A stretch of 59,580 bases of DNA, the filler included, from Limisphaerales bacterium (lineage in GTDB: Bacteria > Verrucomicrobiota > Verrucomicrobiia > Limisphaerales > SIBE01): NCBI GenBank assembly GCA_044225505.1. It is 3 parts of 3 records of this genome, joined end to end, with 100 filler letters (N's around TTAATTAATTAA, not from the genome) between each part and the next. Parts side by side here need not be neighbours in the genome. Positions count along the whole stretch, not along the records: positions 20,517 to 40,459 come from JBGAIN010000156.1; 2 more parts are not named here. One strand, 5' to 3'. The number at the start of each line of letters is the position of its first letter. Positions within the stretch are counted from its first letter, which is position 1. The notes beneath the pieces were generated by a model that was given only the letters and a program-made list of their open reading frames with translations, was not told where the DNA came from and made no database searches. A program made the position numbers and the translations under genes. Positions 1 to 59,580 of the stretch are shown one piece after another.

Positions 1-69
1 CGCTCTATAAAATGTCCATCGGCTCTGTAACGGCCGTACACCTTAGGACATTCAAAGCAAAGAATTACG

Positions 70-587
70 CTAAAGCGATCGAAAGGTCATAAATCCCTGA
101 CTGAGCACCTGCGCTTGACCACAGCCAGTCTGCAGACTTGAAACCTCACGAATCATGTAAACTAGTTCGGAGTTCGATCGCGAGGGATCGTCAAAAGAAG
201 ATGTTGCAGGTCCGGCCGTAGTTAGGCGAGTAAATGGCCCATCAACGCTAGCTCCCCGATAGACATGTGCCATTGCTGATTCTCCGCCGCTCCAGGAAAC
301 CCGCGCTACCGTGCCCGCTTGGTCTACAACACTGGCGGCGGTGGGCCCTTTGATGATTAGCGGTCTCAAAGTAGGATCTCCCATCAGGGCCAAACAACGC
401 GATCGATCATTAGCCCAGACCTGGCCGTTGACCATATTCACGAAGGCCATCCCGATCGGGTCGCCGAGCGCACAACCATCCAGCCGCCAACGACAATTCC
501 TGACCCACATGGCGCCCAGCCCGTACTGATTCGCAGTCAAGACGGACCTTAGGAAATCTGATGGATACGGGTTTGCCGTATACTTGC
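70..587 (-). pseudogene. 5'-truncated C-terminal fragment of a secreted gingipain/C25-like + FN3-like protein
   Basis: Motifs DFLRSVL..YGL..W, ALMGDPTLR, HVYRG...GPFTRLT and YMIR...SQG resemble C-termini of Verrucomicrobia secreted proteins. The frame is open upstream of the TTG at 540 into the transposon inverted repeat (588) and hits a stop at 598-600, with no ATG or signal peptide. Confidence 0.55.
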
Positions 588-1735
588 CTCCGCAGGGTCA
601 GCCCTTGAAATAGTATTTAAGCGGCGGTTTAAGTGGGCCGAAAGGTTGCGGGGGCTCAATGAGGGAAACTGATTGAATGAGACGGGCGGCGGGCATAGCC
701 TGCAGCCATGGCGAGGTTGCTCCGCGTTCAATTTCCAGGGGCCATTTACCACGTTACCGTCCGTGGCAACGAACGGCGGCTGATGTTCCGTGATGATGGC
801 GATCGAGCCCAGTTTTTGGCGAAGGTGGCCGAGTCGAAGGAACTCTATGGGGTGCGCCTTTTTCTGGTTTGTCTTATGCCCAATCACTTCCATCTGCTGC
901 TCGAAACGCCCGGGGGCAATTTGAGCCAGTATATGGGAAGGATGATGACGGCTTACACGATCTGGTTCAACAAACGCCATCATCGAGCCGGTCATTTGAC
1001 CCAAGGCCGCTTTGGGGCCCAGCTGGTTGAAGGCAATGAGTACTTTCTGAAACTGAGCCGCTACATCCACCTCAACCCGATCTGTGGCAAGCGGTGGAAA
1101 GGCGTGCCGCTGGAGCAGCGCCAGAACGAATTGAGAAGCTATGTCTGGAGCACCTACCGGAGCTACGCCGGACTGGAAGCCGAGTGGCCCTATGTCGATT
1201 ATGGGCCTGTGCGCGCCTTGGTTGGAGAGGGGTGGCAGAGCGATTACGCCACTTACGTTGAGACGGGCATGGCCCGTGATGACGCAGAATTCGCGGCCCT
1301 TTACCGGCGGGCGCGTTTGAGCCTCGGATCCGGCAAGTTCACAGAACAAGTGCGCCAGGCGCACGAAGAGGTGGTGCGGAAAGCAGGGCGGGCCGAGGAC
1401 GCAGCGCTGCGGCGAAGCAGGCGCTGGCGCACCGTGGAAGAGACGCTTGGCACGGTGGCGACTGTATTGGGAGTCGGAGAAGCGCACTTGCGGGAACGGC
1501 GGCGCGGATTGGTGGCCCGGGCGGCAGCGGCATGGGCCTTGGTCCGGTACGCCGGGTTAAGCCAGCGAGGCGCCGCGACGGTGTTGGGAGTGGGAACCGG
1601 GGCGGCTGTCAGCCACCAGATTGCCAAATGGCAGGAAATGATCGGCCAGGAACAGTCTTGGCGGGATCTCGCCGACGATCTGGACCTGAAACTGCAGAAT
1701 GGCTAAATACTAATTCAAGGGCTGACCCTGCGGAG
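588..1735. mobile_element. Y1 (HUH) transposase element bounded by 32-bp terminal inverted repeats
   Basis: 588-619 CTCCGCAGGGTCAGCCCTTGAAATAGTATTTA versus the reverse complement of 1704-1735 gives 31/32 identity. The repeats enclose one transposase ORF. No target duplication seen. Confidence 0.8.
708..1706 (+). CDS. REP-associated tyrosine transposase-like (IS200/Y1_Tnp) protein with C-terminal HTH (DnaA-C-like)
   Basis: MARLLRVQFPGAIYHVTVRGN, HUH motif LMPNHFHLLL, GHL.QGRF, catalytic YIHLNP, Y.WS.Y; C-terminal helical HTH-like region. Confidence 0.92.
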   Translation: MARLLRVQFPGAIYHVTVRGNERRLMFRDDGDRAQFLAKVAESKELYGVRLFLVCLMPNHFHLLLETPGGNLSQYMGRMMTAYTIWFNKRHHRAGHLTQGRFGAQLVEGNEYFLKLSRYIHLNPICGKRWKGVPLEQRQNELRSYVWSTYRSYAGLEAEWPYVDYGPVRALVGEGWQSDYATYVETGMARDDAEFAALYRRARLSLGSGKFTEQVRQAHEEVVRKAGRAEDAALRRSRRWRTVEETLGTVATVLGVGEAHLRERRRGLVARAAAAWALVRYAGLSQRGAATVLGVGTGAAVSHQIAKWQEMIGQEQSWRDLADDLDLKLQNG

Positions 1736-1940
1736 CTAAACGAAGCCGAACGGCCTGGGCCGCGGCAGAAATATGTCAATGTGCCTGCCTGACCCCGCAC
1801 CGGCTTCACTCCACAAGAGAATGCAAACGACCAAGTGCGGGAATTGTCGAATGCGGAAATCCGGCCGCGATTCACGGAACGAGTCCCGGTCTAAAATCCT
1901 CTCTTGAATCGCTAACGCTGCAAGGTCCATGTTACCCGCC

Positions 1941-3098
1941 ATGCGACGCAGAACGTTTCTCGTGAGGCTTGGCCGAGTTGGATTGGGTTCCTGCGTTCTT
2001 GCCCTTACGCCGAGACCTTCTCATGCCAAGAGCAAGATTCTCGTGGAGGATCTAAAAGTGGTAATCCCGAAGTTGATGGAGGAGTCGACTGTTCCTGGTC
2101 TTTCCATTGCTCTTCTGGACCAAGGAGAAATGCTAAGCTCCATGGGTTTCGGCGTTAGGGACAACACCACAAAAGATTTGGTCGATCAAGAAACGCTATT
2201 TGAAGCGGCGTCGGTGAGCAAGACCGTGTTTGCATATGCGGTCATGAAACTTTGTGAGACTGGGGTTCTCGATTTGGATAGGCCGTTAGTCAAATACGGC
2301 GCAAAGCCATTGCTGGAAGGGGATTCTCGGATGGAGCAGATCACGGCGAGACATGTCTTGTCTCATACGAGTGGGTTTCAGGACTTTCGTTCGCGCAAAC
2401 AACCCCTGAAAATTCATTTCACGCCCGGAGAGAAGTTTCTCTATTCGGGTGAGGGTTATTATTATCTGCAATCGGCGATGACTCATCTGACGGGACAGGT
2501 TGAGGCAGGAGATTGCGCGAAATATGAAAGTGACTTTGAGGTCTGCGGGACCGATTTTGATCCGTATCTGAAGCGAACATTGCTGCAACCGTTCGGCATG
2601 AAGACCAGCGGTTACCTTTGGAGCGACATCTTGGCAAAACATTCCGCCAGCCCACACGACGTGGCAGGGAGGCCTTCCCCTAAGAAAAAGCCGAGATCAC
2701 CGGACGTGGCGCGGTATGGGGCGTGCGGAGGCTTGCACACCACTGCGACCGAGTACGCGAAGTTTCTGATGGAGATTGTAAATCCTAAACCGAGCGACGC
2801 ATTCCGCCTTACTGCGAAAAGTTTGCGTGAGATGGTGCGTCCGCAGATTAGGCTGCCGGAGTTGGAGAAGATCGACGGTGCGGATTCGTGGGCAATAGGC
2901 TGGGCTGTCCAAGAGCGCAAGACGGGGCCTGTCTTGGTGCATTCTGGCGGGCAAGCCGGATTCCAATCTCTAACCATGGTATCGCTCGAGCGCAAATCAG
3001 GTTTCATCGCCCTGACCAATAGCGACAACGGCTGGAAGATCTTTCACAATCCGGTTTTCAGCGAATTGATGAATCAAGTATTGGTGGGACCGGTCTGA
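1941..3098 (+). CDS. Serine hydrolase, beta-lactamase class C/AmpC-like family, Tat-exported
   Basis: Twin-arginine leader MRRRTFL; SxxK motif (ASVSK); LSHTSG; YSGEGY; HSGG. Confidence 0.88.
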   Translation: MRRRTFLVRLGRVGLGSCVLALTPRPSHAKSKILVEDLKVVIPKLMEESTVPGLSIALLDQGEMLSSMGFGVRDNTTKDLVDQETLFEAASVSKTVFAYAVMKLCETGVLDLDRPLVKYGAKPLLEGDSRMEQITARHVLSHTSGFQDFRSRKQPLKIHFTPGEKFLYSGEGYYYLQSAMTHLTGQVEAGDCAKYESDFEVCGTDFDPYLKRTLLQPFGMKTSGYLWSDILAKHSASPHDVAGRPSPKKKPRSPDVARYGACGGLHTTATEYAKFLMEIVNPKPSDAFRLTAKSLREMVRPQIRLPELEKIDGADSWAIGWAVQERKTGPVLVHSGGQAGFQSLTMVSLERKSGFIALTNSDNGWKIFHNPVFSELMNQVLVGPV

Positions 3099-3673
3099 GC
3101 GGCGGGTGGCGGAACATTCGTGGGGATCGACCGTTAAAGGTGCGGCCGGTGGGCTGAGTGAGAGCTGAGCGCGCAACGGCGAGGAGGCGGCCCACAGCGG
3201 CGGACTGCGAATCGGAAGCGCGCAAAAAGGCTTGCTGTCGCCGAGGGGTGGAGTTTTGGAGTCCTGTGTCCCAGAAACAAGCGGCCGTGGTTGAGAGGTT
3301 TGTCATTTCGTGAACGTTAAGGTTCGTGCTTGCGCTCAGTTATCGAGCCCATCGTTGGGCTGCAACGAAGTGATGGGGCGTGTTCGGGGGAGTCTTGTGT
3401 CCAGTCTCCTGAAGAGACGGAGCGCCTTGGGGGAAGACGGGCCAGAAACAGGCTCAAAAAGCGCCCGGGATTCATTGGATGCACGACTTAGAAAAAGCTC
3501 CTAAAACGTTCTTGGAGCGCGTTGGCGAGGGGTTATGGCTCGCATTGTGAACTCTCGAGATTGACGCGGCTTGAGCGCAGCATCAACGACGCGTCGAGGC
3601 GTGCGCTGAATCGAGGACGAGCAAGCGCTGCGGCCGATCTGGCGGAGTCAGCCGCGCGCTGTAACCGTCGGGC

Positions 3674-6600
3674 CTATTTGATCCAGTGCAGCTTTGCGCA
3701 GAAGATGTAATAAAGGACCGGCAATGCGACGAGCGTCAACGTTGTGGCAAAGAGGAGACCGAAGATATGAACGGCGGTGAGTGGGCGCCACAGTTCGCCG
3801 CCGGTTAAGTTGAGCGGGATCAATCCGCCGACCGTCGCAAGGACGGTCACGAGGACAGCGCGGAGGCGAACCAGGCCAGCTTGGACCAGGGCTTCTTTCA
3901 ATTCCATGCCCTCGGCGCGCGCTTCTTCGATGAAGTCGGAGAGGACGATGATATGACTGACCACCACGCCGGCTAGGCTCATAATCCCGATGAAAGCCAG
4001 GAATCCGAGGGAGGCACCCGTGGCGGCCAATCCCATGAAGGCGCCAATGATCCCGAGCGGGACTGTCAGCATGACGACCATGGATTTGGTGACGGAATTG
4101 AATTGGATGATCATGGCCAGCGTGATCAACGCCAAGGAAATGGCCATTACCCGGCCGATCTCCTCTTTGCTTTTTCGCAGTTCCTTATCTTCACCGGCGT
4201 ACTCGAGTTTGCAGCCAGGGGGAAGGGCCATTTTGCTGATCGCCGCGCGGGCGCGGGCCAGGACTTCGGACGGGAGTTCGCCGAAGCCGGAGAAAGACTT
4301 CACCGTCACGGACCGCATCTTGTTGAAATGTGCGATGGTCGCGTATTCGGGTTTCAGATTGACGCTGGCAAAGCTGTCGAGCGGGACGAGTTGATCGCGC
4401 ATGGAACGGACGTAAAGCGTGCGGATCTTGTCCGCTTCGTTGCGTTCCTCAATGCGGAGACGGACTTTGACGGGCACCAAGTGGTCTCCTTCGCGCAGTT
4501 CGGTGACTTTAACGCCGGCGAACGCGGTTTGGGCGATGCGACCGATCTGGGAGTTTTGAATGCCCAAGGTGTTCGCACGTTCCTGGTCGATATCGATTTG
4601 GACGACGGGCATCCGCCGGCCCAGGTCGTCGTGCACTTTGTATCCGCCCGCGTCGCGGACCGCCTTGGCGACGTCATCCGCCGTGGCGCGCAAGCGATCG
4701 AGGTCTTCCCCGATCAGACGGACTTGAATGGGGGATTCGACTGGGGGACCTTGCTCCAACTGTTTGACCACACAACGAGCGCCCACAATCTCGCGATCGA
4801 GTTCCTGCCGCAATTGGACGATCAACGGAGGCACATCCTCATCGTGACGGGTGACGACGAGGACTTGGGCGAGGTACGGCGCATTCTCCTTGGGGGAGAC
4901 GGTGATAAAGAACCGGGGAGCGGTGCCGCCAGCGAAGATGGCCGCGCTCTGAATGGCGTCGTGCTTCTTCAAGACTTCGGTGACTTGCTGGCAGACCCCT
5001 CGGGTTTGCAGCAAAGAGGCCGATTCGGGAAGTTCGATATCGATGAGCAGTTGATTGCGTTCGGCCGGCGGGAAGAATTGCGCTCCGAAAAATGCGGTTA
5101 AGCCGAAGCTGGCCACGAGCAGCCCGTAAGCGACGCCCACGGTGCGAAACGGTCGGGCCAGTGCGGCTTGCAGGAGCCGTTTGTAACGAGGCAGAGTCGC
5201 GATGAGCAACTTATCGACCGGTTTGAACAAGAAGAACGAGCGCATTTCTCCGCCCGTTTCCATGCCTTTCTGACCACGCAGTAGATAATAAGCGAGGAGC
5301 GGGATGAAGCTCATGGAGACGATCCGGGACGAGACTAAGGCCAGCGTGACAACAATCGGAAGGGCGAAGATGTAAGCGCCTTTATCACCGGGTAGCAGCG
5401 CCAGAGGAAGGAAGGCAACGATGTTAATGATCGTTCCGAAAAGAATGGCATGGCGCAAGCGGTAGGGTCCGAACCAAGCCGCAACGGAGCGCGGTTGGCC
5501 ATGAGCGAGCTCACGGTTGATGGCGTCGGAAGCCACCACGGGATCATCGACCAGCATTCCCAGCGCGATAATGAGCGCGGCAATCGAGATCTGGTGGAGG
5601 GGGATGCCGAGCAGCGCCATGCCGCCGAACGTCATGGCGACCGTCAAGGGAATGGCGGTGGCCACCACGAGGGCGGAGCGCCAGTCCATGAGGAACAAGG
5701 CCACCAGAACGACCACCACGACCGCTTCCATAAAACAGCGCATGAAGTGATGGATCCGATGCGCGACGGAGGAGGGTTGATCGGACAGGGTCACGATTTC
5801 GATTCCTTCGGGCAGGCGCGGTTGGGCCTCCTGCAAAGCCCGGCGCACGGCCTCATTGAAGTCGCCGATGATATTTCCCTCTTTCATTTCGATGGCGAGG
5901 AGAACGGATCGCGCTTGCGCGAGTGAAGCAGGAGCGTGTTGACATTGCTCGGCGGGACATTCTCCGGTTGCATTCGGGTCCGCTTGGGTCGGAATTGCCG
6001 CACGCGGGTTTGAACCGATGCCAGTGGTCGAGAGAGGAGCTTTCGCGCACGGTTTCATTCCAGGAGCCGAAGGCTGGCGGTGCAGCACTTCCACATTATA
6101 GGAAATCGGATTCTCGTAGCCGCGACGCACTTCGAAGACATCGCGCAAGTAAGCTGGATTCCCATCCTTCGTCATTCCGACGATCGCACCGAGCATTTCA
6201 TCTTCGTTTTGAAATTCGCCCGAGAGTTGGACCGGGAAATTCTGGCCCTCGGCGCGGAAGGTCCCCCCAGGAATGACGCTATTGCGGGAGGAAATGGCAT
6301 TCATCACTTCGTCGCCGGTGATCTTGAATCCATTCAACCCGGCGACGGAGAAGAGGAGATCGACCTCTTCACTGACGTTGCCGATCTTGCGGACGCGGCC
6401 GACGCTGGAGATTTGTTTGACCTCGTTCTCGAGCGTTTCCGCGGCGCGTTCCAGTTCGCGATAGGAATAACGCGGCATGGCCGCAGCCCGCAGAGCGGGG
6501 AGAGGATCTTCGTTGCCGACCAAAATAATGGGCGGACCGAGGTCCGGGTGCGGCTCCGCCTCGGATCCAACGAGGGCGCGAGTGAATCGATCGACGAACT

Positions 6601-7342
6601 GTCGGATCTCAGCCCGATTCGCCTCCGTCTTGAATTCGGCGAGGATGAACGCTTTGCCATGGACCATTTTGATGTCATCGCCCAGCTTGGCCAAAGCGAG
6701 TGCGCTCTCGAACCGGTCGCTGATGGCTGCCCGGTAGGTCTCGGAGATTGTCGGAGGAAAGAAGGCCAGGGTCGCGGCGCGTCCCTCCGCACCAGTGGTC
6801 TCACGGACTTTGGCCAAACGCGCGCGGATGAGATTGGCGCGAGCGATTGTTTCGGCGTCACTGGCCGGAGGACTTGTCACGCTAAAGAGGAGGGTGACGG
6901 TATTGCCGAAGTCCGTATCAAGGTTCGGAGTGCCACAACCTTCGGGCAGCGTTACTTCTCGGAGCTTGGCCCGCAGCTTATCCCATTCTTGTTGGACGCG
7001 GGCTTCACTGTCCGGCCGTTGTTTCACCGTGATGACCGAAACGCCCGGCCGGGATTGCGAAGAGATTTCTTCGATCGATTCCAGCTCGTCGATCTTATCT
7101 TCCAGTTTCTTGGTAACGAGGTGCTCTAGTTTGAGCGCGCCCGCGCCGGAAAAGCGAGTCACAACCAGCGCGGTCCGGGACGGGATCTTGGCATCCTCCT
7201 GCTGGGGCAGGGAGCGATACGATGCCCAGCCCCAAATCAGAACGGCGATGAGGGCCATCCAAGCGACTTCCCGATGTTTAACGCAATACTCGGCCAAGCC
7301 GCCGTGCGACGCGCTTGGGTTGGCAGATTCGGTGTGTTGCAT
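3674..7342 (-). CDS. RND efflux permease subunit (AcrB/CusA superfamily), unusually long (about 1222 aa)
   Basis: Start MQHTES at 7342. Motifs ALIIALGMLVDD and RLRAVLVTVLATVGGLIPL; two periplasmic loops and a 12-TM pattern. Confidence 0.93.
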   Translation of the reverse strand: MQHTESANPSASHGGLAEYCVKHREVAWMALIAVLIWGWASYRSLPQQEDAKIPSRTALVVTRFSGAGALKLEHLVTKKLEDKIDELESIEEISSQSRPGVSVITVKQRPDSEARVQQEWDKLRAKLREVTLPEGCGTPNLDTDFGNTVTLLFSVTSPPASDAETIARANLIRARLAKVRETTGAEGRAATLAFFPPTISETYRAAISDRFESALALAKLGDDIKMVHGKAFILAEFKTEANRAEIRQFVDRFTRALVGSEAEPHPDLGPPIILVGNEDPLPALRAAAMPRYSYRELERAAETLENEVKQISSVGRVRKIGNVSEEVDLLFSVAGLNGFKITGDEVMNAISSRNSVIPGGTFRAEGQNFPVQLSGEFQNEDEMLGAIVGMTKDGNPAYLRDVFEVRRGYENPISYNVEVLHRQPSAPGMKPCAKAPLSTTGIGSNPRAAIPTQADPNATGECPAEQCQHAPASLAQARSVLLAIEMKEGNIIGDFNEAVRRALQEAQPRLPEGIEIVTLSDQPSSVAHRIHHFMRCFMEAVVVVVLVALFLMDWRSALVVATAIPLTVAMTFGGMALLGIPLHQISIAALIIALGMLVDDPVVASDAINRELAHGQPRSVAAWFGPYRLRHAILFGTIINIVAFLPLALLPGDKGAYIFALPIVVTLALVSSRIVSMSFIPLLAYYLLRGQKGMETGGEMRSFFLFKPVDKLLIATLPRYKRLLQAALARPFRTVGVAYGLLVASFGLTAFFGAQFFPPAERNQLLIDIELPESASLLQTRGVCQQVTEVLKKHDAIQSAAIFAGGTAPRFFITVSPKENAPYLAQVLVVTRHDEDVPPLIVQLRQELDREIVGARCVVKQLEQGPPVESPIQVRLIGEDLDRLRATADDVAKAVRDAGGYKVHDDLGRRMPVVQIDIDQERANTLGIQNSQIGRIAQTAFAGVKVTELREGDHLVPVKVRLRIEERNEADKIRTLYVRSMRDQLVPLDSFASVNLKPEYATIAHFNKMRSVTVKSFSGFGELPSEVLARARAAISKMALPPGCKLEYAGEDKELRKSKEEIGRVMAISLALITLAMIIQFNSVTKSMVVMLTVPLGIIGAFMGLAATGASLGFLAFIGIMSLAGVVVSHIIVLSDFIEEARAEGMELKEALVQAGLVRLRAVLVTVLATVGGLIPLNLTGGELWRPLTAVHIFGLLFATTLTLVALPVLYYIFCAKLHWIK

Positions 7343-7439
7343 AAAATTCTCTCTCTTGACGTGCGGGCGTTGACAACCTGCTGCGTGTTTCTGTTTTGGA
7401 GGATTGTCGGTGATCTCGGCCAAAGGTCTGGATTGCGCC

Positions 7440-8522
7440 TCAGAGTTTCTCACCCTCGCGTGCGTCGACGAGCGCACCCTCGTAGAGGGTGCTCGCGCCC
7501 GCGGTGACGATCCGTTCCCCAGCTTTGAGACCTTCGGTGACAATGACAGAGCTGCGAACCAGGTCATCGGTGCGAACCGGGCGTTCATGCGCGCGGCCAT
7601 CGCTGTCCACGACAAAAACGGCCAGTTGATTGGGATCGTGGCCGTGGCTGGCGCTGACCAGGGCAGACAACGGAATCACCGTGGAACCGCGGGGAAAGTG
7701 CGCCAGATCTTCGAATGCCACCGATGCGGTCATTCCCGATCGGAGAAGTCCTTCGGAATTGGGGACCTTGATAACGACACGAAAGAGGCGAGCCCCATCT
7801 TTGGCCGCGACACCGACTTCCGAGACTCGCCCGACGAACGTCTTGGATTCGAACGTTGTGACTTTGACCGGGAACTCACTGCCGACCCGGACGCGCGCGA
7901 GCAAACGATCGGGAATTCCCAGCTCGACCGACATCTGACGGAGGTCGGCGAGTTTGAGGATCGGTTTACCCACGCTTACGGTTTCACCATTATTCACCGA
8001 GCGGGAGACGATCGTGCCGTCGTAGGGAGCGCGCAGCGCCGAGTCCTTGAGTGCCTGCTCGGCCAGCGCGAGCGAAGCGTCCGAGGCGTGACGGGCAGCT
8101 ACGGCTGCTTCATACTCCTGCTGAGAAACCGCGCCGATCTGACGCAGCTTTGTTTCGCGCTCGTGTTGCTGGCGGTCCATTTCGGCTTTGGCGGTGGACG
8201 ATTTTAGGGAACTTACAAAGTCCTCCTGTTTGAGGCGGGCGAGCAGTTCTCCTTTTTTGACGGCGACTCCTTCCCCCCAATCCTGGGAATCACTTTCCCG
8301 TCCGACAAGTTCCAGGACGCCGCCCACTTTGAAGCTGAGGTCGGTTTCGACGTCGCCTTTGAGCATGGCGATGTACTCGGAGCGGGATTGAATCGGAGAG
8401 GATGCCAAACTCTCGGCAGCGACAACGCGGACGATGTTTTTCTGAGGTTGGGTTGGAGGATATTGTTGGCAGCCCGTGAGCATGGCGGAAACGAGGCTGC
8501 ATGCGATGCGGATTAGTTTCAT
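7440..8522 (-). CDS. RND periplasmic adaptor (membrane fusion protein), lipoprotein
   Basis: Lipobox LTGC; LSFKVGG, LRAPYDG, LRSGMTA, GLKAGERIVTAG. Confidence 0.92.
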   Translation of the reverse strand: MKLIRIACSLVSAMLTGCQQYPPTQPQKNIVRVVAAESLASSPIQSRSEYIAMLKGDVETDLSFKVGGVLELVGRESDSQDWGEGVAVKKGELLARLKQEDFVSSLKSSTAKAEMDRQQHERETKLRQIGAVSQQEYEAAVAARHASDASLALAEQALKDSALRAPYDGTIVSRSVNNGETVSVGKPILKLADLRQMSVELGIPDRLLARVRVGSEFPVKVTTFESKTFVGRVSEVGVAAKDGARLFRVVIKVPNSEGLLRSGMTASVAFEDLAHFPRGSTVIPLSALVSASHGHDPNQLAVFVVDSDGRAHERPVRTDDLVRSSVIVTEGLKAGERIVTAGASTLYEGALVDAREGEKL

Positions 8523-8585
8523 GAGATTTAATGTGGTTAAGTGTTTGGTGATGCGAACCGGAGGAGGGTTGGAGGTTGCGAGAAA

Positions 8586-9329
8586 CTAGTTAGCAGCGAT
8601 TGTGGGCATGCTCTGGGTGCGTTGCACGACCTCCGCGGCAATCTGGACGGCGGTCTGCTTCACATTCCGTTCCAGGTCCTTTCCGGCGATCACAAACCGA
8701 GCCGCGGCGCCGGCGGGTCCGAGGGCAATCATGGGGCCCGCCCCGGGGGCTTTGCCGCTGTCGGCTGCGGTTTGAAGTTGATAAAAGAGCTTGGGCGGGC
8801 CTTGAGAGAGATCCTTCACATCAACCAAGACCTGCAAGTCCGTCTTGCCCATGCCAAATCCGATCAGAGCCCGACGCAACTGGTTGCCCTGGTTGACTTC
8901 GGTGAAGACCCCTCGCACGAGCCACCCTTGCGCCGGCGCGACTTCCCCAGGCGCCAGCCGCCGCGCGTTGACGCCACCTTTACTCAACTCTTTCACCAAC
9001 TTCGTGCTGAGGGTGTCGACCAACTTTCGCGCGAGCGTTTGCGGGTCTTTTGAAGATCCTGGCATGGGTGGAAGCATCTCCCCGAGCGGGCCGGGCAACT
9101 TTCCAGGCGCAGGCAACAAGCCTGGCTCGGACTGGATCCTGGCTGCGTCGAGATCGAAGTCGGCGACGTAAATCGTTACCGGACGAGCGACGGATGGAGC
9201 GGAGATCTCGCGCCGTTGCGCGATTTTGGCCGTTCCACAGCTGCACAGGAGCAAGCAGAGGAGAGTGGAGAGAATTGCGCGTGGGCCGCGCGAACGGAGA
9301 TGCGGGGCTGGAGCTATGGCTGAGTTCAT
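8586..9329 (-). CDS. DUF4410-like lipoprotein
   Basis: Lipobox LCSC; IYVADF and G.FTEVNQGNQLRRALIGFG.G motifs. Confidence 0.7.
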   Translation of the reverse strand: MNSAIAPAPHLRSRGPRAILSTLLCLLLCSCGTAKIAQRREISAPSVARPVTIYVADFDLDAARIQSEPGLLPAPGKLPGPLGEMLPPMPGSSKDPQTLARKLVDTLSTKLVKELSKGGVNARRLAPGEVAPAQGWLVRGVFTEVNQGNQLRRALIGFGMGKTDLQVLVDVKDLSQGPPKLFYQLQTAADSGKAPGAGPMIALGPAGAAARFVIAGKDLERNVKQTAVQIAAEVVQRTQSMPTIAAN

Positions 9330-9409
9330 AGGGATTTCCTTTTGGACGAGATCAAGGTTGAGCCTCGTTCGGACTCTTTTTCAGGCGACCGAGCGAAGGC
9401 GGTTTCAGG

Positions 9410-10888
9410 TTATGGTTTTTCGGCCGCTTCGCTTTTTGCCGAAGCGGAAAGGGAAGATTCAGGCTGCCAGCCACCGCCGAGCGCTTTGTAGAGCTGGACG
9501 ACGACCACGCGCTCGTTCAGTTGGGTGCGAGCGAGTGAATTTTCTGCCGGGAACAGCTGCTGCTGGGCGTCCAGGACTTCGAAGTACGCTGCCTTGCCGT
9601 CGGCGTAGCGTTGTGTCGCGAGTTGCACCGCCTGCTCATATGCGGCAACGGCTTTGATTTGTTCTTTTCGCACCGCGATGAGCTTTTCGCGAGTGATGAG
9701 GGCATCGGCCACTTCTTGCAGGGCGGTCAGCGCCGCTTGCTCATAGCGCAGACGCGCTTCCTCTGCCTTGGCTTTCGATTCCCGGTATTGACCTACGAGG
9801 GCTCCTCCTTGAAAGAGCGGACCGCTCACGGTGCTTGCGGCGGACCACGCATTCGCGCTCCCCGCGGTGAACGCGGAAAGCTCGGTGCTCACCTTGCCCA
9901 GAAATGTGGTCAAGCCCAGCTTGGGAAAGAATTCGGCTAGACTGACGCCGATTTGCGCGTTGGCGGAACGCAAGTTTTGCTCGGCCTGACGTATGTCTGG
10001 TCGGCGTTCGAGCAAGTCGCTTGGCAGTCCGGCTGGAACCTCGGGCGGGAGGATGGCGTCACTTAATTGGCCGCGATGTGGCACTGGTCCGGGGCTCTGC
10101 CCCAGGAGAATGCTCAGTTGATTTTCTTTTAGGACAATTTGCCGTTCGAGTTCAGGAACGTTGGCTGCTGCCGAAGCCAGAGCCGCCTCGGCCCGCGCCG
10201 TATCCAGTCGAGATGCTCCGCCCGCTTCAAACCGTTGATTAAAGATGCGTGTGCTGGTCTTGAAAGACTCTGTTGTCCGAACGGCGATCTCCCAGAGGCG
10301 TTCCAGTTCGAGCAGTTCAAAATAGGCTTGCGCGACTTCGGCCACCAACGCGAGCTGGAGCCCGCGGCGCGCTTCGACAGTCGCCAGATACGAGGCGCGC
10401 GCCGACTCGTTCAGTCGGCGGATTCGCCCCCAGAGATCGATCTCCCAAGAGGCGCCGAGCACGGCTGACACGGCATCCCCTGTCCTTGCCCCCGCCGGGT
10501 TTGGACTGCCGAGGAATTCGTTACGGCCGCGGCTCAGATCACCTTGATAACTCGCGTGCGGTAGAAACTGGGCGCGGGCCTGTTGGGCCACAGCGCGCGC
10601 CTGGTCCATGCGGGCAACGGCCATCCTTAAGTCGAAGTTGTTCGTTAGGGTGGTGCGAATCAACCCGTTGAGAGTTTCGTCGCGGTAAAGGTCCCACCAC
10701 GCCAGGTCCGAGGGCGAGTTCGTGGTCGCTGTTGCTGGAGCGTTCCGAAAGTGAGCCGGTGCTTGGATCTCCGGCCGTTTGTAGTCTGGCCCCACCGCGC
10801 AACCCTGCGCCAGGAGCGCCAAGCTAGCGCCCAGAGCGAGTCGATTCCTGAACGAGGGCAACCGGCGATGCGATAGCTTTTCTTGCAT
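9410..10888 (-). CDS. Efflux outer membrane factor lipoprotein (NodT/OprM/TolC family)
   Basis: AQGCAVGPDYKRP, SWEIDLWGR, GLPSDLLERRPDIRQAE, LYKALGGGW. Confidence 0.95.
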   Translation of the reverse strand: MQEKLSHRRLPSFRNRLALGASLALLAQGCAVGPDYKRPEIQAPAHFRNAPATATTNSPSDLAWWDLYRDETLNGLIRTTLTNNFDLRMAVARMDQARAVAQQARAQFLPHASYQGDLSRGRNEFLGSPNPAGARTGDAVSAVLGASWEIDLWGRIRRLNESARASYLATVEARRGLQLALVAEVAQAYFELLELERLWEIAVRTTESFKTSTRIFNQRFEAGGASRLDTARAEAALASAAANVPELERQIVLKENQLSILLGQSPGPVPHRGQLSDAILPPEVPAGLPSDLLERRPDIRQAEQNLRSANAQIGVSLAEFFPKLGLTTFLGKVSTELSAFTAGSANAWSAASTVSGPLFQGGALVGQYRESKAKAEEARLRYEQAALTALQEVADALITREKLIAVRKEQIKAVAAYEQAVQLATQRYADGKAAYFEVLDAQQQLFPAENSLARTQLNERVVVVQLYKALGGGWQPESSLSASAKSEAAEKP

Positions 10889-11067
10889 GCGCGTTATCTT
10901 TAATGCGTCAACGTCATGGCCGAAATAGCCCGTCGGTATTAGCCGCTGCCAAGGCCGATCCGTCGCGCGGATGCGGGCCGTTTCGTCCAGGTTTCGGGTC
11001 GAGGATTGCATCGATGGAGCGAGATGAATTTATTTCGTGAGTGTGCTGGGATTCCGGGGGGCGCCGC

Positions 11068-13590
11068 TTATCGGCGCCGCGACCTGCCGCTGTGCGACGA
11101 GAGTCCACCCCCGCTCAATTGAGGACGGTTCGCTTGAAAACTCCGGGTGCGTTGTTCGCCTCTACTCCGCGCTTGGAAGTCTCCGTTTAGTCCCGCGGGA
11201 GGGCCAGAGGATTGAAAGGAAGCGGATTGAGAACCGGGCACTGTTCCTTGGGATGCCGAGCTTGGGCGCGAGGCGCCGCGGGTGCTGGTCGTGGAAGATC
11301 CCGACGTGCTCGCTCCGCTTTGCGGCCGTTGCATCTGGCTCCAACTGCCCTGGCCATCCGCCCGGTAGACCTGACCGTCTTTCGTCGCATAGACGTCGTT
11401 CCCGATATGGCCGACGGATCCCTGTTCCGTCTGAACTCCTCCGACGCTCGTGACATGCCCCGTATTGGGATTGTAGACCGCGGCGCGGCCAGCAGTGGCC
11501 GATTGGCCTGTGTAGGCGTTACCCACGGTCACCTGGCCGCCTACGGCTGCGGCGCCGGTGTTCGGATTATAGGCCGCGCCGCGTTGTCCGGAGGCGTAAT
11601 TCCCGGTATAAACGTTTTCCACGGCACCGCGTTGTCCGACGGCGCGAGCCCCGGTGGTTGAGTTGTAGGCGCGGCCATACTCTGTGGCCCATCGATTCCC
11701 GGTCCACGCGTTGTAACCAGCGGCGCTGCGACTGGCAGTGCTCCACGCGCCCGATTGACCATAGACAGTGCCGGAGGTGCCGGCCCATCCGTACGGGCCC
11801 CAAGCGGTGACTCCGCCGTAAGCGTTATAGGCAGAACCGTAACAGGCGTAGCCATAAGGCCCCCAATAGGGTGCCACCGGACAAGCGCTCCAATAGCTGT
11901 AACTGGCGCCCCACGCCCAGCCCGCGGCAAACCCGTAAGCCCAGCCAGCCCATGGAGTCCAGGTGGGGCTGGCGCAGTACCCGTAAGTCACCGGGGCCGC
12001 GATATAAACGGTGCCGATCCACGGGGTATACCTGTAACCGGTCCCGTAAACGACAACGCCATCCACGCTGACAATCGTGCCTGAATATCCCCCGGTATAA
12101 CTGACCCACACAAAGGCATCGTTGTGACTGGTAACACGCACATAAGTGACGTAGTGCAGAGGAGAACTCGGTGGGATCGAGTAGATGACTGCTGGCACAG
12201 CTGTCGCTATGTCCCAAGGCCCGGAAAGCGAGCTCGCTTTGAACCAAACCCCTCCCTGGCAGGCGTAGAACGTCGTCGCGTCCACTTTGATGATGGGCGT
12301 GGCACTATTGACGACGTAATAGAGCGAGGTGCGATCGATCGGCTTCAGTTGCGGTGTGCCATCGTACTGCAACGGAGCGATCTGCGTCTTCTGACGATCG
12401 ACTTTTGCGGTTTGCGGAACGGAGTTGGCAATGACGGCTTCCTGGGCCTGGCGAGTGCCAGGCACGGACGCTTTGACGTTCTCTTTTGGGCTGGAATCGG
12501 GAATGTTCGCGAAGTCCTGGGGGAGGCCAGTGCCCGGGACGTACTCCCACGGGCCTTGAAGCGACGCGGAACGAAACCAGCGCCCTGAGATCAAGATGTA
12601 GTTCTTGAGATCCTTGAGATGTTTGAAAACGTTGCCCGCGGTGTTGGACACGTAAAGCAGGCCAGTGTCCTTGATCTCGATCCATTGCGGCTCACCGGCA
12701 AAGACGATCAACTCGGTCGGAGTCGTCGTCACAATCAATCGGGGCAACGCCGATTTTTGCAGCGACGGCATTTTCTTGGTTTCAGGGTCTGGTTGGCCGG
12801 AGAGCAGATCGACCGCTCTCATCTCGACCGCTTTCTTTTCCACCGCTCTCAGATCGTGCGGCAGGATGGTGGCGGCTTTCCACGGTCCTTCGAGCGATGG
12901 CGCCGTGACATAGCCATCAAAGAGATGGAGAAAGAATTGTCCGGAGGGCTCTTTTACCAGAAGCGCACGCGTGTTGAGGACGCGTTGCAAGCTCGAGTTG
13001 GCTTGGGCTTGGTAGACAGGCGGTCCCTCCAGAGCAACCAAAAGAGCGGGGACTTGGGATACTAACAAGGTCGGCGGATCGTTCTGCAGTGGTTGGCCTT
13101 GCGCGCTCTGCTGTTGCTGCAATGCTGCCAAATTCGCTTCCAAGCGATCCAAGGCGATGGTTCCCACTTGTTGAGGTGCTCCGCTGCGCAACAGCTCCAG
13201 GTAGGCAGCTTTTTTCTCCGGCGCGGCCGGAAAGCGCGCATCGGTCAACTGCACCTCGCGCAGTTGGACAACCCGCTGTGCTTTGTCGACGTCAGTAGCG
13301 GCATTCACGGAGATGACGCCGAAGATCGGCTGCGCGGCCCCCTCCGGCTGCAGCGCAACCGCGGCGTGAGCGTTCAGAACCTGGCCGTCCCACGCGTCGA
13401 GCTGAGGCTGATAAACGGTGTTGGTAATCCCGGCAATAACAGCGACGCGCGGCCAGCCAGGATCGTTCAAGGTTTCTGCGAATGAGACGGCCGAGGTCGC
13501 CACGCTGAGCAGCATAAAGATCCAGAGCTTGCGCCAGCAGGGGTTCAATCGGCATTGGGGAGGTTCGTGGTTGAAGGATGTTTCTTGCAT
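11068..13590 (-). CDS. Large secreted protein (often annotated carbohydrate-binding V/XII-like) with Gly/Tyr/Trp-rich and YNxxTG-repeat C-terminus
   Basis: Signal peptide then GWPR..YQPQ..W; repeated SLxGPW motifs; VVYGTGY; YNAWTG/YNSTTG/YNPNTG repeats; Ser/Gly-rich tail. Start uncertain. Confidence 0.7.
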   Translation of the reverse strand: MQETSFNHEPPQCRLNPCWRKLWIFMLLSVATSAVSFAETLNDPGWPRVAVIAGITNTVYQPQLDAWDGQVLNAHAAVALQPEGAAQPIFGVISVNAATDVDKAQRVVQLREVQLTDARFPAAPEKKAAYLELLRSGAPQQVGTIALDRLEANLAALQQQQSAQGQPLQNDPPTLLVSQVPALLVALEGPPVYQAQANSSLQRVLNTRALLVKEPSGQFFLHLFDGYVTAPSLEGPWKAATILPHDLRAVEKKAVEMRAVDLLSGQPDPETKKMPSLQKSALPRLIVTTTPTELIVFAGEPQWIEIKDTGLLYVSNTAGNVFKHLKDLKNYILISGRWFRSASLQGPWEYVPGTGLPQDFANIPDSSPKENVKASVPGTRQAQEAVIANSVPQTAKVDRQKTQIAPLQYDGTPQLKPIDRTSLYYVVNSATPIIKVDATTFYACQGGVWFKASSLSGPWDIATAVPAVIYSIPPSSPLHYVTYVRVTSHNDAFVWVSYTGGYSGTIVSVDGVVVYGTGYRYTPWIGTVYIAAPVTYGYCASPTWTPWAGWAYGFAAGWAWGASYSYWSACPVAPYWGPYGYACYGSAYNAYGGVTAWGPYGWAGTSGTVYGQSGAWSTASRSAAGYNAWTGNRWATEYGRAYNSTTGARAVGQRGAVENVYTGNYASGQRGAAYNPNTGAAAVGGQVTVGNAYTGQSATAGRAAVYNPNTGHVTSVGGVQTEQGSVGHIGNDVYATKDGQVYRADGQGSWSQMQRPQSGASTSGSSTTSTRGASRPSSASQGTVPGSQSASFQSSGPPAGLNGDFQARSRGEQRTRSFQANRPQLSGGGLSSHSGRSRRR

Positions 13591-13868
13591 AGGCGCTATA
13601 GGTAACTCACCTGGCGCAGCGGCCAATAGCGCTTCGGCATTAGGCGGCATCCGCCTGCCGCTTTCCCGAGGGCGGGAGCATTGTAGTCCGGAAGTGCTAT
13701 TTAACGGGGGGAATTCCCGTCGTATGAATGAACCGTATGAAACAAGAACTTCTGCTATCGCGCGGAACGGCTTCGGGAGAAGCTTTTGAACCTTGGGCCT
13801 GGGAACCTGTCCACACGCGGCTGTCCCTGGTCTCCGTAACCGGCCGGAAACCCGTCCAGCAACTGGCA

Positions 13869-14075
13869 ATGGCCTATCGTGTCCCGGAGGAGGAGAGTCG
13901 AGATCTGGTTGGTTTTCCCTTCGCGATAAGCGCGTTTCTCTTTGGGCTCAGCGGGATGATCACGATGGCCTGCGGCGTCACCGGGGACGGTGTCTGGTTG
14001 ACAGGCCTGGGCTTTCTGGTGGCGTTCGCGGGCGCAGGGATGTACGGCTGGAGTCTCCAATGGGAGCGCCGTTAA
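13869..14075 (+). CDS. Small 2-TM membrane protein
   Basis: 68 aa with two hydrophobic helices, directly upstream of the hydrolase gene. Confidence 0.55.
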   Translation: MAYRVPEEESRDLVGFPFAISAFLFGLSGMITMACGVTGDGVWLTGLGFLVAFAGAGMYGWSLQWERR

Positions 14076-14113
14076 CGGCCGAAACGGTTTCGTCGCGCCC
14101 GCAATTCGGATAA

Positions 14114-14974
14114 ATGCCAACTTTAGAAATGACTCCAACCAAGACGTTCGCAATCGAACACCGCGGCTGCAAACTTGTCGGCGATGTCCGCGGTCAAGGC
14201 CGGCCGCTCGTTTGCATTCAAGGCACGGGTGTGCATGGAGATGGCTGGCTACCACAAGTGCGAGACCTGGCTAACCAGTACCAATGCCTCACCTTCGACA
14301 ACCGGGGTATGGCGCGCAGCGTGCCGGTCGGAAATCCCCTCTCGGTCGAGCTCATGGCGGAAGACGTTACGGCCCTAATGGACGCTCTGGGCTGGAATTC
14401 GGCCCATGTGGTCGGGCATTCGCTTGGCGGCTTGATCGCGCTGCAACTGGCGCTGAGCCATCGCCAGCGTGTGCAAAGTCTCGCACTCCTCTGCACCTTT
14501 GCCAACGGCGCGGACGCGACGCGCCTCTCGCTCTGGATGCTCTGGACAGGATTGCGCACGCGAGTGGGAACACGGCGCCAGCGACGCCATGCGTTCTTGA
14601 AACTGGTGACCGAACCGTCGGCTTACGAACGGATTGACAAGGACGCGCTGGCGCTCTCTTTAGCACCTCTCTTCGGTCATGACCTAGCGGATCATCCCTC
14701 CATCGAGATGCAGCAACTCGCGGCGATGCGGCGCTGCAATCTCACATCCCGCCTCGGCGAGTTAGACGGACTTCCGGTTTTGGTCGCCAGCGCGAGGCAC
14801 GATCGCATCGCGCGGCCTGAATATGGCCGCGCGTTGGCCTCGGGCATTCCAGGGGCCAGCTTCGTCGAACTTGCCAATGCCGCCCATGGCGTCCCAGTCC
14901 TGCAGCCGGAGACGATCAACACCTTGGTGCGGGACCATCTTAATCGTGCAACTCAACAACACTCAAATTTATGA
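14114..14974 (+). CDS. Alpha/beta-fold hydrolase
   Basis: FDNRGMARS, nucleophile GHSLGG, D and H triad candidates (HDRIA, AAHG); ATGA overlap with the next gene. Confidence 0.92.
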   Translation: MPTLEMTPTKTFAIEHRGCKLVGDVRGQGRPLVCIQGTGVHGDGWLPQVRDLANQYQCLTFDNRGMARSVPVGNPLSVELMAEDVTALMDALGWNSAHVVGHSLGGLIALQLALSHRQRVQSLALLCTFANGADATRLSLWMLWTGLRTRVGTRRQRRHAFLKLVTEPSAYERIDKDALALSLAPLFGHDLADHPSIEMQQLAAMRRCNLTSRLGELDGLPVLVASARHDRIARPEYGRALASGIPGASFVELANAAHGVPVLQPETINTLVRDHLNRATQQHSNL

Positions 14975-17076
14975 ACGCAGTTCGGATCGTTATTGTCGGT
15001 GGCGGGTTTGCCGGGGTAAAATGCGCCCAGACCTTGCGACGCGGGCTATCTCGCTCGCAAGCGGAGATCGTGCTCTTCAACGCGGAGAATCACCTCGTCT
15101 TCACGCCTTTGTTGGCCGATGTGATTGGCGCCTCGGTCAATCCCTTGGATGTGATCGTCCCCTTGCGGCAACTCCTGCAGGGCATCTCCTGCCGCACGGA
15201 AGAGATTGTGGGTTTTGACACCGCGGCTCGCGCGGTGGAATACCGGACGTCGGACGGGCACGCGTGTCGTCTGGTATATGATCATCTAGTGCTAGCTTGC
15301 GGCAACGTGGCGAACCTCCATGCGGTTCCGGGCATGGCCGACCATGCATTCGCCCTCAAGAACATCGGCGACGCGATCGCACTGCGCTCACATATCATGG
15401 AGCAGATGGAGAAAGCGGAAACTTGCGATGATCCAGTGCGACGGCAGTGGCACCTTTCGTTCGCCATCGTGGGTGCTGGCTTTAGTGGCGTGGAGGCAGC
15501 GGGGGAGATCAATGACCTGGTTCGTTCCAGCGCGTGTTACTTCCAGAACTTCAAGGCCAACGACGTGACCGTCTCGCTGATTCATTCGCGTGATCAAATC
15601 CTGCCAGAAATCAGTCCGGGATTGCGTGACTTCGCGCAACGACGCATGGAACAGGCCGGCGTCACGATGAAACTCAACGTGCGCGTGGAAGCCGCCACGG
15701 CGGAAGGCGTGGTGCTCGCGTCCGGCGAGTTTCTCCGCGCGGGAACGATTGTTTGCACCGTCGGAAGTTCCCCGTCACCGATCTTGGAACGGCTGCCGTG
15801 GGCGAAGGAGAAAGGGCGCATAAGAACGAACCCGGACATGACTGTCTGCGGGGTGGAGAACGTCTGGGCCACGGGGGATTGCGCGGAGATCGTGAATGCC
15901 CATGACGGCCGACCCTCGCCTCCGACAGGTCAGTTTGCCGAGCGTCAAGGCCGGCAGTGCGCGCGCAATGTGCTCCGAGCCCTTCGGGGCGAGGCCACGT
16001 TGCCGTTCCGTTTCAAACCGATCGGCCAGCTCTGCTCGATTGGCGGACATTCCGCGGTGGCGGAGTTCTCTGGAATCCAGATGTCCGGACTGATGGCCTG
16101 GCTTCTCTGGCGAGGAGTCTATCTTTTCAAGCTGCCCGCCTGGGTGCGTCGCTTGCAGGTTGGACTCGATTGGGCCTGGCTCTTCCTCTTTCCGCGGGAT
16201 CTGGCTCACTTGCGCGTTCGCCAGTCCGATCGCGTGTCGCGCGCCCACTACCAAAACGGGGACATCATCCTCCGGGAAGGAGAGACTAGTGCCAAGTTGT
16301 TCGTGGTGGAGTCGGGTGAAGCCGATCTGGTTCGCTTGGGGCGGCCAGGCCAGGCGGAACAGATTGTGGGGCGGCTCGGACCGAGGTCATTCTTTGGCGA
16401 GGAAGCGCTGTTGCCCGATCCAACGGTGCGATTTACCGTCCGGGCCACAACCGCCGTGAAGGTCTTGGTCCTGGGAAAAAGCGTCTTTGGGACACTTTCG
16501 GACACCCTCAAGCCGGTGCGAGAGGCGCTCGCCGAAACTCTCCATCGACGTTCCCTTGATCTGCAAAAGCGGCTCCCGGACGTCCAGGAGTTCCTAAAGA
16601 ACGTGCCTGTCCGCGAGTTGATGGAGAGCGTGCCAATGCCTCTACTCAAACCGAGCTCAACGCTCGACGAGGTCGGTCGCGCCTTCGCTCACCATCCGCA
16701 CGATTCGTTGTACGTATGTGGCGAAAACCACACGCTCGAAGGCCTAGTGACATTGACCGACTGGATGCAAGCTGTCTCCCGTGGCGCTGGGCCTGAAACA
16801 CTTGTCACCGAACTCATGGTGCGGCAACCGATCACCGTGCGGATTGACGATGATGGAACCACCGCCGCGGCAATTATTCGCGAGCACCGAGTAAAGAATG
16901 TTCCAGTGGTGCAAGAGACACTTGGCCATCGGCAACTTGTCGGTTGCGTCCGAACTCGTCGCCTCATGGCGCACGTGTTCAATAAAATGGACCGGTGCCG
17001 ACCGGGCTGCGGTTCACCGAAGTTCGCTTTGTCGGCACCCCAGGACGTCATGGAATCTCTTGGAACCCCTCGATGA
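14971..17076 (+). CDS. ndh: Type II NADH dehydrogenase-like FAD oxidoreductase fused to cNMP-binding and tandem CBS domains
   Basis: GGGFAG and VGAGFSGVEAAGE Rossmann motifs, WATGDCA, QFAERQG; then GDIILREGE..LFVVESGE..FFGEEAL (cNMP); then VRELM..LEGLVTLTD..VTELM (CBS pair). Confidence 0.88.
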   Translation: MNAVRIVIVGGGFAGVKCAQTLRRGLSRSQAEIVLFNAENHLVFTPLLADVIGASVNPLDVIVPLRQLLQGISCRTEEIVGFDTAARAVEYRTSDGHACRLVYDHLVLACGNVANLHAVPGMADHAFALKNIGDAIALRSHIMEQMEKAETCDDPVRRQWHLSFAIVGAGFSGVEAAGEINDLVRSSACYFQNFKANDVTVSLIHSRDQILPEISPGLRDFAQRRMEQAGVTMKLNVRVEAATAEGVVLASGEFLRAGTIVCTVGSSPSPILERLPWAKEKGRIRTNPDMTVCGVENVWATGDCAEIVNAHDGRPSPPTGQFAERQGRQCARNVLRALRGEATLPFRFKPIGQLCSIGGHSAVAEFSGIQMSGLMAWLLWRGVYLFKLPAWVRRLQVGLDWAWLFLFPRDLAHLRVRQSDRVSRAHYQNGDIILREGETSAKLFVVESGEADLVRLGRPGQAEQIVGRLGPRSFFGEEALLPDPTVRFTVRATTAVKVLVLGKSVFGTLSDTLKPVREALAETLHRRSLDLQKRLPDVQEFLKNVPVRELMESVPMPLLKPSSTLDEVGRAFAHHPHDSLYVCGENHTLEGLVTLTDWMQAVSRGAGPETLVTELMVRQPITVRIDDDGTTAAAIIREHRVKNVPVVQETLGHRQLVGCVRTRRLMAHVFNKMDRCRPGCGSPKFALSAPQDVMESLGTPR

Positions 17077-17239
17077 ATGCCTCTTCGGACTGGGCCACAC
17101 TTTCCGGATCGTCTTTACGATCTTCGCAATGTCCACAGGTGCATTTATAGCGAACCATATCAGGCATACCCTTCGGGCCACCCTTGGCGCGGTTCATCGT
17201 TCCACCGCAGACTGGACAAGTAACAGATCCACTCTTCAT
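17048..17239 (-). CDS. Small CPxCG zinc-ribbon protein
   Basis: MKSGSVTCPVCGG...YKCTCGHCED with acidic tail; convergent overlap with ndh. Confidence 0.55.
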   Translation of the reverse strand: MKSGSVTCPVCGGTMNRAKGGPKGMPDMVRYKCTCGHCEDRKDDPESVAQSEEAFIEGFQEIP

Positions 17240-17538
17240 AACGGTTACGTTCAACGGCACGGAGTGTGCCGACGCCTGACTCGTGGGGCTGTGCTTCTCC
17301 ATGCACAGGTATTTTGAACGAAAAGACAGGCCATATCCACCGTCGTGGCACCTCCGGATGAAGCTGAGAATCGCACCGGGTTGGCCTGTTCGTTGCCCGC
17401 AAAATGCGTTGTGATGCTCCACGGCGCGTGAGAATCACGCGCCGACCTGCCCGCCACGTTGCACGATGCCGCGTTGGCTCGCGGCGAATCCCTGTAACTT
17501 CTCGGACCATGCGCTCGTCTGGGCAGACGAGAACAATC

Positions 17539-18453
17539 ATGAATCCTCAACGGAGCCGCATCTTGCGACTGGGCTCAATGCTGACATTGTGCCTGCAGAT
17601 GGTTTGCGCGGCAGTCGACGAGGGCGACGAAGAGGTCAACCCGGTTCCAACTCCGGAGAATGCCGAGGGCACCATGGAGGAGGTGCAAGCGGCGGACCCA
17701 TCAATCGTATCCTCCACTGCGGGCGCGGAATCTGGCGCTGGCGCGGAAGCGTCGAGAGCCAAGGCGGCCAAGAACGGATCGAATCCAACGGGTCGTCCGT
17801 CGGGACAAGAACGCCTGTCAGAACCGTCATCCCGGGCCAGCCGCCGGCAGAGGCGTGCGCCGTCCGCAACGGGAGGGCGGGATGAAAAAGGTCGAACAAG
17901 GCGTGGGCAGGAGAGCGACCATGCGGAGCGAGCGGGACCAAGTTCAATCGCCGTTAACGCCGGATCCTCTGGCAACACACGCCGGGAGTATAGCGCGTTC
18001 AAGGCCATTGCAGACCGCAACATTTTCAACGCAAGTCGGTCCCCTCGCTCAAACCGGTCACGCGGAGAGGGACGGCGGCCGAACTCTCCGGCTGCCGAGA
18101 GTATTACGTTGGTGGGAACGCTCAGCTCAGAAAAGGGGAGTTACGCCTTTTTTGACGGCTCGAAAGCCGAGTTCAAGCAAGTTCTGCAACCTGGCAAAAC
18201 GATTGCCGAACACACCGTTGCCGCGATCACGAACGATGGCATCCAGCTTCAAATCAGGACCAATACGATTGCCCTCAAGGTTGGGGAACAGCTGCGGCAT
18301 CAAGAGGATGGGTGGCGTGCGGTGACGCGCGCGAGTCCCTCGACAAAGCTCCTCCCGTCCCATGGAGAAGCTTCGGCAGACGCGACTTCGAGTTCCGACG
18401 AAAGCGACGTCATTTCGCGTTTGATGCGGGCGCGGGAACAGGAATTGAAGTGA
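17539..18453 (+). CDS. Exported hypothetical protein, GspC/T2SS-protein-C-like
   Basis: N-terminal hydrophobic segment, long disordered linker, I.DRNIFN..R, LVGTLSSEKGSYAFF, C-terminal RLMRAREQELK. Confidence 0.55.
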   Translation: MNPQRSRILRLGSMLTLCLQMVCAAVDEGDEEVNPVPTPENAEGTMEEVQAADPSIVSSTAGAESGAGAEASRAKAAKNGSNPTGRPSGQERLSEPSSRASRRQRRAPSATGGRDEKGRTRRGQESDHAERAGPSSIAVNAGSSGNTRREYSAFKAIADRNIFNASRSPRSNRSRGEGRRPNSPAAESITLVGTLSSEKGSYAFFDGSKAEFKQVLQPGKTIAEHTVAAITNDGIQLQIRTNTIALKVGEQLRHQEDGWRAVTRASPSTKLLPSHGEASADATSSSDESDVISRLMRAREQELK

Positions 18454-18781
18454 CCTATTCCAGAGACGCGAGTTCGTAGGGCGCGTCCCGCCGCGATTTG
18501 GGCCTGGGAAATCACTGGAGCGTGCGCCAAACTGATTGGAGAGGCAGATCGGATCTATAAATAAGGGTTAAGGCCTCTGGGTCGCCGAGAGTTGGCGGAC
18601 TTTGGGCGGCATTCACGCTTGCTCAATCAATGACGAATGTATTGGCAAGCGTGCTTGGCGGTCATCCCTGTCGCCTGGACCGTCTTCATGAGTTCTTCAC
18701 CTTGGGTGCGATACCGTCCCCGCAAAGCTGGCTGATCTGTTTTGCTGCCCTGAGCCAAGAGTGCAATCGCATGGAAACGCA

Positions 18782-20416
18782 ATGAAACCGATACGATCCA
18801 ATTCCAGTTTGGGCGGTGTTTCTGCGAGCACATTCGGGCAAGGGTGTTCTGAGAATCCGGTGCGACGCGCTGCCAGGATCCGTGAATGGATGGCAATCCT
18901 TGCCGGGACAGAGGGCGGGATTAGTCAAATTTGTGGCGCCTGCGTGCTGGCGTTCTGTTATGCGGTGCTTCCAGCGGCTCAGGCCGCGGATTTGGAGCCG
19001 AAGTCATGGACCACTGCAGATATTGGAAATCCCAGCACCGCGGGAGTTGCGTCAGTTTTGCCAAGCGAGATTGCCTTGTCGGCCGGAGGGGCTGGGATTG
19101 GCGGTAAAAGCGATCAGTTCCTTTTTAGCGCTGGCACAGCCGCGGAGGATTTCGATATCCGAGTCCGAGTATCGGTCCTAAAGAATACGGACCTGTGGGC
19201 CAAAGCCGGCTTGATGCTGCGAGCAGGCTGGGAAGCAGGTGCCCCATTCGTTGGCGTGTTTGCGACTCCTTCCGGCGCTGGATGCGTATTCCAGGTGCGC
19301 GAGACCATGGATTCGTCGGCCTCCTATCAAGGGAGTTTTCCGGCGAACCAACCGTTTGGGTGGTTGCGGTTACGGCGCGAGGGCGACGTCCTGACGGGAT
19401 ATGCCGGGTATGACGGACGCCAATGGACCATCCTCGGGAGTCGGACTATTGCATTTCAGTCGGGCAGCCTGCTCGGACTGGCAGCGACCAGCCATAGCAC
19501 CAATCAGACTCGGGCGGAGTTTCGGGAATTGGGGATTGCTTGGAACCCGATAGTGGCCCAAGTGCGCGGCCGGTTTGAACCTCTGGGGCCTTGCACCCGT
19601 CGGACGGCGCTCGTGATTTCCGAAATCATGTATCACCCACCCACCCGAGTTGACGGCCGCAATCTAGAGTTCATCGAAGTCTACAATTCACAACCCTACT
19701 ACGAGGACATCAGCGGCTGGAAGATCGCTGGAGAAGTGAACTTCACCTTTCCCGCGGGCACCTTAATTCCGGGGGGCGGGTTCCTGGTGGTCGCGGCCGC
19801 GCCGGAGGATATTCGCACGGTCTATGGCTTGGACAAGGTGCTCGGCCCATTCACAGGCAAATTGCCGAACGAAGGGGGTAAACTTCGCTTGCTTGGAGAT
19901 CGCGACGCGGTCCTGTTGGATATTGAATACAACGATAAGGCGCCTTGGCCCGAGTCGCCCGATGGCACCGGACACTCCTTGGTCTTGGCACGTCCGTCGT
20001 ATGGAGAGGGCGATGCCAAGGCCTGGGCAGCGAGCCGGATCAAAGGAGGATCGCCCGGATTTCCAGAAGCGACGGAACTCACCTCGTGGGCCGACGTGCG
20101 TATCAACGAATGCCAATGGCCAAGCCAGGGTGCAGCCGGGTTTGTGGAATTGTTCAATGCTAGCGGCGTGGAGGCGGATCTGAGCGGCCTGCGGCTTGGC
20201 CTTTCGCCGGAACCGACGAACTTCCGCATCCCGGACGGGACGACGTTAAAGAGCGGCGGTCTCTTGCACTTTTCTTGGGCTCAACTCGGGTTGGATCCGG
20301 ACAACACTGGGGAGACTGTCTATTTGGAGAGCCCGGACCAAACGCGATTTATCGATGTGGTATCGTTTGGGCCGCAAGTCCCAGGCACTTCAGCGGGACG
20401 TTGGCCCAATGGCGGC
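18782..20416 (+). CDS. Secreted lamin-tail-domain (LTD, CotH-associated type) protein, truncated by contig end
   Basis: DIGNP..G, WAKAGLMLR (DUF1349-like), VISEIMYHP..LEFIEVYN, VRINE..FVELFN..DLSG. Runs into the N-gap; start uncertain. Confidence 0.82.
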
Positions 20417-20516
20417 NNNNNNNNNNNNNNNNNNNNNNNNNNNNNNNNNNNNNNNNNNNNTTAATTAATTAANNNNNNNNNNNNNNNNNNNNNNNNNNNN
20501 NNNNNNNNNNNNNNNN
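20417..20516. other. Artificial contig linker (N44-TTAATTAATTAA-N44)
   Basis: Six-frame stop linker between N runs, identical to the one at 40460. Confidence 0.97.
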
Positions 20517-20646
20517 TTCGCGCGCCCGCCGCGTTCCTCGCTCGTTCTCCCGACCTGTCGGGACGGGTCTGCGCCTCGCTCGCGCCTTGCGGGCGCGCAA
20601 AAACCCTCGCCGCGAAAGTGCAAGGACTTAGCGGTCACCACACTAG
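20517..20646 (-). mobile_element. Partial MITE copy, inverted relative to the 22173 copy and cut by the contig end
   Basis: Near-identical reverse complement of about 22173-22302, ending AAGGACTTAGCGGTCACCACACTAG. Confidence 0.9.
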
Positions 20647-20793
20647 GGGCTGACGACGACGAGGTCCGGGGGCGGATGGACGGAGACCCGTTTGCCTCAA
20701 ACATGATCCCGTAACAAACCGCAGAAATGAAGTTGTTCGAAATCGCCGATTTGAACTAGGCTCTCTCACCAGTTTTGACTTGGAACAGGTCTC

Positions 20794-22176
20794 GTGCGCA
20801 TCGCTCTCAAATCCTTTGTTTGGCTCGCGGTCATAGCCGCCGTTGGCTCTTTCTTGCAGGCCCAGGTTTCGCCGTTACCCACTTCGACCACGGCATTGAT
20901 CGGACGATTCGGCCGCGGCCCGGTCGATCTCCCGGCCTTGGTGCAAGCGGCCGGATTTGAATCTCAGTTCGGATCGGAGCATCCGTCTTCCTGGCCAGCC
21001 GAGTTGCAAGCCCGGCAGTTCTTCGCGAGTGGCGGACTTGATCTCTACGTGGTGCGCGTCGCTGAGGCGCCACCGCTCTCGTCGGGGTTGGTTGGTGACG
21101 CGGGGAACCTGACTGGATTGCACGCTTTAGAACCGGTCGCGGAGGTTCGTCTGCTGCTGGCGCCGGAGTTGAGTCTCCTTCCCGCGGCGGACTTCGGCCA
21201 GGTAATGAGCCAATTCGAGTCTTTCCTAAAACCGCGCCGCATGTTCCTGATTCTCGATCCACCGCCCAATCTCCCCGATGCGGCGGCCGCGATCGATTGG
21301 GTAAAAGCCAATGTTCCCGAGGAGGCGTCGTGGTGCGCTCTTTACTTCCCGTATCTGAGCGTTTTGCTCAACGGGACGCGAGTGACGATCCCACCTTCGG
21401 GAACCATGGCCGCGACGTATGCGAAGGTTGATTCGTCTTTAGGCATCTGGAAAAGCCCGGCCGGAACGAGTCTGCCGTTACGAGTTGAGGCGCTGCAGCC
21501 GAGCGTCAACCAGACCGACGGGGACAACTTGAACGTCAACCAGATTTCAGCGATTCGAGAATTCCCGAACCTTGGAATTGTGCCTTGGGGAGCGAGAACT
21601 TTGGATCGAGTGAACGTTGAGAACCGCTTTATCTCCGTGGTTCGATTGCGTCAATGGATCGCTGCATCGGTGGAGCGCTTTTTGACCTTTGCCGCGGTCA
21701 AGGAAAATGATGCTGTGCTCCGGGCGGAAATCACGCAAGGAGCGCAAGATTTCCTCCAGTCGCTGTTCCTGTCAGGCGCGCTTGTGGGTAGCACCCCGAG
21801 AGAGGCTTACTTTGTTCGGTGCGATACGAGCACGACCAGTGGGGCGGATGTGGCGGAGCATCGCGTCAATGTCCTTTTGGGAGTGGCCACGCTGCGCCCG
21901 GCCGAGTTTGATTTGATCTCGCTCAGTGCCGCCACGCGGGGTGGGGCGCCGCCTTCCCCGGTGTTGCATCAGCGCATCTCGAATGGGAACTTGAGCCTGT
22001 GGTATCTGATTGCCGCTGGCTACGACTACAGCCTAGAAGAAGCCGATTCATTGAGTGGGGTGAATTGGCGAGGCATCGGCACACCCGTGCGCGGCAATGG
22101 CACTTGGGGCACAGCAAACCTGGCGATTGGAAATGGCACGGCCTTCTATCGCTTGCGGATTGAGCCGGGCCGCTAG
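20794..22176 (+). CDS. Contractile phage/eCIS tail-sheath homolog with N-terminal signal peptide and Verrucomicrobia-type FYRL C-terminal domain
   Basis: TSTTALIG..RGP, FF..GG..LYVVRV, ILDPP, ALYFP, PPSG..A..D..GIWKSPAG, AIREFP..G..WGARTL, EAYFVRCD..TT, GVATLRPAEF. Leader MRIALKSFVWLAVIAAVGSFLQA; tail YSLEEADSL...W...AFYRLR. Confidence 0.9.
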   Translation: MRIALKSFVWLAVIAAVGSFLQAQVSPLPTSTTALIGRFGRGPVDLPALVQAAGFESQFGSEHPSSWPAELQARQFFASGGLDLYVVRVAEAPPLSSGLVGDAGNLTGLHALEPVAEVRLLLAPELSLLPAADFGQVMSQFESFLKPRRMFLILDPPPNLPDAAAAIDWVKANVPEEASWCALYFPYLSVLLNGTRVTIPPSGTMAATYAKVDSSLGIWKSPAGTSLPLRVEALQPSVNQTDGDNLNVNQISAIREFPNLGIVPWGARTLDRVNVENRFISVVRLRQWIAASVERFLTFAAVKENDAVLRAEITQGAQDFLQSLFLSGALVGSTPREAYFVRCDTSTTSGADVAEHRVNVLLGVATLRPAEFDLISLSAATRGGAPPSPVLHQRISNGNLSLWYLIAAGYDYSLEEADSLSGVNWRGIGTPVRGNGTWGTANLAIGNGTAFYRLRIEPGR

Positions 22177-22454
22177 TGTGGTGACCGCTAAGTCCTTGCA
22201 CTTTCGCGGCGAGGGTTTTTGCGCGCCCGCAAGGCGCGAGCGAGGCGCAGACCCGTGCCGACAGGTCGGGATAACGAGCGAGGAACGCGGCGGGCGCGCG
22301 AAAGAACCGCCGCCCAAAGGGTTGCGCTGAAAATGGGTCCTGGCTGCGTTGCTCCTCGGTCAGAGAGCGCGGCGGCAATCCTGCGTCGTCGCGCCTCGCC
22401 AGGACCCATTTTGAGCGCAACGAAAGTATAAGGACTTAGCGGTCACCACACTAG
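22173..22454. mobile_element. MITE of about 280 bp with 34-bp terminal inverted repeats including terminal CTAG
   Basis: CTAGTGTGGTGACCGCTAAGTCCTTGCACTTTCG ... CGAAAGTATAAGGACTTAGCGGTCACCACACTAG (32/34). Non-coding, with internal hairpins. Confidence 0.9.
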
Positions 22455-23144
22455 GACGGGCTGGACGAGCGCACATCTGTGGGGAGCACCAGCCGCAAGA
22501 CTCGGGATTTTGTAACTCATTCAACTGCTGTAGTTTCAGTCGGTGAAATCGCCTTTTGGTGACAATTGTCACCTGCGGCTGATGAATTTGGGGCCGGGCC
22601 GTTCCCAAAACCGCTCGGAGCCGGAGATTTGTCGCATACCTTGTCCGCAAATTGCGGACAACCCACGCAAGTCTCACTCTTGCAACGTTGTTTTGGTCAT
22701 CGCCGACCGCCCTGGCGCAAAATTTGGACTGTCCGAGCAACGAGTTAAGAGGAACTTAGTCCTTGCGCGCCACCGCCACGCCGTCCGCTGCCGGAACGCC
22801 AGCGACTTCATGGTGGCGCGACGGAATTCAAGAGCAATTTGCTCCGGGCATGTGCGACATATCGAGCATCTAGCCAGTCAGTCTCATGTCATTGAGTTAA
22901 CAGATGAAACATCAATGGAAAACGCGAATTGCGGCGAGCGCACAGTCGGCGCCCAAGCCCAACGCCTGCTGCGTCTCCACCGCCGCGTCTTCGACTATGA
23001 TTCTCCGTCCTCTTGGCAGCTCGGCGTCTCAGCGTGAAATCCATTTCTCAGGGCAGCAACGCCGAGCGACGGCAAAACAGCGGCGAGGGGACTGCCCCTG
23101 GACGCGCTTATGCACCTGAGCCGGCTTTGGCACTCGGCTATCTA

Positions 23145-23924
23145 CTAATTCAAGGGTTGAGCTGGCGCTGACCCGGCCGGCCAAAACTCGCGCACGGTTC
23201 GCGTCCACTCGTCGGCCATGATTTGGTGGCCGGAGTAGGTCGGGTGGATGCCATCCCAAATCCAGTATTCAGCCGGTGCGGTCCGGCACGCGTCGTCGAA
23301 AGCTCGCTGAAAGCGAACCAAAGCCGCATGATATTTCTGCGCGAGTTTGGCCACGATCTCCTGCCGGTCCTTCATCCCAGCGCTCCAATGCTCCCAATCG
23401 GCTTTCTTGCTCCCCACCGGAAGGCTGAAAGGCTCGCCCAAAATCAAACGGAGATTGGGATTTATCGCTCGTGCGTCTGAAAGTAGCTGGTCATAAACGC
23501 GCTCGTATTGATCGAGTGGCATCTTAGCGCTGTGATCATTTACCCCGACCAGGATGCAGAGGACATCCGGCTTAAGGTCCAGAGTGTCCTTCTGCCAACG
23601 GGCGGCCAAGTCGGACACTTTATTGCCACTGATCCCGCGGTTGAGAAACGCGAGTTGTAATTCTGGGAAGGACGCTCCGAACTTTGCCGCAATAATGAAC
23701 ACATACCCATGGCCGAGAATATGGTTCGGGTCGTCGTTTCGGCCACGATTGCCGTCTGTGATCGAGTCGCCTTGAAACAGAATCCGGGCGCTGGGCTGGA
23801 AGATGGCCGATGGCTTCATGGAAGGGGCGGGTTCCCCTACCGCCGACATCGTGAGAACACTGATCAACAGTAATTGAAGGTGGCTGCCCGTGCTTTTGCT
23901 CAAGGGAGCGATGAATGAGTCCAT
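23145..23924 (-). CDS. SGNH/GDSL family esterase/lipase
   Basis: FQGDSITDG, NRGISG, LVGVND, DGIHP blocks; start uncertain. Confidence 0.93.
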   Translation of the reverse strand: MDSFIAPLSKSTGSHLQLLLISVLTMSAVGEPAPSMKPSAIFQPSARILFQGDSITDGNRGRNDDPNHILGHGYVFIIAAKFGASFPELQLAFLNRGISGNKVSDLAARWQKDTLDLKPDVLCILVGVNDHSAKMPLDQYERVYDQLLSDARAINPNLRLILGEPFSLPVGSKKADWEHWSAGMKDRQEIVAKLAQKYHAALVRFQRAFDDACRTAPAEYWIWDGIHPTYSGHQIMADEWTRTVREFWPAGSAPAQPLN

Positions 23925-24110
23925 GAGGGCGCGATCGTGGCACAGACCCAGCGACATTGCTGGAAGATTCTTTTTGCCTTTGCCGCTAAGAACTGTTGGT
24001 CGGACTCGAATGGCCCATTCTCCGGGATCTCCATGGGAGGTTTATCCAGGATGAACTGGATCCGCGCTGGCCGTCGGCTAAATACGAATTTAGCGGCTGA
24101 GCTAGCGCCA

Positions 24111-25706
24111 TCAATGGGCGCCAACCGCATCGAGAGGTGGCTGGATAGGCAACTCGTAGCAGACCGCTTCGCGGTCGTTGCGGACCAGCAAATAGCGGCC
24201 TGCCAGGGTGGGATAATTCCAGGTTTTGCTGCTCAATGCAGGCCAGCGCGCGACTTCTTTGAACTGGTCGGGGTTGGCCTCGACCAGCGCGACTGCACCG
24301 GGCTCACTCTGAACCAGGATGAAGTCTCCGGCTAGCAGGGTTTGTCCGGAGCCATAGCGCCCATCTTTCCAGTGGCGTTTTCCGGTGGCGATTTCGATGC
24401 AGGCGAGCAACCCGTCATCCAAGCCGTAGATGTAACCCTGGCGATTGGCGGCACTATTAAACTGGGTTTTCATCATTTGGTTACGCCAGAGCGCGTGGAC
24501 CGTCAGGGTGGTGGGAGAGACCGCTTTAATCTCCAGCAACGCGCAGCCCACGCCATAACCTGCAGAAATGAAGACATGATTCTCGTCCAGCACGATCGGC
24601 TGTGATGCTTTGGGAAACCCGTCGCTACCCCAGGGATAGTTGAGCCTCTCTTTGCCGGTCGCCGGATCGTGAACGGTGAAACTCGCGGCGTTGACAGAAA
24701 GGATAACATCTTGGCCAGCCACGCGGGCCAAGATGGGCGAGGCGTAGCTGGCTTTGTCACTTCCGGAGGTCCAAAGCGGTTTTCCAGTCTCGCGCTCGTA
24801 TGCAATCAGCGTGGGTCCATTGGTCAATCCTCCAGTGACCAGGACGGTATTACCGTACACGAGTGGCGAACAGCTGACACCCCACACCAGGTTGGGCAGT
24901 CGGTGCTCAGCTAAGACGTCCCGTGACCAGACCGTTTCCCCAGAGGCGGCGTTGAGGCAATCCAGAAGGCCTGTAGCGCCGTAACTGTAAACGTTCGATG
25001 CCGTTACCGTGGGAGTGGCCCGCGGACCTTCTCCAGCTTGCCATTGGAAGAATCGGACTTGGTTGGTGTGAGCCCAAATCAGCTCACCGGAGAGTAGATC
25101 GTAGCAGGTCACTAATTCGATTTCGCCGCGTTGCTCTTGAGTATAAGCCCGTCCCTTGGCGACAGCGAATGAAGACCAGCCACTCCCAATAGGCTGACGC
25201 CAGAGCTCTTTCGGGGGCGACGCAGACCAATCCGTCACGAGTTTGACCCTTCCCGCGCGACCGTCGCGAGACTCGCCAAAAAACTGGGGCACGTCCGGGA
25301 TATCGGATGTGGTCAACGTGGCAGGAGGCACGTGTTCCGGGGCTAACTTCGTACGCAATTCAGGTGCTGCCTCCCGTGGAGATGAGTGTTTCCAAACAAG
25401 GCGAGGCAGACCGGAACCATCGATTGTCCCATCGATACGAAGTGTCCGATACACGCCAAACCCAGCGAGTGCCAGCAAGAGCACAGTGGCAAGGCGGGTC
25501 TTCCAGCTGAATCGGCTGAGGAGCAGAAGCCAAAGCAGCATTAGCAGGAGACTCAAAAGAGCGACTCCAAACGCTACCCAGACCTTGAACATGAGCTCCA
25601 ATTCCGGGCGGCTCCAGGTGACGACCAGGGCAATGATCGCAAGGAACACCACGCTTCCGAGAAACCAGAGCCGATGACTTTTGCGGACTTCGGAGGAATG
25701 GCTCAT
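24111..25706 (-). CDS. Membrane-anchored PQQ-binding-like (BamB-type) beta-propeller protein
   Basis: Three N-terminal TMs; QFFG..RDG, LWRQPIGSGWSS, GPRATP, SYASP, KTWNYP. Confidence 0.88.
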   Translation of the reverse strand: MSHSSEVRKSHRLWFLGSVVFLAIIALVVTWSRPELELMFKVWVAFGVALLSLLLMLLWLLLLSRFSWKTRLATVLLLALAGFGVYRTLRIDGTIDGSGLPRLVWKHSSPREAAPELRTKLAPEHVPPATLTTSDIPDVPQFFGESRDGRAGRVKLVTDWSASPPKELWRQPIGSGWSSFAVAKGRAYTQEQRGEIELVTCYDLLSGELIWAHTNQVRFFQWQAGEGPRATPTVTASNVYSYGATGLLDCLNAASGETVWSRDVLAEHRLPNLVWGVSCSPLVYGNTVLVTGGLTNGPTLIAYERETGKPLWTSGSDKASYASPILARVAGQDVILSVNAASFTVHDPATGKERLNYPWGSDGFPKASQPIVLDENHVFISAGYGVGCALLEIKAVSPTTLTVHALWRNQMMKTQFNSAANRQGYIYGLDDGLLACIEIATGKRHWKDGRYGSGQTLLAGDFILVQSEPGAVALVEANPDQFKEVARWPALSSKTWNYPTLAGRYLLVRNDREAVCYELPIQPPLDAVGAH

Positions 25707-25975
25707 AGAGTCAACGGACCAACGGTTCGACGCTTTGGAGCGCTAGACGACCCACAACAGGGTAGCCATCGACAGCGGTCCGTGGCGTTGCAGGATTGGT
25801 ACGTCGTTCAGAGCCAGCGCTTGAAAAAGTTACAACCATACCAACCCGCCTGCAACTGGAAGGCTGACCGAACGGATCTGGCCGTCAAGGTAATCCTGGA
25901 GGGTCGGACGAGCGCCAAGTCGGGCAGTTCGGTGCCAAGTCCGCTTGACGGACGCGGAGGGATTTCGAAAAGAGT

Positions 25976-26003
25976 GAGGAACCCCAATCGATTGGGGTTC
26001 CTC
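25976..26003 (-). terminator. Intrinsic terminator downstream of hcp
   Basis: Perfect 28-bp palindrome GAGGAACCCCAATCGATTGGGGTTCCTC followed by CTCTTTTC on the minus strand. Confidence 0.7.
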
Positions 26004-26035
26004 TGTCGTGCCGTCGAGATTTATTGCAGTGCGCC

Positions 26036-27691
26036 TCAGGCAGCCGGGGCGAGCATGGCTTTCAGGTCTTCGTCCGGTGTCCGAATCGGCATCAGATTGA
26101 ACTTATCGACGAGAACTTTAAGAACGTTTGGAGTGACGAATGCCGGCAATGTCGGTCCGAGGCGGATGTTGCGAATGCCGAGGTGCAAAAGGGTCAGCAA
26201 GATCGCCACGGCCTTCTGTTCGTACCAGGAGAGAACGAGACTAAGCGGGAGATCGTTAACGCCCACGCCGAACGCTTTGGAAAGTGCCACCGCGATCTGA
26301 ATGGCCGAGTAGGCATCGTTGCACTGCCCGATATCGAGGAGTCGAGGCAGTCCTGCGACGGTCCCGAAATCGAGTTTGTTAAAGCGATACTTGCCGCAGG
26401 CCAGCGTTAGAATGACGCAATCCTTGGGTATCCGCTCGGCGAGATCGGTGTAGTAATCACGACCGGTACGTGCTCCGTCGCAGCCGCCCACCAGGAAAAA
26501 GCGTTTGATGCTTCCGTCTTTGACGGCGGCGATGACTTTATCGGCGACGCTGAGAACCGCATTATGCCCAAAGCCGACGAGGATGGTTTTGTCCGGGCCA
26601 TCTTCACTAAACCCCGGTTCGGCTAGCGCCGCGTCGATCAAGGGTTTGAAATTGCGATCGGAAATGTGCTGCATCCCCGGCCACCGGACCAGGCCGGCGG
26701 TGAAAATGCGTCGAGCGTAACACTCGGCCGGTTTCTGCAGACAGTTGGTTGTCATGAGAATAGACCCTGGGAACTTGGCAAATTCGTCTTTTTGATCTTG
26801 CCATGCGCCGCCGTAATTGCCGGCCAAGTGTTTGTACTTCTTGAGCGCTGGGTATCCATGAGCGGGCAGCATTTCGCCGTGGGTGTAGATGTTAATGCCG
26901 AGCCCGTCGGTCTGTTTTAGGAGTTCTTCAAGATCTTTAAGATCGTGTCCGGAGACCAGGATGGCCTTCCCTTTGAGCGGTTCCACGCGAACTGGAGTAG
27001 GGACTGGATGCCCGTAAGCGCCCGTATGCGCGCCGTCCAGCAACGCCATCACTTGGAGATTCACATTGCCGCATTCCAAGCAAAGCTGGAAGAGTTGATC
27101 AACTGTCGGGGCCTCTTCGGCCAGATATGCTAAAGCCTTGCTGAAAAAGGCGTAAGCCACCTCGCTTTCGTGTCCGAGAACCGTGGCGTGGTGCGCATAG
27201 GCGGCCGTACCCTTGACTCCGTAGAGAAGCAATTCCTGCAGTCCGGACAGATCCGATCCGAGTTCCTGCCGGCGGAACGGAAAGGCGATCAACTCAGCTT
27301 GCCGGAGCAGCCCGGAAGGTTCAGTTGCCGGTCGCCACGTTGCCGGACCCCGCGCAGGCAATGGGGGAGATTTCTGCGATTTTTGCGCGGCGGCCTCGTA
27401 AGCTTTGCGCGCCCGGTCGCGAACCGAGCTGGCGTCGTGGACCATTTTCGCGATGGTCGCTTGATCGAAGTTCACATTCGTCACCGTGGTAAAGAGCGCT
27501 TCAACGATGAAGCGATCCACCAAAGGATCAATGGCTCCGAGCGTTCGCGCGGCGTGATTCCATTGGGCAATCCCTTTTGCCGCATGAACCAGGAGGTCCT
27601 GCAGCTTGGCCGACTCTTCATCTTTGCCGCAGACGGAAAAGTCCGTGCAACCGGTTCCTTTGGAGGTTTGTTCACACTGGTAGCAGAACAT
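26036..27691 (-). CDS. hcp: Hydroxylamine reductase / hybrid cluster protein
   Basis: MFCYQCEQT..GC...VCGK, LFTTVTNVNFD, YTHGEMLPAHGYP, GGCDG, GQCNDAYSA, LSWYEQKAV. Confidence 0.97.
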   Translation of the reverse strand: MFCYQCEQTSKGTGCTDFSVCGKDEESAKLQDLLVHAAKGIAQWNHAARTLGAIDPLVDRFIVEALFTTVTNVNFDQATIAKMVHDASSVRDRARKAYEAAAQKSQKSPPLPARGPATWRPATEPSGLLRQAELIAFPFRRQELGSDLSGLQELLLYGVKGTAAYAHHATVLGHESEVAYAFFSKALAYLAEEAPTVDQLFQLCLECGNVNLQVMALLDGAHTGAYGHPVPTPVRVEPLKGKAILVSGHDLKDLEELLKQTDGLGINIYTHGEMLPAHGYPALKKYKHLAGNYGGAWQDQKDEFAKFPGSILMTTNCLQKPAECYARRIFTAGLVRWPGMQHISDRNFKPLIDAALAEPGFSEDGPDKTILVGFGHNAVLSVADKVIAAVKDGSIKRFFLVGGCDGARTGRDYYTDLAERIPKDCVILTLACGKYRFNKLDFGTVAGLPRLLDIGQCNDAYSAIQIAVALSKAFGVGVNDLPLSLVLSWYEQKAVAILLTLLHLGIRNIRLGPTLPAFVTPNVLKVLVDKFNLMPIRTPDEDLKAMLAPAA

Positions 27692-27781
27692 GTTCGGTAT
27701 CTTGTTTCAGGTTTACTCACGGAGCTCTCGTCATGAGTGCCAGCCGCGCGTTTTGTTTATGCGCAAACCCAGGTCGAAACT

Positions 27782-27795
27782 TTGATGTGAATCAA
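27782..27795. promoter_or_regulatory. FNR/Dnr/HcpR-type (CRP family) binding site upstream of hcp
   Basis: TTGATGTGAATCAA is a perfect TTGAT-N4-ATCAA, about 90 bp upstream of the hcp start. Confidence 0.8.
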
Positions 27796-28001
27796 GAAAC
27801 GCGGCGTTACGGAAGGAGATCGCACGTCCCTCAGCGGAAGACAGACCATCGAAGCGGAGCGGAATGAGCTTCGCGGAGAATAAGAAAAGCGGAGGGACGA
27901 TCGCAACGCGAGCTCGGCGAGTCGGCGGGGAGGGGGAGGTCGCAGGACGCGGCCGGCCTACGACTCAGCGCGGCCGCGTTTGAAGCAGATTTGCAGCGGG
28001 C

Positions 28002-28814
28002 TTACTTCACGTTCCAAAACTCCGGATCGGATGCGCGAGTGGCTTTAGAAACATAGCTCTGGGCCGGGTCGACTCGGTAGTGATTGGTCTCCACGCTCTC
28101 GGCGACTTCATTGAACTGGCTGAGTACTTTCATCTCATCCGCGGTGGCTCCCTTCCAGGCGGTTTCGCCTTCGGTGAGGCGTTGGTCAAGTTCGCCATAG
28201 TTTTCCATTGAGGAAATGATGAGGTAGATAGGTAGTCGTTCGCCTGCCAGGACTTCATAAACCCGGTATTGTGCCTTGGGTGCGCCACGCTTGATCATGG
28301 CGGCGTAGGTTTTGGACATTTCTTCGAACTTCGGTTCAAAACCCGGACGGATGCGAAAGATGCTAATTTCGAAATACCGTGCTTTCGAAAGATCTGGGAA
28401 GGTGCCCACGCTCAAGTCTGAAACCGCGCGCGCGCGCATCACGCGACTGCTGGTGATGTATTCGGCGTCGGCCAAAGCCAAACGATCCATCTCCGCCGAG
28501 AGGACAGGGTCTTTGGCATCGCGTTTGATCGTGTCATCGATTGCTTTAAAGGAATCACTTGGTTCTAGATACCAAACTTCACTGGGTCCGGTCATTGAGA
28601 CCAGCGCCAAGTAATGATTGGGATGGTTCGCCTTCTCCAGAGCTGCCGGGTAGCCCGCCTCGAGTTTGCTGTGTTCAGCGGCTTTGCCCACTTTCAATTG
28701 TTCCCGATAAATGGTCAGAACCTTCGGTTGTGTTTTGGGGAGATCATCCGCGGTGGCACGCCCGAGTGTGCCAGCAACGACGAGCAAGACTAGAGATAAG
28801 GTGAGTCGTTTCAT
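28002..28814 (-). CDS. Secreted hypothetical protein, two NIPSNAP-like (dimeric alpha/beta barrel) halves
   Basis: Signal peptide; paired motifs IYREQLKVGKAAEH and ISIFRIRPGFEPKFEE. Confidence 0.65.
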   Translation of the reverse strand: MKRLTLSLVLLVVAGTLGRATADDLPKTQPKVLTIYREQLKVGKAAEHSKLEAGYPAALEKANHPNHYLALVSMTGPSEVWYLEPSDSFKAIDDTIKRDAKDPVLSAEMDRLALADAEYITSSRVMRARAVSDLSVGTFPDLSKARYFEISIFRIRPGFEPKFEEMSKTYAAMIKRGAPKAQYRVYEVLAGERLPIYLIISSMENYGELDQRLTEGETAWKGATADEMKVLSQFNEVAESVETNHYRVDPAQSYVSKATRASDPEFWNVK

Positions 28815-29317
28815 AAGAATGAGAGGTTACGAATGTGTTGGTTGGTTGGTTTTTGAATTCGGCATGCCCGTGAACGAGATTCTATTCCCGTGCCCGAAAT
28901 CGAACTACGCCTAAGTGAACTGTGGCTGAAGACTCTTTATGACCAGGGCTCTGGTTACCGTCAATGGCGAAATGGATAAGGCCGCTGCGCCTGCGCCGGA
29001 GCGTGAAGCGTTCGGGATGGAAGGAGTTACAGATAGCCGGAGCCGCCGTTGCACTTAAGGCTCCGGCCGCTCCTCTGTCTGACGACCTGGCTCCGTTCGT
29101 CGCCAGGGCGGACAGGGAATCCAGAACGGAGGCAGAAGATATGGAAATCTTGCCGCGGCGCTCAGCGTGATCGATGCAAGTTGCTGGCACCAAGGATTTC
29201 GCGAGGTCCCTCGGTGAGGACGATTCCTGCAATCACCCCGTTCTGAACCGTTCTCGAAACTCCATTCGCGGGGCGCAGCCTGTCGCGATTCCAGGCAAGC
29301 TGGGCTATTCTCTCCGC

Positions 29318-30649
29318 ATGTCTCAGATTCTCCTTGAGCTAGTAGTGATTGGGTTGCTGCTGATGGCCAACGGGGTCTTTTCCATGGCAGAGATCGCGGT
29401 GGTGTCGTCGCGAAAAGCCCGCTTGCGGCAGAGCGCAGAGGCTGGCGATTGGCGAGCAGCTGCGGCATTGGAGTTGGCCGAATCCCCGAACAACTTTCTG
29501 GCAACGGTTCAGATCGGGATCACGTTGGTGGGAGTGATTGCGGCCGCGTTCAGCGGCGCCACCCTCGCCGAGAAATTGTCTTCGCCCATGGAACAGATTG
29601 CCTGGCTCGCTCCGTACGCAGAGAAGGTGAGCTTTGTTCTCGTCGTTTGCGCGTTGACCTTTTTTACATTGGTGATCGGAGAGCTTGTTCCTAAACGCCT
29701 GGGGATGGGAAATCCCGAGGGCATCGCTCGGACGCTCGCCGCACCGATGCGTCGACTGGCCCGGGTAGCATCGCCGCTCGTCGCCCTGTTGAGCTGGTCA
29801 ACCGACGCTCTGTTGAAAATGTTCCGTATTCAAACGTCCGATCCGACAGCGGTCACGGATGAGGAAGTGAAGTTGTTGGTCAAAGAAGGGATGCGCGCCG
29901 GAATTTTCCATCCTAGTGAACCTGCCATGGTCGAGAGTGTGATGGCTCTTGACGCTGTCCCGGTCAAAGATTTGATGACCCCGCGCGCTCGGATCATCTG
30001 GGTCAATGTGCACGATTCGCACGACGCGATTTGGCACAAGATCGTGGTCAGCGGGCATTCTATCTTTCCTGTTTATGAGGGCAACCGAGACCGAGTTCTT
30101 GGAACGATTTCGGTCAAAGCGATTTACGCCAACCTGGCGGCCAACACACCGGTGCGGGTCCGGGACTTGACCACCCCGGCGCTGGTGGTCCCGGATTCTC
30201 AGCCTGCGAGCGCACTCTTGGAGAAGTTCAAACAGAGCGGCAAACACGTCGCATTGGTGGCCGACGAATTCGGAGCGATTACCGGGTTGGTTTCGCTGCA
30301 TGATGTCATGGAAGCCATCCTCGGTGAGATTCCTTCGTTTGGCGAACGCTCCAAGCCGCGGGCGGTGCGAAAGGACGACGGTTCCTGGTTGATCGATGGA
30401 ATGCTGGATTCCGAGGAAGTCGAACGAGTTGTTCCCAACTTGGCATTGCATCCGTTATCCCTGCGGGATTACCAGACGTTTGCCGGTTTCGTGATTAAAC
30501 ATTTGGGACGCGTGCCTTCGGAAGGAGAAAGCTTCGATTGGGGCTGCTATACGGTCGAGATCATCGATATGGATGGGCACCGCGTTGACAAGGTCCTGGT
30601 CGTTCCGCGAAAGCCTGCTCCCGAGTCAACCTCGTTACGGGGCGCGTAG
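29318..30649 (+). CDS. Hemolysin/CorC family (CNNM DUF21-CBS-CorC_HlyC) protein
   Basis: NGVFSMAEIAVVSSRK, FLATVQIGITL, GELVPKR, MTPR, DEFGAITGLVSLHD, DMDGHRVDKV. Confidence 0.93.
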   Translation: MSQILLELVVIGLLLMANGVFSMAEIAVVSSRKARLRQSAEAGDWRAAAALELAESPNNFLATVQIGITLVGVIAAAFSGATLAEKLSSPMEQIAWLAPYAEKVSFVLVVCALTFFTLVIGELVPKRLGMGNPEGIARTLAAPMRRLARVASPLVALLSWSTDALLKMFRIQTSDPTAVTDEEVKLLVKEGMRAGIFHPSEPAMVESVMALDAVPVKDLMTPRARIIWVNVHDSHDAIWHKIVVSGHSIFPVYEGNRDRVLGTISVKAIYANLAANTPVRVRDLTTPALVVPDSQPASALLEKFKQSGKHVALVADEFGAITGLVSLHDVMEAILGEIPSFGERSKPRAVRKDDGSWLIDGMLDSEEVERVVPNLALHPLSLRDYQTFAGFVIKHLGRVPSEGESFDWGCYTVEIIDMDGHRVDKVLVVPRKPAPESTSLRGA

Positions 30650-30719
30650 ATGGTGATCAGCCCTTGACCGGACGGAAGGGACTTCCTACGGTTAGTGCAA
30701 CCCATTGCTGTAATGACGT

Positions 30720-31688
30720 ATGAAAGAGCTGACGCGCCGCCACTTTCTCCTCAATGCTGGACTCATGACGATGGCGGGGGCCGGAGCGGCCCCAAAATGG
30801 CTTCATGCAGCGCCGCCAACTCGAGAGGGGAATCCTCACCTTGGCATGGTGCGCTTGGGAGGTCCGATATTTGAGAAAACAGACGATCCAGAGGCCATGG
30901 CCGAGGCGCACCGCAAACTTGGCTACCGGGCTGCCTACTGTCCAAACCTGGCTCTGAAAGACACCGGTCGAATTCGAGCGGTGAGTGACGCTTTCGCAAA
31001 GCGGGGGGTTGTGATTGCGGAGGTGGGGCGCTGGGTCAATCTGTTGGATGCCAACGAAGGGAAGCGCGCGGCAAATCTGCAGACGGTGACGGAGGGGTTA
31101 GCTCTTGCCGAGGAGGTTGGCGCCCTCTGTTGCGTGGACATTGCTGGATCTTACAGCACTAAAGAATGGTACGGACCGCATCCTGAGAACTTCTCGCCGA
31201 AGTTCTTTGATGCGATTGTAGAGAACGCGCGCAAGATTATCGACGCGGTGAAGCCACAACGAGCCAAGTTTTCTTATGAAATGATGGGATGGGCGATTCC
31301 CGAAGGACCAGGTCAGTACTTAAAGCTCATTCGAGCCATCGATCGAAAAGCCTTTGCCGTGCACTTGGATCCATGCAACGCGGTCAACACGCCCGAGCGG
31401 TTCTACAGCAATTCAAAATTACTGATCGATTGTTTTGATAAACTCGGAAAGTGGATTGTCAGTTGCCATGCCAAAGACTTGACCTGGGACGTGGAGATGA
31501 ACGTGCATTTTAGAGAAGTCCGACCGGGAGCGGGATCGATCGATTACAGAACCTATTTGCGCCGGTTAGCTGCCTTGCCGCAACGGCCTCCTTTAATGCT
31601 TGAGCATCTTCCTTCTTCGGAGGAGTACGACAAAGCCCGTTTGCACTTGCTCCAACTTGGGGAAAGCATCGGGGTCGATTTCAGCTAG
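30720..31688 (+). CDS. Tat-exported sugar phosphate isomerase/epimerase (AP endonuclease 2 TIM barrel)
   Basis: TRRHFL leader; metal-binding motifs E, D..N, CHAKD, LEH. Confidence 0.88.
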   Translation: MKELTRRHFLLNAGLMTMAGAGAAPKWLHAAPPTREGNPHLGMVRLGGPIFEKTDDPEAMAEAHRKLGYRAAYCPNLALKDTGRIRAVSDAFAKRGVVIAEVGRWVNLLDANEGKRAANLQTVTEGLALAEEVGALCCVDIAGSYSTKEWYGPHPENFSPKFFDAIVENARKIIDAVKPQRAKFSYEMMGWAIPEGPGQYLKLIRAIDRKAFAVHLDPCNAVNTPERFYSNSKLLIDCFDKLGKWIVSCHAKDLTWDVEMNVHFREVRPGAGSIDYRTYLRRLAALPQRPPLMLEHLPSSEEYDKARLHLLQLGESIGVDFS

Positions 31689-31815
31689 CCGACAATCTGT
31701 AGTCCATGGAGTGGGCTGGCCAATCCGCCGGTCCAAGTCCCACCTTGACTGGCAAAAGCGCTGAGTGCCCCTTGATTTTCCCACCAACGGGCACCAGATT
31801 TCTAGAAAGAGGCGT

Positions 31816-32043
31816 ATGAGTTCGAAGGAGCAAAACAAAAAGTCGGTTCCGGTCGGAAGTCCAGTAAAAGACCCGGACGACTGGACGACAGGAGACGAAC
31901 GAATGACCGCGGCGCAGGTGTCTTACCTAAAGACATTGAGCACCGAAGCGCAGGAGGATTTCGACGAGACTCTGACCAAGGCGGAAGCGTCCAGGCGCAT
32001 CGAAGAGCTGCAGAAGAAAACCGGACGCGGGCAGGGAAGCTGA
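31816..32043 (+). CDS. DUF3072 family small protein
   Basis: KDPDDWTTGDE.MT.AQ.SYLKTL...A..LTKAEAS..I. Confidence 0.88.
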   Translation: MSSKEQNKKSVPVGSPVKDPDDWTTGDERMTAAQVSYLKTLSTEAQEDFDETLTKAEASRRIEELQKKTGRGQGS

Positions 32044-32117
32044 TAAATAATGCTTCGCGTGTCGAGCTGATCGGCAAGCGAGATCTTTCCCGGCAAGCAC
32101 ACACCAGGAAACAAAAG

Positions 32118-32150
32118 AGAGGCTGGCGGACATAAAGTTCGCCAGCCTCT
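32118..32150. terminator. Bidirectional intrinsic terminator
   Basis: AGAGGCTGGCG-loop-CGCCAGCCTCT flanked by A- and T-rich tracts, between convergent genes. Confidence 0.7.
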
Positions 32151-32224
32151 TGTTTTAAGGGCAGGTCCGGGCATTCCAGCCTGCCACGCATGAGGCGCAC
32201 AGGCTGGCCATGCCAGGGAGGTCT

Positions 32225-33771
32225 TTAATAGACGGTGGTGCTCTCGAGTTCCACGATCGGGTTCTCGCGCGCCTTCGTGGTCACTTGGGTTTCGAGGCGA
32301 TGATCACCTGCCTTGGCGGCTTTTCCGACCAGGGTATAAGTGATTGTTTGCTTCGGCGCGAGCCGTGCGACCGTCGGCCAGGTGACCGTCTTGCCTTGGA
32401 TGGTCGCCCCGTTTGACCCATTCACAGGATCCATCTGATCGACGAAGGTCGACTTGACGTTCACGTCTTCGATATCACGAGTCGAACCTTGGTTCGTGAC
32501 CCGAATGGTGAAGGTCGTGGTTTCGCCAACCTGAATTGGATCAGGATCGTCCACGACTTCAACCAGCACGCCGGTGACACCGATCCATTCGGTGCAATCC
32601 TGGCTGGAATCTTTCAGACCTTGTGCTGTCGCAACACTCGCGGAGTTGCAGAAACGACCAGGACTGCGGGACATGACTTGCACGGCCAGCGTTTTCTCGG
32701 CGCCGGCGGCCAGTTCACCCAAGTTCCAGGTTACTGTATTTCCGCTCACACTCCCGCCTTCTGCCGAAACGATCGAAGTCTCGGGGGCGGCATTGTCTGT
32801 GACAACGACCCCGGTCAGCGGGATGTCTCCCGTATTCGACACCACGATGTTGTAGGAAGCGGTGCGATTGATCAGCAGTTGCTTGTCATTGGTCGACTTA
32901 ACGATTTTAACCCCTGGCTGCACAATGGTCGTACACGCTTCGGCATTGACTTGGCCTGCGTCCGACGAGGCTGCCACAGCTCCATTACACACGCGACCGC
33001 GTTTGTCCGCGCGCAAGGTGACGGGGATACTCTTGGACTGGTTCGGACCCAAATCCCCGACGTCGAACGAGAGCTGCCGCTGGCCGCTCGAATGTGTCAA
33101 TCCTTCGGGCACGGTGTCCGTGACCTTGACGGCGTGCGCTACGGCCGATCCGCGGTTGCTGACGTTGATCGTGTAGGTCACGTCACTGCCGATCTGCGCG
33201 GTTTCTGGTCCGCTCTTGGTGATGGCGAGGACGGGTTTGCCCACCAGGAGTCTCGGGCTTACGCGCGTGGTTCAGCAACGACGGTGGCACACGACGCCAA
33301 GCGCCCTTCCTGATCGGCCTTTAACCAGACCTTTGATCGGGTGTGAATCTCCGGGTCAGTAATTTCTTTGAATCGCCAGATCAAACGGTCGCCCTGCACT
33401 TGGCGGCCGGGTCGGCCTGAACATAGCGCCTGTCGGGACTTTGATCGGTGACGACGACGTTCCCGACGCAGGCTGCCGCGACAGGATTGAGTTCGTACAT
33501 GAACTCTTGTCCTAAAGAGACTTCAGCTGGCATGCGCTTGTTCATCCGCACGAGCCCAGTCGTGATCTCCGCGCAGTTGGCCGGGCCAGCTCGAGTCGCT
33601 GCCGCATTCTGTGGCGGACCTAGCGACGGCTTTATCGTGGTCGTCCGTCACGGTGCCAGCCCCTGGAGACGTTCGCGTGGTGGTTTTGCAGCCAGCAACG
33701 AGCAATGCCAAAGCAGTGGCCATCGCTGGCAAGGCCACTGAGCCGTTTAATTTCATCAGTTTAGTTGTCAT
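32225..33771 (-). pseudogene. DUF11-repeat, cysteine-containing lipoprotein related to chlamydial OmcB; 5' part frameshifted
   Basis: The 3' ORF is intact with DUF11 repeats (LAITKSGP..YTINVSN.G; VVDDPDPIQVGE..IRVTNQG). Upstream pieces lie in shifting frames: LVAGC lipobox; LVRMNKRMPAEVSLGQEF.Y...CVGNVVVTD; VWLKADQEGRLASCATV followed by a stop. Confidence 0.8.
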
Positions 33772-33899
33772 AGAGTTTGTTTTTGGTCCCCGAACTGTTC
33801 CTTCATACCAAGGTTCCAGCGAGTTGGGAAGAGCCGAAAAACAATTCCGTAACCTATCGCCGGCCCGCGAGTCAGAATAAGTACAGTCTGGAGGATCTT

Positions 33900-34985
33900 A
33901 TGAGCCTTAAACTGGCCGCCGGTTCGGGAAATCGAAACCCTGGCTTCCACCCGCCCAAAGGCAATCCCTGGCAGGTCTCTGCGGACGAGTTCCCCGGAGA
34001 TGGCACGCCCGAAGAGCAGCTTTGGTTCGCGGTGAGTTACGCCCTCCTAGCTCCTTCGACCCATAACACGCAGCCGTGGCAGTTCGCGATCCATGGCCGC
34101 GATCTCGATTTGCTGGCTGATTATTCAAGACAACTGTCCGTGGTTGATCCCGCGGGCCGTGAGCTCATCATGAGTTGTGGCGCTGCTTTGCAGCACGTGC
34201 AGTTGGCCCTGCGTTACTTTGGCTATTCGGAGAATGTGGCGGAATTCCCTGATCCGCAACGACCCGATTGGCTGGCGCGTGTCCATCAAGGGACGCACGG
34301 CGAAACCGATGCCGATACCGTCCTGCTCTTCCGGTCTATTCCGCATCGATGCACCAATCGGCATGCGTTTCGAGAAGATCCTATCCCAATGCTTGTCCTT
34401 GGAGAGTTGGAGATGGCGGCCCAAAGTCCGGGGGTCTGGCTGCGCGTTTTGGATAGCGACGCGGACAAGTCTAGCTTGGCACAACTTGTGGGAGAAGGCG
34501 ATCGTCAGCAGTGGGCGGACAAGGCTTTCCGGAAGGAACTGGCCAACTGGATTCGACCTACCGGCCTGGCGACTCGGGATGGCCTTCCAATCGCGACGCA
34601 GGATCTGGGCGGGCTAATGTCGCATGCTGGCGCATTTGCGATTCGGACGTTTGATTTGGGCAAAGGATATGCCGCTAAAGATGAAGAGATTCTCAAGCAC
34701 TCCGGGGCATTGGCCATCCTTGCGACCGATCGCGATGATCCGGTCGCTTGGTTAAACGCTGGGCAGTCCATGGCTCGAGTTTTGTTAAGGGCGCAAGCCG
34801 ATGGGCTTTCTTCTTCCTTTCTAAACCAACCCACCGAGATCGCTGAACTCCGCCAGTCCCTTGCGGAGCTTCTGGGGCGCGATGGCTTTCCACAGGTTGT
34901 CCTACGTCTTGGCTATGGGAATCCAGTGCCACACACCCCGCGGCGCTACGTAAGCGACGTGGTCACGGTGCACAGCGCGAATTGA
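33900..34985 (+). CDS. Acg family FMN-binding nitroreductase-like protein
   Basis: LAPSTHNTQPW, D..GRE..MSCGAAL, R.TNR, WL.AGQ..RVLL, PQVVLRLGYG..TPRR; GGAGG RBS. Confidence 0.92.
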   Translation: MSLKLAAGSGNRNPGFHPPKGNPWQVSADEFPGDGTPEEQLWFAVSYALLAPSTHNTQPWQFAIHGRDLDLLADYSRQLSVVDPAGRELIMSCGAALQHVQLALRYFGYSENVAEFPDPQRPDWLARVHQGTHGETDADTVLLFRSIPHRCTNRHAFREDPIPMLVLGELEMAAQSPGVWLRVLDSDADKSSLAQLVGEGDRQQWADKAFRKELANWIRPTGLATRDGLPIATQDLGGLMSHAGAFAIRTFDLGKGYAAKDEEILKHSGALAILATDRDDPVAWLNAGQSMARVLLRAQADGLSSSFLNQPTEIAELRQSLAELLGRDGFPQVVLRLGYGNPVPHTPRRYVSDVVTVHSAN

Positions 34986-35286
34986 GCGCTACGAAAGATA
35001 CAGAATTTGGTGACGCCTCATTGGAGAACATAGCGTTGCCGGCCCTGCCTGAACCCTGCGACCGGCATTGTGGTCGTTTGGTTGGTCCATCGTGAGGTGA
35101 GTCCATGCACCACAGCATGGTCGAGATCCTGGCGAACCTCGCTATCTCTGCTTTCTACGGGATTTCCACGGCAATTCCCGCAAATACTTCGACAACGGAC
35201 GGTTAGTAGGAGCGGCAGTCCCAGCTTAGGCTGAACACACGCTTGGCTCGGACGCAGGCGATGAGTTGAATGATTCAGCTAGGCCA

Positions 35287-35532
35287 ATGAGTACGTCAAC
35301 GTTGGAATACGATGTCGATCTTAAAGTGCTCCGGCAACTGTTCAACGAGCGTGAGTGGACGTTCTTGATGAGTCATCCGACTTTTGTAGCCGCCACGGAT
35401 CGACTAAAGAGTGCGTCGGACCATCGCATTCAAACTGCTCACGACATCGTGGCTTTGGCGTTGGATCTGGTCAATTCTCAGCGGTTCAACAGCACGGGCG
35501 CCTTTCAACAACTGATTAGGGTGTTTTCCTGA
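35287..35532 (+). CDS. Small hypothetical protein
   Basis: Compact helical-looking ORF with no recognised motif. Confidence 0.45.
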   Translation: MSTSTLEYDVDLKVLRQLFNEREWTFLMSHPTFVAATDRLKSASDHRIQTAHDIVALALDLVNSQRFNSTGAFQQLIRVFS

Positions 35533-36348
35533 GTTATTCACAGCCGCGGAAGCGGTAACCTTCGCTCTCGCAGCCGTTTCTGTATCTGAACTCAGTTTTG
35601 GTGGATAACTTTGGCTTCCTTCTGCATTCTTCCCTCGCTACCCTCTGAACATCCTCGATCTCGAACAGCCGTCCACCAACCAACGGCGTGCTCGACGCGG
35701 ATCGCTTCTTCATCAGCGAACACCTGTCCCATGGAGGGGATGGGTTGTCTGAAGGCCCGGCGCATTTTCCAACGGCCCGCCTCTTCACGAAGTGCAATAC
35801 CAAATGGCGAGTTCACGGCCGAATCCGCAATGAGGGAATAACCCACCGTGTGGATTCACTGCGGTGTGTCCCGGAGGTCAGTCGCCGTCGTTCCTGCGAA
35901 CAAATAACTCGTGATTGCGTGGGTCCTGGTCGTTATGTCGTACGCGCGACGCGCTCGAGAGAATGGCATGGCTGTTGATTCCGGCTCTTTCGATGCCCGT
36001 GGCTCTGGCCCGCTCTGGTAGTTGCGGTCTCGGTGCTGCCGCGGTAGTGGAGAGGGCGTCAATTCGGTTGACAAAGGTCAAGGAGGATTAATCCAGCACC
36101 GGGCATAGTCCAAGAGTGGGAACATGCTAGGAAAGAGAACGAGGTGATCCGGCGTATGGAAAAAAAGCGTGGTGAGCGTGGCAGCGGTCTGTGACGCTGA
36201 CGGGAATCGTGTTGGAAAAGCAGCCGGCGATCAGTCCGCGAGTTCAAGCTTGTCGCGACCATCGCTAGATTCTGCAACGAGAGGCTATCGGCACGGTAAA
36301 TATCGCCGTGGAGAACACCACTAGATCACTCTAAATGTCTCGCATTTC

Positions 36349-36981
36349 ATGAACACGAAAATAGGAATCTCCTCTGGCGCGGCTTCCGCCGCGGCTGCCA
36401 TCAGTCAGGTCTCGGCCGATCACGATCCGGCGTCGGAGTTGATCGCCAAGATCAAGAGCAAGGACGATCAGATTCGTGGACCAGCCTGGCAGAACGCGGA
36501 AATGGTCGGGGCGCCCGCCGTGAAGGCGTTGGCATCGCTTTTCCTGGACCCGGATTTCGAAACAGGGCGGGCTGCCAAGCGCGCGCTGTGGCGTATCGTC
36601 CGTCATGTTGGCCGGCCTGGTGCGGATGGCGAACGCGAGGCCGTTGTGAAGGAATTAATCTCGATATTGAAAGATGCGGCCAATCCAGTCCGTCGCGAGA
36701 TCCTGGGGATGCTCTCTGAGATCGGCGGAGAGGAAAGTGTGCCTGCGGTGGCAGAGTTTTTGAACGACCGTGAAATTCGTGAAGCGGCGCGCGCGGCTCT
36801 TGAACGCACACCCGGATCGCGCGCGGTAGAAGCTCTGAAGGAGGGAATGGCCGCGGTCGATCCAGAGTTCAAATACGCTATGGCGCAGTCCCTGCGCGTT
36901 CGGGGTGTTCAGGTCGACGGATACGCAAGCCAAAAGCTTGTTCCGACGCGCCCCACCGGGACGGCCAGCAAAACGCTCTGA
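36349..36981 (+). CDS. HEAT-repeat protein
   Basis: Repeats such as LSEIGGEESVPAVAEFL and REAARAALERTPG. Confidence 0.8.
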   Translation: MNTKIGISSGAASAAAAISQVSADHDPASELIAKIKSKDDQIRGPAWQNAEMVGAPAVKALASLFLDPDFETGRAAKRALWRIVRHVGRPGADGEREAVVKELISILKDAANPVRREILGMLSEIGGEESVPAVAEFLNDREIREAARAALERTPGSRAVEALKEGMAAVDPEFKYAMAQSLRVRGVQVDGYASQKLVPTRPTGTASKTL

Positions 36982-37118
36982 CATTGGAATAGACTGCTGG
37001 GCAAGCATAGATCGCCGCCAGACCGGCTGACGGTAGGCGAGTTCTGAGCCCACCCTTTAGGCATGATGCCAACCCCGAACCACTTGAGATTGTCGCGCCA
37101 TATCCTTTCGGAGATGCC

Positions 37119-38564
37119 ATGAGTGTGCAGCCTAACCACCCGCCGCCTAGCCAGCCCGAGGCGACACCGCGTTTTGGCAGTGTGCGATGGCTACCGCTTC
37201 TGGTTGCAGCCCTGGGTTGCGTGATTTTAGCCATCTGGTGGTTCCGTCCGCCTCATATGGCTCTGGTGCCACGCTTGCCAGGAACAGACCGCGCTCCGGG
37301 AACCGAAGGTGGAGGGCACAGCAACGCCGTCGAAAGCGGAAAACTTATCGTCGGACCGGGACGGGTCGCGGATCTGCCGGGCAATTGGCCGAGCTTCCGA
37401 GGACCAGCCCGGACGGGAATCAGCACTGAGAAGGTGACCCTAGCCAGGAGTTGGGAAGGAAGCGGTTTGCGCGAGCTCTGGGGAATCGACTTGGGAGAGG
37501 GATATGCAGGTCCGGCGGTGGTGGGTGGAAGAGTGTATCTCGTCGACTACGACCGCGAAACGCGACAGGACGCGATCCGTTGCCTGTCGCTGGCCGACGG
37601 GCAAGAGATCTGGCGCTTTGCTTATCCTGTGGCGGTAAAACGTAACCATGGCATGACGCGAACGGTTCCGGCCGTGTCGGATAACTTTCTCGTGTCGATG
37701 GGGCCGAAGTGCCATGTGTCCTGCCTAAATCCCAAAACGGGTGAATTACGGTGGGGCATGGATCTCGTGAAGCAATTCGGCGCGACTGTTCCGCCCTGGT
37801 ACGCTGGCCAGTGCCCATTGATCGATGGCGACCTTGTGATTCTGGCGCCGGGCGGAAAGGACGTCCTGCTCATGGGAGTTGAACTCGAGACTGGGAAAGT
37901 GCGCTGGCAAACGCCCAATTCCAAGGGATGGAAAATGACGCACTCTTCCATCGTGTCGATGGAGTTTGGAGGCGAGCGGATGTTTGTTTACTGTGCCTCC
38001 CTGGGCGTGGTGGGCGTTTCCGCTAAGGATGGTCGCTTGCTTTGGGAAACGACGGACTGGAAAATAAGCATCGCGACGGTTCCTACCCCCGTGCCGCTCG
38101 AATTAGGTCAAATCTTCCTTTCGGGCGGTTACAACGCTGGAAGTGCGTTGCTGCAACTGGAGGCCAGCGGTGGACAGTTTCTCGTAAAAACAGTGAAGCG
38201 ACTTGATCCGGAGGTTTTCGGCGCAACGCAGCAAACCCCGATTTTCTATAATCAATACATCTACGGCATCCGTGCGGACGGCCAGTTCGCCTGCTTGGAC
38301 CCGGAAGGAAATATCCGGTGGACAAGCGGCCCAACGCAGAGATTTAATCTAGGTTCTTACCTGCTTGCAGACGGGTTATTCCTAGCGCTCAACGATTCCG
38401 GCGCCTTGAGTTTAATCGAAGCGACCCCGGAAAAGTTCAATCGACTGGCCCAGGCCCAGGTTCTTAAGGGACGCGAATCGTGGGGGCCCATGGCGATCGC
38501 GGGAACCCGATTGCTCGCGCGCGACCTGACGCGAATGGTTTGTTTGGAGATTGGGGCGCATTAA
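37119..38564 (+). CDS. PQQ-binding-like beta-propeller protein with N-terminal anchor
   Basis: WPSFRGP, LGEGYAGP, RNHGMTRTVP, WYAGQCP, MTHSS, ESWGPMA. Confidence 0.88.
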   Translation: MSVQPNHPPPSQPEATPRFGSVRWLPLLVAALGCVILAIWWFRPPHMALVPRLPGTDRAPGTEGGGHSNAVESGKLIVGPGRVADLPGNWPSFRGPARTGISTEKVTLARSWEGSGLRELWGIDLGEGYAGPAVVGGRVYLVDYDRETRQDAIRCLSLADGQEIWRFAYPVAVKRNHGMTRTVPAVSDNFLVSMGPKCHVSCLNPKTGELRWGMDLVKQFGATVPPWYAGQCPLIDGDLVILAPGGKDVLLMGVELETGKVRWQTPNSKGWKMTHSSIVSMEFGGERMFVYCASLGVVGVSAKDGRLLWETTDWKISIATVPTPVPLELGQIFLSGGYNAGSALLQLEASGGQFLVKTVKRLDPEVFGATQQTPIFYNQYIYGIRADGQFACLDPEGNIRWTSGPTQRFNLGSYLLADGLFLALNDSGALSLIEATPEKFNRLAQAQVLKGRESWGPMAIAGTRLLARDLTRMVCLEIGAH

Positions 38565-38716
38565 CCCCTGTCTTGTCGCAAAAAACGGGTCGCAATTGAC
38601 AAAACTGGCGAAGCCAGTTTTGCGCCTTCCGCCGAAGCTTTCTTGCAGAGTTCGGATACGAGTTCCTCAACCAAAAAACGTCCTGGAGCGCTCTTGGCAT
38701 TCCCAGGAAAACTTAA

Positions 38717-38953
38717 ATGAAGAACTTTGGGATATTGACCTGTTTGAGCCGCCGCGAGTTCCTCCGGCAAAGCGTACGTTCCGCATGTGTAACGGCGGGG
38801 GTCGCGTTCAGCGCCTGGCAAGTCCGCAAAGGTGCAGCCCTTCAGAGTTGCGTCAATCGTTCTGTTTGCGACGGATGCATTGCCTTTGACGAGTGCACAT
38901 TGCCTCCCGCGCTGGCGTTTTCGCAGAATCAGGCAACCCGATCCGCGCTCTAA
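38717..38953 (+). CDS. Small Cys-rich protein with twin-arginine-like motif
   Basis: SRREFL, a TM segment, then C-x4-CxxC-x5-C-xLP. Confidence 0.7.
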   Translation: MKNFGILTCLSRREFLRQSVRSACVTAGVAFSAWQVRKGAALQSCVNRSVCDGCIAFDECTLPPALAFSQNQATRSAL

Positions 38954-39017
38954 CGATGCGAAACCTGCAATCACGAAAAGCTGATATTTAACGGCTCTAA
39001 ATGGGGAGAGAGGCAAA

Positions 39018-40097
39018 ATGGAACGAGAAAACCCGAACTCAGACTGCACAAGGCGCCAATTCCTGAAGCAAGGCACCGCCGCGGGTTGCCTTGTGGGCGT
39101 GGCCACGGCGCTGGGCAACGACGCGCTGCGGGCCGCCCCGCCACCGCCTCCGAATCCATTCGCCTACGATGTCCGTCGCTTTACCAAAACCGATCCGAAT
39201 CTTGTCCAGTATCGTGAGACGGGGCGGGTCTCTCCGTTGCGGGAAGACGCACGCCGGCTTGCCGTCGGCCCAAACGATCAACTCTATGTCGCGGCTGGGA
39301 AGAGAGTCAGTGTTTTGGACCAGACGGGCGTGGTACTGTCCGAGATCGTGTTGGAAGAAACCGTTCGATGTTTGACCGTGTGTCCGGACGGGGAGCTATT
39401 TGTCGGTTTGCAGGACCACGTCGAGATCGTGGATGCGAAAGGGCGTGTCCGGGGACGTTGGAATTCACTTGGCCCGCGCACATGGCTGACTGGCGTGGCC
39501 GTCGCTGGAGAGGATGTGTTTCTGGCGGACGCTGGCAATCGCGTTGTGCTCCGCTGTGATCGGGCGGGTAAAGTCGTAAAGCGGATCGGTGAAAAGAATG
39601 CGGATCGCAATATCCCGGGGTTCATTATTCCCAGTCCTTTCTTCGATGTCGAAATCCACCGCGACGGACTGCTCCGAGTGACCAACCCGGGCAGGCATCG
39701 CGTCGAAGCTTACACTCCGGACGGTGACTTGGAGTTTAGCTGGGGCAACGCGTCGACCGGGATCAGCGGTTTTTGCGGTTGCTGCAACCCCATCAATATA
39801 GCCTTACTCGAAGACGGTCGCGCTGTGACGTGCGAGAAAGGGTTGCCTCGAGTCAAAGTTTACCGAACAGACGGCGTATTTGAGTCGGTTGTCGCTGGTC
39901 CAGAATCGTTTCCCGAGAGCGGTAAGATCGCGGCCGAATCGCGGCCTGGCGGGGGACCCTACGGCGGGTTGGATGTGGGGGTGAGCCGCGCGGGACGCGT
40001 TTATATCCTCGATGTGGCCAAAGGGGACATCCGAGTCATGGAACCGAAAAGCGGGAACGGTATCGTCCCGGACCCGAAACCGAAGACCCCAGGTTGA
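39018..40097 (+). CDS. Tat-exported NHL-repeat beta-propeller protein with GFCGCCNP motif
   Basis: TRRQFL leader; FIIPSPFFD, NPGRHRVE, FCGCCNP, EKGLPRVK. Confidence 0.82.
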   Translation: MERENPNSDCTRRQFLKQGTAAGCLVGVATALGNDALRAAPPPPPNPFAYDVRRFTKTDPNLVQYRETGRVSPLREDARRLAVGPNDQLYVAAGKRVSVLDQTGVVLSEIVLEETVRCLTVCPDGELFVGLQDHVEIVDAKGRVRGRWNSLGPRTWLTGVAVAGEDVFLADAGNRVVLRCDRAGKVVKRIGEKNADRNIPGFIIPSPFFDVEIHRDGLLRVTNPGRHRVEAYTPDGDLEFSWGNASTGISGFCGCCNPINIALLEDGRAVTCEKGLPRVKVYRTDGVFESVVAGPESFPESGKIAAESRPGGGPYGGLDVGVSRAGRVYILDVAKGDIRVMEPKSGNGIVPDPKPKTPG

Positions 40098-40103
40098 TAC
40101 TGC

Positions 40104-40459
40104 ATGAACTCCGATCCATCACCGATAGGGCTCAGCCGCCGCCGGTTTTTACGGGATGGTGCTCGACTGACAGCGATGACGGGCATCGGTGGATTCTTGG
40201 GGGTGAGCCTGCGCCGAACGTCAGCTCGGACCACGGTCTGGCAAATCGACCCAAGCAAGTGTTTGCGCTGCGACCAATGTGCGAAGGCGTGCGTGCTGGA
40301 GCAGTCAGCGGTGAAGTGCGTGCATGCCCACGCTATCTGTGGGTACTGTCAGCTCTGCACGGGCTATTTTAATCCCGAACCGAACGAGCTGAACACAGCT
40401 GCCGAAAATCAACTCTGTCCGACTGCGGCCATCCGACGGACCTTTGTGGAGGATCCCTA
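40104..40459 (+). CDS. Tat-signal 4Fe-4S ferredoxin, truncated by contig end
   Basis: SRRRFL; CxxCxxCxxxC, CGYCQLC, LCPTAAI. Confidence 0.85.
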
Positions 40460-40559
40460 NNNNNNNNNNNNNNNNNNNNNNNNNNNNNNNNNNNNNNNNN
40501 NNNTTAATTAATTAANNNNNNNNNNNNNNNNNNNNNNNNNNNNNNNNNNNNNNNNNNNN
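40460..40559. other. Artificial contig linker (N44-TTAATTAATTAA-N44)
   Basis: Same linker as at 20417. Confidence 0.97.
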
Positions 40560-40780
40560 CATTTTGCAGCGGTGCCACCGGCGCTCAGCTCACAGTCGTC
40601 CGGATGAGCGCCGAAAACAATAACGCGGAGTTTCCCGTCAGAGACGGACGGCTTTCTGGGGGAGTTTTGGCTTTGTGCCAAATTGGCAATGGCGAGCGAA
40701 GATAACGACATCGCCGTGAGGGCCAGGAAGCGTCGGCGTGGCACGCGGGAGTCTCGGCGGAATGGTGGGAGGTTTTTCAT
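40560..40780 (-). CDS. PIG-L/LmbE family deacetylase, N-terminal part only
   Basis: RRRFL leader; GAHPDDCE..AGGT. Confidence 0.85.
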
Positions 40781-41155
40781 AGGCGAAACGTGGTCGTGGA
40801 GCTGTCTTGACCTAAGCCCGTAGCGGCTATTGCTCCGAAGGGCAAGGATGAAGTGCAACCCGCAACGCCCCGGAACCAGCTATCCAATTGGGGTCGGAGT
40901 GGACGCGCTTTCATAATCTGACCCAGTTCGTCCAAGCCGGAAGAGAGGCAAAGTGCCTAAGCGATTGCATGATTCAATCTTACCACGCGAGCGTCCCTAA
41001 GCGCAGGGAGAATGCCGCGTGGAGTCTCTGAATCAAGCCTGGACTCGAAAGTGATCGGGCGTCTCCTTTGAAAACGGAAGAGCTGGCCACGACGGCCCGC
41101 TCTCCAGCTTGAAATAAACAACCGAGTCAGAACCCGCGCCGCCCACACCAAACGC

Positions 41156-41974
41156 TTAGGCGTGGTTGGCTCGGAACTTCCAACGAATAAAGCCTAGCAG
41201 CGAAACGGCTAACGCCAGGTTAATCGCACTGCCGGTTTCAGGAACGGAACTCCCACCGCCGCCACCACCACCACCACCACCCGTCGATGCCGTAAAGGCA
41301 TAGGTGAAATCGTCAATGGTCAATGATGGAGTCGTAGAAACGATCGAGACGTTTCGAATATCCGCCGTATTCCTGGTGAATCCAACGAATGAACCCGCCG
41401 AAACCGTTGTGGATTCCAATGTTTGCAGGTTCGTATCTTGAATCTGCACGAGCACCGTGCCGCTCGTGACAAACAAACCGATCTTGATTGCATCCTTGCC
41501 CGCCGGCATAGCAACTTCCATAAAGTTCGCCCCTAGAGCGGTAAGCGGCGGGGTTCGAGGCGCGCCAAAATCGGACGGCAATGCCGGCCCGACAACGTTA
41601 TTTGGGGATGCGACGTCGCCTGCAATTCCACCCGATGGAGCCAACACGGCTACTGGAGCGCCGGGATTACCGGCAGGGTTAGTCGGTGTTGCGCCGCCGG
41701 TATCGTAGGTCGGCGTGTTTGCCGCATCCCGCGTACTAAACGTCGTCGTTGTGCTGTTTAGTATTACCGGCGAATACGACGTAATGCTCGTCGCTGTCAG
41801 ATTGTCGAAATTCTCGACGGTTGCGCCCGCCTTGAAGGCTGCAATCACTGACGGGTCTGTGGTTACGATGACGCTGGCCTGAATGGCCGAGGTCATCCCT
41901 AAGGCCGCGCCCAAAAGGACAATGGGCGTGCATGAGTGTTTCCGCAGTCGATCAGAGGAATGGGTTTTCATCAT
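41156..41974 (-). CDS. PEP-CTERM/VPDSG-CTERM-type exosortase substrate
   Basis: Signal peptide, Thr/Ser-rich body, poly-Gly linker, VPETGS + TM + basic tail. Confidence 0.82.
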   Translation of the reverse strand: MMKTHSSDRLRKHSCTPIVLLGAALGMTSAIQASVIVTTDPSVIAAFKAGATVENFDNLTATSITSYSPVILNSTTTTFSTRDAANTPTYDTGGATPTNPAGNPGAPVAVLAPSGGIAGDVASPNNVVGPALPSDFGAPRTPPLTALGANFMEVAMPAGKDAIKIGLFVTSGTVLVQIQDTNLQTLESTTVSAGSFVGFTRNTADIRNVSIVSTTPSLTIDDFTYAFTASTGGGGGGGGGGSSVPETGSAINLALAVSLLGFIRWKFRANHA

Positions 41975-42479
41975 AGTTGATTGGTTGTCGTGAACGGGTG
42001 ATCTGAGGAAACGACCGGGGCACAATCGATCATCTCCGTGAAGCCATAGTACGCCTTCCTCAAAAGCCTGGATATCAGGGAAACTCTGATTTTGGCGGGG
42101 GGTCAATTGCCCTTCCAGCTGGCTTTATCGCCCATCTGGATCCAAGAATCAGGAGGTTTCGAAACCTCGCCAGCACCGGTGGACGGATACATTCATGGTC
42201 GCAGAAGGGAGTAAAGCGATTCGGAATACTAGCCGCAGCGTGCGGGCCACCGCCGACAACAAGCTCCAGAAGTACACTTTGGGCAACCGATCGTTCGCTT
42301 TACACTCGCCCCAGACCGATTCCTGCATATCCCGACAAGACTTAGCGATTCAACTGCCGCCGACGGTCAATAATCACAGGGCTGAAATCGAGCCTGGAGA
42401 TCAATTTGGGAATCTCGGAGAATTGCGGCCAGCGAGTCAGCCCCAGAATCGCCGCTGCGTCATGAATGGCATCCATGAG

Positions 42480-42803
42480 AGTTTCCGCAAAACGATCTGC
42501 CGGGCCGCTTTTTCCACCAAGGAACGATCGATTCGCTTTCCTTTGAATGGCGTGCCAAGCGCGATGAGAGTCAACTCGCTCTGATGCACTGCCCCTTTTA
42601 GATCAGTGGTCGCTCGAAAGGAGCGTCCCTGGTGTTTCTCCAGGAGTGGCCGTAGTCCTGCTTCATGGATTGGACACACTCCGGCGCTGATTTGATCGAC
42701 CTGATGCTGATCGGGATCGACACAGATCACGTCATTCCTTTTTCCGACAGGCAGACACCCGAGACTAGACCGACATAACCAGCTCCGACGATGAGAAGTT
42801 CAT
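42480..42803 (-). pseudogene. ugd: UDP-glucose/GDP-mannose dehydrogenase N-terminal remnant
   Basis: IVGAGYVGLVSG.CL..KG, VICVD, PIHEAGL, ALGTP split by at least two frameshifts. The ATG overlaps the epimerase stop, and homology ends after about 100 codons. Confidence 0.8.
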
Positions 42804-43894
42804 CCTGTCTGCTTCCCGTCTTTGTGGTTGCGGTACCAATCGAGTGTCCTGGAAAGGCCCTCGCGCAAGGAAATCTGCGGATTAAACCCAAGCTCTGACT
42901 TAGCCTTTTCAATGGAAGGACACCGGCGCTGCGGATTGTCTGTCAGGTAGTCTGTTTCACAACTCCGTTGGTAAACGACTCTGCCACTGTATCCAAATTG
43001 CTCGCGAGCCAGTTCCACCAGCATCTCCGCCAGTTGGGACATAGAGACGTCCGGGGTAGTCGTGCCGATGTTGTAGGCCTCACCTGGCCGACCGCGAACG
43101 AGGGTCTTGTAGTAACCCACCACGGCGTCGGCGACGTAACAAAAGGTCCGAGTGGGAGTTCCATTCGAAAGTAAAATCAGGTCTCGGCCAGCGAGCAGGT
43201 CTCGAGCTAGATCCGGAATTATACGGCGATCGCTAAGGCGCAACCCCGGGCCATAATTGTTGAACGGGCGGACAATGGTGACGGGGATGGTGTATTGATG
43301 CGCGAAATTGACGCAAAGTGTCTCGCCGTACCGTTTCGATTCGTCGTAGCATGCCCGTGGACCGGTACACGAGACGTTGCCTCGGTAGGTCTCAGCCGTT
43401 GGGATCTGGTCAGGCGGCGGATCCCCGTAAATTTCGCTCGTCGAGAAGAAGAGCAAACCTTCGATAGAATTTCCGGCTTCCTGCTGTTTTTGGCACTTTT
43501 CCAACAGCAAACGAAGGCCATTGACGTTTGCGTCCATCGTCTCGATCGGGTGCTTGCGACAGAACGTGGGAGACGCGATTGAGGCGGCATGGATCGCATA
43601 GTGGATCGGGCCTACCTCCTCGGGCAACGGGCTTGTAATATCGTGCTTTAACAACCTGCAGTCAGGGCGCTTCGCCAACGGCTCCAGCCAAGCGGGTAAT
43701 CCTCGGATGTAATTGTCGCAGACAATGAGCTCAATCTTGCGGTCGAGTGGATTGGCGTCGTTGAAATGCAACACGGATTGGACGAGGTAATAGCCGAGGA
43801 AACCCGCGCCGCCGCTAATGAAGAGGCGCTTACCCGCCATACGGCCGAATTCTTCAGCCAATTGCCGATTGATAAAGTTGAGATCTTTTTGCAT
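42800..43894 (-). CDS. NAD-dependent epimerase/dehydratase, UDP-glucuronate decarboxylase-like
   Basis: GGAGFLG, HAASIASP, STSEIYGDP, GPRACYDESKR, RPFNNYGPG, TRTFCYV.D. Confidence 0.92.
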   Translation of the reverse strand: MQKDLNFINRQLAEEFGRMAGKRLFISGGAGFLGYYLVQSVLHFNDANPLDRKIELIVCDNYIRGLPAWLEPLAKRPDCRLLKHDITSPLPEEVGPIHYAIHAASIASPTFCRKHPIETMDANVNGLRLLLEKCQKQQEAGNSIEGLLFFSTSEIYGDPPPDQIPTAETYRGNVSCTGPRACYDESKRYGETLCVNFAHQYTIPVTIVRPFNNYGPGLRLSDRRIIPDLARDLLAGRDLILLSNGTPTRTFCYVADAVVGYYKTLVRGRPGEAYNIGTTTPDVSMSQLAEMLVELAREQFGYSGRVVYQRSCETDYLTDNPQRRCPSIEKAKSELGFNPQISLREGLSRTLDWYRNHKDGKQTG

Positions 43895-44284
43895 TCAATG
43901 TGCCTACACAGAGCGGTGTTTTCAGGCGCTGCTTCGAACAGCATAACCTTTAAATGGGCACAGCTGGACCCATCCGATGGAACTTGCAATAATGACCCAC
44001 CCCACTTGACCGGTTGGCGCCGGTTTTTTACTTATGTTGGTTGTAACACGGTGAGTCAGCGAGAGACAATGGGGCCGATCCTAGAACTGCTGTTAGGAAA
44101 AACCTATTGTCGTTACCCAGATGAGCCCGGCCTCAGATTCCACGGATCCACGGACGATTTGGACCGTTTGCGAGAGGATGGCTTAGGCTCTGCTTAGATC
44201 TTGCCCCGGTCGTGAAGGGCCAGGCCGTGCACCGTCGAAGGTTTGGATGAGAGAGTTTGGCAGCGCCGAAACCTCGCGGCGCCA

Positions 44285-44959
44285 TCACCGTCGCTCCTGC
44301 GCTTGCTGCATCGCGTAAAAGAGAAGCTCCGTGGCATTACGTAACCCGAGCTTTTCCTTAATGCGCACTCGGTACGCTTCGACCGATTTGATGCCGATAC
44401 GAAGTTCGTCTGCGATGCGCTTGGTCTCCAGGCCACGCCCGAGCAGTTGAAGAATTTCCAGTTCCCGATCGGTCAACTGCTCGAGGGGATCCGCGGTTTT
44501 TACCGAGCGTCCAATTTGATTCTGAATGATGCGATGTTGCATCGCATCACTAAAGTAGATTCCTCCTTCTAACACGCGGCGAATGGCAGTCAGGACGTCT
44601 CGCGACGGAGCGATTTTCGTGATGTACCCTGAAGCTCCTGAATGCATGGCCCGCATTGCGTAGAGCGATTCGTCATGCATGGAAAGGACTAGAATAGGAA
44701 GCGACGGACATTGCCGTTGCATGTCCTTGATTAATTCTAAGCCGCTCGATTTTTTCAGCGAAATGTCGAGGATGACGATATGAGGTTCCGTCTCTAAAAT
44801 CCCTTGGAGGGCAGGGGGGCCATCCTCCGCTTCACCGCAAACTTCCAGATCTGCTTCGCGCTCGATCAATTGCCCAAGTCGTTCGCGGATCATCGGGTGA
44901 TCATCGACAAGAAACACCCGCTTTTTGCCCACGGTGGGAATGGTAGATTCCGAACTCAA
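44285..44959 (-). CDS. NarL/LuxR family response regulator
   Basis: LVDDHP, LDISL, LSMHDE, GYITK, LTDRELEIL HTH; start overlaps the kinase stop. Confidence 0.95.
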   Translation of the reverse strand: MSSESTIPTVGKKRVFLVDDHPMIRERLGQLIEREADLEVCGEAEDGPPALQGILETEPHIVILDISLKKSSGLELIKDMQRQCPSLPILVLSMHDESLYAMRAMHSGASGYITKIAPSRDVLTAIRRVLEGGIYFSDAMQHRIIQNQIGRSVKTADPLEQLTDRELEILQLLGRGLETKRIADELRIGIKSVEAYRVRIKEKLGLRNATELLFYAMQQAQERR

Positions 44960-47373
44960 GAATTGCCCTTCCCATTGGATTGATCGAGAGAGCAGGTCAC
45001 CAGGGTTCCGCCACTCGGCCCCGATCCGATGGATAGCGATGCCTCCATCATCCGCGCCCGATAACTCATGGTTCCGAAGCCCATACCCTTTTTTGAACCG
45101 TTACTTGCTTGCACGCCAATCCCGTTGTCACTCACTCTTAGGATCGGCTGTTCAGACGATCCGGCAAGTTCGATGTTAATCTCAGATGCTTGACTGTGCT
45201 TGACCGCATTATTGACCGCTTCCTGAGCAATCCGGTACAAATGCGTTCCCACAGCTTGATCTGATATCATTATCAAATTCGCGCTCTTGCAGCAACATCG
45301 AATCCCGGTGGTTTCCTGGACTGTCTGGGCCAGTTCTTCCAGCGCGGAGGTTAACCCATCGCCAGTCAGATCGGCGGGGTGAAGCGCCCGCGACAGATTG
45401 CGGATTTGAATGATGGCATCGTGAATCAATCGGTATATTTCAGTGGCTTGGTTCGCGCCGGAAACCCCTTGCTCTGCCAAAGTTTCGGCCAGCATATTAC
45501 ACGCATAGGCAGTGCTCACGAGTTGCTGGCAGACGCCGTCGTGCAAGTCCCGCCCGATTCGCCTTTGCTCCCGCTCGCTGATTTCGGCGACTTGCTTTTC
45601 CAGGGACCTGCGGACGGTAACGTCCGTCAGGACGATCACCGTCCCTTCCAATTCGCCTCCTTCATCGATGAGCGGCCGAGATCTCACCAGAGCCCAGATC
45701 TCCTGGTTGCTCCCGTCTGGACGCAAAAGCATCTCGGCGCCGTCCAGAGTCTTTCCGCCTAAGTAAAGAATGAGCGGGTGCGGCCGCTCTGGTCGAGATT
45801 GGTCGGTGGACGTCTCTCGCAATTCATGATCGTGGGCGGTGCTCATGAGTCGCCCCGTTTTCGCGCCAAGTCTTAACAGTTGCGCTGCTTCCGGATTACA
45901 CAAGAGAACATTGGCGTGAACGTCCGCCACAATCACGGCGTCGCCCATGCTATTCAGAATCGACTGGAGAACTTGAGCCTGGCGTCGTAATGCTTTTTCT
46001 GATGCGCTCAACTCGGCGGTGCGCTTCTCGATTGTCGCGGTGCGCTCGGCTACTTTTTGCTCGAGCGTGCGACGCAAGGCGACCTCCATCTGTCGGTGTT
46101 GGGTGATGTCCGAGTTGCTCTCCAGCACCGCGACCGGATGGCCGAGGTCGTCCAGTTGCAACGTCCAACGCGTGGCCACATTGATTTGCCGTCCGTTTCG
46201 GCAGGTATGGACCAATTCCCCGCTCCATCGGCCGGCTTGTTTGAGCTCCCGCTGAATCTCCGCGAGCGGCTCGGGAAACTCTGTTTGCAGCAAGCTGTGG
46301 GTTGTCTGCCCGTGAGCCGTTTTTCTGTCCCAGCCGTACATTTCTTCGGCACCTTTGTTCCAGTAAGTGATTCGATCTTGAGCGTCGCGAACAATGATCG
46401 CGTCAAAACTCAATTCGAGCAGCGCCGCTCGTTCCGCCAAGGTCACCGTTCTCGCTCGCACGGTCTCTTCCAAGTCGCGGTTGGATCGGATCAAGCGCTG
46501 CTGGGCATTGGCCAATTCCGTGACGTCGCGGCCCACTGCGACTGCGCCTACGGGCCGGTCAGCCGCGTTTCGGAGCGGCACGACATCCCACAGGGCCGTT
46601 CGTTCCACATCGTCCGTCGAGCGCGACCCAATTTGAAGGTTGCGTAACGGCTGCCCAGTCTGTGCAGCCTGCAACACCTGCTTCCATTCGTTGCCGGCCG
46701 TTTGCGGCGTTAAAGCTCCAGCGACCAATGGCGCATCGCGGTTTTGGAGCCACTCGCGAAAGCTCGTCATCCCCACGGAAATCCGCAACCATCGGCCGGC
46801 TTCCGGGTTGCACAATCGCACCTGGCCTCCATCGTCGAGCACGACAACGCCATCGCTCATGCTCTCCAGGACCGACTCCAGCACCTCCGCTTGGCGTCGG
46901 AGGGCTGCTTCGGATTGGGCCAGTTCGCTGGAACGTGTCTCGAGGATGGTAGTCCGCTGGGCGACTTTTTCTTCGAGCGTGTCGTTTAACTCGCGCAGCC
47001 GCGCCTCAACGCATTTCCGCTGTGAAATCTCGTAGTTGAGTGCGGCATTCTGCCGCGCGGCGCGCGCGGTGAGTTCGCTGGCGATCAATAGCATTCCCAG
47101 TCCAATCACCGCATGACGTCCTCGGACCAACGCTTCGGCCGAATGCTCATTGTAGAACAAGTCCAGGCCCAGCCAAAGGCAGGCGGCAATTGTGCAGACG
47201 ACGAGCCGCTGCCAACTTGGACAACCCCAGGCACAAAGCATTACTGGCAACAGCAAAAGGAATCCGAATGAAACGCTCGGACCCAATGCCAAATCCGCGA
47301 CGGCGATGCCAACCGCCATCACCAGAGCCGTGATGAAAACGGAATCCGTGAGATTCAGCCGCCGGTCTTTCAT
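44956..47373 (-). CDS. Membrane multi-PAS sensor histidine kinase (HisKA_3 type)
   Basis: N-terminal TMs, three PAS domains, EREQRRIGRDLHDG, RIAQEAVNNAVKH, DNGIG, GMG. Confidence 0.93.
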   Translation of the reverse strand: MKDRRLNLTDSVFITALVMAVGIAVADLALGPSVSFGFLLLLPVMLCAWGCPSWQRLVVCTIAACLWLGLDLFYNEHSAEALVRGRHAVIGLGMLLIASELTARAARQNAALNYEISQRKCVEARLRELNDTLEEKVAQRTTILETRSSELAQSEAALRRQAEVLESVLESMSDGVVVLDDGGQVRLCNPEAGRWLRISVGMTSFREWLQNRDAPLVAGALTPQTAGNEWKQVLQAAQTGQPLRNLQIGSRSTDDVERTALWDVVPLRNAADRPVGAVAVGRDVTELANAQQRLIRSNRDLEETVRARTVTLAERAALLELSFDAIIVRDAQDRITYWNKGAEEMYGWDRKTAHGQTTHSLLQTEFPEPLAEIQRELKQAGRWSGELVHTCRNGRQINVATRWTLQLDDLGHPVAVLESNSDITQHRQMEVALRRTLEQKVAERTATIEKRTAELSASEKALRRQAQVLQSILNSMGDAVIVADVHANVLLCNPEAAQLLRLGAKTGRLMSTAHDHELRETSTDQSRPERPHPLILYLGGKTLDGAEMLLRPDGSNQEIWALVRSRPLIDEGGELEGTVIVLTDVTVRRSLEKQVAEISEREQRRIGRDLHDGVCQQLVSTAYACNMLAETLAEQGVSGANQATEIYRLIHDAIIQIRNLSRALHPADLTGDGLTSALEELAQTVQETTGIRCCCKSANLIMISDQAVGTHLYRIAQEAVNNAVKHSQASEINIELAGSSEQPILRVSDNGIGVQASNGSKKGMGFGTMSYRARMMEASLSIGSGPSGGTLVTCSLDQSNGKGNS

Positions 47374-47577
47374 TCTCGCAGATTGAATCTTGCCTTCGCC
47401 ATTTGTCAATGATAGCGCGCCACGACAAGTCCAGGTGGGCTGCTTGTTGCCAGTTCTCGAGCCCATGCGCCCTTCTTGTCCTTGCACCCCGTCCACATCG
47501 GGCGCGTGCGTTGCACCGCTGAATCCTCCGGTTGACTAAAGCGCCTGAGCGTCGTAGAGAAGGGGACGAGCGTTCCG

Positions 47578-48198
47578 ATGGATACCAATTCACCTAAGTC
47601 TCGTCGACCTGGGCTTCGACTGGCCCTCCGCGCGGGCGCCGCCGGGTTCATCCTTCTTTTGGTGGTTGTGGTCTGTTTTGCAGCCTGGATCGAGATGGTC
47701 AACGGAGACCGCTACTCCGGCAATGTTGTTTCCGTGAATCGGACCAACGTTACGCTGCGAAGTGAGGTGCAGGGACCCATCACGCTTCCACGTTCCCGAG
47801 TCGCACGGAACACATTCGGCAATGCTGAGAGCGTCGGCCAGCCGTTGGCCGCGACCAATCGCTCGTCCGGGTCTGTTCCCCAGACGTTGCCCGCCTTGGA
47901 TCTCGCTCTGAAACAGCAAGCCCAGACCACCCTCAGTAATCGAGTGGCACCCATCCCAGAGGATCTCCTCGCCCAGGCTGGCCCCGAGGCGAACCGTCAG
48001 TATACCGAACTCCTCCGCGGGCTCATGACCGGGTCTCTGAGCGTTTCCGATTTACGCACGCGGGCTTTGCAAACCTTGCAGGAAGCAGAAGAGGTCAAGC
48101 AAGATCTGGGTCCGGAAGCGGATAAGATGTTGGATGGTTACCTCCAGATCTTGCGTGCGTTTGTCGACAAACCCTCGGGACGTTCGAACGCTCCCTGA
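47578..48198 (+). CDS. Exported hypothetical protein
   Basis: N-terminal TM; NGDRYSG.V.S...V.L.SEV.G beta motif followed by a helical domain. Confidence 0.65.
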   Translation: MDTNSPKSRRPGLRLALRAGAAGFILLLVVVVCFAAWIEMVNGDRYSGNVVSVNRTNVTLRSEVQGPITLPRSRVARNTFGNAESVGQPLAATNRSSGSVPQTLPALDLALKQQAQTTLSNRVAPIPEDLLAQAGPEANRQYTELLRGLMTGSLSVSDLRTRALQTLQEAEEVKQDLGPEADKMLDGYLQILRAFVDKPSGRSNAP

Positions 48199-48496
48199 AC
48201 TCTCCGGACCGTTCCCGGGCGCCCGCGTTGAGAGGCCGAGGGGGGATTACGGACCGCGGCTGTGCCGTCCGACCCGCCGCCGCTTGTTTTCAGACTGCAG
48301 TTGATCCTGCGGCTGCAACCGCGCCCCAAGGACGGACCGCGGTTGCGAGACTGTTGCGGCCAGGCCTTGGTTAGACTCGCCCCAACCGCGCCCCAGAAAC
48401 GATATCCCATTTGACTTCACCCGCGGAATCCCGGATGCGTGTAATCGGGGGGGAGCCTCATAGATCCAGCTCCTACCTCGCGCTAAGTTCAGAAAT

Positions 48497-48784
48497 ATGG
48501 CGACGACAACGCAACAGCAGAAAACGACCAGTGACTTTCAAGCGCATGGGGGCACTGCCTGCGAGGTGTGCGGGAACGAGTATGACAAGCCGCTTGAGAT
48601 TGTGCACAACGGCATTTCCCACTATTTCGATAGCTTCGAGTGTGCGATCTCGGCCTTGGCGCCTGCCTGTTCACACTGCAAATGCCGCATTATCGGTCAT
48701 GGCCTGGAATCCGGTGGCAACTACTTCTGTTGCGCTCATTGCGCTTCCAAGGCCGGTATCACGAGTCTGAAGGATCGCACCTGA
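48497..48784 (+). CDS. Prokaryotic metallothionein-like Cys/His-rich protein
   Basis: CEVCGNEYDK, FDSFECAI..LAP.C.HC.CRIIGHG, FCCAHCA. Confidence 0.85.
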   Translation: MATTTQQQKTTSDFQAHGGTACEVCGNEYDKPLEIVHNGISHYFDSFECAISALAPACSHCKCRIIGHGLESGGNYFCCAHCASKAGITSLKDRT

Positions 48785-49192
48785 GCGAGGACTTCCCGTG
48801 CGTTGACAGGGCGCGGCTGCGTCGTCGGATCAGCCGCAAAGTGGCAGCGGCATCTCGCCGCGGGTCGGGAATTCCGATGCTTGGTCGCTCGTCGAGAGTC
48901 AGGATTAGGGCCGGGAGAGCTCTGCCAATGGAGCCCAACCATCGTGTCATCAAAAGTGCTCGGGCTCTGGGTGCATCTCGACAGTACCACCCTTTGTTGG
49001 CGCGCGGACTTGAGGCCGCCGGACCGTCCGATGCGGCCAGCAAGGCGCTCGAATCCTTCGCGATCGCGGTCATTACTGCGGGCATTCCTGCGGGATAAAT
49101 TCTAATGCCATTCAGTAATTGCCTCCTGGCGCCCCGGATGGGGCAACTCGAACAAGCTCGGCGTTTTGCCCGGGTTGAATGGGCGCGATTCC

Positions 49193-49377
49193 AGTCCCGA
49201 CGGGACGGCCGAGGACGTGGCATTGAACGGAAGAACCGGAGATTAAGCGGATCACAAGGTCGTAGAACAAACGCCCTTTCTCGCCGCACTCAGCCGCCCC
49301 TCCGGGGCTTGGGCCCTCTCACTTGAGCACCCGGCGCTAAAGCGACCGGGCTTCTCTCATTCTGTCCCTTCCGGGAC
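49193..49377. repeat. REP/REPIN-like multi-hairpin element, copy 1
   Basis: GTCCCGACGGGAC, GCCCCTCCGGGGC, CCCGGCGCTAAAGCGACCGGG, GTCCCTTCCGGGAC. Confidence 0.6.
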
Positions 49378-49526
49378 TGAATAGAATTACCGAATGGCAT
49401 TAGGATAGATCCCGCGATCGTGGTGGTACTGTCGAGATACGCCCTCGGGCTGTTGTGAGATCGTGCGGGTATTGACAACACCGGAGCGTCCTTTTACCGT
49501 CCGGCAGTTCCCAGGCACATCACACT

Positions 49527-50858
49527 ATGAAACGGACTCTCTTTCTAGGCCTTGCTTTGGCTTCGTGCAGTTATTACCCGTTCGATTCTCAAGCGGCGAC
49601 CGACGTGGCGCGCCCCGGCGGTAAGCTCGCCAAGAGCGCGTCGATCCAATTAGTGGAAGTTGCGAGCGGTTTCGTTGACCCCATCCACGTGGCCAGTCCA
49701 CGCGATGGTTCCGGCCGCCTCTTCGTTTGCGAGCGTCCCGGCCGCATTCAGATTATTAAGAACGGAAAAGTTCTGTCCGAACCTTTTTTCGACAATACCG
49801 CGAATACACTTTTTCAGTTTCTGGAAGAAGGGTTGTACTGCATCGAGTTTCACCCAAACTTCAAGAGCAACGGACTGTTTTACGTCAGTTACGCGGACAT
49901 GTGGTTCAACGGTTCCACGTTCATCGTCCAATACAAAGTATCCTCGGAAGACCCGAACAAAGCGGACATGACCACCGCCAAGCCGATCATGCGCATTGAT
50001 TTCCCTTACGCCAATCACCACGGTGGCAAGATCGCCTTCGGGCCAGACGGTTATCTTTACGTTGGCGTCGGAGATGGCGGCTGGGAAGGCGATGTGATTG
50101 AGGCCGGCCAGAACCTCGGAACCTGGCTCGGCAAAATGCTTCGCATTAAAGTTAACGAAGAAGGCGGCTACACCGTGCCCAAGGACAATCCATTCGTCAA
50201 AGCAGCCGAGCTGAAACAGATGACGTTGTTCGGAGTTCCTGAACTCGAGTTCTCCAAGATCAAGCAGCATGCGAAGCCCGAGATCTGGTCCTACGGACTT
50301 CGCAACCCGTGGACATTCAGTTTTGATCGCAAGACGGGCGATCTTTACATCGCAGACATTGGCCAAAACATGTGGGAAGAGGTCAATTACCAGCCCGCGG
50401 CGAGCAAGGGAGGAGAGAATTACGGTTGGAGCCTCACCTGCGGCGTCCACTCGTTTCCGATCGAAAAGGATCACGCGATCACGGGATTGGATATCACGTG
50501 GCCCATTGCCGAATACAAACACGGCCAAGACGGCGATTGCGTCGTCGGTATCGGCGTTTGCCGCGGATACCAATATGGTGATCTAGACGGCACTTACCTG
50601 GTCGGCGATTGGGTTTCAGGCCGGGTCTGGGGTCTGCAACGCCAAGGTTCCTCGTGGGCAATGCAGGAATTGTTAAATACCCAGGTCCAGCTGACTTGTG
50701 GCGGGGAAGATGAAAAGGGCAATCTCTACGTCGCGAATGCCACGAGCCAGTACGGCGCCTGGAAAGACCCGTTCACCAACACACCTGGCTCCGTGTGGCA
50801 GGTTGTCACCAGCACGCAAATCCCAGCCGGCGCCAAGACCGCTCCTTTGGATAAATGA
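49527..50858 (+). CDS. PQQ-dependent sugar dehydrogenase (GSDH/soluble aldose dehydrogenase family)
   Basis: Signal peptide; FHPNF..NG, NHHGG.IAFGPDGYLYVG.GDGG, GK.LRI, YGLRNPW, DIGQN.WEE, NYGW. Confidence 0.92.
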   Translation: MKRTLFLGLALASCSYYPFDSQAATDVARPGGKLAKSASIQLVEVASGFVDPIHVASPRDGSGRLFVCERPGRIQIIKNGKVLSEPFFDNTANTLFQFLEEGLYCIEFHPNFKSNGLFYVSYADMWFNGSTFIVQYKVSSEDPNKADMTTAKPIMRIDFPYANHHGGKIAFGPDGYLYVGVGDGGWEGDVIEAGQNLGTWLGKMLRIKVNEEGGYTVPKDNPFVKAAELKQMTLFGVPELEFSKIKQHAKPEIWSYGLRNPWTFSFDRKTGDLYIADIGQNMWEEVNYQPAASKGGENYGWSLTCGVHSFPIEKDHAITGLDITWPIAEYKHGQDGDCVVGIGVCRGYQYGDLDGTYLVGDWVSGRVWGLQRQGSSWAMQELLNTQVQLTCGGEDEKGNLYVANATSQYGAWKDPFTNTPGSVWQVVTSTQIPAGAKTAPLDK

Positions 50859-51583
50859 AATCCCTGGTTTGGACCCTCATTCTTTCCAGCGCTGCTCTCA
50901 GTCCATTGCGCGCCGGAAATATCGTCGGGCTAGTGACGTTTCAAGGCACGAAACCAGAACGTAAACCCATCGCTCAGATCGCAGCGAACTCCTTCTGCAA
51001 AGAGGCATGCGCGGGCCATGAAGTGCTTTCGGACCGCTTTGTCTACGGCAAGAACGGCGATCTCGACACGCTCGCCAATGTGCTCGTCTACGTCAGCCAC
51101 GGATTGGAAGGTAAGAAGTTCGAGCCACCGAAGGAGCCCGTCGTGATTGACCAGATCCGTTGCATCTACACCCCGCACGTCTCGGCCGTCATGGCCGGGC
51201 AGCCCCTGCGGATTCACAATAGTGACGCCACCTTGCATAACGTCATGACCCAGCCCAAGAAAAACCGCGGTTTCAACGATGGTATGCCTGGAACCGGCCG
51301 CGTCTTGGAAAAGGTCTTCGACAAACCCGAGCTCGGCGTCGATTTACGCTGCTTTATGCATCCGTGGATGCTCGGCTATGTGCACGTCCTGGACCATCCG
51401 TTCTACGCCATCACCAGCACCAATGGGACGTTCGAGATCAAGGGTTTGCCTCCGGGCGACTATGAAGTCTCGGTCTACCATGAATATCCGAAGTTCGCAG
51501 CGGAGACCAATAAACTCGCGGTCACGGTGGGGGCAGGGGACGATGCCAAACTCCAGTTCGTTTACCGAATGAGGCAAGACTAG
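50855..51583 (+). CDS. Secreted cupredoxin-like / carboxypeptidase-regulatory-like domain protein
   Basis: DQ..C.Y.PHV, NSD.TLHNV, C.MHPWM, G.F.I.GLPPG.Y...YHE; ATGA overlap with the GSDH gene. Confidence 0.8.
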   Translation: MKSLVWTLILSSAALSPLRAGNIVGLVTFQGTKPERKPIAQIAANSFCKEACAGHEVLSDRFVYGKNGDLDTLANVLVYVSHGLEGKKFEPPKEPVVIDQIRCIYTPHVSAVMAGQPLRIHNSDATLHNVMTQPKKNRGFNDGMPGTGRVLEKVFDKPELGVDLRCFMHPWMLGYVHVLDHPFYAITSTNGTFEIKGLPPGDYEVSVYHEYPKFAAETNKLAVTVGAGDDAKLQFVYRMRQD

Positions 51584-51755
51584 CCATTCTCCGGCGCGTT
51601 TCAGGGAGCGCGGCTGTGTTCGCAAGATCAGCCGCATCCAAACCAGGCTGTTCAGCAAGCCGTCGCTCGTCCGGATCAACGGCCACGTCCGTTGCGGATA
51701 TGAGATCGAACAGCGGAAATGTGTGCGGCCGCGGTCCGGGTTGTGCCGCGCTTGG

Positions 51756-52976
51756 CTACGCTCCGAGAAATGCCTGATGCACCGCGCGCATGGCTTGCTC
51801 GCCTTTCGTCAGGTCGATCACAACCGAAATCTTGATCTCGCTCGTCGAGATCATCTCGATGTTGACGTTTTCCTTCGCCAGCGTCTCAAAAACGCTCGCC
51901 GCCACGCCGGAATGGCTTCGCATCCCGACGCCCACGATCGAAAGCTTCCCTATCTTCTCATCGGCCAGCACCCCGCCAAAGGCGATCTCGGACTGCAACG
52001 TGTCGATCACCTTCCTGGCTTTCAGCAAATCGGCCTTGTCGACCGTGAAGGAAAGATCCGTCGCTGGGACACCCGCTCCGTGACTCACGTTTTGCACGAT
52101 CATGTCCACGTTGATGGCGGCGTCCGCCAGTGCCTTGAAGATTCGCGCCGCGACACCCGGTTTGTCCGGAACGGAGACCAGCGTCACCTTCGCCTGGTTC
52201 TTGTCGAGGGACACGCCGCGAATCACCACATCTTCCATGCTTTGCGTTTCTTCTTTCACAATCGTTCCTGGGTTGTCATTTAGACTCGAGCGAACTTCAA
52301 ATACCACGCCGAATTTCTTCGCAAATTCCACCGAGCGCGACTGCATCACCTTCGCTCCAAGGCTCGCGAGTTCGAGCATCTCATCGTAGGAAATCTCCGA
52401 AAGCTTGCGCGCTCCCGGCACCAGGCGCGGGTCGGCGGTGTAAACGCCATCGACGTCCGTATAAATCTGGCACAGGTCCGCCTTCAGCGCGGCCGCCAAG
52501 GCAATCGCGGTCAGGTCCGAGCCGCCGCGGCCCAGCGTCGTGATCTGCCCGTCCATCGTTTGCCCTTGAAACCCGGCCACAATGACGACCTTGCCCGCAT
52601 TCAGCAACGCGTGCACTTGCTTAGGCGTGATGTTCTGAATCTTCGCTTTCGTATGGACGCCGTCGGTCACGATTCCTGCCTGCGCGCCCGTTAAGGAGAC
52701 CGCGTCCACTCCCAGCGAATGCAGCGCAATGGCCGTCAGCGCAATCGTCGTTTGCTCCCCCGTCGCCAGGAGCATATCCATCTCACGCTCGCTCGGCAGC
52801 GGCATGATCTCTTTCGCCAGGCGAATGAGGCTATCGGTCACCCCGCTCATCGCGGAGACGACCACGACCACTTGGTCGCCCTGAGCCCGGTATTTCGCCA
52901 CCCGGCTCGCCACGTTTTTAATGCGATCGGTATTTCCGACGGACGTGCCGCCGAACTTTTGGACAATAAGTGCCAT
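51756..52976 (-). CDS. lysC: Aspartate kinase
   Basis: [36 protein letters not shown], two ACT domains, STSEIKIS. Confidence 0.97.
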
Positions 52977-52986
52977 GACCTGGGTC

Positions 52987-54294
52987 TTACACGGATTCGA
53001 AGTTTTCCACGCGGAGCATCATCGGCGGGGCTTTCACGACATCGAGCTGACGGATTAACTCCAACGCGTGCCGCATGGCCGAGTTGGGTGCGTCGTGAAT
53101 CATCAGAATGAGCGGAACGCTCTCGCCGGCATGCCCCTCGGGTTGAATCACTGAAGAAATTCCAATGTTGGCCTGGCCAAGCACCGTCGCAATCTTAGCG
53201 AGGGTTCCTGGCTTATCGACCACGCTCAGCCGCAAGTAATAGCGCGACACCGCTTCATCCATCGGGAGCACGCTCCCGGTCGGATCGTGCGGCACAAACG
53301 GCGGAATGCGGCTCTTCGTCCCAAATTTCAAATCGAGAGCGGCATCCGCAATGTCGCTCAGCACCGCGCTCGCGGTCGCATCTTGGCCCGCGCCGCGTCC
53401 GTAGAAGAGCGTGTCGCCCACCACGTCGCCGCGCACAAAGACGGCGTTGAACACGCCATTCACGCTCGCTAACACGTGGCTGTCCGGGATCAGCGTCGGG
53501 TAAACCCCCACTTGCACTCGGTTGCCCACCTTCTTGATCACGCCCAACAGCTTGATGGTATAGCCCAGCTGTCCGGCAAAATGAATGTCCGTCGGTGTGA
53601 TCGACCGAATCCCCTCCACATGAATCTGTTGCGGTCGGATCCAAAACCCATGCGCGAGCGACGCCAGGATCCCGACTTTATGCATCGAATCGTGGCCATC
53701 GACATCCAATGACGGCTCCGCTTCCGCATAGCCCAGCCGTTGCGCGTCCTTCAGCACCGTCTCAAACTCGGCCCCTTCCTGCTTCATCCGCGTCAGGATG
53801 TAGTTACAAGTGCCGTTGACGATGCCGTAAATGTGGGTAAGCCGGTTCCCAACAAAGCCTTCGCGCAGCGCTTTAATAATCGGAATTCCACCCGCCACGC
53901 TCGCTTCGTAGTAAAGGTTCGCACCGAATTGCTGCGCTGTCCGGAAAAGTTCCTCGCCGTGCGCCGAGAGCAGCGCTTTGTTCGCCGTGATCACCGGCTT
54001 TCCCAACCGCAGTGCCGCCAGGATCATCTCCCGCGCAATCGTCGTCCCTCCCGCCAGTTCCGCAATGAGGTGGACTTCCGGATCGTTCACCACCGTCTTC
54101 CAGTCCAGCGTCAGGTAAGAGCGGGGAATCTCTACCTTCCGTTGCGGCTCTTCATACGCTTTGACCGCGACCTTCGCCAAATGAATGTCAATGCCCAGGC
54201 GTGCGGACATTAAGGCGCTATTCCTCTGCAAATGCAGAAAGACACCGCTGCCCACGGTGCCGCCGCCAATAATGCCCAAGTTTACCTGTTTCAT
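52987..54294 (-). CDS. hom: Homoserine dehydrogenase (with ACT domain)
   Basis: [56 protein letters not shown]. Confidence 0.97.
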
Positions 54295-54721
54295 AGGGAC
54301 GGAGAGATTGCCGCGAATCTGCCCACGCGACAAATAAAATTTGCTGTTTTTGGCGGGCTTCCATCGTTCCGGCCTGGTGCGGTCGGTGCAACGTCGGCCG
54401 CTGAATTCAACCCTATCGAGCGGCTGTGAACGATTGCACGGCCGAGGTCCGCCCGGGTTTTGCGAGCTTGGTGGACAAGATTCTCAGGGGGGCACCGATC
54501 CAGGAGCTATTTGCTCTCAAACGCAGGGGATGGACCTCCCGTGGCGTTCCGAGTTGAGAACGGTCGCTGGCGATCGCTGGCATTTGGGAGAAACACCGAT
54601 GGACCTGGGCATCCGGCACGAAACACGGCAAAAGCTCTGCACAACCCCGGCGAACGATCCGGATTGACGCGAGAATCCGCTCTGGATCGTTCCTCAGTGC
54701 CGGGTGTCGGCACCCCAGCCA

Positions 54722-54820
54722 CACTGGAGGATCACTGGAGGATCACTGGAGGATCACTGGAGGATCACTGGAGGATCACTGGAGGATCACCGGAGGATCA
54801 CCGGAGGATCACCGGAGGAT
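54722..54820. repeat. 11-bp tandem repeat, 9 copies
   Basis: 6 x CACTGGAGGAT followed by 3 x CACCGGAGGAT; intergenic. Confidence 0.97.
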
Positions 54821-54926
54821 CAGCGGCAGTAGCGCGGCGTTGTTTCGACCGCAAACCGGACGGTCTCCGTCAGGTTTTCCCTCCCAACCTTCCAAGCCCA
54901 TTAACTCCCAACCAGACCCGCCAGCC

Positions 54927-55571
54927 TTATCGCCGGTTGCTCCCAGGTCCTTCCCCCAAGTCCGGTAACCCTCGGATCCGACGGAATAACGCCGCTGAAT
55001 CCCGGCTTTCCTGGGTCACTTTCTTCACTCGCACCGCAACCCGCGATTGCGTCCCGCGTGAAAAATCGATTCGCTTTCGCGACATCCTGGCCGACGCCAC
55101 CTCTTTGGCCTCGGACACATTGGACGCCGACACTTCGTGAGTGATCTCAACCGTGGACGTGCAACGGAACGTGACTCGGAAACTCTTGGGCTGCGGCTGT
55201 GGTTTGGGAGCCTGGGCGGGCAGGGGAGCCTTCGATTTGTGGCGTTTCCCAGCTTCAGGCGCGGGGCGATCTCCCAGTTTCGGCTGTTTCAATAAGCTGT
55301 AGTCCAAGCCAATCACCCGTTTGCCGGCAAACCGGCGCAATGATTTCGGGAAGATCCAATAGCCCAGGTTTTGGCCTGAATGGAACCCCACCACCCCGAA
55401 ATCCTTCTTCGTGCCCACCGTTTCCTGGGTCACAGTCAGGACGCGATTCGCTTCTACCGCCGCTTGGAAGCGTTTATCCTTGCGTGGGTTGAGCCACAAA
55501 GTGACAGGCTCAGGCTGGCCGCACGCCTGAACCACCAACTTCAACCGAACGGTCGATTTGGGAACTCGCAT
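54927..55571 (-). CDS. Conserved-looking basic hypothetical protein
   Basis: ATG start, globular N-domain (G.PE..TLW..P..D..F..A...NRV.TV..GTKKDFG.VGF), Pro-rich linker. Confidence 0.65.
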   Translation of the reverse strand: MRVPKSTVRLKLVVQACGQPEPVTLWLNPRKDKRFQAAVEANRVLTVTQETVGTKKDFGVVGFHSGQNLGYWIFPKSLRRFAGKRVIGLDYSLLKQPKLGDRPAPEAGKRHKSKAPLPAQAPKPQPQPKSFRVTFRCTSTVEITHEVSASNVSEAKEVASARMSRKRIDFSRGTQSRVAVRVKKVTQESRDSAALFRRIRGLPDLGEGPGSNRR

Positions 55572-56148
55572 AACGTTCCAACGATTAACTCGACTTTGAA
55601 AACTGGCAAGTCTCCGTCATCGCGACCCCATCCCAGACCACCCTTGTGATCCGCGCTCAAAACGCCAAAAAAGGGCAACTCGGCCCCGCTGCTGAAGCCG
55701 ACCGAAGCCCCCTCCTGGATTATAATACCCAGATGTGCAGCAGTTAAGAACGTTGGTGACAAAATGTCACCGACGTCCGATGGCCGCGCTGCGTTCATCA
55801 TCGGCCTTAACTTCTGAAAAGCAGCAAACCCAGCAATCACCACCCATTCTCAGCGCCTTGGCCTCCGATATCGCCTCGCACAGACGTCCCCCAGGCCGAT
55901 CACGGTCACGGACGGCCACCGCCGCAATCGCGCGGGCGGACACCGAATCAAATTCGGCTCGCCAGCCTCGATCCGCCGCCGACCCAGGACCGTCTAAACC
56001 ATTGAGAGCAAATTGCTCCTGCGGCTCGGAAGTTCCGCTTTGGAAGGGCGATTGAAAAACCACTTCCCTTCAGAATCGGATATGATACGGTAACCGCACT
56101 TCGGAGCTTTAGGCGAGAACGGAGCCAAGTCCTTTTCGTCTTCGCAGT

Positions 56149-56225
56149 GCACCCGTAGCTCAATTGGATAGAGCATCTGACTACGGATCAGAAGGTTCAA
56201 GGTTCAACTCCTTGCGGGTGCGCCA
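56149..56225 (+). tRNA. tRNA-Arg(ACG)
   Basis: GCACCCG acceptor pairs with CGGGTGC; D-arm AGCTCAATTGGATAGAGC; anticodon arm TCTGA-CTACGGA-TCAGA; T-loop GGTTCAAC; encoded CCA. Confidence 0.97.
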
Positions 56226-56319
56226 GCCTTAGCAGCAATGACTTCCAAAAGATTCTAGGGTTTTTCGCTGTTTTCGGTGGAAAGAGGTTGTCCTCTTCGC
56301 GCTAGGTCAAGAGTTCGGC

Positions 56320-56539
56320 GTCCCGGCAGGGACGCGGTGACACTAGCCCGGCAGTTCCAGTGCCGGGAACCCGCGCAGAAGATCCCGAAGTCCCGCAGGG
56401 ACGGGCGAAAGCCCCTGCAAGTGCCAGAAGCGACGTGTCATCGGAGGATCAACCGTCCCTCCCAGGGCTCAGACTCGTCGGTCGCTTGGGGTCTCGGCGC
56501 TAAAGCGTCCAAGCTATTCTCATTCATGCCTCCGGCATG
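56320..56539. repeat. REP/REPIN-like multi-hairpin element, copy 2
   Basis: GTCCCGGCAGGGAC, CCCGGCA..TGCCGGG, GTCCCGCAGGGAC, CGGCGCTAAAGCG, CATGCCTCCGGCATG; shares motif order with the 49193 copy. Confidence 0.55.
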
Positions 56540-56870
56540 CGGGCGAGAGACCCAGGCTTCGATTCCATTGGAACCAATCAAGCCCAAAGATCTTGTTATG
56601 GTCCGACGAGACCAAAATGCGAGATCGAACTGGGTGAGTCGCGAAGCTCGATCGCTCTCGGTGGTGACTTTTTGTCGACAAACTCAAAGGACCACCGCAG
56701 CGACTTGAAACCGATGTTTGGAACCCGTTGTAGGCCAGGTCTTAAAACACCCGTCCGCAAATTGCGGACGCTTCGCGGAAAGGCCGGAGGCTGGGAAAAC
56801 CGAGAGTTGGGAACGGTCCGTTCCCAATAACGCTTCATTCGAGATACCCTTTGGGTCGAATGCTCGTGAT

Positions 56871-57043
56871 TCTCGTCGGACCAGAGGAAATGGCTGAACA
56901 GGAAGAGAATAAGTGAGGGGAGGTGAGCTCAAAAGGGGGCATGGCTCGCTTTTCGCGCCCGAAAAGGCGTCCATAAGCTCTATAGCGGCTTCGATTCCAT
57001 CGTAACGGATCTGGTCTGAAGAACTTGCTCTGGTCCGACGAGA
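56871..57043. mobile_element. Putative small MITE with 16-bp perfect inverted repeats
   Basis: TCTCGTCGGACCAGAG (56871-56886) and CTCTGGTCCGACGAGA (57028-57043); a diverged copy of its right part lies at about 56556-56612. Confidence 0.55.
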
Positions 57044-57046
57044 CAA

Positions 57047-57136
57047 ACCAGAACGGAGCATCACGCCAATTCCACGGACGGCGCAAAGCACGCTCCTTAG
57101 CCGTCCGGTAAACGTGAGAGAAGTGTTTTGATTCAT
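57047..57136 (-). pseudogene. dgkA: N-terminal remnant of prokaryotic diacylglycerol/undecaprenol kinase
   Basis: MNQNTSLTFTGRLRSVLCAVRGIGVMLRS resembles a DgkA N-terminus; similarity stops next to the MITE end. Confidence 0.5.
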
Positions 57137-57912
57137 AGCCGAGTCACGGACCTCGCTCCAAGCTGGTTTACTGTCGCTGGAAAGGCAAGGGCTGGTAGGG
57201 AACCGGTGGCCATCGTTCCTGCTTCGGGGGAAACCGTCGAAGGGATCAGGCACGCAGAATTCCATATAGATGTTGACGCTTGAGGCGAGGCAGCGGGAGG
57301 TCCTTGGAATGGCGTGGAAACTGGGGGTGCAGTATCCTCAGCGGACGATATCAAGCATTGCCGGTGGACGGGAGCGGCAACCGAAACTTGAGAATGGCTT
57401 GTGATTACAGGCCCTGGCCATGAATCGCCGCTTCCTGGATGATGGGCGCAGCAGGCTACGCTGCCGGCCGTGTCCAGGAGTGGCTCAAGCCATCGTGAGG
57501 CACTTTGGCTGAACATCGAACATGCGTATCTTCGGGACTGACCCCTTTCTATTAGACCAGCCATATAACAGGAGCGGCGCCCCGCAAGGAATCTGCATGG
57601 TGCGGAGTTGTCTGCGAATAATTGTTAATTGTCTCCAACAACTGTTGGTTGCTCTTCAACGGTGAGGTGGATACGGTGAGAGTCACGCAGGCGTGGTAGG
57701 CCACGGTGGCAAGCGCCAGAGGCATCCAACAACTTAGGTTGGGGCAAACCCTGGGCCGCTCGCTATCGTTCCACGCCTGCGTGACTCATTCCTTATCCCG
57801 TTTCCTCGCAAAACGGTCAAGGGGCTCTTGCCACAATCGGCTAACACCTTATTCACCATCTGACCAAATCCTTGACTTTCCAGCGGCGCTTGCAATGTTC
57901 GACGAGGGCGTC

Positions 57913-58512
57913 ATGCGATACTTCCTTTGGATCGACGATAAGCAGCAAGGGCCATTCGACGCTGGCGAGATTCGCGCCATGATTTCCGCTGGCGAGGTGT
58001 CCGCTGCTCCGCTCGTATTGCCTGAGGATGGCTCCTCAGAGTGGGCTCTCAAGTCATTTGCGGAACAGCCAGAGCCATTGCCTGAGGGCTGCTACTTTCT
58101 ACAGGATGGCAAAGCCAGTAAAGGCCCCTTCACCATCGGCCAGATGCGCGCAATGTGGAACGCTGGCAGTATCACGAGCAAGACATTGCACCGTCAAACC
58201 GAGGCGGGGAGCTGGCAGCCGCTTTCCCTCATCTTGCATCTGTTAGAGCCGCCTCCTGTCGTCGAGCCCAAGCCGATTGCCGTTACCATCAAGCCAACGA
58301 AGAGCAGGGGACTTTACATCATTCTCGGGCTCCTGTTCGGCTGCCTGGGGATTCACAACTTTTACGCGGGTTATTACGGCAGGGGTTTCTGGCAGCTTCT
58401 AATTACTGTCGTCCTTGGCTGGGCCATCATCGGAATCGTGGCTACTGGGCTCTGGTCCCTCATCGAAGTAATTACGGTTCGATGCGATGGGACTGGGGAG
58501 GCAATGACGTAA
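57913..58512 (+). CDS. Tandem GYF_2 (DUF4339) + TM2/NINE domain protein
   Basis: QQGPFD..EI..M and KGPFTIGQMRAMW..G.I; C-terminal KSR..YIILGLLFG.LGIHNFYAGY. Confidence 0.85.
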   Translation: MRYFLWIDDKQQGPFDAGEIRAMISAGEVSAAPLVLPEDGSSEWALKSFAEQPEPLPEGCYFLQDGKASKGPFTIGQMRAMWNAGSITSKTLHRQTEAGSWQPLSLILHLLEPPPVVEPKPIAVTIKPTKSRGLYIILGLLFGCLGIHNFYAGYYGRGFWQLLITVVLGWAIIGIVATGLWSLIEVITVRCDGTGEAMT

Positions 58513-59013
58513 CGCAAGCGCCCCAGCATGCAGCCGGGGCGCCAACCGAACTGGATTGCCTTACCTACCGAGGAACTCGTGTCACGACGCTGGACGATTT
58601 CTGCAGCCGCCAAGTGAACCTCGCCACCTTTGCGTTTTTCCGGGAGCCGCTTGATGCTGCCCCGTGCGCTCGGTCAGACTCAGCGTCTTTTCACCGGAAG
58701 CGGCGTCCACTGCCTTCAGATCGCGTTCGGAGAATTATCTCCACTCCCGGGGTCGGAATTTCCTCCTCCCGCCTCATTGAAAACGATTCATTCGCCGAAA
58801 GGGGCTCGTCCGCGCTGGCGATGTTCAGTATCTCGAGCAGTTGGTGGAGCATAACCGCCAAGCGTTCGAGCGGGCTAAGCAACTTCTGGAAAAGATGCGC
58901 CGCCTCGCCAGCTCGAAGCGAAAAAGGTTGCTGCGACCCGGCAAGATCTGGGTGAAGCCCCACCGACTACTCGGTTCGACGAATGAGGCACGCGCTCCCG
59001 CCTCCACGTTCGA

Positions 59014-59580
59014 TCATCGCAGTCGACGAATGTCTTCCGTGATTCTTTCAGTCAGACGCTCTAGCTCTTGGCGAGCAGTTCCTTCGATGAGACCATCAAC
59101 CTCAAGGTTGTCTTTGGAGGAATCGTAAAGCAGCTTCCAATCCCGCTTCTCGTTGAACAGCGCTACGAGTTCTCTCCCATCTGGCGCGCGACCAATCAGC
59201 ACGTAAGACATGTGCATCGGCCTTTCCTTTGGCGTCTCGAACGCCACGAGCACTCTAACTGCCAACCAGGCAGTCCCCGGTGACTCTGCTTCTGCTCGGC
59301 TAAACGGTTCGACGTCGCCGCTGTTAGCAGTGACCATTTTGGTCACATGGTTCTGCTGTGCCCATTCCGTCATTCCGAACCGAGCCACGATCGGGTCGAC
59401 CAGGGCAGCGTAGCCTCGCCGGATCTCCTCCTTCTTGAGGGTTTGCGAGGTGAGTCGGTAATGTTCGGCCGCTTTAGCAGCAGCATCTACCTTCGAAGGC
59501 GCTGAATCAACAGGCAGAATCGCGGGGAGTGACGTCGGTGGATCAGCCTTTGATGTGGTTCCCACCTGCGACGGGGAACT
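59014..59580 (-). CDS. Hypothetical protein, probably 5'-partial at window edge
   Basis: Open frame reaching the window end; no recognised motif. Confidence 0.55.
   Translation of the reverse strand, partial: SSPSQVGTTSKADPPTSLPAILPVDSAPSKVDAAAKAAEHYRLTSQTLKKEEIRRGYAALVDPIVARFGMTEWAQQNHVTKMVTANSGDVEPFSRAEAESPGTAWLAVRVLVAFETPKERPMHMSYVLIGRAPDGRELVALFNEKRDWKLLYDSSKDNLEVDGLIEGTARQELERLTERITEDIRRLR

Follow-up and report, generated by a model that had tools for sequence, protein, structure and literature searches.

We report a verrucomicrobial gene whose product is probably a domesticated CIS sheath protein that resides outside the cytoplasm, perhaps as a static, self-associating scaffold. The firmest part of this explanation is that the protein is exported and domesticated, which we consider highly probable from its sequence and that of its relatives. 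We also favour the cell surface over the periplasm as its location, with less confidence, and propose self-association only tentatively. To our knowledge, sheath proteins are known only as parts of contractile machines that assemble in the cytoplasm (phage tails, tailocins, eCIS and T6SS). Full-text literature searches found no published description of a protein of this kind. The initial annotation of the DNA had read the gene as a sheath that has taken on a secreted or surface role rather than as a part of a CIS, and this reading is supported by the conserved architecture of the protein, the solitary position of its gene and a tail domain that it shares with many other proteins.

Results

An intact gene next to an assembly break

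The window, that is the whole stretch of 59,580 nucleotides that was analysed, consists of three contigs (positions 1-20416, 20517-40459 and 40560-59580) with N spacers between them. The gene is an intact ORF of 460 codons with a GTG start and a TAG stop at 22174-22176 (Table 1). An in-frame TGA at 20776-20778 agrees with the upstream stop reported in the initial annotation, and the stop-to-stop frame runs from 20779. Between the 5' end of the second contig and the gene lie 277 nt; the DNA further upstream is unassembled in this draft genome, which is 95% complete and comprises 342 contigs. The genome contains no second sheath homologue besides the 460-aa ORF. A scan for promoters and terminators around the gene returned nothing fitting the gene above shuffled expectation.

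The stop codon is overlapped by a MITE-like repeat, which has high depth in run X1 and gave 61 blastn matches on 46 contigs, 11 of them less than 300 nt from a contig end. The contig itself begins with a 134-nt inverted repeat that is 98% complementary to positions 22169-22302. This partial copy of the MITE-like repeat probably made the assembly break here. In a 1372-nt contig from an independent run that covers the gene, two positions differ, both of them third codon positions. Three RNA-library contigs map to the gene (X17, 20822-20995; X20, 21843-22029; X18, 22037-22199) and only hint at its transcription, without giving a measure of its level, as the runs were chosen with the sheath gene, DNA carry-over is possible and gaps in cover are uninformative.

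Table 1. Features of the sheath-like gene and its flanks (window positions)
Feature	Position	Strand	Details and basis
Whole gene, predicted precursor of an exported sheath-like protein	20794..22176	+	460 aa; ORF list and translation
Sec-type signal-peptide-like leader	20794..20862	+	residues 1-23; located where canonical sheaths have their PGVY arm at the N-terminus
Contractile sheath core	20863..21933	+	residues 24-380; two-domain, Pvc2/Afp2-sized; profile and structure matches
C-terminal strand PAEFDLISLSA	21898..21933	+	residues 369-380; putative handshake-arm equivalent; alignment
Pro-rich linker TRGGAPPSPV	21934..21963	+	residues 381-390; coil in AF2 model
FN3-like C-terminal tail domain	21964..22173	+	residues 391-460; AF2 tail model
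MITE-like dispersed repeat	22173..22455	.	about 285 nt, 39-nt terminal inverted repeats; overlaps the TAG stop
Partial inverted copy of the MITE-like repeat	20517..20650	.	at contig start, 143 nt ahead of the GTG start

The protein has a two-domain contractile sheath core

Sheath homology, as claimed in the initial annotation, is well beyond chance. The 460-aa protein matched PHROG 23 ('tail sheath') at 7e-36 and CIS sheaths in the PDB down to 8e-35, and the profile of its family matched the Streptomyces coelicolor CIS sheath at 2.5e-55, with T4 gp18 as a distant match (E 1e-10). Besides PHROG 23, the sheath superfamily was tested with PF04984 (Phage_sheath_1) and PF17482 (Phage_sheath_1C). 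This Pfam check, which the initial annotation had proposed, gave a divided answer: sheath models scored above their gathering cut-offs in homologues from three loci (L005, L007 and L011) but below them for the protein itself (15.2 bits vs 31.4 and 14.9 vs 26.9). Apart from the sheath models, the protein had no Pfam match at E <= 1, and NCBIfam searches at E <= 0.1 returned no family for it or for three unannotated neighbours.

The AF2 model of the protein (pLDDT 89.2, pTM 0.87) has the two-domain sheath fold and no third surface domain. Its superposition with the CIS sheath of S. coelicolor (9gts_2A) has Z 35.3 and an rmsd of 2.4 Å over 326 residues at 28% identity, and TM scores are 0.84-0.86 when normalised to the target. 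The structural core comprises model residues 29-368, which correspond to residues 26-339 of Pvc2, 26-339 of Afp2 and 23-363 of the R2 pyocin sheath.

The cytoplasmic CIS sheath of S. coelicolor (9gts, 9gtp, 8bl4, 8bky) is the best match in both structure and profile, and shares domains I and II and the DPPP and CD motifs with our protein. In contrast to it, the S. coelicolor sheath carries an N-terminal arm plus an additional domain (about 150 aa) and lacks a leader and a C-terminal tail; its gene belongs to a full CIS locus, and it assembles on a tube in the cytoplasm. The minimal eCIS sheaths Pvc2 and Afp2 (6j0b, 6rao, 9qgl) have a sheath module as large as ours (about 355 aa) and likewise made of two domains; the core superposition with Pvc2 has Z 29.8, and the C-terminal strand can be aligned up to the end of the Pvc2 chain. 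According to passages of two papers, the N- and C-termini of Pvc2/Afp2 both take part in beta-strand 'handshakes' and an attachment helix binds the tube (PMC12546770, PMC8894135). Our protein differs in that a leader replaces the N-terminal arm, a linker and a tail follow the C-terminal strand, and no tube gene accompanies it.

A signal-peptide-like leader replaces the N-terminal arm

The ORF begins with the leader MRIALKSFVWLAVIAAVGSFLQA, followed by Q. It has basic residues (R2 and K6), a hydrophobic core and L-Q-A ahead of Q24, the predicted start of the mature chain, which lies five residues ahead of the structural core; residues 2-18 form a low-confidence helix in the AF2 model. Using a maximal Kyte-Doolittle value over 10 residues of at least 1.7 as the criterion, we found a hydrophobic leader in all 39 family members in which the anchor motif was located (39/39), compared with one of 13 canonical relatives. 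One further protein, P0126, has a leader as judged by eye, and P0010, a 435-aa protein from a 2-kb contig, is the sole family member that starts at the core. Sequence identity within the family is 19% in the leader vs 54-59% in the core, where it is even across all four segments and not focused on any single patch. Of the 31 members with the anchor found, 28 have a small-x-small site ahead of the core; in the alignment these sites are of the A-x-[AG] type, with Q or E directly before the core, while the other three have no clear site. We call the leader signal-peptide-like on the grounds of rule-based features and conservation in the family. The ORF also has an in-frame TTG at codon 21, from which a leaderless protein could in principle be made.

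The motif PG[VI][YFC] of the canonical arm occurs within the first 40 residues of one of 41 family members but of 167 of 219 canonical relatives, in line with the initial annotation, which had described a Sec-type leader in place of this arm. A PGVY-type N-terminal donor arm is missing from 40 of the 41 members. P0126 and P0270, found on two contigs, have the leader ahead of an intact PGVYV arm, from which we conclude that the leader was added to the protein and did not arise by decay of the arm. In this subtype the N-terminal arm is kept behind the leader and the C-terminal strand is altered.

The sheath core is followed by an FN3-like tail found on many other proteins

The C-terminal strand aligns to the chain ends of canonical sheaths (to residue 350 of 355 in Pvc2 and 572 of 574 in 9ezm). 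Residues 369-380 lie outside the superposed core of the assembled structures, and by analogy with the sheaths treated in passages of PMC12546770 they may serve as an arm. The strand is no longer terminal, because the linker and the FN3-like domain follow it; identity within the family is 31% over residues 382-398.

The tail domain of about 70 aa ends the protein with AFYRLRIEPGR, and both it and the Pro linker had been recognised in the initial annotation. Modelled alone with AF2, the tail is a six-strand beta-sandwich with a pLDDT of 92.4. The nearest folds in VIA-align were generic FN3/Ig-like domains (Z 6-7.1); a T9SS CTD was not among the matches listed, but the tail may still be related to one. 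Foldseek found no match to the tail model in the PDB at E <= 0.001. In the ESM Atlas, residues 382-460 gave best scores of 0.87-0.88 with Verrucomicrobiota clusters of 65-67 aa, which is under the 0.9 level and a lead only. The tail domain matched nothing in Pfam or NCBIfam. In Bacteroidota, T9SS CTDs are small Ig-like C-terminal beta-sandwiches that act as sorting signals on many unrelated Sec-exported proteins, as described in the abstracts of PMC4804311 and PMC4560394. The likeness of the verrucomicrobial tail, from a different phylum, to these CTDs is an analogy only, and the T9SS CTD models PF18962/TIGR04183 and PF13585/TIGR04131 had no match in the protein (Pfam E <= 1, NCBIfam E <= 0.1).

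Searching the genome with the tail domain, we found it at the end of 217 other ORFs, no more than 10 residues from the stop codon; this position was seen in 18/18 first-round matches and 217/254 final matches. The tail of the sheath ORF matched the genome-derived HMM with an iE of 3e-8 (rank 96 of 217), its domain ending two residues before the stop. The domain lies right at the C-terminus, and its consensus ends in [FY][FY]R[LVI]. Alignment A2 sets the tail of our protein beside those of 20 carriers. The 20 carriers that we sampled have mostly LTD, CotH, Ig, FG-GAP, Laminin_G_3, Calx-beta, PKD, TSP3 or M10 domains. The large adhesin-like carriers (LTD, CotH, Ig, Calx-beta) are typical surface proteins. 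By a crude rule, which the sheath ORF also passes, 124 of 193 carriers (64%) have signal-peptide-like starts, compared with 53-71 of 193 control ORFs (27-37%). The initial annotation had remarked that such tails are common on secreted Verrucomicrobia proteins. By analogy with T9SS CTDs, the domain may be a sorting or anchoring module.

The family is old and its genes are solitary

Among the best 150 of 14,982 matches in 1.84 billion representatives, the family forms 13 full-length clusters at 50% identity, followed by a gap in E-values from 1e-117 to 1e-83. In a set of 30 proteins, E-values were <= 1e-94 and query coverage was 82-100%; a gap separates them from canonical sheaths, which begin at 1.9e-54 with about 62% coverage. 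A branch with an SH-like support of 100 has all 26 family rows on the same side. The family has so far been seen only in Verrucomicrobiota-labelled records, and its leader, sheath and tail architecture is kept throughout; the intact three-part ORF is present in 10 species-representative genomes, on contigs of up to 278 kb. The family alignment has 49 invariant columns, three of them within the tail, and the end branches (0.13-0.94) are comparable in length with those of canonical sheaths. Among members with available DNA, protein identity is 36-51%, so that synonymous sites are probably saturated. In viral contigs of IMG/VR, 45 pattern matches included nine relatives, all of the canonical type and none (0/9) extending past residue 381. 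From these sequence comparisons we regard the family as small, old and confined to a single clade.

No CIS family was detected among the 12 ORFs around the sheath gene or among the 71 of 107 ORFs scanned at nine homologous loci. The family gene is solitary in all loci examined: across 13 family loci no neighbour is conserved, and none of the 10 loci scanned with Pfam has a tube gene near the family gene. A protein of about 355 aa is the only shared neighbour, at two independent loci (L004 and L010, L115 being the same DNA as L010); we rejected it as a general partner.

According to the initial annotation, no tube, baseplate, spike or ATPase gene was recognisable "on this contig". The window is three joined contigs and not one, and the absence therefore had to be tested across the genome, where it held. 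Six hallmark families had no match in the 95%-complete genome: those of the tube, Hcp and P2-type tube (PF06841, PF05638 and PF04985) and those of the baseplate and sheath initiator (gp25-like and Baseplate_J) and of the cap (Pvc16_N; PF04965, PF04865 and PF14065), the Pvc16_N search being one without a working control. As a positive control, PF06841 adjoins the sheath gene in 4/4 verrucomicrobial genomes with canonical sheaths. A further genome that has the family gene only (G327, 98% complete) also has no PF06841 tube. Another carrier, G231, has a canonical sheath and tube locus as well, on another contig, and cross-talk of the family protein with a CIS may thus occur in some carriers. Nothing that the initial annotation had named as counting against its reading was found: the architecture is recurrent and not unique, and no complete CIS locus surrounds the family genes at the loci examined.

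Discussion

We propose that the leader would take the precursor through Sec and that signal peptidase I would cleave behind A-x-A, so that the mature protein would begin at Gln24. Sorting to the outer face of the envelope, or retention there, would then fall to the tail domain, as is presumably the case in the 217 other carriers. There is no tube, baseplate or N-terminal arm, and the sheath core would therefore be unable to build a two-arm mesh or to contract. It might instead be a static structural element or scaffold, associating with itself through the strand-exchange surface it has kept, namely the C-terminal strand and its acceptor sheet. Polysheaths of T4 gp18 and VipA/VipB tubules of the T6SS are sheath polymers without a tube and set a precedent for a tube-less polymer, but they are cytoplasmic and need both terminal arms. 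The initial annotation had put forward a polysheath, an S-layer-like polymer, an adhesin scaffold or a decoy as possible roles. A canonical two-arm polysheath lattice is made less likely by the lost N-terminal arm, which also weakens the case for any sheath-like polymer.

A more specific version of the scaffold, which we think unlikely, makes the mature protein a subunit of an extracellular polymer built by one-armed, head-to-tail strand exchange, giving a filament or ring array that the FN3-like tail would dock to the outer membrane. The C-terminal strand would enter the acceptor sheet of the next subunit, by analogy with donor-strand exchange in chaperone-usher pili, and the P0126/P0270 subtype would be a mirror-image solution or an evolutionary intermediate.

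The protein might also be exported and form no polymer at all, working as a monomeric binding module on the surface: for example a decoy or receptor for parts of phages, tailocins or eCIS, or an adhesin for glycans or proteins. With the donor arm missing from nearly all members, half of the lattice contacts are gone, the tail is a generic FN3-like module and the sampled carriers of this tail are mostly of binding or adhesin types. However, the sequence of the C-terminal strand has been kept, the even conservation of the core singles out no patch, and a gene context without any conserved neighbour gives no ligand or partner; on balance we hold a purely monomeric role to be somewhat unlikely. 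It is quite improbable, in our judgement, that the protein stays in the periplasm or is tethered to the inner membrane by an uncleaved leader, with the tail as a spacer only. Such a location would suit the three leaders without a clear small-x-small site, and the surface location of the tail carriers is itself predicted only, but the other 28 leaders show an A-x-[AG]-type site and then Q or E, and large adhesin-like, surface-type proteins carry the tail at their very end.

A cytoplasmic sheath of a cryptic or divergent CIS, with an N-terminus that is no signal peptide and partners encoded elsewhere, is disfavoured and very improbable. The gene does lie close to a contig edge in an incomplete draft, and G231 does carry a canonical CIS, but the six hallmark families are without a match here and the tube is missing from the nearly complete G327. 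Moreover, a tube gene adjoins every canonical verrucomicrobial sheath of the control and none of the family loci examined, the leader of P0126 and P0270 precedes a normal N-terminal arm, and the tail is common to extracellular-type proteins. Least credible of all is that the gene is what remains of a prophage or CIS in decay, or a chimera that arose by chance or in assembly and is under relaxed selection, as might be suspected from the MITE-like repeats that flank the gene and from the assembly break. The recurrence of the intact three-part ORF in 10 species-representative genomes and 13 clusters, its invariant columns and its canonical-like end branches speak against this, as does the independent contig with its two third-position differences, and this reading is refuted as far as sequence data allow.

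If the domesticated, exported sheath is confirmed, it would be the first case of a sheath fold moved outside the cytoplasm, and would mean that individual components of contractile machines can be co-opted for roles in the envelope. The protein would offer a compact, possibly self-assembling extracellular scaffold. As a well-folded and easily recognised cargo, it would also be suited to studying the pathway that handles the FN3-like tail and thereby the products of 217 other ORFs of this bacterium.

The sheath core and its family

The sheath identity proposed in the initial annotation was borne out by profile, sequence and structure comparisons. PHROG 23 ('tail sheath') matched residues 25-371 at 7e-36, and phmmer against the PDB retrieved sheaths of contractile injection systems (CIS) at 8e-35 to 1e-11 (H. 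borinquense, S. coelicolor, PVC, AFP, AlgoCIS and Anabaena), T4 gp18 reaching 2e-3 at best. The Pfam sheath models scored under their gathering cut-offs for this protein and over them for three homologues. With an AF2 model built from the family alignment (pLDDT 89.2, pTM 0.87), the S. coelicolor CIS sheath ranked first in both Foldseek and VIA-align (Z 35.3, rmsd 2.4 Å, 326 residues; target-normalised TM 0.84-0.86). The sheath module is a minimal two-domain form, of the size seen in Pvc2 or Afp2. No second sheath homologue occurs in the source genome, a 9.04-Mb draft of 342 contigs (completeness 95.2%, contamination 4.7%).

Homologues with the same leader, sheath and tail exist. A homologous-protein search yielded 30 family proteins (P0002-P0031; E <= 1e-94, identity 43-98%, coverage 82-100%), canonical sheaths following at 1.9e-54 with coverage of about 62%. 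When 1.84 billion representatives clustered at 50% identity were searched without filters, 14,982 matched at E <= 1e-3. The best 150 of these, which were classified, comprised 13 clusters of full-length family members (456-478 aa, with matches reaching at least profile position 459), five fragments reaching the tail, two other short pieces and 130 canonical sheaths, the last at E 1e-83 or weaker and ending at or before position 392, except for one sheath-ATPase fusion extending to position 419. In a FastTree phylogeny of 26 family and 56 canonical rows (82 in all), from which a fill filter had removed the leader and tail columns, 26/26 family rows grouped on the same side of a branch whose SH-like support was 100, and their end-branch lengths were within the canonical range. 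Among the best 80 of 583 relatives in a one-genome-per-species scan were 10 full-length loci (L003-L012), nine with record titles naming Chthoniobacteraceae/Chthoniobacterales, Verrucomicrobiia, Verrucomicrobia subdivision 3, Verrucomicrobiota or Opitutales, and one titled only 'bacterium'. Of 401 evenly sampled Verrucomicrobiota genomes, three (the source genome, G327 and G231) had the full-length form and nine others had canonical sheaths only; on IMG/VR viral contigs, 0/9 relatives extended beyond residue 381. Six canonical sheath relatives (P0150, P0193, P0203, P0251, P0255 and P0114) carry a C-terminal AAA+ ATPase-like fusion, recorded as PF00004 for P0114 and, in the others, judged visually on the VSKYIGETEKNL...FFDEADALFG stretch.

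Sheath arms and leader

Canonical sheath subunits are interlaced through their N- and C-termini by beta-strand 'handshakes', and domain I provides an attachment helix that holds the tube (PMC12546770, PMC8894135). The superposable core of our model (residues 29-368) corresponds to Pvc2 26-339, Afp2 26-339 and pyocin 23-363 in the assembled structures, and the first 17-25 residues of the canonical chains occupy the place of the leader (residues 1-23). The canonical N-arm is indeed absent, as initially annotated: PG[VI][YFC] occurs within the first 40 residues of 167/219 canonical relatives but only 1/41 family members. The predicted cut between A23 and Q24 would leave five residues ahead of the core. 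The C-terminal strand (PAEFDLISLSA, residues 369-380) is kept, since it aligns with the ends of canonical chains (Pvc2 to 350/355, 9ezm to 572/574); whereas it ends the chain in those sheaths, here a linker and a further domain come after it.

We aligned 29 family proteins, after setting aside P0002 as a near-duplicate (98%) and P0026 as truncated. In 28 of them, one or two basic residues precede a hydrophobic stretch and then usually A-x-[AG] plus Q; the one exception, P0010 (435 aa, called from a contig of 2 kb), begins at the core. With 12 further cluster representatives added, a hydrophobic leader was present in 39/39 members in which the anchor motif was found, compared with 1/13 canonical relatives, and a small-x-small site lies at most 12 residues from the core in 28/31 family members. 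Family identity is 19% for the leader and 31% for the linker, compared with 54-59% for the four quarters of the core and 42% for the tail, and low leader identity beside a conserved core is the pattern expected for a signal peptide. Two 97% identical proteins, P0126 and P0270 (from a 92-kb and a 775-kb contig), provide the sharpest argument: they have a leader followed by an intact PGVYV...GLSTS arm, so the leader is an addition and not a degenerate arm. In this subtype it is the C-terminal strand region that is changed, lacking the RPAEF motif; it may represent an intermediate stage or another way of being one-armed. From the leader features and family conservation, we infer that the sheath-like protein is exported.

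A tail domain shared with many other proteins

From the final ~80 columns of the family alignment an HMM was built and searched against the complete set of 77,787 stop-to-stop ORFs in the source genome. The first round returned 18 ORFs at iE <= 1e-3, and in 18/18 the match ended no more than 10 residues before the stop codon; three iterations gave 254 matches at the same threshold, 217 of them terminal by this measure (consensus ...L.W...pG..Y.lE.S.dL..W......rFYRv..P). Most of 20 sampled carriers had LTD, CotH, NHL, DUF5122, Ig, FG-GAP, Laminin_G_3, Calx-beta, PKD, TSP3 or M10 peptidase domains, and in none of the 20 did a best-scoring Pfam stretch fall within the last 70 residues. A crude signal-peptide rule was passed by 124/193 complete carriers versus 53-71/193 random long ORFs. 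The AF2 model of the tail alone is a six-strand sandwich (pLDDT 92.4) that matches generic FN3/Ig folds (Z 6-7.1). The 217 ORFs ending in this uncatalogued tail are a candidate for a very large sorting or anchoring regulon. LTD proteins occur among the carriers, and a protein with two Lamin Tail Domains also lies at the 3' end of C254 (Table).

Genomic context

Table. Features of the window.
Feature	Position	Strand	Remarks
Contig C254	1-20416		
NADH dehydrogenase fusion	14971-17076	+	701 aa
Lamin Tail Domain protein	18761-20464	+	567 aa; weak DUF1349 match
Join	20417-20516		N runs around TTAATTAATTAA stop cassette
Contig C259	20517-40459		bears the sheath-like gene, 277 nt from its 5' end
Second repeat copy	20517-20650		inverted, partial; first 134 nt of C259
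In-frame TGA	20776-20778		upstream stop, as initially annotated
Sheath-like ORF	20794-22176	+	460 codons, GTG start, TAG stop
MITE-like dispersed repeat	22173-22455		~285 nt; 39-nt terminal inverted repeats, ends begin CTAG; this copy begins at the sheath-like gene's TAG stop
Join	40460-40559		N runs around TTAATTAATTAA stop cassette
Contig C262	40560-59580		

The initial annotation reported no CIS genes on 'this contig'. The 59,580-base window consists of three concatenated contigs, so gene neighbourhood across the joins is meaningless and the absence had to be checked genome-wide, where it held: tube PF06841, Hcp PF05638, P2-type tube PF04985, gp25-like PF04965, Baseplate_J PF04865 and, in a search without a working control, Pvc16_N PF14065 were all unmatched in the source genome. 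The tube search works in Verrucomicrobiota, since PF06841 lay directly beside the sheath in 4/4 genomes with canonical sheaths. G327 (98% complete, family gene only) had no PF06841; in G231 the tube adjoins a canonical sheath on contig C19 and the family gene is on C12.

On C259, the region downstream of the sheath-like gene contains an unannotated 164-aa ORF and encodes a GDSL lipase, a BamB/PQQ-like propeller and a hybrid-cluster protein. At nine homologous loci no CIS family was found among the 71/107 called ORFs that lie closest to the family gene; the genes were ordinary and unrelated (MIOX, SSF symporter, DUF1501/PSD1, LTD-CotH giant protein, DsbH, arginine biosynthesis, AdoHcy hydrolase, BlaI, NDH2, Rrf2, porin). 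All-against-all blastp of the ORFs of 13 loci found nothing conserved except the family gene. An unannotated protein of ~355 aa lies downstream of it at two independent loci (L004:8660-9724 and L010:8171-9244, both minus strand) and is absent from the others.

The MITE-like repeat gave 61 blastn matches on 46 contigs (26 of at least 121 nt; 11 no farther than 300 nt from the end of a contig), and its read depth in sequencing run X1 was 120-375 versus 6.7 for the sheath-like gene; it probably causes assembly breaks. Its ends suggest a CTAG target site, which is typical of IS5-group elements. On C254, a type II NADH dehydrogenase (Pyr_redox_2 plus NDH2_C) is joined to cyclic-nucleotide-binding and CBS domains, an unusual regulatory fusion. 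Nine runs from three studies contain at least half of the sampled words, the labelled ones being activated-sludge or bioreactor metagenomes. Three short RNA-library contigs fall inside the sheath-like gene, a weak hint of transcription.

A putative role outside the cytoplasm

Because tube, baseplate and N-arm are lacking, the sheath-like protein cannot be a contractile device. Our preferred reading is that it acts as a static structural element or scaffold, with putative self-association via the remaining strand-exchange surface; this is the weakest step, and its main rival is a role as a monomer, in binding or as a decoy. Full-text literature searches on tail sheaths and contractile injection returned no paper, judged from titles and abstracts, on an exported or solitary sheath. 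Architecture and conservation, the isolated position of the gene and the kinds of proteins that share the tail all point towards a sheath that acquired a signal peptide plus a surface tail and was then retained for a role outside the cytoplasm.
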